Source of the DNA: Vicinamibacteria bacterium
GTDB taxonomy: Bacteria > Acidobacteriota > Vicinamibacteria > Vicinamibacterales > JAENWD01
Direction of reading: 5' to 3'
NCBI GenBank assembly: GCA_963763095.1
Contig: CAVXNR010000015.1
Coordinates: 73,865-137,864 of the forward strand
DNA length: 64,000 nt
The notes under the pieces are model-generated. The model made no database searches. It was not told the origin of the DNA and saw only the letters and a program-made list of their open reading frames with translations. Positions within the stretch are counted from its first letter, which is position 1, and each line of letters begins with the position of its first letter. Shown here piece after piece: positions 1 through 64,000 of the stretch. A program made the translations under genes and the position numbers.

Positions 1-416
1 CGCGGCCCCGCGAGGACGTCGTCTGGGAGCCGGGCGCTCTGCGCGGCGTCGAGCCGTCCCGTGGCGGTTGCGAGCGCCGTGGTGACTTCGGCGAGGAGGC
101 GTTCGGCGCGGCTTTGCGCCGAGGCACGGCCGGTCGCGGCCTCGCGGGCGGCGCTTTGCGCACGCTCACGGCTGTCGAGCGCATGGTTGAGCGCGAGGCG
201 GTAGTCACGCTGGGTGGCCGCGGCGTCCGCCTGCGCGAGGGCCTTCACGGCCGCCCCGAGTTCAGCGGCGGCATAGCGCTCGGCTCCCGCGGCGCGAGCC
301 GCATCGATGGCACCCTGCGCCTGGTGCATCTCCTTGTTCGGCGGCTCGGCACACGCGCCGGCAGCAAGGGCGAGCGCGAGCGTCAGAACGTGAGTTGCAC
401 GTCGTACGGGGAGCAT
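1..416 (-). CDS. putative lipoprotein, DUF4398-like (N-terminal 138 codons; C-terminus off the left edge)
   Basis: Not in the ORF track because no stop lies in the window. The reverse strand from ATG at 416 reads MLPVRRATHVLTLALALAAGACAEPPNKEMHQAQGAIDAARAAGAERYAAAELGAAVKALAQ... This is a signal peptide ending in a Cys (lipobox-like), followed by an Ala-rich helical region like DUF4398 lipoproteins. Confidence 0.5.
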   Translation of the reverse strand, partial: MLPVRRATHVLTLALALAAGACAEPPNKEMHQAQGAIDAARAAGAERYAAAELGAAVKALAQADAAATQRDYRLALNHALDSRERAQSAAREAATGRASAQSRAERLLAEVTTALATATGRLDAAQSARLPDDVLAGP

Positions 417-500
417 CGGCGCCAGTATACGCAACACGCGCGGCGAGTTCACGGATCCGACGGCGTGACCTGCACGCAAGCCGGGAACGCGGAACGGAAG

Positions 501-1172
501 ATGAAGGACGTCCCGCCGAATGACCGTCCGCGCGAGAAGCTCGCGCGGGTTGGCGCCGCGGCCCTCGGTGACAACGAACTCGTCGCCCTGGTGCTCGGGC
601 ACGGGACGTCACGCGCCGATGCACTGACGCTGGCGAACGCACTCCTGGCCTGTGCGGGCGGAGTGCGAGGGCTCGCGCGTGCCGGCCTGGCACAGGTGCT
701 TGCCGTGCCGGGCGTGGGCGCCGCGCATGCTGCGCGGATGCTCGCGGCCATCGAGCTGGGGCGGCGCGCCGTCCTGCAGCCCCGCGACGCCCGCGCGCGG
801 TTCAACGCACCAGACGATCTCGCCCGTTTTCTCGTGCCCCAGTTCGGGTGGCGGCCAGTCGAGCACTTCGGGGCGCTCCTGCTCGACGGGCGCAACCGGC
901 TGTTGCGGACGGCGGTAGTCTCGGTCGGAACACTCGACGCCAGCGTGATCCACCCACGCGACATCTTTCGCGAAGCCGCCCTGGAGATCGCGGCCGGGGT
1001 CGTGCTGTTTCACAACCACCCGTCCGGAGACCCGACGCCCAGCCCGGAGGACGTGCTCATCACGCAGCGCATGGTCCACGCCGGAGTGGTCATGGGGATC
1101 GAGGTGCTGGATCACCTGGTGCTTGCGGAGACCACCTACTTCAGCTTTCGGGAGAACCGGCAGCTGACCTGA
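501..1172 (+). CDS. radC: RadC/UPF0758 family JAB-domain protein
   Basis: C-terminal 223 aa of ORF 114..1172. It reads MKDVPPNDRPREKLARVGAAALGDNELVALVLGHG and carries the JAB/MPN motif HNHPSGDPTPSPED. Start set at ATG 501; the upstream part of the ORF looks like non-coding read-through. Confidence 0.85.
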   Translation: MKDVPPNDRPREKLARVGAAALGDNELVALVLGHGTSRADALTLANALLACAGGVRGLARAGLAQVLAVPGVGAAHAARMLAAIELGRRAVLQPRDARARFNAPDDLARFLVPQFGWRPVEHFGALLLDGRNRLLRTAVVSVGTLDASVIHPRDIFREAALEIAAGVVLFHNHPSGDPTPSPEDVLITQRMVHAGVVMGIEVLDHLVLAETTYFSFRENRQLT

Positions 1173-1263
1173 CCCGCCGCGACCGCGCCGTCGGTGCCCG
1201 CCAACCACGCCATCAGGTAAGATCAATCGTTTATGGTCGCCGCCGGTGACCGGACACCTCCGT

Positions 1264-2682
1264 ATGAAGCTGTTGTATTTCGACTGTTTCAATGGCGCCT
1301 CGGGCGACATGATCCTGGGTGCCCTGCTCGACGCGGGGCTCCCGCTGGAGGACCTCCGCCGCGCGCTGGGGAGCCTCGGCATCGGCGAGTACGAAGTGGC
1401 CGCTGAGCGGGTGCTGCGGGCGGGGGTGTCGGCAACGAAGTTCCATCTGATCGAGCGAGGCGGCGAGGACGGGTCCGCCAGAACTGAAGTCCCGGCGCCA
1501 CATTCGCAGGCGCATCAGCACGAGCACGCTGACTCGCACACGCACGGCGTCGCACCCGCTCATGCCGGGAGTGAAGGCGTGGCACCACATTCGCACGTGC
1601 ACGTGCACGCGCACACCCACTCGCACTCCCACGACGGGGTCGCGCATGCTCACGCTGGGACTGAGGTCCCAGCGCCTCATTCGGAGTTGCACGACCACAC
1701 TCACCTGCACCCGCACTCACACCGCAGCCTGCCTGAGATCCTCGCGCTCATCGAGCGGTCGGCCATTCCGCCGGCAGGACGGGCGCGCGCGCGGCAGCTG
1801 TTCGAGCGGCTCGCCGAGGCCGAAGCGGCGATTCATCAGATGCCCGTCGAGCGCGTGCACCTGCACGAGGTCGGGGCCCTCGATTCCATCATCGACATCG
1901 TCGGCGCGGTCTTCGCGATCGAATGGTTCGGCGCCGGGCGGGTGGTGGTGTCACCGCTCAATGTCGGCGGAGGGATGGTGCGATCGGCGCACGGCCTGTT
2001 CCCGGTGCCGGCGCCCGCGACGATGCGGCTCCTCGGCGACGCGCCGATCTATTCGAGCGGCGTGCAGGCCGAGCTCCTGACGCCCACCGGCGCGCTGCTT
2101 CTGACCGGCCATGCCGACGCGTTCGGGCCCGTGCCGCCGATGCGCGTGGACGGTGTCGGCTACGGCGCCGGAACCCGCGAGCTTGCCGGCACGCCAAACG
2201 TGTTGCGTGTGCTCGTCGGCGAGAGCACCGCGGAATCCACGACCGAGCGGATCGTCGTGCTCGAGTGCGAGATAGACGACATGAACCCCCAGATCTTCGG
2301 CGTGCTGATGGACCGGCTGTACGCGGCGGGCGCGCTGGAGGTGTACTACTCCGCCGTCCAGATGAAGAAGAATCGACCTGGGACCCTGATCACCGTGCTG
2401 GCCGCGCCGGATCGGCGGGAGGAGCTGGCCGGGGTCATGTTCCGTGAGTCCACGACAATCGGCGTTCGCTATCACGATGTGGATCGCGAGCGGCTCGAGC
2501 GCGAGGTGGTCTCCCTCGAGACGCCGTTCGGCACGATTCGATTCAAGGTCGCCCGCCGGGCGGGTGCCGTCGTGAACGCGTCGCCCGAGTTCGAGGATTG
2601 TGTCCGCGTCGCCAGCGACCGTGGCATTCCCGTCAAGGACGTGCAGGCGGCAGCGATGCACGCCTGGCTGAGCAGAGTGTGA
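1264..2682 (+). CDS. larC: LarC (DUF111) nickel-insertion protein for the nickel-pincer cofactor, with a long His-rich insert
   Basis: MKLLYFDCFNGASGDMILGALLDAGL... matches DUF111/LarC over the full length. A ~90-aa His-rich stretch is present (HSQAHQHEHADSHTH...HVHVHAHTHSHSH...HDHTHLHPHSH). Start at ATG 1264 inside ORF 1246..2682. Confidence 0.85.
   Translation: MKLLYFDCFNGASGDMILGALLDAGLPLEDLRRALGSLGIGEYEVAAERVLRAGVSATKFHLIERGGEDGSARTEVPAPHSQAHQHEHADSHTHGVAPAHAGSEGVAPHSHVHVHAHTHSHSHDGVAHAHAGTEVPAPHSELHDHTHLHPHSHRSLPEILALIERSAIPPAGRARARQLFERLAEAEAAIHQMPVERVHLHEVGALDSIIDIVGAVFAIEWFGAGRVVVSPLNVGGGMVRSAHGLFPVPAPATMRLLGDAPIYSSGVQAELLTPTGALLLTGHADAFGPVPPMRVDGVGYGAGTRELAGTPNVLRVLVGESTAESTTERIVVLECEIDDMNPQIFGVLMDRLYAAGALEVYYSAVQMKKNRPGTLITVLAAPDRREELAGVMFRESTTIGVRYHDVDRERLEREVVSLETPFGTIRFKVARRAGAVVNASPEFEDCVRVASDRGIPVKDVQAAAMHAWLSRV
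1478..1680 (+). repeat. three in-frame copies of a REP-like hairpin element inside larC (1478-1503, 1564-1590, 1654-1680)
   Basis: The copies are ccagaaCTGAAGtCCCgGCgCCACAT, GCCGGGAGTGAAGGCGTGGCACCACAT and GCTGGGACTGAGGTCCCAGCGCCTCAT. All are read in the same frame as A(R/G)(T/S)E(V/G)(P/V)APHS. Confidence 0.6.
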
Positions 2683-2713
2683 GCCTCCCGCTGGAATCGT
2701 GTAGTTGCCCAAG

Positions 2714-4780
2714 ATGTCTTTTTTCCTGACCACCGCGATCGACTACGTCAACAGCCGTCCGCATCTCGGCACCGCCTACGAGAAGGTCACCACGGATGTG
2801 ATCGCGCGGTTCAAACGCCTGACGGGTGTCGAGACTCATTTCCTGATGGGCAACGACGAGCACTCGCAGAACGTCTTCAAGCGCGCGCGGGAGCTGGGCG
2901 AGGATCCGCTCGCCTACTGCGACCGCATGGAGACCGTGTTCCGCGGCGTCTGGGGACGGCTGTCGATTTCCTTCGACGACTTCATCCGCACAACCGAACC
3001 GCGTCACAAGGCGGGCGTACAAAAGCTCGTGAACGCCTGCCGGGCGAACGGCGACGTGTACGAGGGCCAGTACGAAGGCTACTACTGTGTCTCCTGCGAG
3101 GCGTTCAAGCAGGATAAGGATCTAGTCGACGGCAAATGCGCCGTGCACCTGACGCAACCCGAGTGGATCCGGGAAAAGAACCACTTCTTCCGCCTGTCGC
3201 GCTATCAGCAGCCGCTGCTCGAGCACTACGCCGCGCACCCGGAGTTCATCCAGCCGGAAGTACGCCGCAACGAAATCCTGCGCCTGGTCGAGGCGGGCCT
3301 CGAGGACATCTCCATCAGCCGCGCCGGACAGTCCTGGGGCATCCCGCTGCCCTTCGAGGAGAGCAGCGTTGTCTACGTGTGGTTCGACGCCCTCATCAAC
3401 TACGCGTCCGCGGTGGGCTACGGCACCGACGACGAGCAGTTTGCGCGGTGGTGGCCGGCCGACCTCCACGTGGTCGGCAAGGACATCACGCGATTCCACT
3501 GTGTCGTCTGGCCCGCCATGCTCATGAGCGCGGGAGTACCCCTTCCGAAACAGGTGTTCGGCCACGGGTGGGTGCACTTCAAGGGCCACAAGATGAGCAA
3601 GACGCTCGGCACCGTCGTCGATCCGCTCGACGCCGCCGAGCGGCTCGGGGCCGACCCGCTGCGCCTGTATCTCGTCAAGGAGATCCCGTTCGGGGGCGAC
3701 GGTGACTTCTCGTGGGAGCGGTTCGAGGAGCGGTACAACGTCGATCTCGCGAACAACCTGGGCAACCTCGTGAGCCGCATCACGACCATGGCCGAGAAGT
3801 ATCGCGGGCTGCAGGTGGCGCCCACGACGCTCGGGTCGGGACGCCTGGCCGACGTGGCGACCGACGTGCTCGCGACCTACATCGATGCCATGGAGCGCTT
3901 TGCCCTCCATGAAGGCGCGTTCGCGGCCTTCCGGCTCGTCGACGCGTGCAACGAGTTCATCGCGGAGTCGGCGCCGTGGGCCCTTGCGCGCGACCCCGCC
4001 GATGCCGAGCGCCTGTCGCAGGTGCTCTACGATGTCGCCGAAGCGCTGCGAATCGTGGGGATCCTGCTGCAGCCTGTGATGCCGACGGCCGGCGTTGAGA
4101 TCCTCCGCCGCGCGGGAGAGACCCGGCCGGTCGGCGAGCTGCGGCTTGCGCGCGATGCAGCATGGATGTCCGACAGGCCGCGCACGCTCGTAAAAGGCCC
4201 GAACCTCTGGCCGCGCCTCGAAGCGGCGCGGCCCGCGACCAGCCCCCCCTCGACCCCGAGAACGGAGACGCGCTTGAGCGACACGCCCGACTGGAAACCA
4301 AATGCGCCGGCACCGGATGCGCCACTCTCCGCCGGGACTGAAGTCCCGGCTCCACATCAGAGTGGTCTGTCCGCTGCGACTGAAGGCTCGGCTCCACAAC
4401 CCTCGGCTCCGCCGGCAGCCCCGCAAGCGGCGGCCGGACAACCCGCCGGCGGAGAGCGAGTGTCCATCGACGAGTTCGCGAAGATCGAGCTGCGCGTCGC
4501 CAAGGTCCTCACCGCGGAGCGCGTGCCCAAGTCGAAGAAGCTGATGAAGCTCTGGATCGATCTCGGCAACGAGCAGCGCACCCTCGTCGCTGGCATCGCC
4601 GAGGCCTACGAACCCGAGCAACTCGTCGGCCGCACGATCGTGATCGTCGCGAACCTGAAGCCTGCCAAGCTGATGGGCATCGAATCAAACGGCATGATCC
4701 TCGCGGCCTCGGGAGAGGACGGCCGCCCGCTGCTCTTGTCGGCCGAAGACGGCGCCGAGCCGGGGATGCGGGTCAAATGA
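2714..4780 (+). CDS. metG: methionyl-tRNA synthetase with C-terminal Trbp111/EMAP-type tRNA-binding domain
   Basis: MSFFLTTAIDYVNSRPHLGTAYEKV... is class I MetRS. It has a KMSKT loop (HKMSKTLG) and a C-terminal ISIDEFAKIELRVAKVL...ANLKPAKLMGIESNGMILAAS domain. A low-complexity Pro/Ala linker joins the two parts. Start at ATG 2714. Confidence 0.93.
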   Translation: MSFFLTTAIDYVNSRPHLGTAYEKVTTDVIARFKRLTGVETHFLMGNDEHSQNVFKRARELGEDPLAYCDRMETVFRGVWGRLSISFDDFIRTTEPRHKAGVQKLVNACRANGDVYEGQYEGYYCVSCEAFKQDKDLVDGKCAVHLTQPEWIREKNHFFRLSRYQQPLLEHYAAHPEFIQPEVRRNEILRLVEAGLEDISISRAGQSWGIPLPFEESSVVYVWFDALINYASAVGYGTDDEQFARWWPADLHVVGKDITRFHCVVWPAMLMSAGVPLPKQVFGHGWVHFKGHKMSKTLGTVVDPLDAAERLGADPLRLYLVKEIPFGGDGDFSWERFEERYNVDLANNLGNLVSRITTMAEKYRGLQVAPTTLGSGRLADVATDVLATYIDAMERFALHEGAFAAFRLVDACNEFIAESAPWALARDPADAERLSQVLYDVAEALRIVGILLQPVMPTAGVEILRRAGETRPVGELRLARDAAWMSDRPRTLVKGPNLWPRLEAARPATSPPSTPRTETRLSDTPDWKPNAPAPDAPLSAGTEVPAPHQSGLSAATEGSAPQPSAPPAAPQAAAGQPAGGERVSIDEFAKIELRVAKVLTAERVPKSKKLMKLWIDLGNEQRTLVAGIAEAYEPEQLVGRTIVIVANLKPAKLMGIESNGMILAASGEDGRPLLLSAEDGAEPGMRVK
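4331..4399 (+). repeat. two in-frame copies of the REP-like hairpin element inside the metG linker (4331-4357, 4373-4399)
   Basis: GCCGGGACTGAAGTCCCGGCTCCACAT has a 7-bp stem CCGGGAC/GTCCCGG. A decayed copy is GCTGCGACTGAAGGCTCGGCTCCACAA. They are translated as AGTEVPAPH and AATEGSAPQ. Confidence 0.6.
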
Positions 4781-4808
4781 GTTGACCGTTGACCGTTGAC
4801 CGTTGACG
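4781..4808 (+). repeat. heptanucleotide tandem array (GTTGACC)x4
   Basis: GTTGACC GTTGACC GTTGACC GTTGACG starts at the base after the metG TGA. Confidence 0.95.
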
Positions 4809-4886
4809 CATGCCTGTCGTGCGTGCCGAGCCGCGGACGGCACCGATCGTGATGATCGCCTCCAGCGCGCGAGGAGGCGCACCGAT

Positions 4887-5255
4887 ATGTCTGGACACAG
4901 CAGCTTTCGAGACCTGGTGGCATGGCAGATTTCGATGACGCTAGCAGAGAAGGCGTACGCATTTGCAGCCTCGTTGCCCGCCAGTGAACGCTTCGAGCTC
5001 GGATCGCAAATTCGCCGCGCGGCTGTGTCGATTCCGTCGAATGTGGCGGAAGGGCAACGGCGCCCACCGATGGTGTTCAAGCATTACCTCGGGATCTCGT
5101 TAGGCTCCCTCGCGGAGCTCGAAACGCAGTTCGAGCTTGCTCAGCGCCTGAACTTGGCGGATCCCCCAGACGACACCTGGGAGTGCGTGGGCCGCTGCCA
5201 GCAGGTCCTATACGGACTCGTGAGGTCGGTGCGTGCGACGACTGCGCACCGTTGA
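4887..5255 (+). CDS. four-helix-bundle protein (23S rRNA intervening-sequence protein / Avd-like family)
   Basis: MSGHSSFRDLVAWQISMTLAEKAYAFAASLPASERFELGSQIRRAAVSIPSNVAEGQRR...SLGSLAELETQFELAQRL is typical of the TIGR02436/PF05635 family. GAGGAGG lies 9 nt upstream of ATG 4887. Confidence 0.85.
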   Translation: MSGHSSFRDLVAWQISMTLAEKAYAFAASLPASERFELGSQIRRAAVSIPSNVAEGQRRPPMVFKHYLGISLGSLAELETQFELAQRLNLADPPDDTWECVGRCQQVLYGLVRSVRATTAHR

Positions 5256-5380
5256 CGGTCCGGGCTTCGTTGACCGTGCGCCGTTGATCGTTAACCGTTG
5301 AGTCCGTGGTCAACGGTCAGCGCGCAACGGTGAACGGTACGGGACGATAAACGGTGAACGGTAAACGGTAAACGGTAAAC
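5251..5380 (+). repeat. degenerate GTTGAC(N) units followed by inverted GGT(N)AAC heptamer arrays
   Basis: Forward units are at 5251, 5269 and 5283-5303 (GTTGATC GTTAACC GTTGAGT). Reverse-complement units are at 5309-5336 (GGTCAAC GGTCAGC GCGCAAC GGTGAAC) and 5353-5380 (GGTGAAC GGTAAAC x3). The array ends 4 nt before the tatD start. Confidence 0.9.
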
Positions 5381-5384
5381 GAAG

Positions 5385-6164
5385 TTGATCGATTCCCACT
5401 GCCACCTCGCGGATGCCGTGTTCGCGCCCGACCTGGATGGCGTGCTGGCGCGCGCGCGGGAGGCGGGGCTGACCCATGTGCTCTGCATCCTTGCCGCGGG
5501 AGACGCGGTCGAGCAGGCGCAGGCGGCACGTGTCGCCGCGCAGTTCCCAGGTGCGCGGTTTGCGGCCGGCGTGCACCCGCATCAGGCGCATGAGCACGCA
5601 CAGGCGGGGCGCGCCGCAGCGCTCGTGCGTGCGGCGTGTGCCGGCAACCCGCTGGTGCGCGCCGTCGGCGAGATCGGGCTCGACTTCCACTACGACTTCT
5701 CCCCGCGCGACGTGCAGCGGGCCGTGTTTGCCGAGCAGGTGGCGCTCGCCCGCGAGCTCGATCTTCCCGTGATCATCCATACGCGTGAGGCGGAGGACGA
5801 TACATTCGACATCCTGCGAAGGGAAGGACACGGGGAGGTCAGAGGTGTCTTCCACTGCTTCACCGGTGATGTGCGGCTGGCACGCCGCGCGCTCGATCTC
5901 GGGTTCCTTCTGTCGTTCGCCGGCATTCTTACCTTTCCAAAGGCCGTGAGCATCCGCGAGGCGGCCGCCATCGTGCCGGACGATCGGCTGCTGGCCGAAA
6001 CCGACAGCCCGTTTCTCGCGCCGGTTCCGCATCGCGGGAAGCGGAACGAACCGGCCCTGGTGCGTCGCGTCATCGAGACGCTAGCCATTGTCCGCGCGTC
6101 GACGGTGGACGCGATTAATGCCCAGATCACTACGAATTTCCTCCATCTGACGCGGGATGCGTGA
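5385..6164 (+). CDS. tatD: TatD-family metal-dependent hydrolase/DNase
   Basis: MIDSHCHLADAVF..., GEIGLDFHYD, VIIHTREA and ETDSPFLAPVPHRGKRNEP are TatD signatures. TTG start at 5385. Confidence 0.88.
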   Translation: MIDSHCHLADAVFAPDLDGVLARAREAGLTHVLCILAAGDAVEQAQAARVAAQFPGARFAAGVHPHQAHEHAQAGRAAALVRAACAGNPLVRAVGEIGLDFHYDFSPRDVQRAVFAEQVALARELDLPVIIHTREAEDDTFDILRREGHGEVRGVFHCFTGDVRLARRALDLGFLLSFAGILTFPKAVSIREAAAIVPDDRLLAETDSPFLAPVPHRGKRNEPALVRRVIETLAIVRASTVDAINAQITTNFLHLTRDA

Positions 6165-6215
6165 GCCGCCGTTGCGTTGACACCCCGCGCAAACCTGTGG
6201 TCAGATTGACGAGCT

Positions 6216-10846
<4,631 letters not shown>

Positions 10847-10892
10847 CCGCCCACCCGCTCCCACCGACGTCCGACACACGCCTGTGAAGTCC

Positions 10893-12262
10893 ATGAAATC
10901 GCGCATTCTCGTCATCGATGATGAGGCGGCCATCCGCGAGTCGCTGCGGATGATTCTCGAGTACGAGGGCTACGAGTTCCTCGGCGCCGCCACCGGGCAG
11001 GACGGCCTGGCGATGGTCGATCGTGAGAACCCGGACCTCGTGTTCCTCGACATCAAGATGCCTGGGATGGATGGTCTCGAGGTGCTGCAGCGCATCAAGG
11101 CCGCGAACGAGACCGTACCCGTCGTGATGATTTCCGGGCACGCGACCGTGACGACGGCGGTGGATGCGACGAAGCTGGGGGCGCTGGACTTCATCGAGAA
11201 GCCGCTGGCGAGCGAGCGGGTGCTCGTGACGATCCGCAACGCCATCGATCGCAGCCGTCTCGCCGACGAGAACCGCTCCCTCAAGCGCGTCGTCGAAGTG
11301 CGGCACCAGATTGTGGGGGAGAGCCCGCACCTGAAGAAGGTGATGGACGCGATCCGCCGTGCCGCGCCGACCAACGCGACGGTGCTGATCACCGGCGAGA
11401 GCGGCGTCGGCAAGGAGCTGGTCGCCAGGGCCATCCACCGCAACAGCCTGCGGAGCCGCGAGCGATTCGTGCAGGTGAACTGTGCGGCGATTCCGGACGA
11501 CCTGATCGAATCCGAGCTGTTCGGCCACGAGAAGGGGTCGTTCACGGGGGCGACCGAGAAACAGATCGGCAAGTTCGAGCAGGCAGACAAGGGCACCATC
11601 TTCCTCGACGAGGTCGGGGACATGAGCCTGAAAACGCAGGCCAAGGTGCTGCGCGTGCTGCAGGAAGGGGAGGTCGAGCGGCTCGGCTCGGCCCGCACCA
11701 TCAAGGTCGACGTGCGCGTGATCGCGGCCACCAACAAGAATCTGGAGGAGGAGATCGAGAAGGGCACGTTCCGGGAAGATCTGTATTCCGCCTCGCGGTC
11801 ATTCCGATTTACGTGCCGCCACTCCGGGAGCGGAAGGACGACATCCCGCTGCTCGTGCGGCACTTCGCGGACCTGTTCGCCCGCGACAACAACTTCCGTC
11901 CGAAACGGGTGACGCCTGCGGCCATGGACGTTCTGCAGCGACACCGCTGGAAGGGCAACATCCGGGAGCTGCGGAACACTGTCGAGCGGTTGATCATCAT
12001 GACCCCGGCCGACAGCGTCGACCTGCCGGACCTGCCGGAGAGCATCCGCGTTGACGGGCCGTCACGTGGGCCGGATAATGAGACGGTCAGGGCCGGCACG
12101 CTGCGGGAGCACAAGGAAGTGTCGGAACGTGCCTTCCTGGTCCAGAAGCTCCGCGAAACCGGCTGGAACATCTCGAAGACGGCCGAGCTCATCGACACGC
12201 CGCGCAGCAATCTGTACAAGAAACTGGAGCAGTACAACATCAAGCAGGAATCAGACGGATAG
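10893..12262 (+). CDS. sigma54-dependent Fis-family response regulator (NtrC/AtoC-like); frame broken near 11787
   Basis: The receiver domain has ILVIDDE and [14 protein letters not shown]. The AAA+ domain has [14 protein letters not shown] and FLDEVGDM. The HTH is [23 protein letters not shown] 10812..11912 and ORF 11813..12262 join as FREDLY|[23 protein letters not shown] if one nt is restored in ctgtat-tccgc. Confidence 0.88.
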
Positions 12263-12656
12263 CCGCAGCCGCGCCAGACGATCGCCGCTCGCGGGAGGCC
12301 GGGTTCGCCCGGAACCATCACGAGGGGAGGAAAGTCCGAACTCCGCAGGGCAGTGCGCCGGGTAATCCCCGGTCGGGGCAACCCGAAGGAAAGTGGCACA
12401 GAAAATATACCGCCCCGTCGACCGGCAACGGAGATGAGGTAAGGGTGAAAAGGTGCGGTAAGAGCGCACCGCGCCAGTGGCAACACGGGTGGCAGGCAAA
12501 ACCCCGCACGGAGCAAGACCAAATAGGGAGGCGTTCGAGGACGGCCCGTCCGAAGCCTCCGGGTCGGTCGCTTGATCCCGCCAGTAATGACGGGGCTAGA
12601 GGAATGGTCGTCCCGCCGGAAGGCGGACAGAATTCGGCTTACGGCGCGACTGCGGC
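12262..12656 (+). ncRNA. rnpB: RNase P RNA, bacterial type A
   Basis: Hallmark blocks are GGAGGAAAGTCCGAACTCCGCAGGGCAG, GGTAAGGGTGAAAAGGTGCGGTAAGAGCGCACCGC, CAAATAGG and ACAGAATTCGGCTTAC. P1 is formed by GCCGCAGCCGCGCC (12262-) pairing with GGCGCGACTGCGGC (-12656). Ends are +/- a few nt. Confidence 0.93.
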
Positions 12657-12683
12657 ACTCTCATGTCACACCCCGGCGGCATC

Positions 12684-13802
12684 ATGCCGCGCGCCCGCTG
12701 GCGCGTGGGTCTCCTCGTGTTTGCTGCGGCCCTCGCCGCCGGGCCGGCAGCAATCGTCGCGCAGGATCTCTCCATCCGCGAGTACAAGCCAAAGTCCACG
12801 CTCGTCGTTCCGGCGCATCCGGTGCCCCGGGCGAAGTACCCGGTCGTCGACGTTCACAGCCACCACTCCCGGCTGACAGCGGCAGGCTATGCGCAGGTCG
12901 TCCGCGAGATGGACGCCCTGAACCTGCGTGTGCTCGTGAACTTGAGTGGGGGCAGCGGCGAGGAACTGAAGGGCATGCTCGCGATGATTGCTAAGAGCCC
13001 CGCGCCCGACCGCATGGTGGTGTTCGCGAACCCGGATTTCTCCGACATCGACATGCCCGGATACGGCAGGCGTGCGGCCGCCCGATTCGAGGCGGACGTC
13101 GCCGCCGGCGCGCGGGGGCTGAAGATCTTCAAGAACCTGGGCCTGAGCGTGAAGCGCGCGAACGGCGTCCGCGTGCCGCTCGACGACGCCGAGCTCGATC
13201 CTCTCTGGGCCGCCTGCGCGCGGCTCAAGGTGCCGGTGCTGATTCACACGGGAGAGCCCTCGCCGTTCTTCGAGCCGGTCGATATGACGAACGAACGCTG
13301 GCTCGAGCTGCAGACGCACCCGCAGCGCCGGCGGCCCGCCGATGCGTTCCCCGCGTTCGAAGCGCTCATGGCGGAGCGCGACCGGTTGTTCACCAGGCAC
13401 CGCGGCACGACGTTCATCGCGGCCCACATGGGTTTCCACGCCAACGATCTCGGGCGGCTGGGGCGCATGCTGGATGCGATGCCGAACGTGTACGTGGAGA
13501 CCGGCGCCATCCTCGCGGAGCTTGGACGGCAGCCCCGGTTCGCGCGCGAGTTCTTCACGAAGTACCAGGATCGCGTGCTGTTCGGGAAAGACTCGTGGGC
13601 GCCGGCCGAGTACCCGTACTTCTGGCGCACGTTCGAGACCGCCGACGAGTACTTCGACTACTACCGCGACTACCATGCGTTCTGGAAGCTGTATGGACTC
13701 GACCTGCCCGACGGCGTGTTGCGGAAGCTCTATTACGGCAACGCGCTTCGAGTGGTCCCAGGCCTGAATCCGGCGCCGTTTTCGGCCATCAGTTCGCAGT
13801 GA
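12684..13802 (+). CDS. exported amidohydrolase-family (TIM-barrel metal hydrolase) protein
   Basis: MPRARWRVGLLVFAAALAAGPAAIVAQ is the signal peptide, and VVDVHSHH is the metal motif. It is a paralog of 50652..51866. Start at ATG 12684. Confidence 0.8.
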   Translation: MPRARWRVGLLVFAAALAAGPAAIVAQDLSIREYKPKSTLVVPAHPVPRAKYPVVDVHSHHSRLTAAGYAQVVREMDALNLRVLVNLSGGSGEELKGMLAMIAKSPAPDRMVVFANPDFSDIDMPGYGRRAAARFEADVAAGARGLKIFKNLGLSVKRANGVRVPLDDAELDPLWAACARLKVPVLIHTGEPSPFFEPVDMTNERWLELQTHPQRRRPADAFPAFEALMAERDRLFTRHRGTTFIAAHMGFHANDLGRLGRMLDAMPNVYVETGAILAELGRQPRFAREFFTKYQDRVLFGKDSWAPAEYPYFWRTFETADEYFDYYRDYHAFWKLYGLDLPDGVLRKLYYGNALRVVPGLNPAPFSAISSQ

Positions 13803-13820
13803 CGAGGACGGACCTCGGCG

Positions 13821-13929
13821 ACAGGCTGCAGGCGGCAGGCGGCAGGCTGTGTCTGGCTTTCAGGCTGAAGTGGCGGGAAAGTCAACTATGGTTGACCTGA
13901 TGCCCGACAGGCCCGCCGTCTGCCGCCTG
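13821..13929 (+). repeat. inverted heptamer arrays (GCAGGCG-type) around a spacer containing a GTCAAC/GTTGAC palindrome
   Basis: ACAGGCT GCAGGCG GCAGGCG GCAGGCT lies at 13821-13848. The imperfect complement CGCCGTCTGCCGCCTG lies at ~13911-13929. GTCAACtatgGTTGAC lies at 13881-13896. Confidence 0.75.
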
Positions 13930-13974
13930 ACACGTCAGCCCTCCCTGGGTTCAATTCTTGCTAGATGAGGTGCC

Positions 13975-14928
<954 letters not shown>

Positions 14929-14951
14929 ACCCGCGATTCACTTGTGTAGTC

Positions 14952-15017
14952 ATGTGGGGCAGGCCTTCAGGCCTGCTAGAGCGCACCGATTTGCAGGGCT
15001 GAAGCCCTGCCCCACAT
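14952..15017. repeat. inverted pair of REP-like elements (probable bidirectional terminator between convergent genes)
   Basis: ATGTGGGGCAGGCCTTCAGGCCTGC lies at 14952-14976. GCAGGGCTGAAGCCCTGCCCCACAT lies at 14993-15017. Each is itself a hairpin, and the two are mutually complementary. Confidence 0.85.
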
Positions 15018-15110
15018 CAGCGGTGCGGTGACACCACAAGCGAGCACTGGGTCTAGACGACGCTGCGCGCCTCCGTGCCGAGGGTCCGGCAGTCCTGTCC
15101 CGGCCAGAAA

Positions 15111-15145
15111 GAGGCTGCAGGCTGTAGCCCGAAGGCTGCAGCCTG
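15111..15145. repeat. heptamer tandem array (NAGGCTG)x5
   Basis: GAGGCTG CAGGCTG TAGCCCG AAGGCTG CAGCCTG ends 2 nt from the stop of the OMP gene. Confidence 0.8.
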
Positions 15146-15147
15146 TT

Positions 15148-16140
15148 CTATCGTCCCACCAGCACCTTCACGCGAAACGTCAGCCCGCCCAGGTTCGTTT
15201 CCCCGAATTCACCCGAGACGCCCGGCATGCCAAGCGCGTCCGGTACGGTCGTGTACTGCACTTCAAAGGCGGTAAACACCCACTTGCTCACCCCCACTTC
15301 GACGCCGCCGAGCGCGTGGTAGCTGGTGTGACGTTCGTCGACGTTCTCCGACGGGTCCGCGAACTCGGAGGTCTCGCGGAGGCGATACAATCCGAACCCG
15401 CCGCCCGCGTACGACACCAGCGTCGAGGTCGATCGGAAACGGTATCCGGCTGTCACAGTGATAGGGTTGATGGTGGCGCGGTTCTCGATGCCGAGCGGAA
15501 ACACCTCGCCGTCCGACACGACCACGCGCTGACCCGTCTTCTTGAACTGTTCGAAGGAGCCCTCGACGAACAGCTTGTCGAAGATGACCACCTGCGCGCC
15601 GCCGCCATAGAAGGGCTGCCAGGCGCTGTCGAAGATCGCATCGAAGGTGTCTTTCGCCTGGAACACGCCGTAGCTGCCAGTGGCGAAGCCACGCACGCCT
15701 ACGGTGGGCGGCTTCGGTGCGGGCGCGCGAGGCGTTTGCGCCCTCGGGTTGCCGGACGCATCCCACATGGATTCGCTGCTCCTGGACTGGCGCAGCGGAA
15801 TGTCCGGCGTGCCGGCGATGTGCTCGACGTGGGCGGCGAGCACGAATCCCGTGTTGCCCTTGCCGCCTTCCTTGGCTGGGACGAGAACCTCGATCCAGCG
15901 GTCCTCTCGTGCGACGGCCCGCAGGACGGTGCCCGACTTGACGACCGCCAGCACCAGGCTGGGATTGCGTTTCCAGATCGTCGTCTGATCCTTGACCACG
16001 CGCACCTCGCTCGGCGCCGCGGGTTGTGCCGGTGTTTGCTCCTGGGCATCCACCGCGGCCGCCCCGAACGCGAGCGACAGGACCAGCGCGCCGATGCGCC
16101 CATGCACACGGGTCACGAGACCACCTCTCCGGGCGGTCAT
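15148..16140 (-). CDS. outer-membrane beta-barrel protein with N-terminal SH3-like domain
   Basis: The signal peptide is RIGALVLSLAFGAAAVDAQE. Alternating hydrophobic beta-strand patterns run to the C-terminus (..GGLTFRVKVLVGR). Its ATG overlaps the stop of the upstream S8 protease gene (ATGA). Confidence 0.65.
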   Translation of the reverse strand: MTARRGGLVTRVHGRIGALVLSLAFGAAAVDAQEQTPAQPAAPSEVRVVKDQTTIWKRNPSLVLAVVKSGTVLRAVAREDRWIEVLVPAKEGGKGNTGFVLAAHVEHIAGTPDIPLRQSRSSESMWDASGNPRAQTPRAPAPKPPTVGVRGFATGSYGVFQAKDTFDAIFDSAWQPFYGGGAQVVIFDKLFVEGSFEQFKKTGQRVVVSDGEVFPLGIENRATINPITVTAGYRFRSTSTLVSYAGGGFGLYRLRETSEFADPSENVDERHTSYHALGGVEVGVSKWVFTAFEVQYTTVPDALGMPGVSGEFGETNLGGLTFRVKVLVGR

Positions 16141-17585
16141 CGGCTCAGACCCAGGCCACGAATCGTGCGCCGCGGGTTGATGACCCCATAGCCCGTCTCG
16201 TTATCGCGTCCGGTTGCACCGGCATCTGTCGCGAACGCCTTGATCGCCTCTTCCACGGCCTTCGGCGTCGTGATCCCCTGATCGATGAGGAGCGCGGCGA
16301 GCCCGCTCACGTGTGCGGTCGCCATGGACGTGCCTTGTTCGAACGAGTAGATGAACTGGTTGAACACACCCGCACTCGCCGCGTCCGGATCCAAGGTCTG
16401 TTGCAGGATGCCGTCGGCGTACTCGTCATTGTTCAGATCCTGGTTGTTGTCGCCGCCCGGTGCGGCAATCTCGACGTAGTCGTTCACGTTCGAGTAGAAC
16501 GAACGTGCCAGGTTGAAATCCACCGCGGCAACTGCCATTGCGCCGTCCATGTCCTTGGCGTACACCGCCGGATAGGTCGGCGGGCTGCCCGCATCCCCAT
16601 CGTTCCCGGCTGCGATCGCGAGGAAGGCGCCCTTCCCGATGGCGTATTCCATCGCATCCCGTGACGCCGTATTTTCGAAGAACGACCCGATGCTCAGGTT
16701 GATCACCTTGGCGCCGTTATCGGCTGCGTAGCGGATGGCGCGTGCCACCGTCGACGCGCCGTACGGGAACGGCGCGTCGAACGCTGCGTCCCACTCCGTG
16801 TAGATGGCCTTGATCGGCATGATCGAGACGTTGAACGACATCCCGGCCGTGCCCTCGTCGTTGTTGGTCGTCTGGGCAATCGTGCCCGCGATGTGCGTCC
16901 CGTGCCCATCGAAGTCGAAGGGTTCCGTATCGTCCCAGACGAAGTCGTACGGGCTCACGAACGGCACGCCCTTCAGTTCCGGAGCCTGAGCAAACGCTCC
17001 CTTGTCCTGGAACGCCACCCCGCTGTCGATGATCGCAACGACCACGGCGTTCTTGGCGCCGCGGTTCACGTCCCATGTCCGCTCCATGTCGATCTTCTGC
17101 AGGTTCCACTGGTAGCGATACAGCGGATCGTTCGGGCGGAACATCGTGAACACGCGTCCGTCGGGCTCCGCGTAGACCACTCCGGGCTTCCGAGCCATTT
17201 GCGCTGCCGCCGCGACGGGATCCGCGTCCGCCGGGATGTCGACGTAGACGAAATCTGCGTGGTGCACCCCACGCACAGCCTGCCCGCCGATGTCCGCAGC
17301 CATGGTGCTCATCGCCTGCGGAGACACCCCCTCGGCGAATTTCACGACGATATGGCCGGGCACGTACTGGAGCCGTGTCGCGTCTCGCACCAGAGGGCGC
17401 CCGGCCCTGAGCACCTCGGGCGCGTCCGCTGCACGGTTTGGCTGTGCGAGCAGTGCCTGCTTTCGCGACTGCTGCTGAGCGTGCAGGTGTACTGGGGCAC
17501 TCCAGGGCGAGAGCGCGAGCCCCAGCGATACCGTCGCGCCGGTGACCAGACGGGTGACGTGCGCGAAAGCAGGTGATCTACTCAT
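16137..17585 (-). CDS. secreted S8 (subtilisin-family) serine peptidase
   Basis: The catalytic triad motifs are IIDSGV, DGHGTHIAGTI and GTSMATAHVSGLAALL. The signal peptide is MSRSPAFAHVTRLVTGATVSLGLALS. ATG 17585 is preceded by GGAG. Confidence 0.9.
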   Translation of the reverse strand: MSRSPAFAHVTRLVTGATVSLGLALSPWSAPVHLHAQQQSRKQALLAQPNRAADAPEVLRAGRPLVRDATRLQYVPGHIVVKFAEGVSPQAMSTMAADIGGQAVRGVHHADFVYVDIPADADPVAAAAQMARKPGVVYAEPDGRVFTMFRPNDPLYRYQWNLQKIDMERTWDVNRGAKNAVVVAIIDSGVAFQDKGAFAQAPELKGVPFVSPYDFVWDDTEPFDFDGHGTHIAGTIAQTTNNDEGTAGMSFNVSIMPIKAIYTEWDAAFDAPFPYGASTVARAIRYAADNGAKVINLSIGSFFENTASRDAMEYAIGKGAFLAIAAGNDGDAGSPPTYPAVYAKDMDGAMAVAAVDFNLARSFYSNVNDYVEIAAPGGDNNQDLNNDEYADGILQQTLDPDAASAGVFNQFIYSFEQGTSMATAHVSGLAALLIDQGITTPKAVEEAIKAFATDAGATGRDNETGYGVINPRRTIRGLGLSR

Positions 17586-18096
17586 GCACCGTAGCTCCAA
17601 GGGAAAACGGGGGAGAGCCGGTCGAGCGCCCGCGGCGCCTCGAGCGGGGAAGTCTGATAATGCTTGAAATGCGGTCCTGGTTCAATCGTCGAGCCCGTAG
17701 GAGGGCCGGCCCGGCGGCGCCCTCTTGCATTCCGGGACCTCGCTGATCGCACGCGACTCCCGGGCAAACCCGTAACAACCAGCGTTCGCGCGGACGTTCC
17801 CACTGGACGTCAGATCCTCGCGCCCTCGTCAACGCACGTTGCCCATACCGGCCGCCTCGCGCCGGTGGGTGTCAGGGCTGCGGCCGAAGTGATGGGCGCA
17901 AATTCCAGCCGCTCACCATGATGCGGCGCCGGACCCCGCACGCCGTTCCGTGGACGCTGCCTTGCTCTCGAGTCGCGCGGCCTCTCCGGCCGCGACCTGG
18001 TGGAGCCCGACCTCACTCTGCGTGGTCGTGCCGGAGAGGCGACTCCCAATCATCGGCGGTTGGACGAACCAGCGAGAGGTCTAAGGAGCAGGACAG

Positions 18097-18411
18097 ATGA
18101 TTCGTACATCGATCGGACTGGTGGTCGCGGCGGTCCTTCTGGCGGGGCCGACCGTGCACGCGGCTGGCGGCTCTCAAGACGCGTCGGAGGCCAAGACGGC
18201 GGTCGCCGCAGTCAACCTGAACACGGCGTCTGCCACGCAGCTCGAGGAGCTGCCCGGCATCGGGGCCAAGATGGCGCTGCGCATCGTGGAATACCGTCAG
18301 AAGAACGGCGGGTTCAAGAAAATCGAGGACCTGATGAACGTCAAGGGCATTGGCGAGAAGGCTTTTCTGAAGCTGAAGCCCCATCTGACGGTCTCCCCGC
18401 CAAAGGCCTGA
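18097..18411 (+). CDS. comEA: ComEA-family helix-hairpin-helix DNA-binding protein
   Basis: A signal peptide is followed by NLNTASATQLEELPGIGAKMALRIVEYRQKNGGFKKIEDLMNVKGIGEKAF. Confidence 0.88.
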   Translation: MIRTSIGLVVAAVLLAGPTVHAAGGSQDASEAKTAVAAVNLNTASATQLEELPGIGAKMALRIVEYRQKNGGFKKIEDLMNVKGIGEKAFLKLKPHLTVSPPKA

Positions 18412-18428
18412 CGGTTGCGAGCTCGGCC

Positions 18429-18462
18429 CGCCGTTCCCGTCGGCTCACCGGCGGGAACGGCG
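18429..18462 (+). terminator. strong GC hairpin (15-bp stem, 4-nt loop) between comEA and the pseudopilin gene
   Basis: CGCCGTTCCCGTCGG ctca CCGGCGGGAACGGCG has one mismatch and no U-tract. Confidence 0.4.
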
Positions 18463-18476
18463 CCCGACGCACGGCT

Positions 18477-19052
18477 ATGCATGGCTACTCTCTGATCGAC
18501 GTGCTCGTCACCATGGCGGTTGCCGGCTGCGTCATTTCGATCTCGGTCCCGCGCCTGGACGCCGCCCTGGATGCGTGGCGCGCGCGGGGTGCGGCCTACT
18601 TCCTGGCCGAACGCGTCGCGCTCACACGTATGCAGGCCGTGCACCGGGGCGGCAACGTGGCGTTGCGGTTCGAGGCGGAGGACGGCACGTTCCGTCTCCA
18701 GGCCTACGCCGACGGGAACGACAACGGCGTGCGCAGCGCGGATATCGGTGGTGGCTACGACCCGCCCATAACGCCGCCGGATCGAGTCGATCACCTGTTT
18801 CCTGGTGCGCGCTTCGGCTTCATCCCAGGCGCGCGGCTGATCGATGGCACGGCCGTGGGGACCGGCGACGATCCGATCCGGTTTGGTGTCACGCGCATGA
18901 TCGCGAGCGCTCCGGCCGGGACGGCCACGTCGGGCACGGCGTACATCAGGGGACGGGGTCCCGTGCAGTTCGCGGTCGTGGTGCTCGGCGCCACGGGACG
19001 CGCGCGTGTGATGCGATTCGATCCGGTGACCCGGCAATGGCTCACACCGTAG
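18477..19052 (+). CDS. GspH/FimT-like pseudopilin (prepilin-type N-terminal methylation motif)
   Basis: MHGYSLIDVLVTMAVAGCVISISVP matches the G|(F/Y)(S/T)LIE prepilin motif. This is the C-terminal part of ORF 18000..19052. The start could lie further upstream. Confidence 0.7.
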   Translation: MHGYSLIDVLVTMAVAGCVISISVPRLDAALDAWRARGAAYFLAERVALTRMQAVHRGGNVALRFEAEDGTFRLQAYADGNDNGVRSADIGGGYDPPITPPDRVDHLFPGARFGFIPGARLIDGTAVGTGDDPIRFGVTRMIASAPAGTATSGTAYIRGRGPVQFAVVVLGATGRARVMRFDPVTRQWLTP

Positions 19053-19411
19053 GGGTGCCGGACACGACCGACGGGTTGCCACGGCGGGAGCGTCGCACGT
19101 TTTCACGCGTGCACTACGCGCGCGGGATCCTGCCGCCGGGCGTGCGCGTGCAGCCGGCCCGCGAGGTCATTGCCGTGAACCTCTCGCGCGGGGGCGTGCT
19201 GGTGGAGAGTGCGTGGCGCTTTCGGCCCGGCGGCAGCGTCACCGTGCACGTCCAGCAGGGAACCGGCGGGTTCCAGGTGCGCGGGGCCGTCGAGCGATGC
19301 CTGGTGCACGCTCTCGAGCGGGGCGGGGGTGTGCGCTACCGCGCCGCGATCAGGTTCGAGGCGCCGCTCGTCGGCGATCCCCCGACCGATGCGTTGTACG
19401 GCGCCGGCTGA
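19037..19411 (+). CDS. PilZ-domain protein
   Basis: RRERRTFSRV...VNLSRGGVLVES matches the PilZ RxxxR and (D/N)xSxxG motifs. ATG 19037 lies within ORF 18575..19411. Confidence 0.7.
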   Translation: MAHTVGVPDTTDGLPRRERRTFSRVHYARGILPPGVRVQPAREVIAVNLSRGGVLVESAWRFRPGGSVTVHVQQGTGGFQVRGAVERCLVHALERGGGVRYRAAIRFEAPLVGDPPTDALYGAG

Positions 19412-19419
19412 ACTCAGCG

Positions 19420-19652
19420 CACGTGAGCCGTGATCGTGTGCGATCCGCCGGGGCGAGGCGTATAGTGGCACGCGATCAGGAGACCGCGTGGATCGACGAA
19501 CGTTCGTGCGCCTGCTGGGCGGCGGTGCCCCTCGCGACGCCGCGAGACACAGACAAACGTCCGCGCGTGCGCGTGGTCAGTCAGTATCGCCCTTTCGTGA
19601 CCCCAGGCATGCCGGGCCGCTCCCCGGGGCTCGTCGTCGCCGTGGGCTCGGA
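19420..19652 (+). repeat. copy 1 of a ~230-280 bp diverged direct repeat (pilZ-downstream spacer plus DUF362 5' end)
   Basis: It aligns with 20872-21120 at roughly 85-90% identity by eye, with one indel block. Confidence 0.85.
19488..19652 (+). pseudogene. truncated duplicate of the DUF362 gene 5' end (TAT signal plus first ~35 mature codons)
   Basis: VDRRTFVRLL.. then, after a 1-nt shift, AAVPLATPRDTDKRPRVRVVSQYRPFVTPGMPGRSPGLVVAVGSD. Homology to the full gene at 20942.. stops at 19652. Confidence 0.7.
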
Positions 19653-19797
19653 CCCGCGTGGCGGCCTCGCTCCGCGTGTGGGCCAGATGTCTACGTCCCA
19701 CCGATCAGCCGTTGGGCTGCACTGCCCGACATCTACACGTTCGCGAAATTCTCTCGATAAGATGCGCGCGCGTCAGTTCACTTTCAGGAGGTCGCTC

Positions 19798-20811
19798 ATG
19801 TCCAAGGAAAAACACGTCACAGTGTTTCCAACCTACGGCTACCGCACTGGCGCCGGCTGGACCGTACCCGTGAGAGTGTGGGTGCACAAACAGCGGCGCT
19901 TGGACCACCTTTCGGACGATCACATTCGCGCGCTCCTCCTGGACGACGAGGGTGGCCCGCTGCCGACGGATGAGGAAATCGTCAGGTGTCGGGAGTGCAT
20001 TGCGGACTTTGTCGCCGACAGCGATTCAGGCGAGCGAGTGGTCCTTTTTGGCGAGGACGGACGCGAGCTTTACCGGTTCCCGTCGAGAACCGACGCCAAC
20101 GGCCTCGCGGAAGGAGAGCTCCATCTGCCTGGCGATCGCTCAGATCGCCTCACGATCACAGCCAGGGTGACAGGAACGCTGGGTAGAACTTTCGACGGCA
20201 CGGGAATCATCATCCTCCTCGAGCCGGAAGGGAAATCGGTCGTTTCCGACATCGACGACACAATCAAGGTGAGCGAGATTCCAGCGGGGAAGGCAATCAT
20301 CCTGCGGAACACGTTCCTCCGTCCGTACGTCGCCGCTGAGGGAATGCGGGACCGGTACCACGGTCTGGGCGATGTCTCCTTCCATTACGTGTCCGGAAGC
20401 CCGTGGCAGCTTTTCGGACTGCTACATAAATTCCTAATCGAACAGGATGGTTTTCCATGGGGTACATTTCACATGAAAAGCCTGAGGACCAGCCCACTCG
20501 ATCTGCCGAACTTCATCAGAGACCTAAAAAACTTCGTCACAGGGAAGGACGCCACGAAGGAGCAGAAGATCAGCCAGATCTCAGCGCTAATGGACAACCT
20601 TCCGGGCCGGAAGTTTACGCTCATCGGCGATTCGGGGGAACTTGACCCGGAGGTGTTCACCGGGCTACGGACGACGCGCGGCGCGCAGATCGAGAAGATT
20701 GTGATTCGCGACGTGGTAGACGCAGGACGCCAGGCCCCGGAGAGGCTACGCGGTGTTGACGAAATCATCGACGCACCCTTGATCCAGCGCGGGATGTCTC
20801 AGTTCAGGTGA
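19798..20811 (+). CDS. App1-family (DUF2183) phosphatidate phosphatase-like HAD protein
   Basis: MSKEKHVTVFPTYGYRTGAGWTVPVRVWVH..., with HAD motif SDIDDTIKV and GDSGELDPE. AGGAGG lies 6 nt upstream of the ATG. GC is visibly lower than in the neighbours. Confidence 0.8.
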   Translation: MSKEKHVTVFPTYGYRTGAGWTVPVRVWVHKQRRLDHLSDDHIRALLLDDEGGPLPTDEEIVRCRECIADFVADSDSGERVVLFGEDGRELYRFPSRTDANGLAEGELHLPGDRSDRLTITARVTGTLGRTFDGTGIIILLEPEGKSVVSDIDDTIKVSEIPAGKAIILRNTFLRPYVAAEGMRDRYHGLGDVSFHYVSGSPWQLFGLLHKFLIEQDGFPWGTFHMKSLRTSPLDLPNFIRDLKNFVTGKDATKEQKISQISALMDNLPGRKFTLIGDSGELDPEVFTGLRTTRGAQIEKIVIRDVVDAGRQAPERLRGVDEIIDAPLIQRGMSQFR

Positions 20812-20843
20812 ACCATGGTGGACGAAGGGGATCGACGTCAGGT

Positions 20844-21120
20844 GCCACGACGGGAGCGTCGCACTTTTTCACGCGTGTGATCCGTGGTCGTGTGCGATTC
20901 GCCGGCGCAAGGCGTATAGTGGCACGCGATCAGGAGACCGCGTGGATCGACGAACCTTCGTGCGCCTGCTGGCGGCGGTACCCCTCGCGACACCGCGAGA
21001 CACACCGAGAGACACACACGACGTCCCGCCGCGTGCGCGTGGTCAGTCAGTATCGCCCTTCCGTGACCCCAGGCATGCCGGGCCGCTATCCCGGACGCGT
21101 CGTCGCCGTGGGCTCGGACC
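20844..21120 (+). repeat. copy 2 of the direct repeat, beginning with a 34-bp fragment of the pilZ 5' end
   Basis: 20844-20877 (gccacgacgggagcgtcgcactttttcacgcgtg) matches pilZ 19078-19111. The rest matches 19424-19652. Confidence 0.85.
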
Positions 21121-22094
21121 AGGTGCTCGACGCTGTGACCCGCGCATCGGACGGCGGCGTCGTCCGGGAGATGATGGCCCGCGGCATGTGCGCACTCACG
21201 GGAACGCGCGCGCCCGGAGACGCGTGGCGCCACTTCTTCGAACCCGCCGACGTCGTGGGCATCAAGGTCAACTGCGGCGGGCATCCTTACGTCGTCTCGG
21301 ACCACGCGATCGTCGCGGAAACCGTGCGCCAATTGATGGATGCCGGCGTGCCGCCCACGCAGATCTACGTGTACGAGCGCTTCCAGCAGCAGCTCGATGC
21401 CGTGAACTACGCACCGCATCTGCCCGGGGAGGTTCAGATTGTCGCCGCCGAGCGAGAGAACGCCTACTCGGATAACAGCGGCTACGATCCGGCCACGTAC
21501 GTGGAGGCCGATCTGTTCGGTGAGGAGGACACCCGCTCGAACATGATGCGGCTGATCACGGGCCGGCTCACGAAGATCATCAACATCCCGAACGTCAAGG
21601 ACCACGGCGCGACCGGTGCGACCGGCTGTCTCAAGAACATCGCGTACGGCAGCTTCTCGAACGTCGCACGCACGCACTACGGGAGCCGCTCGCACACATA
21701 CTCGTTCGTCGGCCGCCTCGCGTCGGTTGAGCCCCTGAGGTCTCGCACGGTCCTGCAAATCATGGACGGGCTGCGCGGTGTGTGGCACGGTGGTCCCTTC
21801 GCGCACACTGATCGTTTCGTCTTCTATCCGCGCCGCATCTTCTTCGGCACCGACCCGGTGGCCATCGATCGGCTGCTGCTCGACATCATCGATCAGAAGC
21901 GGAAGGCGGAAGGGGCGATTTCCATCTGGGATCGCTCCCCTGCGTCACTGCGGCCCGACGACATGTCCGCGCGTGACAGCGATCCCAATGTGAACATCCT
22001 GATCCGTGAGCCCGGGCACGTGGAATACGCGTCGCGCCTCGGGCTTGGCGTGTACGACATGGCGCGGATCACGGTGCAGCAGCTCCAGGTATGA
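20942..22094 (+). CDS. DUF362-domain protein with TAT signal (frame broken near 21025)
   Basis: GTG 20942 gives the twin-arginine signal VDRRTFVRLLAAVPLATP. The body is in the frame of ORF 20808..22094 (RVRVVSQYRPSVTPGMPGRYPGRVVAV...GIKVNCGG). Removing one C from the CCC at 21025-21027 joins them. Alternatively the gene starts at GTG 21033 without a signal. Confidence 0.7.
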
Positions 22095-23068
22095 GAGGGC
22101 TGGTGGCACTGCTTTGGGTGGCAGCGTTGCAGACGGGGCAGCAACCCGTACTCCCGTGCGTCTATTGGGCTCGCCCCGTGGCCGACACCCTCGCAATCAT
22201 CCGGGAGGCGGGCATCGAGCGCCTGTGTGTGCCGCCTGAGCTCGCGCCGTCGTGGCGCGACGCCGGAATCGACGTGGTCGAGATCAGTCCTGAGGATCTC
22301 GCCTCGCGCAAGGCGCTGCCGGCGCCTGGCATCGCGCACCGAGCCGACCTCGTGTCTGCCACACGCAGCCCCTGGCTGGTGGCGAACGGCTGGCAGTTCC
22401 TGCGTGCGCCCGACGGACGGTTCAAGTACGACCTGAAGACGGGCGCGGGCGCTCTGGCCGCGGCTGAGGCCGTTGCGTATGGCGGCGACGCCATCCTCTC
22501 GATTGACGCCTCCGGCATCTCCGAGCTTGGAGCGATGCTGGCCTTTTTACGACAAGTTCCGGCGCCTGCCGCTCAGGCCTCGCTCGGTGACCTCGGGGTT
22601 GTGGACGATGGGTCCGAAGAGATGGGGGAGGTGCTGAACTTGCTCTCGCGCCGGAACCTGCTGTTTGAGATCGTGAGGGCAGGCGATCGGCGCTTCCCGG
22701 TCACGGTTGCTCTGGGCAGTAAACGATACCCGCGTGAGAAGGCCGCCGATCCGAGTGCGCTTGCACTCGAGGTGCGGCGTGAGCTCACGGATCAAGCCCG
22801 CACGATACGCGTCTACGGCAGTGAGGCGGTGATCGGCCGGGTGACACGCCACGCGAGCGGTCTCCGTGTGCAGCTGCTGAACTATGGCGGTCGTGAGATC
22901 CAGGGCTTACGTGTGCGCCTGCGCGGGGTCTACGGTCGCGCTGAAGCGCTCGTGTCTGGCGTGGGACGAGTGGCGCTTGAGGACGTGGTCACGGGCGACG
23001 GTGCAACGGAGCTGTCACTTCCGCGCCTGACGATTTACGCCAGCGTCGATCTGGGGGCGGCCCGCTGA
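22091..23068 (+). CDS. hypothetical protein (no family recognised)
   Basis: A 325-aa ORF with coding-like composition. Its ATG overlaps the DUF362 stop (ATGA), suggesting co-translation. Confidence 0.5.
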   Translation: MRGLVALLWVAALQTGQQPVLPCVYWARPVADTLAIIREAGIERLCVPPELAPSWRDAGIDVVEISPEDLASRKALPAPGIAHRADLVSATRSPWLVANGWQFLRAPDGRFKYDLKTGAGALAAAEAVAYGGDAILSIDASGISELGAMLAFLRQVPAPAAQASLGDLGVVDDGSEEMGEVLNLLSRRNLLFEIVRAGDRRFPVTVALGSKRYPREKAADPSALALEVRRELTDQARTIRVYGSEAVIGRVTRHASGLRVQLLNYGGREIQGLRVRLRGVYGRAEALVSGVGRVALEDVVTGDGATELSLPRLTIYASVDLGAAR

Positions 23069-24113
23069 CGCGCGCTGATCGCGGAGGTGGACCATCTGCC
23101 ACCCGCGGCGCGCGGGAAGGAGGAAATACGCCTCCACTCCCGCCTGCCCAGCCAGGCTCGTGCGGCTCCCCTCGACACCGCGCACGAACAGCGCATCGTC
23201 CAGCGCGTCGCCATCCGTGCCGGTCGGGGCTAGCACCGCGACCGTGAGCACGCCTTGCACGGGACGGCCCGTGCGGGGGTTCATGATGTGGGCGTATCGC
23301 GTGCCGCCCGCGCGCGAAGAACTTCTCGGAGCTGCCCGCCACCGAGACCGCCCGGTCGCGCAGCGCTACGGTGAACGCAACCCGTGCCGGGTCCAGCGGA
23401 TCCTGGATGCTGACTTGCCAGTCGTCCCGCCCTGGTGGGGCTCCGATAGCGTAGACCGTGCTGCCGCCCGCGCTGATGAGCGCGGCGCGGACGCCGCGCT
23501 GCCGCAGCAGACCGACGACGCGATCCACCGCGTAGCCCTTCGCGATGCCGCCGAGATCGAGCTCGACTCCCGGAGTGTCGAATCTGATCGTTCGATCCGC
23601 AGCGTTGAGACGCACGTGGCGGTATCCGACCCGCCGTCGCACGGCCACCAGCTCGCGCCGTGTCGGCACACGGCCGTCATCCTGGAAGAAGCCCCAGAGT
23701 TTCATGAGGGGGCCGACCGTGATGTCGAACGCACCCTCGGAGCTGCGGCTGTAGTCGAGCGACTGCCCGATGAAGTCGAAGAGCTCGGGATCGACGGGCA
23801 CCGCGCTATGTGCCGCCTGGCGATTCAGCTGCGACAATGGGCTGTCTGGCCGGTAATGGCTCATGAGGCGATCGATGCGATCGACTTCATCGAGCGCCTC
23901 ATCGAGGGTGCGGGACAGGGTGTCGCGGTGCGTGCTGTAGGCGGCGATGGAGTACACGCAGCCCATCGACAATCGAGCGGTCTCGTGCCGTTCGAGCTCG
24001 CCGTCAGCGGCGGGCACCCCGTGAGCGCTGGGCACCCCGTGGCAGGCGACGCAGAGCAGAACCGCGCCCGCCACGCGGATGGAACCGGACGCCTGCCGCA
24101 CAGCACTCGTCAT
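23015..24113 (-). CDS. apbE: FAD:protein FMN transferase ApbE, lipoprotein (frame broken near 23308)
   Basis: LLCVAC is the lipobox and LDLGGIAKGYAVD is the motif. ORF 22989..24113 reads ..GSSEKFFARG and ORF 23015..23284 reads MNPRTGRPVQGVLTVAVLAPTGTDGDALDDALFV. They join as ..FFARGGTRYAHIMNPRTG.. if one G/C is removed from the CCC at 23307-23309. Confidence 0.85.
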
Positions 24114-24150
24114 TCAGGGATGCCGTCCTGCGGCTCGAGGCAGATTGGCG

Positions 24151-24627
24151 CTACAGCGCCGCGATGCAATCGATCTCCACCAGCGAGTTGCCGGGGATTC
24201 CTCCCGCGGCGGCAATCGTGGTGCGAACGCCCGGTTCAGGCCCGAACCGGCCGAGGAACACCTCGTTCATCGCTGCATAGTCCTTGAGGTCATTCAGATA
24301 CACGTTCACCTTGAGCACCTTCTCCATCGAGGATCCGGCCTGCTCCAGACGCTTCTTCATCTCGTCGAGCACGTGCGAGGTGTGGGCCTTGATGTCGCCT
24401 TCGAAATGCGCGCCGATGCCGGAGACGAACACGAGGCCGCCGTAGGACACGACGCCGCTGAAGAGCGGCGTCTTCTCCGGCCGCTTGCCGCCGTCCCAAT
24501 GAACCTTCTTCACAGGTTTGTCCGCCGGCTTCTCCTGACTGTGCACGGCCGCCGGCGCTACCGCCGCGGCTGTGACCGCGACAGCGGGTACCTGCGCGAG
24601 AAAACTGCGTCGCGTGGGCTTCTTCAC
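24151..24627 (-). CDS. RidA/YjgF-family protein with TAT signal
   Basis: VKKPTRRSFLAQVPAVAVTAAAVAPAAV is the twin-arginine signal. It is followed by a RidA fold (SGVVSYGGLVFVSG...VNVYLNDLKDYAAMNEVF...VEIDCIA). GTG 24627 is preceded by AAGGAGG. Confidence 0.82.
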   Translation of the reverse strand: MKKPTRRSFLAQVPAVAVTAAAVAPAAVHSQEKPADKPVKKVHWDGGKRPEKTPLFSGVVSYGGLVFVSGIGAHFEGDIKAHTSHVLDEMKKRLEQAGSSMEKVLKVNVYLNDLKDYAAMNEVFLGRFGPEPGVRTTIAAAGGIPGNSLVEIDCIAAL

Positions 24628-24653
24628 ATGACCTCCTTGCCGCCTTACGGCGG

Positions 24654-24688
24654 AATGCAAAATGCAAAATGCAAAATGCAGAATGTAA
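24654..24688. repeat. AT-rich heptamer tandem array (AATGCAA)x5
   Basis: AATGCAA AATGCAA AATGCAA AATGCAG AATGTAA, preceded by the small hairpin CCGCCttacGGCGG. Confidence 0.95.
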
Positions 24689-24702
24689 AGGCTGAACGCT
24701 CC

Positions 24703-26034
24703 TCAGGGGCTGGGGGCGGATCCGTAATCGGGCGCCAGCGTCTCCCAATCCGGCTTCGTGAGCCCATTCAGGTCGAACACGACGTTGCCATCTCGCAGCG
24801 TCAGCTCACACACCAGGCGCGTGCTGCCGTGCAGGCGGGCACCATACGAGTCGACGAATCCGAACCGGCCGTGTTCGACGCGCAGCACGGCGATGTCTGC
24901 GATGGCGCCAACCGAGAGATGGCCGATTGACTCCTGCTTCACCTCGCGCGCGGGATTCCAGGTGGCCCTGCGCACCACGTCGTCGAGCGGCACCTCGAGC
25001 GCGAGGAGCTTGCTCATCACGTTCAGCATGTCCTTCATGCCGGCGTTCATGCTGCCGATGTGGAGGTCGGTCGAAATCGAGTCCGGGAGGAATCCCGCGC
25101 GAACGGCGGGGACGGCGACTCGCCAGAGAAAGCTCCCGCCGCCGTGACCGACGTCGAAGATGACCCCGCGCTTCCGTCCTTCGAACAACGCGGGGTTCAG
25201 GTGCCCGGGGCGGTCGAGCTCGCCCCGCAGCCCGGAGTAGACGTGGGTGTAGATGTCGCCCGGCCGCAGCTTCGTCGTGACGAGCGCCGCGAGCGGCCGT
25301 TCCGGCTGATTCTTTCCGAAATCGACCATCACCGGGATGTCGGCCGCGGTGCCCGCTTCGACCGCGCGCTCCACGGGCGCCCATTCGGGGCCGGCGTAGT
25401 GTGCCGTCTTGACGCCGACGATCGTGCCACGGTTGGCCCGCGCCACGTTCACGGTCGGCTGCACCTCCATGTCGCCGAGGTTCTGCTCGAAGGTGTCGCC
25501 CCGCATACCGTGGCCGACGATGTTGAGAAAGGCGAGCACGCGCGTGCGGGAGCGCGTGATCACGCGTGACCGGAAATCGTCGAAGTTCCGCCAGCCCGAA
25601 CTGCCCGCATCGACGACCGTAGTGACGCCCGCCCGGAACGTGAACCCGTCGGGGTAGACGCTGTTGTCACCCGCGTACGAGCGCGCCTCTCCAGTGCCGG
25701 CGTAGACGTGCACGTGAATGTCGACGAGACCCGGCGTGACGTAAAGGCCCGTGACATCCACCGTCTGGGCGGCTTCGGCCGGATCGATCCCTGGCGCGAC
25801 CGCGGCAACGACGCCCGAGCGGATGGCCAGGTCGCGCACGGCGCTGAGTCCGTTTCGCGGATCGATGACGTGGCCGCCGCGGAGGAGGAGATCGTATCGG
25901 TGCGCGCTCTGCGCCGGACGGGCGGAGGATGGCGGCAGAATGAAAAATGAAAAATGAAAAATGAAAAAGGCAGAGCAACGCGGCGACGCGCAGCCGCAGC
26001 GGCGTTCGCGTGGCTGATTCCACTCTCGATTCAC
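24703..26034 (-). CDS. amidohydrolase/deacetylase-family metallohydrolase (D-aminoacylase/dihydroorotase-like)
   Basis: YDLLLRGGHVIDP... and GLVDIHVHVYAG are the motifs. The only in-frame ATG/GTG/TTG upstream of the domain is GTG 26034. That gives an N-terminus whose hydrophobic core FFIFHFSFFI is encoded by the heptamer array. Confidence 0.8.
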   Translation of the reverse strand: MNREWNQPRERRCGCASPRCSAFFIFHFSFFILPPSSARPAQSAHRYDLLLRGGHVIDPRNGLSAVRDLAIRSGVVAAVAPGIDPAEAAQTVDVTGLYVTPGLVDIHVHVYAGTGEARSYAGDNSVYPDGFTFRAGVTTVVDAGSSGWRNFDDFRSRVITRSRTRVLAFLNIVGHGMRGDTFEQNLGDMEVQPTVNVARANRGTIVGVKTAHYAGPEWAPVERAVEAGTAADIPVMVDFGKNQPERPLAALVTTKLRPGDIYTHVYSGLRGELDRPGHLNPALFEGRKRGVIFDVGHGGGSFLWRVAVPAVRAGFLPDSISTDLHIGSMNAGMKDMLNVMSKLLALEVPLDDVVRRATWNPAREVKQESIGHLSVGAIADIAVLRVEHGRFGFVDSYGARLHGSTRLVCELTLRDGNVVFDLNGLTKPDWETLAPDYGSAPSP

Positions 26035-26072
26035 GGATCGAGTTTTTCATTTTCCATTCTTCATTCTTCATT
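25939..26072. repeat. inverted pair of AT-rich heptamer arrays: (AATGAAA)x4 ... (TTTCATT-type)x4
   Basis: 25939-25966 is AATGAAA x4. 26045-26072 is TTTCATT TTCCATT CTTCATT CTTCATT. The spacer is ~78 bp. Confidence 0.93.
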
Positions 26073-27671
26073 TGCGCCGCTCTGCCGTCCAGCCGGGCGC
26101 TCAGGTACTCACCCATGTCGAGCGCCCCCGACATCGTGTCGCCGGCAACCGTGCCCGAGAAGGTGAAGTTCAGCGCATCGCCATGCTCCTCGCCATAGGC
26201 GCTGCGGATGCGCAGCGTGTCCCCGTCGATGGTGCCGGAGACATCGCGCGTCACGAAGTCTCCACGGTGCGAGCCGTCGAGCGTGTTCTCTCGCTGCCGG
26301 AGGTAGAGCGTGTGGGTGGACGTGCTCGCCGCGTACGCGATGCGGACGTCCCATTGCCCCGTGAGGTCCACGGCCGGGGCCGACCGCGTGGGCGCGCCGC
26401 ATCGCTGGGAGGACTCGAGAGCACGGCCCGCAGCCGTTCGGCGACGACCTTCTCCTCACCGGCGCGCCAGCATGTACGGTGTAACCGATACGCCCGTCCG
26501 TGAGGGATCGTCGCTCCGCGCCGCGAAAAGGGCGATGCGAGGTTCGCCCTCGAGCAGCGTTCGCGCGACGAGCTCGCCCGAGACGCCAAGCCGTTGCCGG
26601 TCCCAGAGCACCTCGAGGGACGGGGTGCGGTTCGAGAGCCCGACGGGTTGCACGATCCTGGTGGTGACCCCGTCAATCGTGGAGACGCGGCGTGAGATGT
26701 GGTCGAGCCACGCCGTCCACTGATTCCACTCGGCCTTGTGGTCACGCGTCGCCCACATCTCGACTGCCATCAGCATGGCGATCGCTTCCTCCTTCCCGAC
26801 CTTCATGCCTCGCGCAAACCCGTGGTGCGGCGCGCTGTGTACCCACGCCGCGCGCACGAGTCCCTTGTTCCCGAGCAGCAGGCCCGCCGTCTGCGGCCCG
26901 CGCAGGCATTTGCCGCCGCTGTAGCCGACCAGCGTGGCCCCATGCTGCAGGTGCACGTTGGGCACGCTGAGGACCTCGGCGGCGGCATCCACCAGGATCG
27001 GCACGCCGCGCGCCTGCGCCAGGGGCGCGATGGCTGGCAGGCTGAGCGGGCTCGCATCAGCAGCAGGTCCCGCGAAGAGATACACGAGCGCCGTGCGCGG
27101 GCCAAAGGCGGCCTCGAGATCGGCCATGGTCTCGACCTCGATCATCCGCAGGCCCACGGCGCGCACCGCCGCGTCGTAGACGTTCCGCGAGTGCTTCGGG
27201 ATGATCGCCTCATCGCGTGGAAAGCCTCGGAGGTCCGGGATCCGGACGTGGAGATCGGGATTGCCCCCCGCCACGCACGCCGCGGCGGCGTGCGTGAGCG
27301 CCGCCGCACAGCCTGATGTGACCACGCCCCATTCCGCGCCGGTGAGCGCCGCCAGACGGGCGCCAATGGCATCGGCCAGCTCGTCGAGGTGAACGTAACG
27401 CCGGGCGGCCGCCTCGAAGGCAGCTCGCACCTCGGGGAGCATCACGGAGCCGCCGATGATCGTGTAGGTGCCGCGCGCGTTGATCACCGGGCGCACCCCG
27501 ATCGACTCGTACACGTCGGCACCCGGCCTGAGGCCCGATGGGGAAGGCGGCCGCCGATCGCACAACGCCCGATGACGACTCGCTGTGGCGCAGCATCGGA
27601 AGCGCCAGCGCCCCGCCCACGCCACCGCCCCGTCGTAAGAGCTCGCGCCGCGTGATCGCCGTCTCGCTCAT
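26068..27671 (-). CDS. SelA-like/aminotransferase class-V-fold PLP enzyme with TAT signal and C-terminal extra domain (multiple frame breaks)
   Basis: MSETAITRRELLRRGGGVGGALAL is the TAT signal, in the ORF 27210..27707 frame. The body is ORF 26456..27625 (GVRPVINARGTYTIIGGS...). It then reads GEEKVVAERLRAVLSS in a third frame and VDLTGQWDVRIAYAASTSTHTLYLRQ.. in the ORF 25667..26371 frame. The likely end is ..GWTAERRK* at 26068. Four or more indels are needed, so the coordinates are approximate. Confidence 0.6.
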
Positions 27672-27851
27672 TGTTCTCTCCGCATCCAATGGCAGCCGCG
27701 GCTGCAACAGCCGGAACGCACCGCACGAGGGCGAGGCGCTCCCGAACCAAGATCACGACGTGGCGGGGATGCTAGCACGCCGCCAACGGCTCGCGTCACC
27801 TGACCCGAGGTCCCCGATGATCTGGCGGACACCTCCCAGACCCGCCCGTAG

Positions 27852-28700
27852 TCAACCGAACTCAGGCCCCACGATCGCATACTGCTCGTCGGGTCGCCCG
27901 ATCACGCCTTCACGACCGCGGCGCATCCGGATGAACGGCCGCTGTACGTGGAAGCCTGATGCTGCGAGCCACGCCTGCCACTCCGCCGCATCGCTCGGCG
28001 CATCCAGTATGAGGGGCACACCCGGGCTCGCCCGGACGCAGGCCGCCACGAGGCCAGCCGCGACGGTGTGATCGCGCGCGACGATAGGGCCGAGGTGGTC
28101 GAAGGCAAAGCCGTGGCGGCCGAGCATCCAGCCTGCCAGGCCTCTCGTGTCGTCGGCGACCCAGGCGTAACCGGGAGCGGCTGCCCCGAGCCACTCGAGG
28201 AGGGACTGTCGCGACGCGCCGAACACGTCAAGGTCCCACGCGGCAATCGCCGCGTGGTCTGCCGTTCTCATGCGCCGCACTGCGACAGTGCGCGCAGGGG
28301 CCAGTTGATCCGATACCCCCCGCTCCATCCGCGCCAGGCGGTATTCTTCCTCGAATCCGCGCGCTCGATAGATCGGATGTCCCGCCGGTGTGGCATCCAG
28401 CCGCACGACCGGTACGTGCTCGAGCAGTTCTAAACCCGCCGTCAGCATGGCGGTCCCGAGCCCTTGTCTCCGCTGGGCGGGGTCGACGAGGACCATAGCC
28501 ACCCAACCGAATTGCGCGTCGTACTCGAGTGCGGCGACTGAGGCCACTACGCGCCCGTCCATCTCGGCCGCCCGGGCGCCGCCAGGGTTGAGCGCGAGCA
28601 ACTGCTCCCAGTCGCTCGCGAGCTGATTCCACCCGCTGGCGCGGCACAGGCGGAGGCCGGCCGGGATGTCGAGCGCAGTCATCGGGCGGATGGTGAACAT
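27852..28700 (-). CDS. GNAT-family N-acetyltransferase with C-terminal YitH-like domain
   Basis: VMVLVDPAQRRQGLGTAML is the acetyl-CoA binding motif. The protein is 282 aa. Confidence 0.8.
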   Translation of the reverse strand: MFTIRPMTALDIPAGLRLCRASGWNQLASDWEQLLALNPGGARAAEMDGRVVASVAALEYDAQFGWVAMVLVDPAQRRQGLGTAMLTAGLELLEHVPVVRLDATPAGHPIYRARGFEEEYRLARMERGVSDQLAPARTVAVRRMRTADHAAIAAWDLDVFGASRQSLLEWLGAAAPGYAWVADDTRGLAGWMLGRHGFAFDHLGPIVARDHTVAAGLVAACVRASPGVPLILDAPSDAAEWQAWLAASGFHVQRPFIRMRRGREGVIGRPDEQYAIVGPEFG

Positions 28701-28830
28701 GCGGGTTCGAAGCTCTGCGTGAGCGCTCGCGTTACATGCGCCCGTGCGACGGTGTACGCTCGTGCCCCGGGCCTGCGCCGCGTTCAGGCCACGGTTGCAA
28801 GAGTTGCCGCTACTCTACACAGGGACGCCC

Positions 28831-29859
28831 GTGCTGCCTACCCGGATCGACACCATCGAGACGCTCGAGGATCTGCTCAGCGAGCCCACATCGGGGCTCC
28901 TGGAGGCGACGCGCGGCCGCACGGGCGATCTCATCGTCCTCGGGGCCGGTGGCAAGATGGGACCGACGCTCGCGCGCATGGCCCGTCGCGCCGCCGACGC
29001 TGCCGGTCTCACGCGGCGAGTGATTGCCGTCTCGCGCTTTCAATCCCCCACGGCACGCCAGCGTCTCGACGCTGCCGGCGTGGAGACCATCGCCTGCGAT
29101 CTCCTGGACGACGACGCGGTCGGGCGGCTGCCGGACGCGACAGACGTTGTCTACATGGCCGGCATGAAGTTCGGCGCGACCGGGCAGGCGGCCCTCACGT
29201 GGGCCGAGAACTGCCTCATCCCCGCGTCCGTCTGCCGCCGCTACCAGTCGTCTCGCGTAGTCGCGTTCTCGACCGGCAACGTGTATCCGCTCGTGCCCGC
29301 GGGGCACGGGTCGCGCGAAGAGGATCCGCCGGGCCCGGCAGGCGAGTACGCCATGAGCTGCCTCGGCCGTGAGCGCATATTCGAGTACTTCAGCAGCCGC
29401 GCGTCCACCCCTGTCACGCTTCTTCGGCTGAACTATGCCTGCGAGCTCCGGTACGGGGTGCTCGTCGACCTGGCGCGCCGTGTGTGGACCGGAGAGCCGG
29501 TGGATCTGACGACCGGCCACTTCAACGTCATCTGGCAGGGTGACGCGAACGCGATGAGCCTCATGGCGCTGACCTGCGCAACCGTGCCGCCCCAGGTTCT
29601 CAACGTGACCGGGCCGGAGGAACTACGCGTGCGCGCGGTGACGGAGGAGTTGGCTCGCCGCATGGGCAAACGGGTCACGTTCACCGGGGTCGAAGCCGGC
29701 GACGCGCTGTTGAGCGATGCGTCACGCGCGGTCGCGCTGTTCGGGAAGCCGCGCGTCAATGCAGGGCAGCTGATCGAGTGGATCGCCGAGTGGACCATGC
29801 GCGGCGGCGACACGCTCGGGAAGGCGACGAAGTTCGAGGTGCGAGACGGCAGGTTCTGA
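28831..29859 (+). CDS. NAD(P)-dependent epimerase/dehydratase-family oxidoreductase
   Basis: LIVLGAGGKMGPTLARMA is the Rossmann motif. The start is taken as GTG 28831 within ORF 28744..29859 and is uncertain. Confidence 0.7.
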   Translation: MLPTRIDTIETLEDLLSEPTSGLLEATRGRTGDLIVLGAGGKMGPTLARMARRAADAAGLTRRVIAVSRFQSPTARQRLDAAGVETIACDLLDDDAVGRLPDATDVVYMAGMKFGATGQAALTWAENCLIPASVCRRYQSSRVVAFSTGNVYPLVPAGHGSREEDPPGPAGEYAMSCLGRERIFEYFSSRASTPVTLLRLNYACELRYGVLVDLARRVWTGEPVDLTTGHFNVIWQGDANAMSLMALTCATVPPQVLNVTGPEELRVRAVTEELARRMGKRVTFTGVEAGDALLSDASRAVALFGKPRVNAGQLIEWIAEWTMRGGDTLGKATKFEVRDGRF

Positions 29860-29869
29860 CAGGGAGGAC

Positions 29870-30925
29870 GTCCTGGACATCGATGCACGCGTACTCGGCG
29901 CGCTACGGCGTGGTCTCGTTATCCCGGCACATCCCCTCGCGCTCACAGCCGACGGGACACTGGACGAGCGTCACCAGCGCGCGCTGACGCGGTACTATCT
30001 CGCAGCTGGAGCCGGCGGGCTCGCCGTCGGCGTGCACACGACGCAGTTCGCGATCCGCGACGCCTCGGTGGGGCTCTTCGAGCCGGTGCTGGCCCTTGCC
30101 TCGGAGGAGATCGCACGTGCCGACGCCGGACGTGATGTGCCGGTCGTGCGCATCGGCGGAATCTGTGGCACGACGCCACAGGCAACCCGCGAAGCCGGGC
30201 TGCTCCGTGATCTCCGATTCCACGCGGGGCTGCTCAGTCTTGCGGCGCTCGGCCGATCCACGGACGACGAGCTGCTTGCGCACTGCCGCACCGTCTCGGA
30301 GGTGATCCCGATCGTCGGCTTCTACCTGCAACCCTCGGTCGGTGGGCGACCCCTGTCATACGCGTTCTGGCGCCGCTTTGCGGACCTGCCGAACGTCGTC
30401 GCGATCAAGATTGCGCCGTTCAACCGCTACCAGACCCTGGACGTCGTCCGCGCGGTGACAGAATCGGGCCGCGACGACATCGCGCTTTACACCGGCAACG
30501 ACGACAACATCGTGCTGGACCTGATCACCCCGTTCCGCTTCGCGGCGACCGAGGCGGGGACGCCGCGCCGCATCGTCGGCGGGCTGCTTGGCCACTGGGC
30601 CGTCTGGACGCGCACCGCCGTAAAACTGCTGGAGGAGTGTCAGCGGGTCGGTGAGACCGTGCCGCGCCAGCTGCTGCAACGTGCGGCGGAGGTGACCGAT
30701 GCTAATGCAGCCTTCTTCGACGCAGCACACGGATTCGCGGGGTGCATCGCCGGCCTCCATGCGGTGCTGCAACGGCAGGGACTGCTCGCAAGCACGCGGT
30801 GCCTCGACCCGCGCGAGACGCTCAGCCCGGGACAGGCCGAGGAGATCGACCGCGTGTACGCCGCCTACCCCCACCTGAACGACGATGAGTTCGTGGCGCG
30901 GCAGCTTGACGAGTGGCTGCGGTAG
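29870..30925 (+). CDS. dihydrodipicolinate synthase-family (class I aldolase-like) protein; start codon unresolved
   Basis: ORF 30032..30925 stays open and protein-like upstream (VLDIDARVLGALRRGLVIPAHPLALTADGTLDERHQRALTRYYLAAGAGGLAVGVHTTQF). No ATG/GTG/TTG is present there. GGAGGA lies at 29864-29869. Confidence 0.65.
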   Translation, partial: VLDIDARVLGALRRGLVIPAHPLALTADGTLDERHQRALTRYYLAAGAGGLAVGVHTTQFAIRDASVGLFEPVLALASEEIARADAGRDVPVVRIGGICGTTPQATREAGLLRDLRFHAGLLSLAALGRSTDDELLAHCRTVSEVIPIVGFYLQPSVGGRPLSYAFWRRFADLPNVVAIKIAPFNRYQTLDVVRAVTESGRDDIALYTGNDDNIVLDLITPFRFAATEAGTPRRIVGGLLGHWAVWTRTAVKLLEECQRVGETVPRQLLQRAAEVTDANAAFFDAAHGFAGCIAGLHAVLQRQGLLASTRCLDPRETLSPGQAEEIDRVYAAYPHLNDDEFVARQLDEWLR

Positions 30926-30940
30926 CGACGGACGAACCGT

Positions 30941-31125
30941 GCAGGGCTGAAGCCCTGCCCCACATGGCAGTGATCAGCCCCGCCCCGGCAGGACTCGCAG
31001 CCTGCCTGCGGTGACGCTGTGGCGCCAGGTCCGATGTGGGGCAGGGCTTCAGCCCTGCATGCCGGATGTGGGGCAGGCTTCAGCCCTGCATGCTGGATGT
31101 GGGGCAGGGCTTCAGCCCTGCATGC
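30941..31125. repeat. REP-like element cluster: one reverse copy plus three tandem forward copies
   Basis: GCAGGGCTGAAGCCCTGCCCCACAT lies at 30941-30965. GATGTGGGGCAGGGCTTCAGCCCTGCATGC-type copies lie at 31033-31062, 31064-31093 and 31095-31125, with a period of 31-32 nt. The cluster sits between convergent genes. Confidence 0.9.
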
Positions 31126-31164
31126 GCGTCAGGCTATCGGCGCTTCGTGCGGGCGTGGCGACTG

Positions 31165-32976
31165 TCAGCGGGAGCGTTCATAGACGACGCGACCGCCTAC
31201 GACGGTCGTCTCCGGAACGATGTCTCTGATTTGCTCGGCCGGAACCGTGAGGAGATCGTCCGAGAGGACCACGAGGTCGCCCAGCTTGCCGACCTCGATC
31301 GATCCCTTGCGCGTCTCGTCGAACGTGAGGTACGCGGCGTCGATGGTCATCATGCGCAGGGCCTCGTCGCGCGTGATGGCCTGCTCGGGCCCGATCACGC
31401 GGCCCCGTTCGGTTCTCCGCGTCACGGCAACGTACATCGTCAGGAAGGGATTGAACGGATTCAGCGACGTGTTCGGATCCAGGCCGAACATGTGGTCGCT
31501 GTTCAGCACGACCCGCACCCCACCGTTCACCCATTGCCGTAGTCCAATCAGGGTGCGCACGCGGGCTTCGCCGAGCACCTCTGCGAGCACGTCGCCGTCC
31601 TTGTAGTACCACGCGGGCTGGGTGTCGACGATCACGCCCAGAGCAGCGGCGCGTCGTGCTGCGGCGGCGTTGGCGAAGTCCGCATGGATCAGCGTGAACC
31701 GCCGCGGCCGGATGGGGGCCTCGCGGTTCGCGGCCTCGAACGCGTCGAGCACCGCATCGACACCCGCATCGCCCGTCACGTGGGCGCAGGCCTGCCAGCC
31801 GTGACGATGTGCCGTGAGAACGATTGCCAGCATCTTATCCGGCGACAGTGTGAGGAAACCGCGATCGTCAGGGTTGGCCAGTCCGTACAGAGCCGCGGCC
31901 GCCTCGCCCCACGGCTGGCGCATGAACGCGGTGCCGCTGAGGATGCCACCATCCGCGAATACCTTCAGCGCTCCGCCCTTCAGCTGATCGTCTCCCGCCC
32001 TGAAGCCCGCCGGCACGGTCCGCAGGAACTGCTCCGTCCCGTCCTCCGTGCCATCGGATTGGACCAGCAGGGTGACCACTGCGCGAAGCCGCAGCCTGCT
32101 CTCCGCATGCAGCTGCTCGTAGGCCCGGTACCCTTCGACAGATGCAGCGCGCTCGACGATGCTGGTGATTCCGACGGCGGCATAGCTCTGGTGCACGCGG
32201 GCCAGCCACTCCAGCGGCGGCCCGCCTTTGCCGGTGCGCGTATCGAAGCGCGACAGCAGCGCGCCCACGTTCCGCAGCAGGCCGGTTGGCTCACCGGCCG
32301 CGTCCCTGACGATGACGCCTCCAGCGGGATTCGGGGTTGCGGGCGTGATCCCGGCGGCACGGAGCGCGGCCGAATTGACGGCCAGCGCGTACGCACCATC
32401 CACGACGACCGGGTGCTCTGGCGCGGCGGCATCGAGCTCCGCCCGCGTGGGGAACCGGCGCTCGCGCAAGCGCGGCGGAAAGGTGCGCGGTGTCCAGATC
32501 CAGCCGCCGTCGGGTACTGTTGCTGCGCGTGCGCGCACCCATGTCTGCAGGCTGGGGATGTCCTGGAGCGAGACGTACGGCTGGAATGCCTCGCCCTCGG
32601 CGACACCGAGCGCATGCACGTGGCTCTCGATCAGGCCCGGCACCACCGTGCGACCGCCGGCGCGGATCACGCGCGTGCGGTCACCGATGAACGGTGTGAT
32701 GTCGGTGTCCTTGCCGACCGCGACGAACACGCCGTCGCGCACGGCGACGGCCCCGGCAATGCGCGATGAGGGATCGACGGTGACCACCTTACCGTTCAGG
32801 ACGACCAGGTCCGCTGGCGCCTGGGCGTACGGCAGTAATGGGAGGGCGATCAGCAGCGCCGGAATCACCCACCCACGGGGCGCCCGGGCGCGTGGGGAGG
32901 GGTGTGGGCGAGCGCGTTGCTGCACGCGTGGCATGCGGCGGATTCTAGGTCGGGTCAGCCCTGCCGTCTCAGACAT
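31165..32976 (-). CDS. secreted Amidohydro_3-family metal-dependent hydrolase
   Basis: The signal peptide is WVIPALLIALPLLPYAQA. Motifs are GLIESHVHALG and VLNSDHMFG. The start may be ATG 32934 instead. Confidence 0.82.
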   Translation of the reverse strand: MSETAGLTRPRIRRMPRVQQRARPHPSPRARAPRGWVIPALLIALPLLPYAQAPADLVVLNGKVVTVDPSSRIAGAVAVRDGVFVAVGKDTDITPFIGDRTRVIRAGGRTVVPGLIESHVHALGVAEGEAFQPYVSLQDIPSLQTWVRARAATVPDGGWIWTPRTFPPRLRERRFPTRAELDAAAPEHPVVVDGAYALAVNSAALRAAGITPATPNPAGGVIVRDAAGEPTGLLRNVGALLSRFDTRTGKGGPPLEWLARVHQSYAAVGITSIVERAASVEGYRAYEQLHAESRLRLRAVVTLLVQSDGTEDGTEQFLRTVPAGFRAGDDQLKGGALKVFADGGILSGTAFMRQPWGEAAAALYGLANPDDRGFLTLSPDKMLAIVLTAHRHGWQACAHVTGDAGVDAVLDAFEAANREAPIRPRRFTLIHADFANAAAARRAAALGVIVDTQPAWYYKDGDVLAEVLGEARVRTLIGLRQWVNGGVRVVLNSDHMFGLDPNTSLNPFNPFLTMYVAVTRRTERGRVIGPEQAITRDEALRMMTIDAAYLTFDETRKGSIEVGKLGDLVVLSDDLLTVPAEQIRDIVPETTVVGGRVVYERSR

Positions 32977-33593
32977 CCCACTGGCGGAAGGTCAGGTTCA
33001 AGCGTCCCTGCATCGCAAGGGCCGGAGGAGCGGTGCCTGGGATGATGCGAGACACCCCGTGGTATCGCAGACGGGAGGGGCCGCCGAAGACGAAGGCGTC
33101 TCCTGACTCGAGCAACAGCGCGGTCACGGGCTCGCGGCGGCGTGTCCCGCCAAACAAAAACCGCGCAGTGTCGCCAATCGACAGCGAGACGACCGGCAGT
33201 CCGGCGGCAATCGATCGCTCGTGCTCGTCCTTGTCCTGGTGCAGCCCCATCCGACCGTCCGTGTCGTAGAAGTTCATGATGCAGATGTCCGGGTCCAGCG
33301 ACATGCCAGCCGATGCGGCGACGTTCTGCGCGAGCGCGCGGAAGTCGTCGGGCATCGGAGGTGCGGGCGCGCCGTCGAAGTCGGTTCGGGTCGATTCGGT
33401 ACTGATAAAGCCTGCCGTTCCAGTGTCGGCCGAGGCAGAGCATCCGCACGTGCATCGTGCCGCCGCCGCGAACCGTGGGCACGTAGCCCGGCACGGGCCC
33501 GTCCAGAAGCGCCCGGCATCGATCGCGCAACGCCAGCTGCTCCTCGACCCTGAGCAGGTGCCGCAGGTGAAACGCGCCGGGGCCGAGATTCAT
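32969..33593 (-). CDS. alkB: alpha-ketoglutarate-dependent dioxygenase AlkB (frame broken near 33398)
   Basis: The N-terminal frame (ORF 32955..33593) reads MNLGPGAFHLRHLL...GRHWNGRLYQY. The C-terminal frame (ORF 32969..33355) reads ...MPDDFRALAQ..LHQDKDE..RLRYHGV..RLNLTFRQ. They join as YQY|ESTRTDFDGAPAPPMPDDF after removal of one nt. Confidence 0.85.
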
Positions 33594-33610
33594 TTGTTTC
33601 CCTCTACGAC

Positions 33611-33710
33611 TCCAGGCTCCAGGCTACAGCCTGCAGGCTGCAGAACTGTCGGGCCGGCGAGCCTTGAGCCCAACAGGCCGGCAGCCCGTAGTCTGCAGCC
33701 CGCCGCCTGA
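33611..33710. repeat. heptamer tandem array (TCCAGGC-type x5) followed by related degenerate GCAGCC units
   Basis: TCCAGGC TCCAGGC TACAGCC TGCAGGC TGCAGAA lies at 33611-33645. ggcagcccgtagtctgcagcccgccgcctg lies at ~33679-33708. Confidence 0.75.
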
Positions 33711-33766
33711 TAAATGTGAGCCGTTTGCATGCCGTCCGCCACGTCGACGCGTTATCATCAAAGGCT

Positions 33767-34777
33767 ATGCGCCCGTCCCGCATCCAACGCCGTGAACTGC
33801 TCGCGCTCGGCACGGTGTCTCCGCTGCTGTCGGCCGCCCTGGCGGCTCAGGCTGGGTCGTCTGCCTCGACGACCATCCCCGACGCGAGGCGTAGCGAGCT
33901 TTATGCGTTGCTCGGCAAACTGCCGGACCGGCATCGGCCTATCCGCAAAGACAAGATCAGCGAGGAGGAGCGGGACGGCTACGTCCTCGAGCGCTGGGTC
34001 TTCGACCTGAACGGCATCGAGCCAGTGCCCGCGTTCGTGGCGAGACCGCGGAACTCGACGGGCCGCGCACCCGCCGTCCTCTTCAACCACTCGCACGGGG
34101 GCGGCTACACCATCGGCAAGCAGGAGTTCGTGGACGGCCGCAGCTATCTGCAGCCCACGCCGTATGCGAAGGCGCTGACGGACCGCGGCTACATCGCTCT
34201 CTGCATCGATCATTGGGTGTTCGGCGAGCGCAGCCACAGCACAGAGGCGGATACCTTCAAGGCCATGCTGTGGCACGGGCAGGTGCTCTGGGGCATGATG
34301 GTGTACGACAGCCTCCGGACGCTCGACATCCTGGCTGAACGACCCGATGTCGACCCTGAACGCATGGCTACGCTCGGCATCTCGATGGGCAGCACGATGG
34401 CCTGGTGGCTGGGCGCGCTCGATGAACGGGTCAGAGCCACGGTCGACATCTGCTGCCTCACGGATTTCGGGACCCTGCTTGCCAGGAAGGCGCTCCGGCT
34501 GCACGGCGTGTACTGCTATGTTCCATCTCTGCTCGAGCGTTTCACGACCGCCCAGATCAACGCGCTCATCGCGCCCCGGGCGCACCTCGGGCTGGCCGGC
34601 CTGCGGGATGAGTTGACGCCGGTCGAAGGGCTCGACATCATCGATCGTGCGCTGCAGCAGGTGTATGCCGAGGCAGGGCACCCCGAGCGCTGGAAACTGC
34701 TCCGGTACGATGTCGGCCACCAGGAAACGGCCGAAGGACGGCAGGAAATCCTCGCGTTTCTCCAGCGGTTCCTGTAG
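33767..34777 (+). CDS. exported alpha/beta hydrolase (dienelactone hydrolase / acetyl-xylan-esterase-like)
   Basis: [29 protein letters not shown] is a TAT-like signal. The nucleophile elbow is GISMGS. Start at ATG 33767. Confidence 0.75.
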
Positions 34778-34913
34778 GCACCGTGCGGCCGCTCGCCGCG
34801 CACCGATCTGTGAACGGTGCGCGCGAGATACGCGTCCGCGCCCGCGCCCGTCCTTCGCATGATTTCGTAACGCCCGGATCCAGAACGCAGGGACCAACGG
34901 AGGCCCTCATCCG

Positions 34914-36299
34914 ATGACCATCGCACATCACAAGAGCGTCGCAATCCTCGTGGGGGGCGGTCCCGCGCCCGGGATCAACAGCGTCATCAGCGCGGCCACC
35001 ATCCGGTGTGAGCTGGAAGGCGTCGAGGTCGTGGGCATCCGCGACGGGTTCGAGTGGTTGATGCAGGGTAACATCGAGCGCACGACTCGTTTGACGACTG
35101 AGGCCGTGAGCCGCATCCACTTCAGGGGCGGATCCCACATCGGCATCTCGCGGGCGAACCCGACCCTCGACCCCGAGCACCTGGAGCAGACGGTCATCTC
35201 GCTGCTCCGCCTGAACGTCTCGCAGCTGATCACGATCGGGGGGGACGACACCGCCTACTCGGCGATGAAGCTCGAACAGAAGTCCCAGGGTCGCATCCGC
35301 GTGGTCCACGTGCCCAAGACGATCGACAACGATCTCGACCTGCCGCACTACGTGGACACGTTCGGCTTCCAGACGGCGCGGCACCACGGCGTCGAGATCA
35401 TCAAGAACCTGATGGTCGATGCGAAGACGACCTCGCGGTGGTACTTCGTCATCGCGATGGGCCGGAAGGCGGGCCACCTCGCGCTGGGGATGGGGAAGGC
35501 GGCCGGAGCCACGCTCACGATGATCCCCGAGGAGTTCCCCGGGAAAACGGTTCGCCTGAAGACCCTGGTCGACACGCTGGCAGGAGCCATCATCAAGCGG
35601 CTCAGCTACGGCCGCCGCGAGGGCGTCGCAATCATTGCCGAGGGACTGGCGTTGCACATCGACCCTGCCGATCTGGCGCAGCTCGATGACGTCGAGCGCG
35701 ACGATCACGGCAACGTGCGAATCGCGGAGCTGAACATCGGAGAGATCCTCAAGCAGGAGGTCAGCAACCGCCTGAAGCAGTTCGGACTGCGAGCGACGCT
35801 CGTGGCCAAGAACATCGGGTACGAGCTGCGCTGCGCCGACCCGGTGCCCGCCGACATGGAGTACACGCGCGATCTGGGCTACTGCGCCGCCAAGTATCTG
35901 CTCTCCGGCGGTAATGGCGTCATGATCTCGATGCAGGGCGGCCACTTCGTGCCGATTCCTTTCGAGCAGCTGCTCGACCCCGCCACGGGACGTGCGCGCA
36001 TCCGCATGGTAGACATCCGCTCGACGCGGTACGCGATCGCGCGGCGCTACATGATCCGGCTCCGGCGTGATGACTTCAACGATCCGCACGAGCTCGCCAA
36101 GTTCGCAGCCACGGCGGGGCTCTCGCTGCAGGAGTTCCGCCAGGAGTTCGAGTACCTTGTCAACGACGAGCCACCCCCGGTGGTCTTCGACCCGGAGCTC
36201 GGCTTCGTCGAACAGGGGGAGGATCAGACGGAACCTGCCACCCACGGGAAGCGGGGAACGAAAGCTGCCGCTGAACACGGAGCTGAAACGGGATCGTAG
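34914..36299 (+). CDS. pfk: 6-phosphofructokinase (PfkA superfamily, long form with C-terminal extension)
   Basis: Motifs are GGGPAPGINSVI, TIGGDDT and PKTIDNDL. ATP versus PPi specificity cannot be called from sequence reading alone. Confidence 0.88.
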   Translation: MTIAHHKSVAILVGGGPAPGINSVISAATIRCELEGVEVVGIRDGFEWLMQGNIERTTRLTTEAVSRIHFRGGSHIGISRANPTLDPEHLEQTVISLLRLNVSQLITIGGDDTAYSAMKLEQKSQGRIRVVHVPKTIDNDLDLPHYVDTFGFQTARHHGVEIIKNLMVDAKTTSRWYFVIAMGRKAGHLALGMGKAAGATLTMIPEEFPGKTVRLKTLVDTLAGAIIKRLSYGRREGVAIIAEGLALHIDPADLAQLDDVERDDHGNVRIAELNIGEILKQEVSNRLKQFGLRATLVAKNIGYELRCADPVPADMEYTRDLGYCAAKYLLSGGNGVMISMQGGHFVPIPFEQLLDPATGRARIRMVDIRSTRYAIARRYMIRLRRDDFNDPHELAKFAATAGLSLQEFRQEFEYLVNDEPPPVVFDPELGFVEQGEDQTEPATHGKRGTKAAAEHGAETGS

Positions 36300-36312
36300 A
36301 GCTTGTCCGGGT

Positions 36313-37584
36313 TCAGAGACGGCGATACGCGCGATCGAGCAGCTGCATCGTGTGAAGCACCGGTACGGCCGCACCGGAGCGGCCCAGGTGCGTGCTGATC
36401 TGCACCAGGCATCCAATGTTCCCGGCGGCCACGGCCTGCGCGCCGGTCGAGCGGATCGCCTGCGCCTTCCGTGCGCCGAGGTCCTGCGCCGTCGCCGGGT
36501 GCTCGATGTTGTAGAGGCCGGCCGACCCGCAGCAGATCTCGCTGTCCGGAATCTCCACCACCTGCAGGTTCGATACGGCTGCGAGCAGCGCCCGTGGCGC
36601 TGTGCGGATGCCCTGGCCGTGCGCGAGATGACATGCGTCGTGGTACGCCACGGTCAACGGCTCGCGCAGAGGGGGCGGCCGCACGACACCGAGCTCGTGG
36701 AGGAACTCGGCCACGTCGCGCACCCGGGCTGAGAAGCGGCGCCCCTCGTCTTCCTGTGGGCTGCCGCGGAACACGTCGCCGTACTCCTTCATTGCCGAGC
36801 CGCACCCGGCCGCGTTAGTCACGACCGCATCCACATCCTCGGGAAACGCGCCGAGCAGTGTGGCGGCTCGCGCTCGTGCCCGGCGCGCGTCGCCGGTGTG
36901 AAGCGCAAGCGCGCCGCAGCACCCCTGCCGCGCGGGCACGGCCACCTCCACGCCGTTTGCGGCCAGCACGCGCAGCGTCGCGTGGTTGATGTCGGGGTCG
37001 AGCACCTGCTGCACGCAACCCGCCAGCAGCGCCACGCGCGCGCGCCGCGGGCCGGTCGCTGGTACGATTGCGGGCAGAGGCGCTGCGGCCGGCAGGCGGT
37101 CCGGCAGCAGTGCGAGCATCGTGCGCAAGGCGGGTGGGAGCAGGGTCGCACCCGGCCTGACCATCCGCCCGAGTCGCGCCGAGATCCGGAAGAGCGCCGG
37201 CGACTCGAGCGTGCGCAGCAGGAATCCGCGCCGCAGCCGCTCGAGAAGCGAACGGCCCGTCTGCTCGGCCTCCGCCCGGAAGGGCACGAGCAACTCACCG
37301 TACTTGACCCCCGAGGGACACGCCGTCACGCACGCGAGGCATCCGAGGCAGCGGTCGATGTGAGGCAGCGCGTCGCCGAGCGGGAGGTCGCCCTCGAGCA
37401 CCCCCTTCATGAGCACGATGCGTCCGCGCGGCGAGTCCATTTCCTCCCCGAGCACCTGGTACGTCGGGCAGGCAGGCAGGCAGAACCCACAGTGCACGCA
37501 CGTCTCCACTGCGCGCGCCATCGCGGGCGCGTGGGGGTTCGCCGGATCTAGTGGAATCTGGTGTTGCACGGGGAACCAGAGCAA
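36313..37584 (-). CDS. glcF: glycolate oxidase iron-sulfur subunit GlcF
   Basis: Two 4Fe-4S motifs are present, [12 protein letters not shown] and [12 protein letters not shown], with Cys-rich CCG repeats downstream. Confidence 0.85.
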
Positions 37585-37630
37585 CCGTAATGCAGGGTGC
37601 GCAGGGTCGACTGCACGATGCGATCAAACA

Positions 37631-38698
37631 TCAGCTGAACCTCGCGTCCGGGTCCATGACGTGGCGTAACCGGTCCTCGAAGGCGTTCGGGCTCACTGCG
37701 CCGATGAAGCGCCTTCCGGGAGGGCCCAGCAGTACCTGGCCTTTGAGGTTCATCCCGCACAACAGGTCGGAGAGCGTGTCCAGCGAGTCGCGCCAGGCGA
37801 CGAGCGCCAGGTTGCCGGCCACGGCATATCGCCGCACCGCAGCGTAGGGAGCCATCGCCGCGTCCAGCGGAAGCAGCATCGGCGACGCGATCGGCACGCG
37901 CACGAGGGACGTGTCCCGCGGAGCCCACGCGAACTCCCGCGCATCCCGCCAGACGAGTGCATCATCGTCTCCCCAACGGATCTCGCTCGGTCCCCCGATC
38001 GCCTGCCGGAGAGCCGCCACCCGCGTCGCGAGCGCCTCGCGAAATCCGCCGAGCCGCAGCCACACGGTTCCAGGCGGCTCGACGTCGAGCGCTTCGAGAT
38101 CGAAGCGGGCGCGCTGGACGGCGGCCACGATGGTAGTCGCCGACGCGAGGTCTGTGCCATCCACCCGTACGGTGACGTGCGCTTCTGCGGCAGGGAACAC
38201 CTTGAAGGACAGCTCGGCGAGGATGCCGAGCGTTCCGCAGCTGCCCACGAGCCCCTGGTGGAGCAGGAACCCCGCGGCGTTCTTCACCACCTTGCCGCCG
38301 CTGCGCGTCAGTCTCCCGCGCCCGTCCACGATGCGTGCGCCAATCAGGAAGTCACGTGCCCCGCCGTAGCGATAGCGGCACGATCCGTTCACGCCCGCCG
38401 CCACGGTGCCGCCGAGCGTCGCCCCCGCCCTGGCAAACGGCGGATCGAATGGCAGGTACTGTCCGTGCTGCGCGAGCAGACGCTCGATGTCCGAGATCCG
38501 CGTGCCCGCGAGCGCCGTGAACGTGCACTCCTCGGGCGTGTGCTCGACGATGCCGGCGAGCGCGGTGAGGTCCAGAGTGGGCGTATCTCCGAGGGCGCCT
38601 GATAGCGCAGTCTTGGTGCCCCCACCGCGAACCCGGAGTCGCGGATGTTCGGGGACCAGCGCTTCGAGCGCGGCAATCGAGCCCGGCTGCAGGATCAT
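37631..38698 (-). CDS. glcE: glycolate oxidase FAD-binding subunit GlcE
   Basis: [29 protein letters not shown]... is a PCMH-type FAD-binding domain. ATG 38698 overlaps the glcD stop (ATGA). Confidence 0.8.
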
Positions 38699-40141
38699 GC
38701 GCGTGAGATGACGCCGGCACGTTCGAGCGGGTGCAGGCCGTGGGAGAGGCTCTCGCCCGCAGGCGCCGCGAGCTTCTTGCCGGTGTTGGCAATCCCGTGC
38801 GGATCCATCGCGAGACGGATCCGCCGCATGCAGTCGAGATCGGCCTCGCTGTACATCTCGCCGAGGAATTGCAGCTTCTCGAGCCCGACGCCGTGCTCGC
38901 CGGTGATCGATCCGCCCAGGCGGATGCACAGGCGCAGGATCTGCGCGGCCAGGATCTCCGCGCGATCGTGGGCGCCGGCCTCACGGCCGTCGTAGAGGAT
39001 GAGCGGGTGGAGGTTGCCGTCTCCGGCGTGGAAGACGTTTGCCACACGGATGCCGTGAGCTTGCGACAGTTCTTCGATGGTCGCCAGCGCCTCGCCCAGG
39101 CGGGCACGCGGGACGACCCCATCCTGCACGATGAAATCAGGACTGAGGCGTCCGACCGCCGAGAATGCGCACTTGCGGCCCTTCCAGATCCGGGCGCGGT
39201 CGTTTTCGTCGGCGGCGACACGTGTGTGCGCTGCCCCGGATGCCGCGAGGATTTGCATTAGCCGCTCGAACTCCACGGCAACCTGACCGTCTTCGCCCTC
39301 GAGCTCCACGATGAGGACGGCCGCCGCCCCGGTGGGGTAGCCCGCCTGCACGGCTGCCTCGGCGGCGTCCATCGCGAGGCGGTCCATGATCTCCATCGCG
39401 CCCGGCAGCAGGCCCGACTCGATCACGCGCGACACGGCATCACCCGCCGCCTGCAGGCTTGCATAGGCGGCGAGGACGGTGCGATAGCCGGCGGGCCGGG
39501 CGACGAGGCGCAGCGTGATCTCGAGCGCGATGCCGAAGAGGCCTTCCGATCCCACGAACAGACCGCCGAGGTCCGCGCCCGCCTGCTCGAGGCTGTCGCC
39601 CCCGAGCGTAGCGATGGTGCCGTCACCCAGCACGACGCGCATCCCGAGCACGTGGTTGGCCGTCATCCCGTGTCGGAAGCAATGCGCGCCCCCTGAGTTG
39701 AACGCTACGTTGCCGCCAATCGTACAGACCGACTGGCTCGAGGGGTCCGGGGCGTAGTACAACCCGTGCGGCGCCGCCAGATGCGGTGACCGCCAGGTTT
39801 ACGACGCCGGGTTGGACGACGGCGAGTCGGGCCGCCGGGTCGAACCGCAGCACGCGGTTCATACGGTTCAGGGCGATCACGATGCCGTCTTCGACCGGTA
39901 CGGCGCCCCCCGAGAGGCTGGTGCCGCTGCCACGGGCCATGAACGGAACGCGCGCCGCGTGACAGGCGCGCACGGTCCCGATGATCTCGTCAGCCGACTC
40001 GGCGAGCACCACGGCACGAGGCCGCGCGCGGTAGGCCGTCAAACCATCGGACTCGTAGGCCGTCAGGGCACCGGCGCGCGTGAGCAGCCGATCGGCCGGG
40101 ACTAGTCGCGCGAGCGCCCGAAGAAGGTCCTCACGGTCCAT
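38695..40141 (-). CDS. glcD: glycolate oxidase subunit GlcD (FAD-linked oxidase); frame broken near 39784
   Basis: ORF 39623..40141 reads [10 protein letters not shown]...[14 protein letters not shown]...[14 protein letters not shown] 38695..39762 frame reads [35 protein letters not shown]. Joined, they align position-for-position with E. coli GlcD ([28 protein letters not shown]). Confidence 0.88.
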
Positions 40142-40164
40142 GCCCCACTATACTGCGCCCCACA

Positions 40165-40228
40165 GATGCAATTGAGATCGGGAGGTGTTTGCAGAAATCG
40201 ACAAACACCTCCCGATCTCAATTGCATC
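40165..40228. promoter_or_regulatory. perfect 27-bp inverted repeat (10-nt spacer) in the glcD / permease divergent region
   Basis: GATGCAATTGAGATCGGGAGGTGTTTG lies at 40165-40191, the spacer cagaaatcga follows, and CAAACACCTCCCGATCTCAATTGCATC lies at 40202-40228. Confidence 0.6.
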
Positions 40229-40257
40229 AATTGCCTGACGTGGAGCCGGAGCTTACG

Positions 40258-41898
40258 ATGAGCTGGACGCAGACCTACGATCCACTCGGCCACGCCTGGC
40301 TGTCGACGGTGTGCGCTGCGTTGCCCATCGTCGCGCTGCTCGGCTCGCTTGCGTTCCTGCGCCTGCGGGCGCACACGGCAGCGCTGATCGGGCTCGGCAC
40401 GTCGGTCCTCATGGCTACGGCGGCGTTCGGCATGCCGCTCAGCATGGCCGTGGCGAGCGCGGCGTACGGCGCCGCCTTCGGGCTGCTGCCCATCGGCTGG
40501 ATCGTGCTGAACGTCATCTTCCTGTACCAGCTGACGGCCGAACGCGGACTCTTCGCCACGCTGCGCCAGAGCATCACGCACGTGACGACGGATGCGCGGC
40601 TGCAGCTGCTGCTGGTGGCGTTTGCCTTCGGTGCGTTCTTCGAGGGCGCCGCCGGGTTCGGCACGCCCGTCGCCGTGACCGGCGCGCTGCTCATCGGCCT
40701 GGGCTTCGCGCCGCTGGCGGCATCGGGCCTCTCGCTCATCGCCAACACCGCGCCGGTGGCATTCGGAGCCCTCGGCACACCGCTCATCGCGCTCAGCGCG
40801 GTGAGCGGACTCGACCTCCACGCCTTGAGCGGCATGGTGGGCCGGCAGCTCCCGTTCTTCTCGGTGCTCGTGCCGTTCTGGCTGGTCGCCGCCTTCGCTG
40901 GATGGCGCGGGATGCTTGGAATCTGGCCGGCGATCCTCATGGCCGGCGTGCCATTTGCCGCACTGCAGTTCCTCGTCTCGAACCTGCACGGACCCTGGCT
41001 CGTCGATGTCGTCGCCTCGATCACTTCGATGGCCGCGCTCGTGCTCTTCCTGCGCGTTTGGCACCCGCGGGACGGCTGGGCCCCTGGCGGACGCATTGGC
41101 ACGCGGATGGACGAGGGCGCGGCCATGCCTCTGCCGACAGAGGTCATCCGCGCATGGATCCCGTGGATCATCCTGAGCGTCGTCGTGTTCGTGTGGGGGC
41201 TGCCGTACATCAAGGGCGCACTCGACGCATGGACGACGGTGCGCGTTCCTGTTCCCGGGCTGCACAACCTGGTGCTGCGCGTGCCTCCCGTGGTGCCCGA
41301 TCCCGCGCCCGAGACCGCCGTCTTCGCGCTGTCGTGGGCGTCCGCGACCGGCACCGGCATCTTCGTCGCGGCGATCCTCGCAGGGCTTGGCATGGGGTGC
41401 TCGCCCACAGATCTGGCGCGCACGTACTGGCGCACCGTACGCCTGGTGCGCATGTCGCTGCTGACCATCGCCGCCATGCTGGCGCTCGGCTTCACGACGC
41501 GCTACGCGGGGCTTGATGCGACGCTTGGACTCGCGTTCGCCGACACCGGCGTGCTCTATCCATTCTTCGGCACGATGCTCGGGTGGCTCGGCGTGGCGCT
41601 GACCGGGTCGGACACATCGTCGAACGTGCTGTTCGGGAGTCTGCAGCGCATCACGGCCGAGCAGCTGGGGATCAATCCCGTCCTGATGGCTGCCGCCAAC
41701 AGCTCAGGCGGCGTGATGGGCAAGATGATCGATGCCCAGAGCATCGTCGTGGCAAGCACCGCCACCCGCTGGTATGGGCACGAGGGCGACATCCTCCGCT
41801 ACGTGTTCTGGCACAGCCTCGCCCTGGCAGCGCTCGTGGGATGCGTCGTGATGCTGGAGGCCTACGTGTGGCCGTTCTCCGGACTCGTCGGCTGGTGA
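40258..41898 (+). CDS. L-lactate/glycolate permease (LctP family)
   Basis: MSWTQTYDPLGHAWLSTVCAALPIVALL... is a ~546-aa polytopic membrane protein with LctP-family blocks (FGLLPIGWIVLNVIFLYQLT, LLVAFAFGAFFEGAAGFGTPVAV). Confidence 0.88.
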   Translation: MSWTQTYDPLGHAWLSTVCAALPIVALLGSLAFLRLRAHTAALIGLGTSVLMATAAFGMPLSMAVASAAYGAAFGLLPIGWIVLNVIFLYQLTAERGLFATLRQSITHVTTDARLQLLLVAFAFGAFFEGAAGFGTPVAVTGALLIGLGFAPLAASGLSLIANTAPVAFGALGTPLIALSAVSGLDLHALSGMVGRQLPFFSVLVPFWLVAAFAGWRGMLGIWPAILMAGVPFAALQFLVSNLHGPWLVDVVASITSMAALVLFLRVWHPRDGWAPGGRIGTRMDEGAAMPLPTEVIRAWIPWIILSVVVFVWGLPYIKGALDAWTTVRVPVPGLHNLVLRVPPVVPDPAPETAVFALSWASATGTGIFVAAILAGLGMGCSPTDLARTYWRTVRLVRMSLLTIAAMLALGFTTRYAGLDATLGLAFADTGVLYPFFGTMLGWLGVALTGSDTSSNVLFGSLQRITAEQLGINPVLMAAANSSGGVMGKMIDAQSIVVASTATRWYGHEGDILRYVFWHSLALAALVGCVVMLEAYVWPFSGLVGW

Positions 41899-41984
41899 CG
41901 TCGCTTGTGACGCCGGCGGGTTACAAGCCGGCACACGCCTCGCATTGACGACTCCGCGTACGTAGACAGCAACTGCTCTTCGCG

Positions 41985-42622
41985 GTGAGTGGCGCCACCG
42001 TCGCCGCCTTCGCCGCGCTCGCGCGATCGGTCGCCCGACGCGACACCCGTGCGCAGGACCACCGGTTTCGGAGGTCGGTCGTAGCCAGCCAGGGCCCGGT
42101 GGATCGCGCGGTCGCGAAAGCGGTTGGCCCACTCGGCAAGGAATGGCTCCATGCGCCGATCGCGCTGGTCATCGCCCTTGTGCTCTGGCAGCGCGGTGCG
42201 GGCCGGCGAGCGGCGCCTCCGCTGATGGCTTCGATCAGCGCCGAACTCGTAAACCGCCTGTGCGAGCGCACGCTGCACATCCGCCAGCCGCCGCCCGGCA
42301 AGAAGGAGAACCGGCACAAGCCAAGCTTCCCGAGTGGCCATGCGCTTGAAACCGCCGCGGTGGCCCTGGCGAGCAGCTACGTGCTGGCGAGGCAAGGGGT
42401 GGTGCCTGCGGCCCCTTCGGCCGTTGTCGCCGTCGCTCTCGCAGCAGCATCCGGCGGCGGCCGCGTATACCTCGACCGCCACTGGGCGTCGGACAGCGTG
42501 GGCGGATACCTGCTGGCATCGGCATCGCTGCCGCGTGCGGCGCGCTCTACGAGACGGCGGCGGACCAGCGCTCAGTCCGGCCGGGCGCCTTCGGCAGCAA
42601 TCTGCAGCCGCAGTCCGCTTGA
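41985..42622 (+). CDS. PAP2-superfamily phosphatase (frame broken near 42516)
   Basis: SFPSGHA and DRHWASDSVGGYLL are PAP2 motifs. After ctgctgg|catc the +1 frame reads GIGIAAACGALYETAADQRSV...*, a plausible last TM helix, and ends at TGA 42620-42622. Confidence 0.7.
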
Positions 42623-43255
42623 CGCGTTCGGCGGCGCGACCTGAATGAGTCGCAAGTCTCGAACGAGCGCGTCGCAGTCGTGGAGCTCCGCATAGGTCGT
42701 CAACATCCCGATCACTCTGGCACCCGCCGCCCGACCGGCCTGCACGCCGGCCGGTGTGTCCTCCACGACCACGCATCGCGCGGGCTCGACACCCAATGCA
42801 TGCGCGGCTCGCCGGTATCCTTCGGGATCCGGCTTTCCGATCTGAACGTCGGCCGCTCCGATGAGCAGCCGCGGCACCGGCAGCCCGACCCCCGCGACGC
42901 GCCGGCGCGCGATCTCCGCGTCAGCCGATGTCACGATCGCCCACCGTGCGGCTGGGAGCGCGTGGAGGAGCGAGGCCGCACCGGCCACAGCCGTTTCGCC
43001 CCCGTGCTCCCGCGCCTCCTCTTCCTCTTCCGCGTCGAGCTGCGCGGCTTCCTCCGGCGTGGCGAACTGCGGGGCCACGAGCTGCATCGTCTCGAGCGTG
43101 CGGCGCCCGTGTGCGACCGCAAGGATGGCAGTCGCCGACACACCGCGCCGTTCCGCCCATCGCAGCCACATGCGCTCGACCAGCGCGCGCGAGTCGACGA
43201 GGGTGCCATCCATGTCGAACAGGACGGCGTCGCAGTCGAGAACCACTGGAGGCAT
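42572..43255 (-). CDS. HAD-superfamily hydrolase (beta-phosphoglucomutase/phosphatase-like)
   Basis: MPPVVLDCDAVLFDMDGTLVDS carries the DxDGT motif. VVEDTPAGVQAGRAAG is also present. Start at ATG 43255. Confidence 0.82.
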   Translation of the reverse strand: MPPVVLDCDAVLFDMDGTLVDSRALVERMWLRWAERRGVSATAILAVAHGRRTLETMQLVAPQFATPEEAAQLDAEEEEEAREHGGETAVAGAASLLHALPAARWAIVTSADAEIARRRVAGVGLPVPRLLIGAADVQIGKPDPEGYRRAAHALGVEPARCVVVEDTPAGVQAGRAAGARVIGMLTTYAELHDCDALVRDLRLIQVAPPNASSGLRLQIAAEGARPD

Positions 43256-43337
43256 TGTCAGCGTCAGCCGGAGCCATGACCTGCGTTGCAGGCCGTCAGT
43301 AAGCCGGAGCCTGTGGGGCGAGGACCGATGCCGCTGG

Positions 43338-44195
43338 TCAGGACAGGAGCGTGCCGGCGTTCGCACCTGCCGGAAGCGTGCGCCCGCCCGGGAAGGTGTA
43401 GTGCAGCCCGCCATCGCGCCACTCGCGGAGGCGGTACAAGGTACAGAACGTGAAGTCGGGCGCGGCACCGCCCTGGCCGCCCACGAGCTCGCCGCCGCGG
43501 CGCACGTTGTCCTGCATCCACGCGGGCAGCAGCAGGTGATACGGGTTCCGCTCGACCTCGCCCACGTGGAACGACAGGGCTGTCATCATCTCCGCGACGT
43601 CCTCGGGAGATGACTCCACGGTCAGGTTGGGGGACGCCATGGCCCCCCAGAATTCGGTCTCGACGACAGTGCAGCTGAAAGGGGATGGCTGGCGTGCGAG
43701 CGCATCCACTACAAGGTGATGCGTGCCGATGTGCGTGCTGTTCCAATCGGTATCGTGGGGAAAGAACACGATCCGCGGCTGCTCACGGGACAGAATCCCC
43801 GCGATGACCGCAACCGACGCCTCCCAGGCGGCGGCGTCCTGTTGCCGTGTCCTTTCGTTGATCCGCTCGAGACCGCCGGGCACCGTTTCCAGCAGATCGA
43901 ACCCGAGGTACTCGCACGCCGCGGCCAGTTCGGCCCAGCGCGCCGCTTGCCGGTCCTTCCTGCTGCCCTGCGTTACGGCGACGTTGACGACACGCACGCC
44001 GGCTTCCCGCAGCATGCGCAGCGCGAGCCCGCCGATGATGCACTCGTCGTCCGGATGCGGGGAGAAGACGAGCGCCTTCGGAGCGGTGTCGGGCAGCGGC
44101 TGGCGAAGCGGCGTGGGGAAGCCTCCGAGCGGATACTGCTTGCCGTCGTTCACGAGGCGGGCAATTTCGGTGACCAGGTGCCGGTATGGGTTCAT
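43338..44195 (-). CDS. PIG-L/LmbE-family deacetylase
   Basis: LVFSPHPDDECIIGG is the PIG-L zinc motif. Confidence 0.82.
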   Translation of the reverse strand: MNPYRHLVTEIARLVNDGKQYPLGGFPTPLRQPLPDTAPKALVFSPHPDDECIIGGLALRMLREAGVRVVNVAVTQGSRKDRQAARWAELAAACEYLGFDLLETVPGGLERINERTRQQDAAAWEASVAVIAGILSREQPRIVFFPHDTDWNSTHIGTHHLVVDALARQPSPFSCTVVETEFWGAMASPNLTVESSPEDVAEMMTALSFHVGEVERNPYHLLLPAWMQDNVRRGGELVGGQGGAAPDFTFCTLYRLREWRDGGLHYTFPGGRTLPAGANAGTLLS

Positions 44196-44201
44196 GGGGC
44201 C

Positions 44202-45608
44202 TCAGGCGTTGAGCGCGGGAAGGCTGGCGGCGGCGATGGCCTGGCCGTGACGCTTGTCCTGCTCGTCTGGCACGTGCACTTGGATGCGCCCGGCGAGCTG
44301 CGGAAACTCGGCGTCGAGCACGGCACGGGCGCCGGCGACGATGAGGTCGCCACCGCTCCCGGAGGTGACGCGCCCGAGCACGAGCACGTGCTGAAGGTCG
44401 TAGAAGTCCGCGAAGTGTGCGATCCCGTAGCCCAGGTACGTCCCGAGCGTTTCGTAGATCTTCCGGGCACGATAATCGCCGGCGGCCATTAGAGACTGCA
44501 CCAGCTTCAGCTTGTCGGGCAACGGCATGTCGCGAGGTGCGTCGATGCCGGCGAGCGGCATGAGTCGGCTCAAACACTGCTGAGAGAAATACTGGGAGCC
44601 GACGCCGTAATCGCCCGACCACTCATCGACCGGACCGGCCGGGTTGAGGTCGATTGGCACGAAGGCGAGCTCGTCGAGCCACGACGTGATGTTGCCGTCC
44701 CGCGTGACGTAACCTGCCGCGGTGCTGGTGCCGAGCGCAATGCCGAGGATGGCGTTGACGCCGAGCGACATCGAGCCCGCGAGGGCCGTCACCTCGCCAT
44801 CGTTGACGACCTCGAATGGGATGTCGCCCCACACGCGGCGGATCTCCAGGAACAGATCGCGGACGCGACGCTGGAACACGTCGGGCGGCACGCCGCGGAA
44901 CAGGGAGCCCGCCTTCACCCGATTGTTGACGTATACACCCGCGGCGCTGCCGCCAATCGCATCCACCCTGGGCATATGCGCTGCCGCCTTCTGCAGCGAG
45001 TCCATGATGCCGTCGAAGTGGTACTGCGGATCGGGCTTGTGATACGGGTCCCAGACGGTCTCCTCGCTGAACACCACCTTGCCGTCAATCACCGCCGCGA
45101 CCTTTCGGTCGCTGCCCCCGAGATCGAACCCGATCCGGCAGCCCTCGAGATGGCGGCCGAGCGGCTTTGTTTCAGACTGCTCCTCGGGCAGATCATCAGT
45201 CCGGACGATGGCGAGCGGGTGATCGAACATCCGTTCACCGACCAGGTGGGCGTCGAACCTTCCGGTGGGGGAGTCGGCGTAGTGCGCGGCCAAGGCTCGT
45301 GCGAGTGCTTCCGGCGCATCGAGGTGGATGCGCCACCCCCCACGCGACCAGAGCAGGAACTTGAGAAAGCGTTCGAGGTACCGTGTGTTGCCCGCCGCCC
45401 CGGGATGTGTGCCGGGGAGCACGCGGACGTCGAACCGGAACACTGACCCGTCGGCCTGCTCCAGGGCGACCCGCACCGGCACGGCACCGGGCGTTTCGGC
45501 CACCAGGGCCTGGTAGGCGTGCGCGCTCAGCACAGCCGGCCGGAAGGCCGGGTCGAGCACCGGCGTAACCTCGGGTGCCACGAGCGCGAGGCCGTCGTTC
45601 GTGTTCAT
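44202..45608 (-). CDS. ROK-family sugar kinase-like protein with ~150-aa N-terminal extension
   Basis: The ASKHA-fold motif is CRIGFDLGGSDRKVAAV. GVNAILGIALGTSTAAGYV is also present. Only 6 nt separate it from the PIG-L gene. Confidence 0.7.
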   Translation of the reverse strand: MNTNDGLALVAPEVTPVLDPAFRPAVLSAHAYQALVAETPGAVPVRVALEQADGSVFRFDVRVLPGTHPGAAGNTRYLERFLKFLLWSRGGWRIHLDAPEALARALAAHYADSPTGRFDAHLVGERMFDHPLAIVRTDDLPEEQSETKPLGRHLEGCRIGFDLGGSDRKVAAVIDGKVVFSEETVWDPYHKPDPQYHFDGIMDSLQKAAAHMPRVDAIGGSAAGVYVNNRVKAGSLFRGVPPDVFQRRVRDLFLEIRRVWGDIPFEVVNDGEVTALAGSMSLGVNAILGIALGTSTAAGYVTRDGNITSWLDELAFVPIDLNPAGPVDEWSGDYGVGSQYFSQQCLSRLMPLAGIDAPRDMPLPDKLKLVQSLMAAGDYRARKIYETLGTYLGYGIAHFADFYDLQHVLVLGRVTSGSGGDLIVAGARAVLDAEFPQLAGRIQVHVPDEQDKRHGQAIAAASLPALNA

Positions 45609-46116
45609 GTCGCGGAGATCGATACCACAACCGGGACGGCGGTCAAAGCGCCGCCCCTGACCGCGTATCTCCGTTCAGTTTTGGGTCCTCGACCGCCGCT
45701 CTGGCGAATGTGCCCCACCGCCTGTCCGCGGCGGCTCGGCTCGAGCCCACTCGTAAGAACGGGGCTCCGATGTGTATCGATGAAATTCACCGTTGCGGTC
45801 ATGAACCATATATAGACGGGCTATCGAACCCGCGAAAGCGAGCCGATTAGTATTCAAGACATACAAAAAGGCCCAGCATATGTCGGTCTGCTGGCAATAC
45901 ATGTATGTTTGTGCGCCAAAAGGGCGCAACGGTATGACAGGGTTCGCGGGAACGTGGCGGGGACGCCGCTTCTCCGGGACCTGACATCGCGCGCTGCCCA
46001 CGCGTGCCGATGACCGGGCGATAGCGACCGGCGATTCCACGACAAATGGAGCTCATCAACAGCGATTTCAGCTGTCACGGTCGAGGTGTGTCCGCGACAG
46101 CGTGCAGGACGAAGAC

Positions 46117-49100
46117 ATGGGCATCAATCGCATCGGATTTTCTAACTGCCCTTACCTTCACGCTCGCCGTATCGCTTCCGGCTGCCGGGGCCACTATCAC
46201 CGTGGAGGCCGGCGGAAACCTCCAGGCCGCCCTCGACAACGCCGCCGCAGGCGACACGATCCTCTTGCAGGCAGGCGCGACGTTCATCGGGAACTTCGTC
46301 GTCCGGAGCGGAAAGGTCTCCCTGACCATCCGGTCGTCTGCCCCCGACACGCTCCTGCCCGCCGCCGGGCAGCGCACCTCGCCCCAGGTACTCGGCGTAC
46401 CTGCCCAAGCTGAAGTCGCCGAACAACGTCGCGGCGTTGACCATTCAACCTGGCGCGTCCTACATCACCCTGCTGCACCTCGAAGTGCTGCCAGCGTCCA
46501 ACGGCAGCTCGAGCCTGATCGAGCTCGGTTACGTCGACTCCCGCCAGACCACCATCGCACAGGCACCGCACCACCTCGTGCTCGACCGGCTGCTCGTGAC
46601 GATTCCCGCAACCCAGGCGCAGAGGCGTGGGATCGCGCTGAACAGCGCGAGCACCCAGGTGCTCGGGTGCCATCTGGCCGGCTTGAAGTTCGCGGGCGCG
46701 GATTCGCAGGCCATTGCGGGCTGGAACGGGCCGGGGCCCTTCGTGATCGAGAACAACTATCTCGAAGGCGCTGGTGAGAACCTGATGTTCGGCGGATCCG
46801 ATCCGACCATACCCGGGCTCGTGCCCACGGGCATCCAGATCCGCCGGAACCACTTCTCGAAGCCGATCGCCTGGAAGGGCAGTTCCTGGACGGTGAAGAA
46901 CATTCTCGAGCTGAAGAATGCACAGGACGTGGTCATCGAGGCCAACCTGCTCGAGTACAACTGGCTCGCCGCGCAGCAGGGGTACTCGGTTCTGTTCACG
47001 CCCCGCAATCAGTACGGTGGCAACAATGACACCGTGGTGCAGCGGGTGAAGTTCGTCAACAACAAGGTCCGGCACGTCTCGTCGGTGTTCAACATCCTCG
47101 GCCGGGATAACAATTTCCCCAGCCAGCTGACCAACGACATCGAAATCCGGAACAACGTCTTCGAAGACGTGTCCAAGGCGGCCTACGGCGGTTCGGGACG
47201 CATGCTGCTCATCGACGGCGGCGACAACATCCGGGTCATCAACAACACGTCGCTCAACGCCGGCACCGCCATCTACGCCACCGGTCATGCGGTGACCGGG
47301 TTCCTGCTGGAGAACAACATCTTCGATTACGGCGACTTCGGCATCATGGGTGACGGTGCCTCGCCAGGCAAGGGCACCCTCACGACCTGGTTCCCCGGCT
47401 CCGTCGTGCTGGGCAACGTGATACCCGACAACACGCAGCCGTGGACGTTCCCCGTTGGCAACTCGTACCCGGTGAACTGGGCTGCGGTGGGGTTGGTGGA
47501 TCTGGCCGGCGGGAACTACCGCCTCGCCCCGACGAGCGCCTACATCGCCGCCGGCACGGGTGGCACAACGCCGGGCGCGGACGTGGACGCGCTCGAGACT
47601 GCGTTGTCCGGCGGGCCGCCCATCCCGCCGGCGTGCACATTCTCGGTGGCGCCCTCCTCGCACGACTCTCCGGCGGGCGGCGACACATTCAGCGTCGCCG
47701 TGACCGCCAGCGACGCCTCGTGCGCCTGGAGTGCGTCAGCTGCGCCCTGGATCACCCCGTCACCGACCGGCGGCAGGGGATCGGGCACCGTCGTGCTGAC
47801 GGTCAGCCCGAATGCCACCACGGCACCGCGCTCGGCCAGCGTGATGGTAGCCGACAGCGCCGTAGCCGTCACCCAGGCGCCGGTCTGCGCGTTCACCCTG
47901 GCGCCCTCGTCGCACGACTCTCCCGCGGGCGGCGACACCTTCAGCGTCGGCGTGACCGCCAGCGACGCCTCGTGCGCCTGGAGTGTGTCAGCTGCGCCCT
48001 GGGTCACCCCGTCACCGACCGGCGGCACGGGATCGGGCACCGTCGTGCTGACGGTCAGCCCGAATGCCACCACGGCACCGCGCTCGGCCAGCGTGATGGT
48101 AGCCGACAGCGCCGTAGCCGTCACCCAGGCGCCGGTCTGCGCGTTCACCCTGGCGCCCTCGTCGCACGACTCTCCCGCGGGCGGCGACACCTTCAGCGTC
48201 GGCGTGACCGCCAGCGACGCCTCGTGCGCCTGGAGTGTGTCAGCTGCGCCCTGGGTCACCCCGTCACCGACCGGCGGCACGGGATCGGGCACCGTCGTGC
48301 TGACGGTCAGCCCGAATGCCACCACGGCACCGCGCTCGGCCAGCGTGATGGTAGCCGACAGCGCCGTAGCCGTCACCCAGGCGCCGGTCTGCGCGTTCAC
48401 CCTGGCGCCCTCGTCGCACGACTCTCCGGCGGGCGGCGACACCTTCAGCGTCGCCGTGACCGCCAGCCACGCCTCGTGCGCCTGGAGTGTGTCAGCTGCG
48501 CCCTGGATCACCCCGTCAGCGACCGGCGGCACGGGATCGGGCACCGTCGCGCTGACGGTCAGCCCGAATGCCACCACGGCACCGCGCTCGGCCAGCGTGA
48601 TGGTAGCCGACAGCGCCGTAGCCGTCACCCAGGCTGCGCCGGACGTGGCGCCGGTTTGCGCGTTCACCCTGGCGCCCTCGTCGCACGACTCTCCGGCGGG
48701 CGGCGACACATTCAGCGTCGCCGTGACCGCCAGTCACGCCTCGTGCGCCTGGAGTGTGTCAGCTGCGCCCTGGATCACCCCGTCAGCGACAGGCGGCACG
48801 GGATCGGGCACCGTCGTGCTGACGGTCAGCCCGAATGCCACCACGGCACCGCGCTCGGCCAGCGTGATGATAGCCGGCAGCGCCGTAGCGGTCACCCAGG
48901 CTGCGCCGGACGTGGCGCCGGTCTGCGCGTTCACCCTGTCGCCCTCTAATGTGAAGGTCCTGGCTGGTGGCACAACGTTCGCCGCGACTCTCACGGCCTC
49001 CGCCCCCTCGTGCGGCTGGATCGCCAGCGCAAACGCCGGGTGGGTCAGCTTGTCATCGACAAGCGGTGCGGGCACCGCGACCCTCTCCGTCACCGTCGCA

Positions 49101-49190
49101 GCGACGACGACGAACGGGGCGCGCAGCGCGACAATCACCGCAGGCGGTAAGACGCTCGCCGTGCAGCAGAGCGGCCTAAGGAAAAAGTAA
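46117..49190 (+). CDS. secreted right-handed beta-helix protein with six C-terminal Ig/BACON-like repeats (two 5' frame breaks)
   Basis: ATG 46117 gives MGINRIGF. After removal of one T from the T4 run at 46138-46141 it continues LTALTFTLAVSLPAAGA|TITVEAGGNLQAAL.., a good signal peptide. A second break lies at 46388-46400, joining ..GQRTSPQ to YLPKLKSPNNVAALTIQPG... The body has ENNY.EGAGENLMFGG and NN-type beta-helix turns, followed by six ~84-89-aa repeats. Confidence 0.75.
47628..49190 (+). repeat. tandem coding repeats: five near-identical units (252, 252, 252, 267, 267 bp) plus one divergent unit
   Basis: Units start at 47628, 47880, 48132, 48384, 48651 and 48918. Units 2 and 3 appear identical at DNA level. 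Each encodes P(V/A)C(A/T)F(T/S)(L/V)APSSHDSPAGGDTFSV.VTAS.ASCAWS.SAAPW.TPS.TGG.GSGTV.LTVSPNATTAPRSASV... Confidence 0.92.
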
Positions 49191-49228
49191 CGCCGATTTT
49201 GGGGGGGCCGGCCCGGGCGTTGGTACTG

Positions 49229-50476
49229 TCACTGCGCCCTGGTAGGTCCCCCGTGCGTCACCCGCCAAATCCTGCCCGCGCCGTCGTCAGTCACCAGCAG
49301 CGAGCCGTCTTTCAGGACGGCGAGCCCGACGGGGCGGCCCCACACCTCCGGCGAGTCCTCGCCGAGCATCCAGCCGACGAGGAAATCCTCGTACCCGCCG
49401 GCTGCGTCTCCACCCTTGAACGGCACGAACACGACTTTGTAGCCGGTCCGTCTGGTGCGGTTGGACGATCCGCGCAGCGCTACAAACGCGCCGCCGTGAT
49501 AGTGCGCCGGAAACTGCGGGGCATCGTAGAAGGCGAGCGTCATCACCGACGAGTGCGACTGCAGGAGGACGTCGGGCACGACCGCGGTCTTCACTAAATC
49601 GGGCCGTGCGCCCTTGTGCCGGGGATCCTCGTGTGCGCCGATGTAGGCGTACGGCCAGCCAAAGAATGCGCCCGTCCGCGCCCGGGCCAGGTAATCAGGC
49701 ACGAGGTCATCCCCCATCCCGTCCCGTTCCTGGACGGTGATCCATGGCTCGCGGGTCCGGGGATGAAAGTCGATACCAACGGGATTCCGGGTGCCCGTCA
49801 CGACGACCTCGCGGCCGGAGCCGTCGGGCTTGAAGCGCAGGACAGCCGCGCGCAGCGGATCCGGGTCCACGTCGATGTTGGAGGCCGAGCCGACTGTGAC
49901 GTAGAACCAGGTGCCGTCCGGGCTGAACCGGATGTTGCGGGTCGAGTGACCTGTCGGTCCGTGCGGGAGATCCGCGATCTTCTCGCCGGCCGCGGTCGCC
50001 TGCCGCTGGCCGGAGGCGTAGGGGAACCGCAGCACCGCGTCGGTCGCGGCGACGTAGAGGTGCCCACCATGGAACGCCATCCCGAAGGGCGCATTCAGGC
50101 CTGTCGCGAACTCGGAACGCTCGCCCCCGTCGATTACGTGATTACCGTCGGCGTCATGGAGCACCAGCACGGTGCCGATCGACGGATCCGCCACAAAGAC
50201 GTCGCCATTTGGGGCCTCGACGGCAATCCGCGGACGCTTGAAATTCTCGGCGAAGATCGCGGCCTGAAATCCTGGTGGCAGCGTCAGCATCGCACCCTCC
50301 GGCCGCGGCACGAGCTTCGGCGGGTTGGAGGCGGACGTGGATGGTTCGGTCAGATCCTTCACGGTGAAGTGATAGCTTTTCAGCTCGGCGGCGGGCGGGC
50401 CGCTCGCCAGCACGCCCGTCGCCGTGAAGGCAGCCGTCACCGCAAGCAGTCGCATCCTCCGAACACACTCCATCAT
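49229..50476 (-). CDS. PQQ-dependent sugar (glucose/sorbosone) dehydrogenase-family beta-propeller, secreted
   Basis: The signal is MMECVRRMRLLAVTAAFTATGVLAS. Family blocks are RNPVGIDFHP, WITVQERDGMGDDLVPDY and FGWPY. GGAGAGGAG lies upstream of the GTG/ATG cluster at 50473-50479. Confidence 0.8.
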   Translation of the reverse strand: MMECVRRMRLLAVTAAFTATGVLASGPPAAELKSYHFTVKDLTEPSTSASNPPKLVPRPEGAMLTLPPGFQAAIFAENFKRPRIAVEAPNGDVFVADPSIGTVLVLHDADGNHVIDGGERSEFATGLNAPFGMAFHGGHLYVAATDAVLRFPYASGQRQATAAGEKIADLPHGPTGHSTRNIRFSPDGTWFYVTVGSASNIDVDPDPLRAAVLRFKPDGSGREVVVTGTRNPVGIDFHPRTREPWITVQERDGMGDDLVPDYLARARTGAFFGWPYAYIGAHEDPRHKGARPDLVKTAVVPDVLLQSHSSVMTLAFYDAPQFPAHYHGGAFVALRGSSNRTRRTGYKVVFVPFKGGDAAGGYEDFLVGWMLGEDSPEVWGRPVGLAVLKDGSLLVTDDGAGRIWRVTHGGPTRAQ

Positions 50477-50651
50477 CACGTGTCTCCTCTCCGATCGGCC
50501 CGTGGATGATAGTCCGAGGGCGCTCAGCGTGTTCACACCGCTGAGGCATGGCGGTTGCAGAGACGCCGGAGCGGCCGCACGCACGGCGGGACGATCAGCC
50601 CTGGGCTTCGGGCGATGCCGCATGCCTGGCGCCCGGCACCGGCACGTCGGA

Positions 50652-51866
50652 CTACGCGGGCAGCGTCAGCAGACGGACTGCATTTTCCGAGTACACCTTC
50701 TTCAACACCGGGTCAGGCAACCCGACGCCATAAATCCGCCACCGACCCTGCGCAGGCACCGGCCCGGGGCCGTACTCGAAGTACTCGTCCTCTGTTTCGA
50801 GGAAACGGAAGTAGAACGGGTACAGCTCGTCGCGTACGCCGTCGGTGCCGAACAGGATGCGGTCCTGGTACTTGTCAAAGAAGCGACGCGAAGCCCGGGG
50901 TTGCCGCCCGAGTTCCCCGATGCGGGCGGCGATCTCCACGTGGAGGTTCGGAAACCTGTCGAGCGCCTGCGAGGCACCGCCGAGATCCTCGGACGAGTGT
51001 CCCACGTGCAGTCCGATGAACGTGGTCTTCGGATGCCGCGCGAGCACCCGATCACGCGCCGTTAGCAAGTCGGCGTTCGACGGGTAATCCTTCCCGGCGA
51101 AGGACCAGTCTGGATGGCGCTGCAGCTCCTCATAGCGTTCGTTAAGACCGTCGATGGGGAGAAAGAATGCCGTCGGATCGGAAATATGAATCGCGACCGG
51201 AAGACCGAGCGCCCCGCATGCCTCCCACATGGGATCGAACCGGGGGTCGTCGATCTTCACGAGGGGGCCTGTGGTCACCCCCTCGCGAAGGTAGAGTCCG
51301 AGCGTCTTGAGCACCTTGACGCCGCGCGCCCCCGCCGCCTTCGCGCGGGCGAGCTCGTCGGCCTGCCACCGTCCATAGCCCGGCGCCGCAATGCGGTCGT
51401 ACGACGGCTCGGTGAACATCACGAACCTGCCGGGGTGTGGGGCCTGCAGCGTGCGGACGCTCTCGGCGAGCCCTGCGCCGACACCGCCGGTGAGGTTCAC
51501 GATCGTTCGCAGGTTGCGGCGGTCCATGACCGCCAGCAGGTCGGCAGCCGTCGCGCTCGCGCGGATGTCCTCACCGTGCGGCACGCCCGCGACGCTCCGG
51601 GCGCGAGACGTCGGGTGCGTGTGCACATCGATGACGGGGAAGCGTGCCCGCACTACCGGCGTTTCCGGCACCACCAGCATGCTGCGCGGCTGGAAGTCTT
51701 TCAGCAGGAGCGTGTCCGTGGGGTTCGGGGATGCTGGCGCTGCAGGCGCCGCTGACTCTCCTGGCGGCGGCTGGACTGCCTGCCGCACACCGGCCTGCGT
51801 GCGGCCCGCCGCCAGTGCGGCCCCCATGGTCGTCAGCCACGCTCGCCGGCTCAGGCTGTTCTTCAT
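50652..51866 (-). CDS. TAT-exported amidohydrolase-family protein (paralog of 12684..13802)
   Basis: MKNSLSRRAWLTTMGAALAAGRTQAG is the signal and VIDVHTHP is the metal motif. The C-terminal half is collinear with the 12684 gene (RFFDKYQDRILFGTD / EFFTKYQDRVLFGKD). Confidence 0.82.
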   Translation of the reverse strand: MKNSLSRRAWLTTMGAALAAGRTQAGVRQAVQPPPGESAAPAAPASPNPTDTLLLKDFQPRSMLVVPETPVVRARFPVIDVHTHPTSRARSVAGVPHGEDIRASATAADLLAVMDRRNLRTIVNLTGGVGAGLAESVRTLQAPHPGRFVMFTEPSYDRIAAPGYGRWQADELARAKAAGARGVKVLKTLGLYLREGVTTGPLVKIDDPRFDPMWEACGALGLPVAIHISDPTAFFLPIDGLNERYEELQRHPDWSFAGKDYPSNADLLTARDRVLARHPKTTFIGLHVGHSSEDLGGASQALDRFPNLHVEIAARIGELGRQPRASRRFFDKYQDRILFGTDGVRDELYPFYFRFLETEDEYFEYGPGPVPAQGRWRIYGVGLPDPVLKKVYSENAVRLLTLPA

Positions 51867-51897
51867 CGCGCCTCCTGTCTTGCGTCCGGTTACAACC

Positions 51898-53460
51898 TCA
51901 CCATTCGGCGGGCTTCAACGTCCACGCCTGCAGTCTCGCGTGTTCCACGAGTCGCGGGGCGCGGAAGCCTGCGGGGTGAATCACCCACCCGCCGAACAGC
52001 TCGGGCGAGTCCTCGGCGACGAAGCGTTCGGTCGCCACGCGGGTGCCGGTGGGGAGCGCCACGCGTTTGGGAAAGACGGCAGCGGCAGACGCGTCGGACG
52101 CGAGCATGGCAGAAACGACTGTTGCCCCGGCTCGCAGGAAGTCCGCGGGCGGGACGGGTGTGGCTCCCACGAACACACGGGCGGGCACGTGCCCGTGCGT
52201 CCGCATCTCGCGAGCCGCCTCAATCGCCGCGTCTCGGAACGCCGCCCACGGCAGGTCCGCTGCACCGCTCTGTGGCGGCGGGTCCGCAGGTCCGATCAAC
52301 TGAGGCACGTCGACACGCGAGGCCAGCGCTCCCGTGTCGATCGCGTCCGCGAGAAAGCTGGTGATGAGGGCAAACTGGTCCGCGGGGGACAGCGCCCGGC
52401 CTGCAGCATCCCGCAGCACGTCCAGGGCAGTCTCACGTGAGACGCGTGAGGCGATGTCTCTCACCGCCGCGCGATCGGCACCCTGTTCGCCGACCCGGTT
52501 GTGATAGATGGTCGCGAGGTCGGCGGCCGTGATGTGCCGCACGCCGGGCAGCGCACGCTGGAAATCGATGTACGCCGCAAACCGGGTGAAGGCAGCCTCG
52601 GTCTCGGCGGCGGATCGCTGGCTCGGCGCCTTCCAGTCTTCACGCGGCGGGTTGGCGCCTCGCGTGAAGTTCACGGCATCCCAGAACTCACGGTGCACCC
52701 ACTCGGCCGGATGGTAGTAGATGCTGACCAGCCCGCCGCCCTCCGTCCGGAGGCGATCGTATGCGGCCTTGAAATCTGCCTGCCCCTGCTCCAGACCACC
52801 CGCCTCGTGGAGCTCCATGCGCGTGGCGTTTCGGCCCATGTTGAAGACCGTCAGCACTCCGTCATACCAGAACGGCTGCTCCCCGAGCCCGACGTGCGTC
52901 CCTTCGTCCACGTAGGCGGGCACACCCGCGGGCGTCACCACGCCGATATCTCGCAACGCGGCGAACGCCTGCGGTGCCCACGATGATCCGGGCTGCCCGT
53001 AGCAACTGAGGAACGGCACGTCGAACACCCGCATCACGTCCCGTGCGCCACCGCCTTCGCGCCGGATGAACTCGGCCACGCCGTCGCTCCACCCGGTATC
53101 TGCGAGATACTCGGCCGGCGTGGGATGAACCGAGTGCAGGTTCGAGTGGTACCCGATATCGTGGCGCTTCAAGGCCGCGATTACGTCGGTGCGGCCACGT
53201 CGCTCGAGAACGCGCGCCTTCTCGCCGACCACCTTGAACGTGCTTCGCACGCCGCGGGCCGACAGGATCTCGGCAACCCGCGCAGCTGCATCGTCGCTCG
53301 CCGGCAGGAGATAGTCTTCCGTGTCGAACCAGAGGATGACGAGCACGTCACCCCGTGCGGCAGGGGGCGTCCCCCGTTCCTGCGCCCGCGCAGGAACCAC
53401 GGCCAGGGCGAGCAGCAGAAACGACAGGTGAGCCGCCGTGTGTCGAATCACGCCCGGCAT
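51898..53460 (-). CDS. secreted hypothetical protein, possibly polysaccharide deacetylase (CE4/NodB)-like
   Basis: The signal is MPGVIRHTAAHLSFLLLALAVVPARAQE. WFDTEDY and GYHSNLHSVHP loosely resemble NodB motifs 1 and 2. The family call is tentative. Confidence 0.45.
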   Translation of the reverse strand: MPGVIRHTAAHLSFLLLALAVVPARAQERGTPPAARGDVLVILWFDTEDYLLPASDDAAARVAEILSARGVRSTFKVVGEKARVLERRGRTDVIAALKRHDIGYHSNLHSVHPTPAEYLADTGWSDGVAEFIRREGGGARDVMRVFDVPFLSCYGQPGSSWAPQAFAALRDIGVVTPAGVPAYVDEGTHVGLGEQPFWYDGVLTVFNMGRNATRMELHEAGGLEQGQADFKAAYDRLRTEGGGLVSIYYHPAEWVHREFWDAVNFTRGANPPREDWKAPSQRSAAETEAAFTRFAAYIDFQRALPGVRHITAADLATIYHNRVGEQGADRAAVRDIASRVSRETALDVLRDAAGRALSPADQFALITSFLADAIDTGALASRVDVPQLIGPADPPPQSGAADLPWAAFRDAAIEAAREMRTHGHVPARVFVGATPVPPADFLRAGATVVSAMLASDASAAAVFPKRVALPTGTRVATERFVAEDSPELFGGWVIHPAGFRAPRLVEHARLQAWTLKPAEW

Positions 53461-53624
53461 GATAGCGCACGCCTTGGCCAGCCCGGCCATTCGTCAGCGC
53501 TCAAACGGCCGCTCATGTGAGCTACCCCTTGACTCGGGCCTGCAGAGGTCCTACGGTTACGGCGTTCACCTGCGCATACTCACAGTGTCCGGGCGCTGAC
53601 CCGGGCGAATTCATCGGAGGTTCT

Positions 53625-53987
53625 ATGAGGCATGCATCGCGAGTCGTGCTGGCGCTGCTGATGGCGGCGATCGTGACCACGGGAGTGATGGCGCAAGAAA
53701 AGCCCAAGTCGACGACGGTTCAGGGTACGGTCACCGCGGCGGCAGGTGACTCTTTGACGATTAACAAGGGAAGCGAGCCGATGACGTTCGTCGTCGACAG
53801 CATGACCAAGGTGACGGGGAAGGGACTGACGACGAAGTCGAACGAGAAGGCTGCAGCCGGAGAGAAATTGACGTTGTCGGATACCGTAGGCAAGGGGGAC
53901 ATCGTCTCGGTCACGTATCACGAGATGGACGGAAAGATGCACGCGAGCGCGGTCAAGATCAAGCAGAAGGCGATGACGGCCAAGTAG
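53625..53987 (+). CDS. small secreted protein, unknown function
   Basis: MRHASRVVLALLMAAIVTTGVMAQ is the signal peptide. The mature part is Lys/Thr-rich. GGAGG lies 6 nt upstream of the ATG. Confidence 0.6.
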   Translation: MRHASRVVLALLMAAIVTTGVMAQEKPKSTTVQGTVTAAAGDSLTINKGSEPMTFVVDSMTKVTGKGLTTKSNEKAAAGEKLTLSDTVGKGDIVSVTYHEMDGKMHASAVKIKQKAMTAK

Positions 53988-54283
53988 ACCTGTTTTGGGC
54001 ACTCACGCGCGGTCGCAGTCCACGTCCCGGCCGCGTCGGCCCGCCGGGATGATCAGGACTGGCGATCGCGCGTGAGCGCATCGCCGGTTCCTCCCGCATC
54101 CCACCACGCTCGAGTTCATCCGACACTGCTTCGAACGCCGACTGGAGAGTAGGATGCGCCATGCGCATCCCGTGCCCGGCGGCATTCATGTACGACATCG
54201 GTGTCGTGCCGGCGATCATCCTCTCGGCAGCCTGCACGCGTACCGGGACGCGTGCGAGGACGAAGGTACGCGGCCGTGCAACG

Positions 54284-55827
54284 TTGCGTGCGTGCCTCTT
54301 CGTCTTCCTGCTCGGCGTCGCCTCGAGCGTCTCAGCGCAGGCGCCTCCCGACGTGGGCGCACTCGATGCGTACTTCACCAGGGCGCTGGCCGACTGGGAG
54401 GTCCCAGGGATGTCCGTTGCCATCGTCAAAGACGGACGGGTCGTCCTCCAGAAGGGATACGGCGTACGCGAGCGAGGGAAGCCCGAACATGTGGACGAAC
54501 GGACGCTGTTCGCCATTGCCTCGAACACGAAGGCGTTCACCGCCGCGGCCGTCGCGGCGCTCGTGGATCAGCAGAAGCTGGAATGGGACGAGCCGGTACG
54601 CAGTACCTGCCGCGCTTCGAGCTGCAGGACCCTGTGGCGTCAGCCGACCTGCGCATCCGCGATCTGCTGTCCCACCGCAGCGGCCTGGGCACCTTCAGCG
54701 GCGATCTGCTCTGGTACAACACGACTCTCGACGTCCACGACGTCCTGCTCCGGGTGCGCTACCTGCAGCCGCGGTCCCCGTTCCGGACCACGTTCGGCTA
54801 CTCGAACCTGATGTTCCTGGCGGCAGGGCAGGTGGTCGCCGCCGCGAGCGGCACCACGTGGGAGGCCTTCGTGCAGGCGCAATTCCTCGCTCCGCTGGGC
54901 ATGAACGACACCCTGACATCCGTGAGGGCGGTCCCGGGCCACGAGAATGTCGCCACGCCACATGGGCCGGTGGGCACGGGGTCCCGCCCGTACCCGTGGT
55001 ACAGCTCGGGGGCGGGCGGCGCGGCGGGCGGTCTCGTCTCGTCTGCACGCGACATGACCCGCTGGCTGCTCCTGCAGCTCGGACGCGGCACGCTCGACGG
55101 CCGCCAGTACTTCAGCGACGAGCAGGCGCGGACGATGTGGACGCCGCACGTCTCGATCAGGATCAGCAGGGAGTCGGAAACCGCAGAACCGACCACGCAT
55201 TTCAACGGGTACGGGCTCGGGTGGATGCTGCGTGACTATCATGGACGCTTGATCGCGTCGCATGGAGGCGGGCTGGACGGCATGTACTCCGCGGTGGCGG
55301 TCGTGCCCGACGAGCGTCTCGGGGTGGTCGTGCTCACGAACGGCATGACCGGCATCGGTGATGCGCTCGTCATGCGCGTCATCGACGCGTACCTTGATCT
55401 GCCCGCGGATCTCCCCGCGCGCGACTGGAGCGCTGAAGCACTCGAACGCGCGCGAGCGCACCAACGGACGCGCGCGGCACGGGTGGCCAATGTGCGGCAG
55501 GTGCGTGTGCCTGGAACGAAGCCGTCGGTTCCGCTCCAGCAGTACGCCGGGCGCTACACCGGCCGGTTCTACGGCGACGCGGTCGTCATGATCGAAGACG
55601 GCAAGCCGGTGATGCGGCTCGTCGCCAACCCGCAGCTCGTGGCCGATCTGACGCACCTGCAGCTGGACACGTTCGTCCTGGCGTGGCGCCACGATTTCCC
55701 GTGGTTCTCGGAAGGGACAGCGCAATTCATCCTGAACAAGGAGGCGGAGGTCGTCGAGCTGAAACTCGACGTCCCGAACGAGGACTTCTGGTTCGATGAA
55801 ATCGATCTGCGGAAGGTGGCGCCCTGA
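54284..55827 (+). CDS. serine hydrolase, beta-lactamase/PBP-like family (frame broken near 54600)
   Basis: The signal is (M)RACLFVFLLGVASSVSAQA. The SxxK motif is ASNTKAF, in the ORF 54161 frame. The text ..LEWDEPV continues as QYLPRFELQDPVASADLRIRDLLSHRSG in the ORF 54154 frame, with one nt missing in gtacg-cagtac. The start (TTG 54284) is uncertain. Confidence 0.8.
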
Positions 55828-55912
55828 TGCGCTCGGCCGGTAGAAGCGACCCCCGGGCGCTGCTAGCTGCTACACGCAGCCCCGGGAGTCAAACGGGATG
55901 CAGCGGTGGAAC

Positions 55913-56581
55913 TCAGGATCGCGGCTGCGGCACGTAGCGCAGGTACGGCCGCGGCGCCGTCCACCCCTCGGGATATCGCTCCTTCGCCTCGGCTTCCGTT
56001 ACCGACGGCAGGATGATCACGTTGTCGCCCTCACGCCAGTTCACGGGCGTCGCCACCTTGTACTTGGCAGTCAGCTGCATCGAGTCGATGACCCGCAGCA
56101 CCTCGTCGAAGTTGCGCCCCGTGCTCATCGGGTACGAGATCACCAGCTTGATCTTCTTGTCCGGGCCGATGACGTACACGTTCCGCACCGTCTGGTTGTC
56201 CATGGCCGTGCGCCCATCGCAGCTCTCGCCGGCTTCGGCGGGCAGCATTCCGTAGAGCTTGGAGACCGCCAGGTCGGCGTCCGCGATCATCGGGTAGTTG
56301 GGCGCGGTGCCTTGCGTTTCCGCGATGTCCTTCGCCCAGCCGTGATGGCTCTCGAGCGGATCGACGCTCAAGCCGATGATCTTCACGTTGCGGCGGTCGA
56401 ACTCGGGCTTCATCCGCGCCATGTAGCCGAGCTCGGTCGTGCAGACGGGCGTGAAGTCCTTCGGGTGCGAGAACAGGACGCCCCACGAATCGCCGAGCCA
56501 CTCGTGGAAGCGGATAGAGCCTTCGGTCGTCTTGGCGGTGAAGTCGGGTGCGTTGCTGCCAATCGGAAGTGGTCCGCTCAT
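55913..56581 (-). CDS. peroxiredoxin, Prx6/1-Cys type
   Basis: The active site is WGVLFSHPKDFTPVCTTELG. The protein is 222 aa. Confidence 0.9.
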   Translation of the reverse strand: MSGPLPIGSNAPDFTAKTTEGSIRFHEWLGDSWGVLFSHPKDFTPVCTTELGYMARMKPEFDRRNVKIIGLSVDPLESHHGWAKDIAETQGTAPNYPMIADADLAVSKLYGMLPAEAGESCDGRTAMDNQTVRNVYVIGPDKKIKLVISYPMSTGRNFDEVLRVIDSMQLTAKYKVATPVNWREGDNVIILPSVTEAEAKERYPEGWTAPRPYLRYVPQPRS

Positions 56582-56863
56582 GCCAGTCTCCTCGTCATGA
56601 AGCCCCCGGCGTGCGCGGCAATGCGTCGCGCATCATCGGGCGGCAGAGCCGCCGCGGAGGGCTGGTGCCCGTCGGGGCAGGATGTTCAGGACGAGATCCT
56701 TCTACCTCAGTTTGGAGCGCTGGCGCAACCGTGTGTTGATGGACGTGGCGCTGGCACGTGCCGGAGCGAGGGAAGTCAGCGGGAGACGCTGCCTACGAGG
56801 AAGAACACGGCGGCAACGGCGTTGGGATTGAACATGAGCTAGGGGCGGCCAGATGAACGTGAG

Positions 56864-57450
56864 CTACGGGCGCCAGATCCGATCGCGACGGACGAGGCTG
56901 ATGAGCCCGGCCACAGCGGCATAGTTCATCACCACGAATGCATACGAGACACGCGCCGCTCGTTCGAGAACCCTGGCCATGTGGTCTCCGGTACCCTGAG
57001 TGGCCCCCGCCGTTACCCACCTTGGGTACTCGGTCAGCGCGGAAGGGACCGCCGTGAGGTGGTGTGCAGAAACCGGGCCGGGTGGAGCGCACCGGATACT
57101 GATCAGCCTCCTCGGAGATGAGCGCCTCAGGCATAAGCCGGCGGTCACTGTACCTGGGGACGTTGCTCCCCTCACGAGCGTGCGGATGAGGCAGGGGATC
57201 ACGATCGCGCCAGTGGATGAGCCGGCGTCATGGCTTCAGTCCGACGAGTGCAACCGAGTGCCGAGCGCTTCTTCAACACCGCGCACGGTGACAGCGGTGG
57301 TGGCGATCTGCGCTGCTGGCGCAGCACTCCAGTGTGTTCTGCACCACCCCACCAGCGCTGTACGAAGTCATCGAGCTGCGCGCTTGCGCACGGTCGCCGT
57401 GTTGAAGCAGGATGCCTGTGGCTTGCCCTCAATCGCACGTTCCGTTCGCA
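56864..57450 (-). pseudogene. possible decayed family-2 glycosyltransferase remnant
   Basis: Fragments lie in three reverse frames: CAVLKKRSALG, EEADQYPVRS, TEYPRWVTAGATQ (compare QxxRW) and ARVSYAFVVMNYAAVAGLISLVRRDRIW (a GT2-like C-terminal TM). No intact catalytic domain is present. This is weak, pattern-level evidence only. Confidence 0.25.
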
Positions 57451-57806
57451 CCGCTCTCCTGATCTGCACCATGGCCGCCGCCTGTTCGAGCCAGGTCTCG
57501 CGTCCGATCCAGATACAGCGCAACCTGCTCACCGTCGACAATCAGACCTCGCGCGACTGGCTCGATGTGGAGATCTGGATCAATCAGCAGTACCGGATCA
57601 CCGTCTCGCGGATCGCCGCCCGGAGCAGGTTCACCTCCACCCTCGATGTGTTCGTCGCAGGCTTTGGACAGCGCTTCGACGTGAAGCGCCAGCGCATCGA
57701 TGACCTGCGACTGAAGGCACGCGAGCGGGACGGAACGCCGGTGGACGTCCGGTTCGAGCCCCCGAAGGCGGGGCTGGCGGGTGCACTGGACGGGTTCGGT
57801 TCGTGA
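57423..57806 (+). CDS. small putative lipoprotein
   Basis: TTG 57423 gives MPSIARSVRTALLICTMAAACSSQ.., a signal with a lipobox-like AAAC. The rest of ORF 57000..57806 upstream is not protein-like. Confidence 0.35.
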   Translation: MPSIARSVRTALLICTMAAACSSQVSRPIQIQRNLLTVDNQTSRDWLDVEIWINQQYRITVSRIAARSRFTSTLDVFVAGFGQRFDVKRQRIDDLRLKARERDGTPVDVRFEPPKAGLAGALDGFGS

Positions 57807-58300
57807 CGATCAGGACGGCCGTGGCACGAGTGGATCGCTTCGTCCAAGCCCAGGACGACCCGGAGGCTGGCTGGGAGGTCGCACTGGGAGAATTGCGCGC
57901 CGGCCGTAAGCGAAGCCACTGGATCTGGTACGTGTTCCCTCAGCTCGCGGGCCTGGGCGTGTCAGCAACGTCTCGCCGATTCGGGATCGCGGGTCGCGAC
58001 GAGGCGAGCGAGTACCTGTCTCACCGGGTACTGAGGTCCCGCTTGCTTAGTGGAATCAGCACCGTTGCCGACCAACTTCAGCGCGGAACTTCTCTGGCGA
58101 CGCTGATGGGTTCGCGGGTCGATGCGCTGAAGCTGATGTCGTCGGTGACGTTGTTCGCCAGCGTTGCGCGGACGATGTCGGCGGCTGCCGATGATGAGGA
58201 TTTGTCTCAGCTGGCGGACGTCGGTGAGAAGGTGCTCCTCCTGGCGGAGGCGCAGGGGCTCGCGCGGTGTCAATACACAGTGCAGCATCTGCGTGAGTAG
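57803..58300 (+). CDS. DUF1810-family protein
   Basis: RFVQAQDD...ALGELRAGRKRSHWIWYVFPQLAGLGVSATSRRFGI..EASEYLSHRVLRSRL is the DUF1810 signature (HWMW-FPQ). Confidence 0.8.
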   Translation: MTIRTAVARVDRFVQAQDDPEAGWEVALGELRAGRKRSHWIWYVFPQLAGLGVSATSRRFGIAGRDEASEYLSHRVLRSRLLSGISTVADQLQRGTSLATLMGSRVDALKLMSSVTLFASVARTMSAAADDEDLSQLADVGEKVLLLAEAQGLARCQYTVQHLRE

Positions 58301-58337
58301 TCCTCGCCCGGCGCCGGCCGGGGTGAGGACTAGGCCA

Positions 58338-59291
58338 CTAGGTCTCCCGGCGCACGGCACCAGCCTTCTTGTCGGTGCGAAGACCGAGGTAGGCCGCGTG
58401 GCGCAGGTGCCCCTCGGCTGTCCACTCCACGAACCGGATCTGCGCCACCAGCGCCGGCGTGACCCATTGCATTTCGCGCATCTGTTCCGCTGTGACGCCG
58501 CCGCCCCAGTGAGTCGTCTTGCTGCTGGGGAGATCCACGAACGGGCATCGGTCCGCGTGCAGCGGCTGGAGCTGCGCGTGAACCTCCCGTCTCAGGTGCG
58601 GCGTGAACCCCGCCCGCACCTTGCCCGCGAACCGTAGCTGCTTGCCTTCGGAGTAGCCGACCAGCAGCGCATCCACGCCATGCGTGCCGGGCCGGTATCC
58701 GCCGATGACGAACTCCTGCTGGCGATCGAGTTTCAGCTTGAGCCACGAGGAGCTCCGCTCGCCCGGCAGGTAACGCGAGTCCGTGCGTTTCGCGACGATG
58801 CCCTCGAGGCCGAGCGCACGGACGGCATGGATCACATCGGCAGCGCTGCCGTCGAGGGTCTCCGAGAGCAGGATGCCCGAGCCGGTGACAACGGTGGCCA
58901 GTTGCTGTCGTCGCGCGACGAGCGGTAGTGACATGAGGTCTTCGTCATCCAGGCGCAGCAGGTCGAAGGCGTAGTAGACGATGGCGTGCTGAGGGTGGGC
59001 GGTGCGATGCTGGAGTGCCTGGAATGAGGGTCGGCCCGAGCGGTCCAGCGCAACGACCTCACCATCGAGGATCGCGCTCCGGGCCTTCAACGTCCGGCCG
59101 GCAGCATGAACCGAGGGATACGTGCGCGTCAGGTCCTTGTTGTTGCGTGACCGGATTTCGACGCGCTCGCCCCCCTTCAGCAGAATCGCGCGATACCCGT
59201 CGAACTTTACCTCGTACTCCCATCCCGGGCCTTCGGGAAGCTCAGTGACGTTGTGCGCGGCCATCGGGGGGATGAAGGCAGGAAATGGCAT
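58338..59291 (-). CDS. ATP-dependent DNA ligase (LigD ligase-domain-only type)
   Basis: IPPMAAHNVTELPEGPGWEYEVKFDGYRAIL carries the KxDG adenylation motif, and an OB-fold region follows. No polymerase or phosphoesterase domains are present. Start at ATG 59291. Confidence 0.85.
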   Translation of the reverse strand: MPFPAFIPPMAAHNVTELPEGPGWEYEVKFDGYRAILLKGGERVEIRSRNNKDLTRTYPSVHAAGRTLKARSAILDGEVVALDRSGRPSFQALQHRTAHPQHAIVYYAFDLLRLDDEDLMSLPLVARRQQLATVVTGSGILLSETLDGSAADVIHAVRALGLEGIVAKRTDSRYLPGERSSSWLKLKLDRQQEFVIGGYRPGTHGVDALLVGYSEGKQLRFAGKVRAGFTPHLRREVHAQLQPLHADRCPFVDLPSSKTTHWGGGVTAEQMREMQWVTPALVAQIRFVEWTAEGHLRHAAYLGLRTDKKAGAVRRET

Positions 59292-59423
59292 GCTCGTCCG
59301 GGTATTGTGGGCCGGATCGCGCCATGGGATCATGAGAGCCGCTGCGGAGCACGCACACGCGGGAGGCATGCGATTGCCAGGACATAGACGTTGCCTGGCT
59401 GTCGCACTCGAGGAGAAGAACTC

Positions 59424-60260
59424 GTGGACTCGTTCCGGATTGCCCTCGCCAACGTCCGCTTCCCCTCGACGCCGGACGAGTCGGTCATCCTCGCCCGGCA
59501 GGCGATCGAGGAGGCCTCGCGCAACGGAGCGCGGCTGATCTGCTTTCCCGAGTGCTTTGTTCCTGGGTACCGGGGTATGGGCATGCGCGTGCCGCCTGCG
59601 GACCCGGAGTTCCTCCGCCGCGCCTGGTTCGCCATCGGTCAGGCCGCCGCGGCTGGAGGCGTTGGCGTCGTCCTTGGCACGGAGCGTCTGGTCGACGGCA
59701 CGTTGATACCGACGGCGCTGGTTATCAACCAGGACGGGTCGGTCGCGGGATTCCAGGACAAGGTGCAGATCGACCCGAGCGAAGAGGGCACCTACTCACC
59801 TGGCTCTCACCGCCGGGTATTCCAGGCTGGCCCCCTGACGTTCGGCGTCGTGATCTGTCACGAAGGCTGGCGCTATCCCGAAACTGTTCGCTGGGCCGTG
59901 CGACACGGCGCCCAGTTGGTCTTTCACCCGCACTTCCACCAGGCCGACGCCGATTCCTACCGGCCGACGTCCTTCGCCGATCCCGCGAATACGTTCCACG
60001 AGAAGGCCGCGTTGTGCCGGGCGGCCGAGAACACGTGCTACTTCGCGACGGTGAACTTCGCCAGCGAAGGCTCGCCCAGCACCTCTGCGTTCGTACGTCC
60101 CGATGGGACGCTCCTCAGCTATCAGCCCTACGGCGAAGACGGTCTGCTCATCGCGGATATCGATATCAGCGCGGCGACAGGCCTGCTGGCGGCACGCTAC
60201 AAGAGCGTAATCGAGGAGGCGAAGGGTCCCACCAGCACCGCCGGGGCGTTCCCTGTGTGA
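59424..60260 (+). CDS. carbon-nitrogen hydrolase (nitrilase superfamily)
   Basis: FRIALANVRF..., LICFPECFVPGY (catalytic Glu region) and VICHEGWRYPE (catalytic Cys). GTG 59424 is preceded by AGGAGAAG. Confidence 0.82.
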   Translation: MDSFRIALANVRFPSTPDESVILARQAIEEASRNGARLICFPECFVPGYRGMGMRVPPADPEFLRRAWFAIGQAAAAGGVGVVLGTERLVDGTLIPTALVINQDGSVAGFQDKVQIDPSEEGTYSPGSHRRVFQAGPLTFGVVICHEGWRYPETVRWAVRHGAQLVFHPHFHQADADSYRPTSFADPANTFHEKAALCRAAENTCYFATVNFASEGSPSTSAFVRPDGTLLSYQPYGEDGLLIADIDISAATGLLAARYKSVIEEAKGPTSTAGAFPV

Positions 60261-60264
60261 TCGG

Positions 60265-62490
60265 TCAATCCGTTCCGAGAATGCGCTCACCGCCGGCGGT
60301 GGCAAACGCGGCCACGGCTAGCTCGTGCTCCTCCTGCGCTCGGCGGAGCACGGCAACGAACGCGGGCAGATGGCGCGCGGAATCCAGCCATTCGTCGGAT
60401 GCAAGCACCGGATAGCAGAAGAAGCCCGCAGCCGTGGCCTGCTCGAGGACGGCGACCGCCTCCTCGGCGGCTCCGGCGTACGCCAGTTGTCGCGCCATGT
60501 AATAGAGGCCCTCGGCGTCGCGGAACTCCGGCGCCATCGCCACCAGGGTGGCGATCGATTCGGCCCGCCGCCCCTCCAGCAGCGCTTGCAACGCCCCGAT
60601 GATCTGCGCAATCTTCGCTGGCACCTTCTGGCTCTTGTCGCCAAGGAACTCGAGCGCCTCGGCCTCGCGCCCGAGCGCCACCAGCGAGAAGGCCATCACG
60701 ACCGCTGCGTCGACCGTGCTCGCCAGGACGGCTTCGTGCTCGCGCAGCATCCAGAGCGTGTGGATCACCGATGTCTTGATCGACGGATCGAGCCGACGGG
60801 CCCGCGCATCCGCCCGGCGGGAGGCGCCGAGCAGCCCGCAGTAGCGGCACGCGTACACGAGCCCCGCAAACAACTCCGCATCCGTGCTCCGTCGCGCCGC
60901 CTGATTGAGAAGCCTCACCATCGCGTCGCGGGCGCGGCCCCGATCGATGTCCAACTGGGCCGTGAGGTTGTGCGCAAGCGGCAGATCCGGATTCAACTCG
61001 AGGGCCCGCTGCAGTGCGGCTTCCGCGCGCGCCAGGTCCTCACTACTGCCGCCGCCCAGCTTTCCAATCAGCCTGTGCACCCGCCCGAGCCGCGCCCAGG
61101 CCGGCGCATAGCATGGATCGTCCTGCAGCGCCTGCTCGTAGAGATCGCGGGCAATCGACCAGCTCCTGGGATCCGATGCCAGCTCGTTCGCGCGCAGGTA
61201 GTACTCGTACGATCGGGCGGTTGCCGGCGCGTCGTGCGACAGCAACCGCTGTTCGCGCGTGGAGAGCGGCAGCGCGAGCGACTCGACGATGCGGTGGGTG
61301 AGATCGTCCTGGAGCTGAAAGGCATCGTGCAGCGGCACCTGCGCCGTGTGGGACCAGAGCAGCCGCCCGCCTTGCGCCTCCACGAGCTGCGTGGCCACGC
61401 GTACCTGCGTCCCGGCGCGGAGCAGCGTGCCGGTGATGGCCGCGTCCACGTCCAGCTCGGACGCAAGCGCGCTCAGATCGGGGCCGTCGGCCTTGAACCG
61501 TGCGGCCGCGAGGCTGGATCGCACCACCAGCGATTCAAGAGTGCCGAGTGAGGCGGTGATCGCATCGGCAAGGCTGAACGAGAGGAAGTCGATCTCCGGA
61601 TCCGGCCGGAGCATCCGGAACGGCAGCACGATGAGCCGCGTCATCCTGCGGGCAGCCGGCGTTTCTCCTGAATCGGCCAGCCTCAGGGCGGCGCCGAGAT
61701 CCTCCGCCATCGCCACGGCGTCGGGATAACGGTCCGCCGGCCTCTTCGCGGTCGCGCGATGGATCACCCGGTCGACGGCGGCAAGGGCAGGGGAGCCGCC
61801 CACCGACGGCAGCGGCTCGTACATCACCCCGTGGAAGACCTGCGCCGTCGTCTTCCCCGGAAACGCCGTGGCGCCGACGAGGAGCTCAAACAATATGGCG
61901 CCCACGGCGAACAGGTCCGATCGCGCGTCGAGCGGATCCCCCGTGAGCTGTTCGGGCGACATGTAATGCGGCGTGCCGACCACCGTCCCGGCCATGGTGA
62001 TGCCGGCATGTGTCTGGTCGTTTGCGTCCTGTGCGGCGCGGGCCAGACCGAAGTCGAGCAGCTTCACGCCGTGTGGCGTGAGGAAGATGTTGGATGGCTT
62101 CAGGTCGCGATGGACGATCCCGCGCGCGTGAATCGCGGAGAGCGCCGAGAGGATGGCCCGCGTGATGTCGGCGCTCGCGGCGAGCGGAATGGGCCCGCGC
62201 GCCAGCCGTGCCGCGACGGACTCGCCGTCGAGCAGCTCCATCGCGATGAAGAGCTCCCCGTCCGCCTCGCCGACCTCGTACAACTGGCAGACGTTGGGGT
62301 GCGACACGCTCGCGGCGGCGCGCGCCTCGCGCCAGAGTCGCTCGCGAGACTGGGGATCACGGCTAGCGCCGCGCAGCATCTTGATCGCCACCTGGCGGTG
62401 GAGGCGCTCGTCGGCCGCGGCATAGACGACCCCCATCCCTCCTTCGCCAAGCTTCGCCCCCAGTCGGTATTGGCCAATCGTGTCCGGCAT
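60265..62490 (-). CDS. Ser/Thr protein kinase with C-terminal TolB-N-like and TPR-like region
   Basis: Kinase motifs are [31 protein letters not shown] and GTPHYMSPE. The C-terminal ~450 aa is helical-repeat-like. Start at ATG 62490. Confidence 0.88.
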
Positions 62491-62704
62491 GTGAGGAGGC
62501 GATTCTACACGGCGGGGCAAGCTGGGGTGCGGGCGCTCAGTATCCCCGCCCGGTGGCTGCCGCCGGCTTGCCGCGATGGATGCGGACGTCGGTGGCGACA
62601 AACGCAAGGACCGGCGGGATGCCGAGCAGCCGCGGAGCGGATCCCTGACGGTATCCCGGGGATGTGGCTGGGTGGCAATTTCGAGCCGCGGACCTGCGAC
62701 GCTG

Positions 62705-63538
62705 TCAGTCCAGGTGTTTCACCAGGAGGACCTCGTTCCCGAATTCGTTGTAGACAAGTTCGTCAGCAACAGTCCGTGCGATGAGCATCCCGAAGCCGCC
62801 GGGACGCAGGCCCATTTCGGAGCGGCGCAGGGCACTGGCCACCACCGCGTCGGCATCAGGCGACATGGCGGCATGCGCCAGCGCCTGGCGGTTGAAGCCG
62901 GTGCCCGGATCCCGCACGTGATAGACGATCGCGCGTGCGGTCCTGGCGGCTGTCACCTCGACGACTTTGCCGTCGTCGAAGCCCGCTCCGTGCTCCATGG
63001 CATTGAGGAGCAACTCGCGGAACGCGGCAATGAGCAGATCGCGTTCGTCGGCGGGCAGGGAGCTGAGATGCTCCGTCATGAATCGAACAAGGCGCTCGGC
63101 GGTGAGCAGATGACATGACACACGCAGGGTGAACCAGTGAGGGAGGCCCGACACGAGCTCGAGGCCGTCCTGCCAGCCGGACGCGTCCAGCGCCGACCAG
63201 AGCATATTGATGATGTCACCGGGCTCGAACGGCGGTGTGAAACAGGCGAACACGTGCGCGCGAAGCGCCGCCATCAAGTCGCCGTGAGTGGCTGCCGGTG
63301 CAAGCACGATCATTCTCACGCCAGGCCGCGTGCTCGCCAGCTCACGGGCCAGCGCAAGATCTTCCTCAATCGAGGTCTCCGTATCGGTCACGACGACATC
63401 GACCGGGTGCTGACGTACGAGCTGCACCGCCTCGACGTTACCGCTGCATCGACGTACCTCGTGCCCGCGCCTCGTGCCACCGGCCTGGAGAGCAGCGGCC
63501 AGCGCTCCGTCTTTGCCAATCACCAATGCGTGGCCCAT
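62705..63538 (-). CDS. receiver-domain protein fused to a GHKL/anti-sigma-kinase-like ATPase domain
   Basis: The N-terminal receiver-like region has [12 protein letters not shown] and RMIVLA. The C-terminal region has [17 protein letters not shown] and [10 protein letters not shown] 63538 is preceded by GGAGG. Confidence 0.7.
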
Positions 63539-63598
63539 CAGGACCTCCACTCACCGCAGCCGTCGAATTTCACGCCACCCAGTCTGTCCCTGTTGCCG

Positions 63599-64000
63599 CT
63601 ATTTGACTTTCTTGATCTCGTTGAACCGCACTGGTTCAATGCCGTAGTTCTCGAACACGACGTTGTTCTCCTTGTCGATGAAGATCTTCGTGGCGCCGAG
63701 AATCTTGCCTACGCCCTTCTCCCCCTTCTCCGTCTTCTCCATTTGCACCTCGATGATAGTGAAGGGGTAGTCCATCGTTCGGGGCTGGTTGCTGGCCTCG
63801 CGGAAGCCGATCGGGCGATCGGTGGCGAGGACGATCCGCCGTCCTCCCTCCTCGAGCGGGCTCTGGCGGGCGTAGTGCAGATCCCAGGCAAGCGAGGTAG
63901 ACGTCCGAATGTAGCCGACCTTGGGCATCTTCTGCAGCGCACTGAGCAGCTTCTGATTCAGTTTGTGGGGGTCCTTCTCCTCTTTGAGGATCGCGAGCAA
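63599..64000 (-). CDS. hypothetical protein, C-terminal 133 codons (N-terminus off the right edge)
   Basis: Open to the window edge. It has a Lys/Glu-rich, clearly coding composition and lower GC than its neighbours. No family recognised. Confidence 0.55.
   Translation of the reverse strand: MLAILKEEKDPHKLNQKLLSALQKMPKVGYIRTSTSLAWDLHYARQSPLEEGGRRIVLATDRPIGFREASNQPRTMDYPFTIIEVQMEKTEKGEKGVGKILGATKIFIDKENNVVFENYGIEPVRFNEIKKVK

What the first reader, a model, noticed from the sequence alone, without database searches (positions are those of the whole stretch)
1478..1680. REP-like elements inserted in-frame within larC (RPE-like behaviour)
Three segments in the larC His-rich region resemble the intergenic REP element in reverse orientation (GCAGGGCTGAAGCCCTGCCCCACAT). 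They are ccagaaCTGAAGtCCCgGCgCCACAT (1478-1503), GCCGGGAGTGAAGGCGTGGCACCACAT (1564-1590) and GCTGGGACTGAGGTCCCAGCGCCTCAT (1654-1680). All are read in the same frame as A-x-(T/S)-E-(V/G)-(P/V)-A-P-H-S, so the CCACAT tail supplies Pro-His codons. The copy at 1654-1680 retains a 7-bp stem (CTGGGAC/GTCCCAG). Established analogy: Rickettsia palindromic elements insert in-frame into protein genes. Inference: part of the LarC His-rich insert was built from such elements.
Basis: partly seen in the sequence, partly recalled or inferred. Interest (0 to 1): 0.7.

Follow-up and report, generated by a model that had tools for sequence, protein, structure and literature searches.

The report
Palindromic repeat copies inside protein genes
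Short selfish hairpin repeats (REP elements), normally found between genes, have been copied in-frame into the flexible loops of larC, the neighbouring metG and several other housekeeping genes of a soil Vicinamibacteria lineage. This is a clear new example of a phenomenon already described in Rickettsia, Opitutus and other bacteria.

Summary
The three larC segments (1477-1503, 1564-1590, 1654-1680) lie 2-4 mismatches from a 27-nt repeat consensus, GCCGGGAC-TGAA-GTCCCGGC-NCCACAT ("REP8"). REP8 is an 8-bp-stem sister of the window's intergenic repeat ("REP7").

- **More copies:** two further copies sit in the adjacent metG linker; 4331-4357 is a perfect 27/27 match. Chance expectation for all five is 0.005.
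- **A real REP family:** in relatives REP8 is abundant and mostly intergenic, with covarying stems, a GTGG/GTAG tag and inverted doublets.
- **Restricted to a subclade:** LarC, MetRS and Fmt orthologs show the segments only there, with copy number changing by whole units.
- **Other hosts in relatives:** in-frame copies also occur in nadE, fmt, hpnC, ybeY and an E2 linker, and as C-terminal tails.
- **Frame bias:** Pfam-verified internal copies use only two of five open frames (AGTEVPAPH sense, VEPGLQSRR antisense).

The source is REP8 rather than REP7. The three larC copies probably reflect one or two insertions followed by unit duplication or recombination.

Intragenic REPs were already described by Di Nocera et al. 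2013, so this is a new member of a known kind. The hairpins decay in coding copies, so no function is indicated.

The parts
1264..2682 (+). larC (nickel-pincer cofactor nickel insertion protein), the host gene
   Evidence: Pfam PF01969, E 5.5e-140, covering residues 4-460. An identical 472-aa protein, P0001, is in the database. Residues 61-151 (the His-rich and REP-derived region) replace about 8 residues of the solved full-length LarC 12bi.
1473..1503 (+). larC REP8-derived copy 1: GTCC prefix plus GCCAGAACTGAAGTCCCGGCGCCACAT, encoding (S)ARTEVPAPH
   Evidence: 2 mismatches to REP8. 6 of 8 stem pairs remain. No significant hairpin is left.
1564..1590 (+). larC REP8-derived copy 2: GCCGGGAGTGAAGGCGTGGCACCACAT, encoding AGSEGVAPH. 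Decayed.
   Evidence: 4 mismatches. 4 of 8 stem pairs remain. The first copy in L001 is a hybrid of window copies 1 and 2.
1654..1680 (+). larC REP8-derived copy 3: GCTGGGACTGAGGTCCCAGCGCCTCAT, encoding AGTEVPAPH. Hairpin intact.
   Evidence: 4 mismatches, two of which are a compensatory T-A pair at synonymous sites. Folds at -17.7 kcal/mol, z = -3.4.
2714..4780 (+). metG (methionyl-tRNA synthetase), a second host gene immediately downstream of larC
   Evidence: Pfam tRNA-synt_1g plus a C-terminal tRNA_bind domain at residues 593-685. The REP copies lie in the linker between these domains.
4325..4357 (+). metG REP8 copy 1: CTCTCC prefix plus GCCGGGACTGAAGTCCCGGCTCCACAT, encoding LSAGTEVPAPH. 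A perfect consensus copy.
   Evidence: 0 mismatches. Identical to intergenic copies in relatives, e.g. L006 391, L008 62 and L013 2290. Folds at -17.1 kcal/mol, z = -4.0.
4367..4399 (+). metG REP8 copy 2: CTGTCC prefix plus GCTGCGACTGAAGGCTCGGCTCCACAA, encoding LSAATEGSAPQ. Decayed; lies 42 nt after copy 1.
   Evidence: 5 mismatches. Repeat family D6. The 42-nt unit is present once in L002, L049 and L050, twice in the window and three times in L048.
14952..15017 (.). Intergenic REP7 pair: 14952-14976 (-) and 14993-15017 (+), between convergent genes
   Evidence: Gene calls 13975-14928 (+) and 15148-16140 (-). Hairpin -13.8 kcal/mol, z = -3.3.
30941..31121 (.). Intergenic REP7 cluster: 30941-30965 (+), 31034-31058 (-), 31066-31089 (-, with a 1-nt deletion) and 31097-31121 (-), between convergent genes
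   Evidence: Gene calls 30032-30925 (+) and 31165-32868 (-).

Best explanation
The three larC segments, and two more in the adjacent metG linker, are in-frame copies of a REP-type palindromic repeat.

**The element.** The conserved block is about 31 nt: (GTCC)GCCGGGAC-TGAA-GTCCCGGC-NCCACAT. On the other strand this reads as a GTGG/GTAG tag followed by an 8-bp hairpin. The family populates the intergenic DNA of this Vicinamibacteria lineage as single units and as inverted doublets.

**How copies reached coding DNA.**
- *Shown:* copies are present in surface loops and inter-domain linkers, and more distant orthologs lack them.
- *Inferred:* the entry mechanism is REP/REPIN mobilisation by a RAYT-type tyrosine transposase, or recombination with other copies.

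**Which copies survived.** Survivors keep the reading frame open and encode a hydrophilic, flexible peptide:
- sense frame: (LS)AGTEVPAPH
- antisense frame: (D)VEPGLQSRR(T)

The sites are loops that tolerate extra residues. In LarC this is the variable His-rich loop just before the conserved H-x-H of the nickel-binding surface. In MetRS it is the linker before the tRNA-binding domain.

**After entry.** The copies behave as nearly neutral sequence. The hairpins decay, the peptides vary, and recombination or slippage between copies changes the number of whole units. The units are 42 nt in metG and about 87-90 nt in larC, where the unit carries a His-rich block. About one third of the 91-aa LarC insert is therefore REP-derived, and REP-mediated unit duplication probably helped expand the rest.
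For: **Homology to an intergenic repeat**
- Five window copies lie within <=5 mismatches of REP8, against 0.005 expected.
- metG 4331-4357 is identical to many intergenic copies in other genomes.

**REP nature of the family**
- The conserved block is about 31 nt.
- Stem position 6/15 covaries: G-C 154, A-T 31, C-G 15, non-pairs 10.
- Inverted '+ then -' doublets predominate: 39, against 9 and 24 for the other arrangements.
- 154 of 210 copies in 523 kb of metagenome contigs are intergenic.
- A GTGG tag variant of GTAG REPs is documented in the literature (PMC3733652).
- A RAYT (NF047646, 90.9 bits, cut-off 80) lies on a contig that carries REP8.

**Insertion into genes**
- LarC: the motif occurs in only 9 of 120 homologs, all among the closest.
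- MetRS: L053 lacks it, and other loci carry 1-3 units at the same position.
- Fmt: normal orthologs are 309-318 aa and P0141 has an empty site. The closest orthologs carry 25-90 aa built from REP peptides. The minimal insert is one REP doublet.
- Pfam domains flank the in-frame copies in NadE, HpnC, Fmt, YbeY and E2.

**Frame bias**
- All 32 larC/metG copies are in one frame.
- All 13 sense copies scored as internal read AGTEVPAPH-like. 14 of the 15 antisense internal copies read VEPGLQSRR-like; the exception is the doubtful L094 ORF.
- The favoured frames have worse codon scores than the unused ones, so the bias is not an artefact of gene calling.

**Neutral decay**
- Mismatches are spread 28:34:46 over codon positions 1, 2 and 3.
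- Changed stem pairs are compensated less often in coding copies than in intergenic ones: 9% against 21%, p = 0.001.

**Unit recombination**
- L001 carries a hybrid copy.

**Location in LarC**
- The insert replaces about 8 residues of solved LarC. It lies next to the essential surface histidines H70/H72 (PMC13510736).
Against: - No intergenic REP8 copy lies in this 64-kb window; only REP7 does. The source pool in this particular genome is therefore inferred from relatives.
- The RAYT that was found is flanked by a different GTAG REP, not REP8, so the mobilising enzyme for REP8 is unidentified.
- Insertion boundaries in larC and metG cannot be drawn cleanly, because the host regions are low-complexity. 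In fmt the insert also replaces a few loop residues.
- The perfect 27/27 conservation of metG copy 1 in both the window and L048, despite roughly 31% divergence at fourfold sites, is not fully explained by neutral decay.
- The genome-scan pattern forced parts of the consensus, so conservation at positions 5-26 is partly circular.
Confidence: 0.88

Rival explanations
1. This is a refinement rather than an exclusive rival. larC received only one or two REP insertions, and the three copies seen now arose by tandem duplication or unequal recombination of a longer unit: REP-derived peptide, then a His-rich block, then (G/E)VAHAH.
For: - The repeated unit extends beyond the REP: three 73-nt copies at 74% and 67% identity, spaced 87 and 90 nt apart.
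- 'VAHAH-AGTEVPAPH' recurs in the orthologs.
- The first copy in L001 is a hybrid of window copies 1 and 2, and one unit is missing there.
- Copy number varies from 1 to 3 among close relatives.
- metG shows the same unit-wise variation.
Against: - TRF does not detect an 87-90-nt period.
- Similarity outside the REP part could simply reflect His-codon low complexity.
- Site 1 (after 'ED(G/A)S') and the distal sites have different upstream contexts, so at least two events remain possible.
Confidence: 0.55
2. The peptide AGTEVPAPH is a selected protein motif, for example a His-containing metal or linker motif. On this view the DNA similarity to REPs is a by-product or convergence.
For: - The motif ends in His and sits in a His-rich nickel-binding loop.
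- All copies are in one frame.
Against: - The same DNA occurs in the MetRS linker and in NadE, Fmt, HpnC and YbeY, proteins that do not share LarC's nickel-insertion function.
- Most copies are intergenic and occur in both orientations.
- Stems covary at the nucleotide level.
- The peptides vary freely, with substitutions spread over all codon positions.
- Rare codons are retained.
- Distant LarC orthologs lack the motif.
Confidence: 0.03
3. The coding copies are domesticated. The hairpin or peptide is maintained by selection, for example as a translational pause between domains, an mRNA stability element, or an evolvable generator of linkers and His modules.
For: - There is a compensatory pair of synonymous changes in larC copy 3: GCT...CCA restores a T-A pair, whereas L001 has C...A.
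- metG copy 1 is 27/27 identical in the window and L048, although about 31% of fourfold sites differ.
- Usage is restricted to two frames.
Against: - Three of the five window copies have lost the hairpin.
- Changed stem pairs are compensated less often in coding than in intergenic copies: 9% against 21%, p = 0.001.
- Retention of A/T third positions in REP codons is not significantly above that in the rest of the genes: 52% against 40%, p = 0.11.
- The frame bias can be explained by purifying selection against Cys-, Trp- and Phe-containing frames.
Confidence: 0.1
4. The resemblance is due to chance or to low-complexity sequence, or it is an assembly or annotation artefact.
For: - The region is GC-rich and low-complexity.
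- Some relatives are long-read MAGs with frameshifts: metG is split in L001 and L003.
Against: - Shuffles give 0.005 expected matches against 5 observed.
- The copies are present in more than 10 independent assemblies, short-read and long-read, always in frame and with conserved domains on both sides.
Confidence: 0.01

Closest known systems
Intragenic GTAG-/CGTC-tagged REPs (Di Nocera, De Gregorio & Rocco 2013, BMC Genomics 14:522; PMC3733652), especially Opitutus terrae GTAG-20
   Same: - Short hairpin repeats of 20-40 bp with a terminal GT[AG]G tag. The tag is GTGG in O. terrae GTAG-20.
- Mostly intergenic, between convergent or unidirectional genes, and often in inverted dimers.
- A minority sit in-frame inside genes as single units, dimers or clusters encoding roughly 10-80 aa. 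The hosts include tRNA synthetases, and some copies lie at ORF ends.
   Different: - A different phylum (Acidobacteriota, Vicinamibacteria) and a different repeat sequence.
- The hosts here are larC, metG, fmt, nadE, hpnC and ybeY, rather than mainly DNA-repair genes.
- The restriction to two reading frames, and the doublets that pair a G-C stem subtype with an A-T stem subtype, were measured here. I did not find them in the parts of that paper I read.
Rickettsia palindromic elements (RPE; Ogata et al. 2000, Science 290:347)
   Same: Palindromic selfish repeats inserted in-frame into genes that stay functional. They are tolerated because the encoded segment lies on the protein surface.
   Different: RPE-1 is about 105-146 bp, against 27-33 nt per unit here. 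There is no sequence relationship, and the host is an alphaproteobacterial intracellular parasite. The comparison is an analogy, not membership.
E. coli BIMEs and Pseudomonas REPINs (REP doublets mobilised by RAYTs; Bertels & Rainey 2011; Nunvar et al. 2010). Cited from my own knowledge and from the reference lists seen.
   Same: Inverted doublets made of two slightly different REP subtypes. A RAYT gene is present in the lineage.
   Different: Those elements are described as extragenic. Here, doublets also lie in-frame inside fmt, hpnC and nadE. The cognate RAYT for REP8 has not been identified.
Repeat-derived 3' or 5' ORF extensions (RUP, BRE, ERIC/YPAL; reviewed by Delihas 2011, PMC3184786)
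   Same: The repeats supply the C-terminal residues and the stop codon of host ORFs. Here the tail is 'SAGTEVPAPH' followed by a TGA, which comes from the loop of a following half-REP. This is seen on ClpA-like, GDSL and GFO-family genes of relatives.
   Different: Those elements are longer MITE-like repeats in other phyla.

Membership tests
REP (repetitive extragenic palindrome), GTAG-tagged superfamily | Short unit of 20-40 bp | tested here: met
   The conserved block runs from about -3 to +27, roughly 31 nt, in 57 intergenic copies. REP7 copies are 25-27 nt.
REP (repetitive extragenic palindrome), GTAG-tagged superfamily | Palindrome that forms a stem-loop, supported by covariation | tested here: met
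   8-bp stem with a TGAA loop, -17 kcal/mol, z = -3.4 to -4.0. Stem pair 6/15 is G-C in 154 copies, A-T in 31, C-G in 15 and unpaired in 10.
REP (repetitive extragenic palindrome), GTAG-tagged superfamily | Conserved terminal GT[AG]G tetranucleotide | tested here: met
   - The reverse complement of the CCAC(AT) tail is (AT)GTGG.
- The tag is present in all six REP7 copies, which were found without forcing the tail.
- It reads GTAG in the second copy of the fmt doublet.
- A GTGG variant is documented.
- Caveat: both scan patterns specified CCACA, so its conservation in REP8 hits is partly forced.
REP (repetitive extragenic palindrome), GTAG-tagged superfamily | High copy number, predominantly intergenic | tested here: met
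In the genome loci, 55 of 85 REP8 copies are intergenic. In the metagenome loci, 154 of 210 are. The source genome itself was not surveyed beyond the window.
REP (repetitive extragenic palindrome), GTAG-tagged superfamily | Frequent inverted doublets (REPIN/BIME-like) | tested here: met
   39 '+ then -' pairs within 300 nt, against 9 '- then +' and 24 direct. Doublets combine a G-C and an A-T stem subtype.
REP (repetitive extragenic palindrome), GTAG-tagged superfamily | Cognate RAYT gene flanked by the same REP (REPtron) | tested here: inconclusive
   A RAYT (NF047646, 90.9 bits against a cut-off of 80; PF01797) lies at L064 4693-5334 (-), on a contig that also carries REP8. It is flanked by a different GTAG REP, GTAGGGCCGGGGCCGAAG(C/T)GCCCCGGCC. 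No RAYT motif was found in the window.
Intragenic REPs in the sense of Di Nocera et al. 2013 | The repeat is read in-frame within an ORF whose homologs lack the segment, with conserved domains on both sides | tested here: met
   LarC, MetRS, Fmt, and NadE, HpnC and YbeY.
Rickettsia palindromic elements (RPE) | Sequence and size of the RPE families (about 105-146 bp) in Rickettsia genomes | tested here: not met
   The units here are 27-33 nt, have an unrelated sequence and come from an Acidobacteriota host (RPE size). Only the behaviour (in-frame, tolerated) is shared.
LarC / Ni_insertion (PF01969), the host gene | Full-length match to the family profile and to solved LarC | tested here: met
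   PF01969 at 467 bits, profile positions 1-374 of 375. PDB 12bi, E 2.6e-87, aligned in two blocks that flank the insert.

The most novel reading that the evidence does not exclude
The REP copies inside genes are not just tolerated junk. On this reading, the lineage uses a REP/REPIN family as an evolvable module generator.

- Recombination between copies would rapidly change the number of His-rich nickel-binding modules in LarC and the linker length in MetRS, Fmt and NadE.
- At least some coding hairpins would be kept by selection. Candidates are larC copy 3, which has a compensatory synonymous pair, and metG copy 1, which is perfectly conserved. They could act as mRNA-level signals such as translational pauses or stability elements.
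Probability: 0.1. Interest if true: 0.7.

Novelty: new member of a known kind. Interest (0 to 1): 0.5.

Why it matters
- **Scope of the phenomenon.** It extends in-frame colonisation of genes by REPs to Acidobacteriota (Vicinamibacteria), an abundant and largely uncultured soil group. Essential translation and cofactor genes are affected: metG, fmt, ybeY, nadE and larC.
- **Origin of part of the LarC insert.** It explains part of the unusually long His-rich insert of this LarC. It also gives a simple mechanism, recombination between repeat copies, for length variation of that nickel-binding loop among close relatives.
- **A quantitative handle.** The strict use of two of five open frames measures which random peptides proteins tolerate in loops.
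- **Annotation.** These repeats create false N-terminal extensions, split genes in long-read MAGs, and supply C-terminal tails and stop codons.

Tried and rejected
- **Peptide search.** A protein search with a synthetic 3x LSAGTEVPAPHQSG query was meant to list every protein carrying the peptide. It found 447 word-sharing candidates but none at E<=10 (one search was a parameter error). It was uninformative and cost one search.
- **Nucleotide-level selection.** I tested whether A/T-ending third positions are retained more in REP codons than in the rest of the genes. The result was 52% against 40%, p = 0.11, and the larC alignment is unreliable in the low-complexity region. No claim is made.
- **Tandem-repeat detection.** TRF found no 87-90-nt or 42-nt period; only short His-codon repeats were reported. 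The unit structure therefore rests on the repeat finder and on ortholog comparison.
- **RAYT search.** A first regex for the HUH motif found nothing in the window or the first 47 loci. A broader regex later found one RAYT on L064, but it is flanked by another REP family. That GTAG REP is absent from the window.
- **Candidate coding hits rejected or left open.**
  - L016 (HtrA): the ORF tail looks frameshifted and non-coding.
  - L135 (DyP-like): the C-terminal part is dubious.
  - L094 (CGAGTSVPA frame): no Pfam hit and a low coding score.
  - 'CDS' hits with MWSRDFSPG at residue 0-4 are start-codon artefacts of my own gene caller.
- **Rfam.** No family matches the repeats; the only hit in the window is RNase P RNA.
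- **First stem-decay comparison.** One search was contaminated by reverse-strand self-hits of the palindrome. It was redone with a tail/loop filter. That set may still include half-REPs, so the result is only weak evidence.
Full report
**1. What is in the window**

The window has 67% G+C. It begins with a syntenic block of radC, larC (1264-2682, +), metG (2714-4780, +) and tatD.

LarC identity is firm. It matches PF01969 at E 5.5e-140, and an identical 472-aa protein is in the database. Syntenic relatives are Vicinamibacteria MAGs. For example, contig CAVUCH010000017 of MFD02840.bin.3.332 carries the P0008 ortholog.

All six lie in two gaps between convergent genes, at 14952-15017 and 30941-31121. 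None is expected by chance.

**2. Checking the observation**

They fit an 8-bp-stem variant better than REP7. I call this variant REP8: GCCGGGAC-TGAA-GTCCCGGC-NCCACAT. The larC copies have 2, 4 and 4 mismatches over its 26 specified bases.

The repeat finder linked larC to two further copies in the next gene, metG (family D6). Copy 4331-4357 is a perfect 27/27 REP8 and copy 4373-4399 has 5 mismatches.

Five matches at <=5 mismatches compare with a mean of 0.005 in 200 dinucleotide-preserving shuffles. All five are on the coding strand and in the same frame (A-G-T-E-V-P-A-P-H).

Two copies keep a strong hairpin: larC copy 3 at -17.7 kcal/mol (z = -3.4) and metG copy 1 at -17.1 kcal/mol (z = -4.0). 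The other three have decayed.

**3. REP8 is a real intergenic repeat family**

Syntenic loci of relatives carry intergenic REP8 copies, at L003 8278 (+) and 8374 (-) and at L001 899-926.

36 of them came from one Vicinamibacteria MAG. An exact-consensus scan of JGI metagenome contigs also hit its limit, at 120 loci.

I wrote a simple codon-usage gene caller and used it to classify the copies. It reproduced the deposited gene calls of L002.

| Data set | REP8 copies | Intergenic | At gene edges | Near gene ends | Internal |
|---|---|---|---|---|---|
| Genome loci | 85 | 55 | 7 | - | 23 inside called genes, many of them start-codon artefacts |
| Metagenome loci | 210 | 154 | 18 | 11 | 27 |

The family has the anatomy of a REP:
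- The conserved block is about 31 nt, (GTCC)GCC...CACAT.
- The stem covaries. At pair 6/15 there are 154 G-C, 31 A-T, 15 C-G and only 10 non-pairs.
- Inverted '+ then -' doublets dominate: 39, against 9 '- then +' and 24 direct.
- Doublets typically combine a G-C and an A-T stem subtype.
- On the opposite strand the element starts with (AT)GTGG, or GTAG in one fmt copy. This is the GT[AG]G tag that defines the GTAG REP superfamily. A GTGG variant is documented for Opitutus terrae (PMC3733652).
- A bona fide RAYT (NF047646, 90.9 bits) lies on a contig that also carries REP8. However, it is flanked by a different GTAG REP, so the enzyme for REP8 remains unidentified.
- Rfam has no model for these repeats. 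The sequences and peptides are absent from the searchable literature.

**4.

*LarC.*
- Among the 120 best homologs, only 9 carry AGTEVPAPH-like segments. All 9 are among the closest (>=74% identity). The other 111 have His-rich loops without the motif.
- At the DNA level the motif is always encoded by REP-like sequence with rare codons (ACT, GAA, CCA, CAT).
- Copy number varies from 1 to 3.
- L001 is 95% identical to the window. Its first copy is a hybrid of window copies 1 and 2, and one unit is missing. This is the signature of recombination between copies.
- The repeated unit extends beyond the REP: '(G/E)VAHAH-AGTEVPAPH-S-His-rich', spaced 87-90 nt. The three copies are therefore probably not three independent insertions.
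- Relative to the solved full-length LarC (12bi), residues 61-151 replace about 8 residues. They lie just before the conserved H-x-H that corresponds to the essential surface histidines H70/H72 (PMC13510736).

*MetRS.*
- All copies sit at one position, after the conserved '...DWKPNAPAPDAPLS'.
- The 42-nt unit is present once in L002, L049 and L050, twice in the window and three times in L048. It is degenerate in L051 and L052 and absent in L053.

*Both genes together.* Across 10 syntenic loci, all 32 larC/metG copies are in the same frame. Their differences from the consensus are spread 28:34:46 over codon positions 1, 2 and 3, so the peptide is weakly constrained.

**5. The phenomenon is general in this lineage**

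Pfam-verified hosts in relatives, with conserved domains on both sides of the insert:

| Host | Loci | Insert |
|---|---|---|
| NadE inter-domain linker | L096 | One sense copy plus at least 3 antisense copies, about 110 aa |
| HpnC-like squalene synthase | L036, L101, L112 | Sense plus antisense pair |
| Fmt C-terminal domain | L063, L079, L111 | Sense plus antisense pair |
| YbeY | L095, L138, L142 | Two antisense copies |
| A solute-binding protein | L164 | Two antisense copies near the C-terminus |
| E2 acyltransferase linker | L038 | One copy of a local REP variant |

C-terminal tails reading 'SAGTEVPAPH*' occur on ClpA-like, GDSL and GFO-family genes. The stop codon there is the TGA of a following half-REP.

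For Fmt a clean presence/absence series exists:
- Normal orthologs are 309-318 aa.
- P0141 (316 aa, 74% identity) has an empty loop.
- The closest orthologs carry 25-90 extra residues made of REP peptides.
- The minimal insert (P0127/L174) is one REP doublet: CTGTCC-GCCGGGAC-TGAA-GTCCCGGC-TCCACAA, then 24 nt, then an inverted A-T-subtype copy.

**6. Frame bias**

Five of the six frames of REP8 are open. The copies my caller scored as internal to a gene use essentially two of them.
- Sense AGTEVPAPH: all 13 sense internal copies, in larC, metG, hpnC, fmt, nadE and the doubtful L135 ORF. The same frame supplies three kinds of C-terminal tail.
- Antisense (D)VEPGLQSRR(T): 14 of the 15 antisense internal copies, in hpnC, fmt, nadE, ybeY and the solute-binding protein.
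- The one exception reads CGAGTSVPA. It lies in L094, a low-scoring ORF with no Pfam hit.

These two frames have worse codon-usage scores (-4.3 and -1.9) than the unused open frames (+0.9 and +1.4). My codon-based caller therefore cannot have created the bias.

The unused frames encode Cys, Trp, Phe and Met. Selection for hydrophilic, flexible peptides is the simplest explanation, but this is an inference.

**7. Function, or neutral tolerance?**

Evidence against maintenance:
- Three of the five window hairpins are lost.
- Changed stem pairs are compensated less often in coding copies than in intergenic ones: 9% against 21%, p = 0.001. This is a noisy test.
- Third-position retention is not significantly elevated (p = 0.11).

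Hints in favour of maintenance:
- larC copy 3 has a compensatory synonymous pair.
- metG copy 1 is perfectly identical between the window and L048, although about 31% of fourfold sites differ.

I treat domestication as a minority reading, at about 0.1.

**8. Comparison with what is known**

In-frame REPs are already documented.
- Di Nocera et al. 2013 list intragenic GTAG/CGTC REPs in O. terrae, R. conorii, Thauera, Xanthomonas and others. These occur as single units, dimers or clusters and include tRNA synthetase genes.
- RPEs are the classic case (Ogata 2000).
- Repeat-derived ORF extensions are reviewed by Delihas 2011.

This finding is therefore a new member of a known kind. It is a new repeat family in a new phylum, with a clear two-frame rule and unit-wise expansion inside a nickel-binding loop. 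It is not an RPE: the size, sequence and taxon criteria all fail.

**9. Verdict**

- The source variant is REP8.
- metG also carries copies.
- The larC copies probably arose by duplication of units rather than by three separate insertions.

Interest is moderate (0.5). The mechanism of entry, by RAYT or by recombination, remains inferred.

Noticed in passing
window 12265-12657 (+): Bacterial RNase P RNA class A (RF00010, 276 bits). It is the only Rfam hit in the window.
   Followed up: no
window 25939-25968 and 26043-26072: An AT-rich inverted repeat: (AATGAAA)n ... (TTCATT)n, with 30-nt arms about 90% complementary. The arms flank a 74-nt GC-rich spacer, in a 67% GC genome, next to an amidohydrolase gene. 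Its nature is unknown.
   Followed up: no
window 40165-40228: A perfect 27-bp inverted repeat (GATGCAATTGAGATCGGGAGGTGTTTG) with a 10-nt loop. It lies immediately upstream of an L-lactate permease gene (40231-41898, PF02652). It could be an operator or a regulatory hairpin. This is notable because larC, which is involved in lactate-racemase cofactor synthesis, is in the same window.
   Followed up: partly
window 46437-49190 (+), repeats at 47626-48948: A 917-aa protein with six BACON domains (PF13004). It is encoded by five tandem 252-nt repeats at 83-95% identity.
   Followed up: partly
window 19077-19654 versus 20843-21120: Several segments of 34-101 nt, 92-94% identical, are repeated about 1.45-1.77 kb apart (families D3, D4, D10 and D12). 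They lie around genes for an APP1-like phosphatase and a DUF362 protein. This looks like a local duplication of upstream or regulatory DNA.
   Followed up: no
window 7227-7307 and 33613-33700: A third intergenic short-repeat type, made of CAGGCT/GCAGCC-like units (e.g. CTCCAGGCTCCAGGCTACAGCCTGCAGGCTGCAG). The same repeat appears in-frame as '[14 protein letters not shown]' inside the Fmt inserts of relatives (P0137, P0138, L063).
   Followed up: partly
L064 4693-5334 (-): A REP-associated tyrosine transposase (NF047646, 90.9 bits; PF01797). It is flanked on both sides by a different GTAG-tagged REP, GTAGGGCCGGGGCCGAAG(C/T)GCCCCGGCC, on a contig that also carries REP8 copies. The same GTAG REP is seen at L001 around 3455-3575. 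It is absent from the window.
   Followed up: partly
L048 1746-3134; L001 11356-13423; L003 11383-13511: Annotation and assembly side-effects of the repeats. radC in L048 is called with a 239-aa N-terminal extension, and REP copies lie just upstream of that call at 1471-1627. metG is split or frameshifted near the REP copies in two long-read assemblies.
   Followed up: partly
L064/L147, L076/L172, L011/L069/L173 (3' gene ends): Three unrelated genes (ClpA-like, GDSL lipase, GFO/IDH/MocA oxidoreductase) end in ...SAGTEVPAPH/Q. The stop codon that follows immediately is the TGA of the TGAA loop of a following truncated half-REP (TGAA-(G)TCCCGGC-NCCACAT). Full-plus-half REP arrays therefore supply both the C-terminus and the stop.
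   Followed up: yes

Follow-up and report, generated by a model that had tools for sequence, protein, structure and literature searches.

Probable in-frame REP insertions in the methionyl-tRNA synthetase linker and in LarC of a Vicinamibacteria clade

We analyzed a window of 64,000 nucleotides of Vicinamibacteria DNA in which a short palindromic motif recurs within two unrelated genes. Very probably, a REP copy was fixed in frame both in the interdomain linker of methionyl-tRNA synthetase (MetRS) and in the His-rich insert of LarC in the ancestor of a Vicinamibacteria clade, with duplication and decay following later. The motif shows identity to a dispersed REP family, is phylogenetically restricted, is placed in linker sequence, and varies in copy number.

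The metG gene carries two copies of the motif, arranged as follows (positions are those of the window).

2714..4780, + strand: metG, methionyl-tRNA synthetase (688 aa), the element host, with Pfam domains tRNA-synt_1g and tRNA_bind (593-685)
4214..4489 (approximate limits), + strand: Pro/Ala-rich low-complexity linker from the MetRS core to the C-terminal tRNA-binding domain
4325..4357, + strand: metG REP-derived unit, copy 1, CTCTCC GCCGGGAC TGAA GTCCCGGC TCCACAT
4367..4399, + strand: decayed tandem copy 2, 42 nt downstream of copy 1, CTGTCC GCTGCGAC TGAA GGCTCGGC TCCACAA

The MetRS of the window is 100% identical to database protein P0001, and comparison with orthologs reveals a linker that is hypervariable in both length and sequence. 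The original prediction placed an element in this linker, and the 27-mer concerned, GCCGGGACTGAAGTCCCGGCTCCACAT, sits exactly at 4331-4357; allowing up to 3 mismatches, it yields 2 matches, compared with 0 in 100 shuffles. Its stem is perfect, as had been proposed, but is 8 bp long rather than 7 bp, with arms at 4331-4338 (GCCGGGAC) and 4343-4350 (GTCCCGGC) enclosing a TGAA loop (hairpin 4331-4350). Folding of the RNA, one of the checks suggested at the time, returns a strong hairpin for copy 1 (dG -17.1 kcal/mol, z -4.46). The neighboring copy is decayed, again as predicted: its core at 4373-4399, GCTGCGACTGAAGGCTCGGCTCCACAA, keeps 25/30 identity to copy 1 (30-nt register from 4370), 6 of 8 stem positions pair when GU is counted, and the degraded stem gives no REP-type hairpin in the predicted fold (dG -5.3, z +0.8).

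Copy 1 is translated as L-S-A-G-T-E-V-P-A-P-H and copy 2 as L-S-A-A-T-E-G-S-A-P-Q, within the MetRS sequence ...LSAGTEVPAPHQSGLSAATEGSAPQP..., and the encoded AGTEVPAPHQ and AATEGSAPQP are those originally given. On the basis of Pfam, the motifs (residues 540-548 and 554-562) lie between the catalytic/anticodon part and tRNA_bind (593-685), which agrees with the predicted location between the MetRS core and its tRNA-binding domain. Half of the motif codons end in A or T (5/10), versus 14.5% gene-wide. Neither metG nor larC is interrupted by a stop codon, and each product scores as a full-length member of its Pfam family. The decorated MetRS is likely to be made and to be functional, as metG is essential, presumably single-copy, and kept with its insert across the clade.

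The second host gene has three copies.

1246..2682, + strand: larC, the other host gene, encoding the nickel-insertion protein (PF01969)
1471..1503, + strand: LarC REP-derived copy 1, GGGTCC GCCAGAAC TGAA GTCCCGGC GCCACAT, stem partly decayed
1558..1590, + strand: LarC copy 2, strongly decayed, …GCC GGG AGT GAA GGC GTG GCA CCA CAT, A-G-S-E-G-V-A-P-H
1648..1680, + strand: LarC copy 3, GCTCAC GCTGGGAC TGAG GTCCCAGC GCCTCAT, A-G-T-E-V-P-A-P-H

Pfam describes LarC as PF01969 plus about 83 extra residues, which form the His-rich insert, and the three copies read ...SARTEVPAPHS..., ...AGSEGVAPHS..., and ...AGTEVPAPHS.... The claim that LarC encodes A(R/G)TEVPAPHS from nearly the same DNA as metG holds, since copy 1 (G-S-A-R-T-E-V-P-A-P-H) is identical to metG copy 1 at 27 of 30 positions (90%), upstream TCC codon included. 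Both hosts offer permissive positions, as had been supposed, one a linker and the other a His-rich insert. The motif also occupies the same frame in both genes; that observation was correct, but carries less weight than it was given because 5 of the 6 frames are open. LarC copy 3 retains its full stem (9 bp, 1653-1674) thanks to a compensatory, synonymous change from C-G to T-A, and it folds at -17.7 kcal/mol (z -3.4). Strong hairpins in this genome are found in metG copy 1 and LarC copy 3, and not in metG copy 2 or LarC copies 1 and 2.

The coding motif consists of DNA from a genuine REP family, very probably a GTGG-headed form of the GTAG superfamily. Window positions 4325-4357 match the REP consensus of CAVUCH01, a sister Vicinamibacteria MAG, at 32 of 33 positions ((C/G)TGTCCGCCGGGACTGAAGTCCCGGCTCCACAT), and the 24-nt core of metG copy 1 is identical in 8 extragenic copies. 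The fetched loci of CAVUCH01 contain no fewer than 27 copies of this sequence of about 33 nt, distributed over 11 contigs, a lower bound like all REP copy numbers from the genome-collection scan. Among the matches listed, the CAVUCH01 copies are extragenic, many between convergent genes, or sit at the edges of genes, and the sole intragenic copy is that of LarC in L020; these assignments combine stop-codon positions and flank translations with a crude GC-phase classifier, which misclassifies low-complexity controls and was not relied on by itself. CAVUCH01 has its syntenic LarC-metG locus in L020, with the motif in both genes, and in the relatives L082 and L086 intergenic copies of the family adjoin the locus. 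The original prediction was staked on the motif not being conserved in relatives that lack intergenic REPs, and CAVUCH01, L082, and L086, all of which keep the motif, have intergenic copies.

The tail CCAC-AT of all copies corresponds to a GTGG head on the opposite strand. Stems of extragenic copies covary (GGGAC/GTCCC, GGAAC/GTTCC, GGCAC/GTGCC), with 6 compensated versus 2 mismatched cases at the stem position left free by the search pattern, and inverted doublets are seen in L003 (394/461), L027 (1015/1113), L073 (5860/5902), and L082 (995-1048). The family displays the marks of a REP, namely a short G+C-rich palindrome, dispersed and mainly extragenic copies, an end tetranucleotide, compensatory stems, and inverted doublets, and the coding copies display those of intragenic insertion, namely an element wholly inside an intact ORF, insert-less orthologs, and a DNA-level match to extragenic copies. 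A tblastn search of the window and all loci, which cover a small part of either genome, with a single E. coli RayT query is a weak test, and it gave a best E of 0.6. The weak match in L076 is not a RAYT-like ORF, and the ORFs adjoining the REP clusters of the window include no obvious RAYT candidate. For window positions 1-8000, Rfam returned no match at E <= 1 except an unrelated weak one at 7886, and Tandem Repeats Finder did not flag the motif region.

The window also has intergenic REPs of its own, GCAGGGCTGAAGCCCTGCCCCACAT, in 6 copies.

14952..15017: intergenic inverted doublet (REPIN-like), sibling variant, ATGTGGGGCAGGCCTTCAGGCCTGC ... GCAGGGCTGAAGCCCTGCCCCACAT
30941..31121: intergenic four-copy cluster, sibling variant, between convergent genes (30941-30965, 31034-31058, 31064-31093 with an indel, and 31097-31121)

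These had been taken for the same element as the coding motif. The likeness stands at the level of the family, with a common CTGAAG loop and CCACAT tail; identity does not, as the stems are set apart by substitutions and 2 indels. The coding copies are a sibling stem variant of the intergenic REPs of the window and not the same variant, and outside genes in the 64-kb window we find the sibling variant only and no exact coding stem variant.

The distribution among orthologs places these insertions in an evolutionary context. Alignment of MetRS orthologs, a check proposed with the prediction, confines the motif to those of at least about 80% identity, where it is present in 1-3 tandem copies; about 100 more distant MetRS orthologs lack it, as does the distant LarC of L085, the only one examined. 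The RadC-LarC-MetG synteny is kept in L020, L078, L081, and L085. The insertions would accordingly date from the ancestor of a clade whose MetRS proteins share 82-93% identity, and are not recent events in this genome. In every species examined, LarC copies consistently have GGCGCCACAT and metG copies GGCTCCACAT, and as both subvariants are also found among intergenic copies, this split by gene points to two separate ancestral insertions. Three copies with a 42-nt period are present in metG of L078, L080, and L086, and the spacers between metG copies have ...GGT (C/G)TG TCC in common, which fits duplication of a 42-nt unit. Extra copies most likely arose by tandem duplication, of the 42-nt unit in metG and of an 87-90-nt unit in LarC, and not by separate insertions. 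Because the linker cannot be aligned with that of insert-less orthologs, the insertion boundaries and any target site are unreadable.

A course of events that would account for these data can be proposed. A REP, presumably mobilized by a RAYT-type HUH transposase, would have landed in frame at two permissive sites, one in the interdomain linker of MetRS and one in the His-rich insert of LarC, in an ancestor shared by a Vicinamibacteria clade. With a length of 33 nt (11 codons), the unit would have preserved the reading frame, and in its present orientation and frame it yields L-S-A-G-T-E-V-P-A-P-H, a small, polar, proline-rich peptide that could be tolerated in a flexible linker. Probably neutral, the inserted DNA would then have evolved as ordinary linker sequence, with the 42-nt metG unit and the 87-90-nt larC unit tandemly duplicated or lost to give 1-3 copies per ortholog, and single copies decaying.

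Two other accounts of the resemblance between metG and larC need to be considered. AGTEVPAPH could be a functional peptide, for example in metal binding or interaction, that was selected independently in both proteins, with the likeness of the DNA as a by-product. The peptide does end in His and lies inside the His-rich, Ni-binding region of LarC, and the first copy is fairly well conserved as protein across the clade. Yet the DNA is identical in extragenic copies where no protein is made, identity reaches into the flanking TCC/CTGTCC bases, the motif uses otherwise rare A/T-ending codons, and the copies vary freely (AGTDVAAPH, AATEGSAPQ, ADTAVPAPP). The motif is moreover missing from all more distant MetRS orthologs and from the one distant LarC examined in this respect (L085), and a three-copy AGTEVPAPH query against a set of 5.8 billion proteins gave 396 word-sharing candidates, none at E <= 10. 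An independently selected peptide motif is largely refuted by these observations, and we regard it as extremely improbable; the consensus match, extragenic copies, A/T-ending codons, and absence in distant orthologs all side with element insertion over convergence, as was originally argued. It could also be that a single insertion was followed by ectopic gene conversion into the other gene 2.8 kb away, in place of two independent insertions. In favor of this, metG and larC are neighbors with a common orientation, and their copies match at 90% identity in a shared frame. Against it, the gene-specific GGCGCCACAT in LarC and GGCTCCACAT in metG of every species examined indicate no ongoing exchange, both subvariants are present among extragenic REPs, and the two genes share no flanking similarity past the REP unit. 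Conversion is thus very improbable, and it alters only the number of insertion events and not the nature of the element.

Whatever its origin, the hairpin itself might be under selection, as an mRNA stem-loop or as a DNA site for a REP-binding protein; in the mRNA version, the stem-loop at the domain boundary would either pause ribosomes, so that the MetRS core could fold co-translationally ahead of the tRNA-binding domain, or influence mRNA decay. In favor of selection, the 8-bp stem remains perfect in the window and in L078, L079, L081, L082, and L086, the window has two strong hairpins (-17.1 kcal/mol with z -4.5, and -17.7 kcal/mol with z -3.4), and CAVUCH LarC has a perfect stem of 13 bp. 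Synonymous changes that keep the stem are seen in LarC copy 3 of the window (C-G to T-A) and in metG of L083/L089 (G-C to A-T), but such compensated variants (GGA/TCC) may have been inherited, because they already exist in the REP population. A/T-ending motif codons are retained in 5 of 5 cases versus a background of 48-59% (two closest comparisons), although the motif does not stand out in synonymous variability (18% of metG 10-codon windows are equally low or lower), and a contrast in synonymous rate with the 11 upstream codons disappears in the gene-wide comparison. Across 55 loci, the density of perfect hairpins in MetRS linkers is about 10 times that of the core, an enrichment confounded by the GCN/CCN-rich composition of Ala/Pro codons and not treated as primary evidence. 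Among 29 distinct coding copies, 86.6% of stem positions pair, compared with 85.9% in shuffles, and 130 of 500 shuffles are as good. Decayed stems are found in the metG of CAVUCH, in L084, and in second copies throughout. The wider mRNA fold (4290-4420) is unremarkable (z -1.7), and its extra flanking 8-bp stem is seen in this genome only. The covariation and synonymous-rate tests provide no significant evidence of structural selection, and we consider a selected hairpin improbable.

Palindromic repeats within genes have precedents. Rickettsia palindromic elements (RPE) were reportedly described by Ogata et al. in 2000, in frame inside functional protein genes. The similarity lies in palindromic repeats in frame in functional genes, at surface or permissive positions compatible with protein function; RPEs have a greater length (RPE-1, about 100-150 nt) and occupy many genes of AT-rich obligate intracellular hosts, whereas here the unit is 33 nt and two genes are seen. 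Closer still are the GTAG/CGTC REPs, a minority of which lie wholly inside ORFs of known proteins and encode 7-30 residues (Di Nocera, De Gregorio & Rocco 2013, PMC3733652). That survey lists REPs in GlyRS-beta and IleRS genes and a GTGG tag variant in O. terrae (PMC3733652). In common with those REPs, the family described here is a palindrome of 20-40 nt with a conserved end tetranucleotide, mostly extragenic and often in inverted dimers, and in-ORF copies plausibly lie in flexible linkers or loops (PMC3733652). It differs in its host lineage (uncultured Vicinamibacteria) and host sites (the metG linker and the larC His-rich insert), which are not in that survey (PMC3733652), and in a tag of GTGG followed by AT (ATGTGG...), intragenic tandem amplification, and occurrence throughout a species clade. 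As in REPIN-RAYT systems (Bertels & Rainey 2011, PMC3116915; Nunvar 2010), there are singlets and inverted doublets with a conserved head and covarying stems, and variants differ between close genomes, A in the window and B in CAVUCH01; unlike in those systems, the copies studied here are fossilized and intragenic, not a mobile population, and no RAYT gene was identified in the sequence covered. Intragenic REP insertion is hence already known, and metG and larC provide a clear new example and not a new phenomenon.

In other Acidobacteriota lineages, the MetRS linker contains REPs of other kinds, likewise in frame, and the linkers of L093, L104, and L145 have unrelated stems with the same tgaa/ttca loop and a GTAG tag. 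Distant Acidobacteriota loci have the same stem-CTGAAG-stem architecture with the canonical CTAC/GTAG tag. It could be speculated, with considerable doubt, that the MetRS linker is a recurrent REP landing pad across Acidobacteriota and that retained hairpins are non-neutral, as structures programmed at the boundary between domains that act through a translational pause or mRNA processing. If so, REPs would provide an essential gene with new linker peptide and, in addition, with an RNA feature of regulatory effect. That different REPs recur in the MetRS linkers of other lineages would merit a systematic survey.

Unless a function emerges, the metG and larC case leaves current understanding unchanged. 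Its value lies in a selfish or commensal palindrome that appears to have been incorporated into two housekeeping proteins, including an aminoacyl-tRNA synthetase that is essential, with the family of origin identified and with a series of orthologs that have 0, 1, 2, or 3 copies in varied states of decay. For annotation, it is a warning that a short "peptide motif" conserved in a linker may be a fossil at the DNA level. More broadly, REPs may be raw material for interdomain linkers and low-complexity inserts.

The metG and larC genes of this high-G+C genome, a member of the Vicinamibacteria/Vicinamibacterales group (Acidobacteriota), both carry in-frame units of 33 nt derived from a repetitive extragenic palindrome (REP). 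These units, their host genes, and the intergenic REPs of the window are as follows.

1246-2682, + strand: larC (Pfam PF01969), with ~83 residues beyond the profile
1471-1503: LarC unit 1, encoding ARTEVPAPH
1558-1590: LarC unit 2, encoding AGSEGVAPH, heavily decayed
1648-1680: LarC unit 3, encoding AGTEVPAPH
2714-4780, + strand: metG, encoding MetRS (Pfam tRNA-synt_1g and C-terminal tRNA_bind, residues 593-685)
4331-4357: core of metG copy 1, GCCGGGACTGAAGTCCCGGCTCCACAT, encoding AGTEVPAPH (MetRS residues 540-548, in the Pro/Ala-rich linker)
4367-4399: metG copy 2, 42 nt 3' of copy 1, encoding AATEGSAPQ
14952-15017: intergenic inverted doublet, one pair of the window's six intergenic REP copies
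30941-31121: intergenic cluster, four of the six copies

The element at 4331-4357 lies where the original prediction placed it, and its stem is indeed perfect, with a TGAA loop, but comprises 8 bp (GCCGGGAC/GTCCCGGC) rather than 7 bp; the RNA fold is -17.1 kcal/mol (z = -4.46). The decayed neighbor proposed alongside it corresponds to copy 2, which is identical to copy 1 at 25 of 30 positions and has lost the REP-type hairpin fold. LarC was likewise correctly said to share nearly the same DNA and peptide, as its copy 1 agrees with metG copy 1 at 27 of 30 positions, including the TCC codon before the motif, and no shuffle of the window produced a comparable match. Both sites are permissive, as anticipated, being the Pro/Ala-rich MetRS linker and a His-rich LarC insert that holds an 87-90-nt tandem repeat with the three REP-derived units. 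An extra 8-bp inverted repeat (GCCACTCT / AGAGTGGT, 4321-4328 with 4359-4366) flanks the metG unit and lengthens the predicted mRNA helix in this genome only; it is not conserved in loci L078, L081, or L020 from other genomes.

To distinguish recurrence of the peptide from recurrence of the DNA, one genome per species was scanned with the pattern GGNACNGARGTNCCNGCNCCNCAY, in which every third codon position is free. About one-third of the 77 stretches listed come from a sister metagenome-assembled genome, Vicinamibacteria bacterium MFD02840.bin.3.332 (CAVUCH01), and among these matches the DNA is near uniform: (C/G)TGTCC-GCCGG[G/A/C]AC-TGAA-GT[C/T/G]CCGGC-(T/G)CCACA(T/C). The stem position left free by the pattern covaries (GGG/CCC, GGA/TCC, GGC/GCC), with six compensated and two mismatched copies among those listed, and several copies form inverted doublets. 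Stop-codon placement, flanks that translate to nonsense, and shifts in GC phase assign the copies to extragenic positions, many of them between convergent genes, or to the edges of genes; only the LarC copy in L020, the LarC-metG region of CAVUCH01, departs from this. These repeats are a typical REP/REPIN population. The metG unit (4325-4357) matches their consensus at 32 of 33 positions, which supports the predicted insertion over convergent protein evolution.

The equation of the metG motif with the window's own intergenic repeats, GCAGG(G/C)CTGAAG(C/G)CCTGCCCCACAT (n = 6), holds for the CTGAAG loop and CCACAT tail, which are shared, but not for the stem, which differs. The CCAC tail of the coding motif reads GTGG on the opposite strand, a form of the GTAG tag that has been documented before (PMC3733652), and REPs of more distant Acidobacteriota loci carry the same CTGAAG loop followed by canonical CTAC (= GTAG). 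Other repeats were also seen. A second short palindromic or low-complexity family, AGGCTGCAGGCTGTAGCCCGAAGGCTG-like (D10), occurs at 13823-13849, 15112-15138, and 33614-33640, one copy adjoining the doublet at 14952-15017. At 47626-48948, a 252-267-nt unit is repeated five times in tandem (D1; 83-100% identity to the reference copy), probably marking a gene for a repeat-domain protein. Several collinear segments at 19077-19654 and 20843-21120 (D3, D4, D13, and D15; 92-94% identity, ~1.45-1.77 kb apart) represent a few hundred bases duplicated locally. In Campylobacterota (Nitratifractor and Sulfurovum assemblies; L001, L012, L043, and L044), a near-identical repeat form, GGGACTGAAGTCCC(A/T)GC(C/T)CCTCA(T/C), adjoins other hairpins such as GACGCGACTTCAGTCGCG; it resembles a REP type that shares the loop, in a phylum far removed from Acidobacteriota.

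L020 is a syntenic RadC-LarC-MetG-TatD region whose MetRS is 92% identical to that of the window over aligned residues and carries AGTEVAAPH with a decayed stem, while its LarC contains three units; the insertions are therefore older than the split of these species. The third LarC unit there (7295-7324, - strand) lies within a perfect 13-bp palindrome in the coding region, GTGGCGCCGGGAC TGAA GTCCCGGCGCCAC, well beyond the 8 bp usual for stems of the family. Across 120 MetRS orthologs, the motif is confined to those of at least ~80% identity, always directly after ...KPNAPAP(D/E)APL and in one to three copies with a 14-codon period; at ≤78% identity it is absent and the linker sequence is unrelated. 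It is also absent from LarC of the distant locus L085, though the His-rich insert is present. As the spacers between metG copies have ...GGT (C/G)TG TCC in common, their sequence indicates that the extra copies arose by duplication of a 42-nt unit and not by repeated insertion. LarC copies are always GGCGCCACAT and metG copies always GGCTCCACAT; as the extragenic REPs include both subvariants, each gene more likely received its own ancestral insertion than a copy transferred from the other. The motif-keeping relatives L082 and L086 also have extragenic copies, just 3' of the neighboring DUF4398 gene; the pattern that would have contradicted the original prediction, a motif conserved in relatives without the intergenic family, is thus not what they show. 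In L082 (2573-3969), the LarC call is split into two fragments (69 and 172 aa) around the His-rich region that holds the REP units, either because of a frameshift or assembly error in the repeats or because the gene is truly disrupted.

Half of the motif codons (5/10) end in A or T, against 14.5% in metG, which fits a foreign, non-coding origin. A minority reading is that the stem is nevertheless maintained by selection: the motif DNA is identical in the window and in L078, L079, L081, and L086, and compensation is seen in window LarC copy 3 (synonymous, C-G to T-A) and in metG of L083/L089 (G-C to A-T). However, such compensated variants pre-exist in the REP population, and the stem has decayed in CAVUCH01 metG, in L084, and in all of the second copies. 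Moreover, stem pairing across 29 distinct coding copies is 86.6%, compared with 85.9% when shuffled (130 of 500 shuffles as good), and the ten motif codons vary at synonymous sites to an ordinary degree, with 18% of gene windows as low or lower among nine close orthologs. On these grounds, we regard the insert as a passenger that is tolerated and now serves as linker sequence.

Elsewhere in the Acidobacteriota, in lineages with 59-69% MetRS identity, the linker contains other perfect hairpins in frame.

L093, 3522-3543: CCCGGGGGC-ttca-GCCCCCGGG plus gctac
L104, 1696-1717: AGGCGGGTC-ttca-GACCCGCCT plus ctac
L145, 2775-2965: three tandem 22-residue REP-encoded units, each AGGCGGACC-tgaa-GGTCCGCCT
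L109 and L117: a further perfect hairpin

These are different GTAG-tagged REPs with the tgaa/ttca loop of the window clade, and L131 has closely similar REPs at a site outside metG (8289-8350). Their occurrence suggests that the MetRS linker may be a recurrent landing pad for REPs. The density of perfect hairpins in linkers is ~10 times that of the MetRS core, a figure inflated by Ala/Pro codon composition. Separately, ~25 MetRS orthologs share the peptide PPAPSPQ(A/G)DG, although their linkers cannot otherwise be aligned. In L085 (~11588-11623), a perfect 9-bp palindrome (GGCTCCGTC...GACGGAGCC) encodes it; in L167 (~10587), compensation from T-A to G-C keeps the stem, and L166 (~11627) has no equivalent stem. 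No further copies were found in 22-kb flanks. The peptide itself may be functional, or the sequence may be a structured RNA or an old repeat.

The classic examples of palindromes inserted in frame are the Rickettsia RPEs. A catalogue by Di Nocera et al. (2013) lists REPs with GTAG or CGTC tags inside the ORFs of known proteins from several phyla, among them the GlyRS-beta and IleRS genes; its authors proposed that their position in flexible linkers or loops makes the insertions neutral (PMC3733652). The metG/larC case shares all sequence-level characteristics of these intragenic REPs. The element matches no Rfam family, and no RAYT transposase gene, a component of REPIN-RAYT systems, was found in the window and the other loci compared, a limited sequence sample. 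The feature belongs to this already described class, and the original interpretation is supported with the refinements given here: it is most likely an ancient REP insertion, in frame in two permissive coding regions, that was later probably amplified in tandem and has partly decayed.
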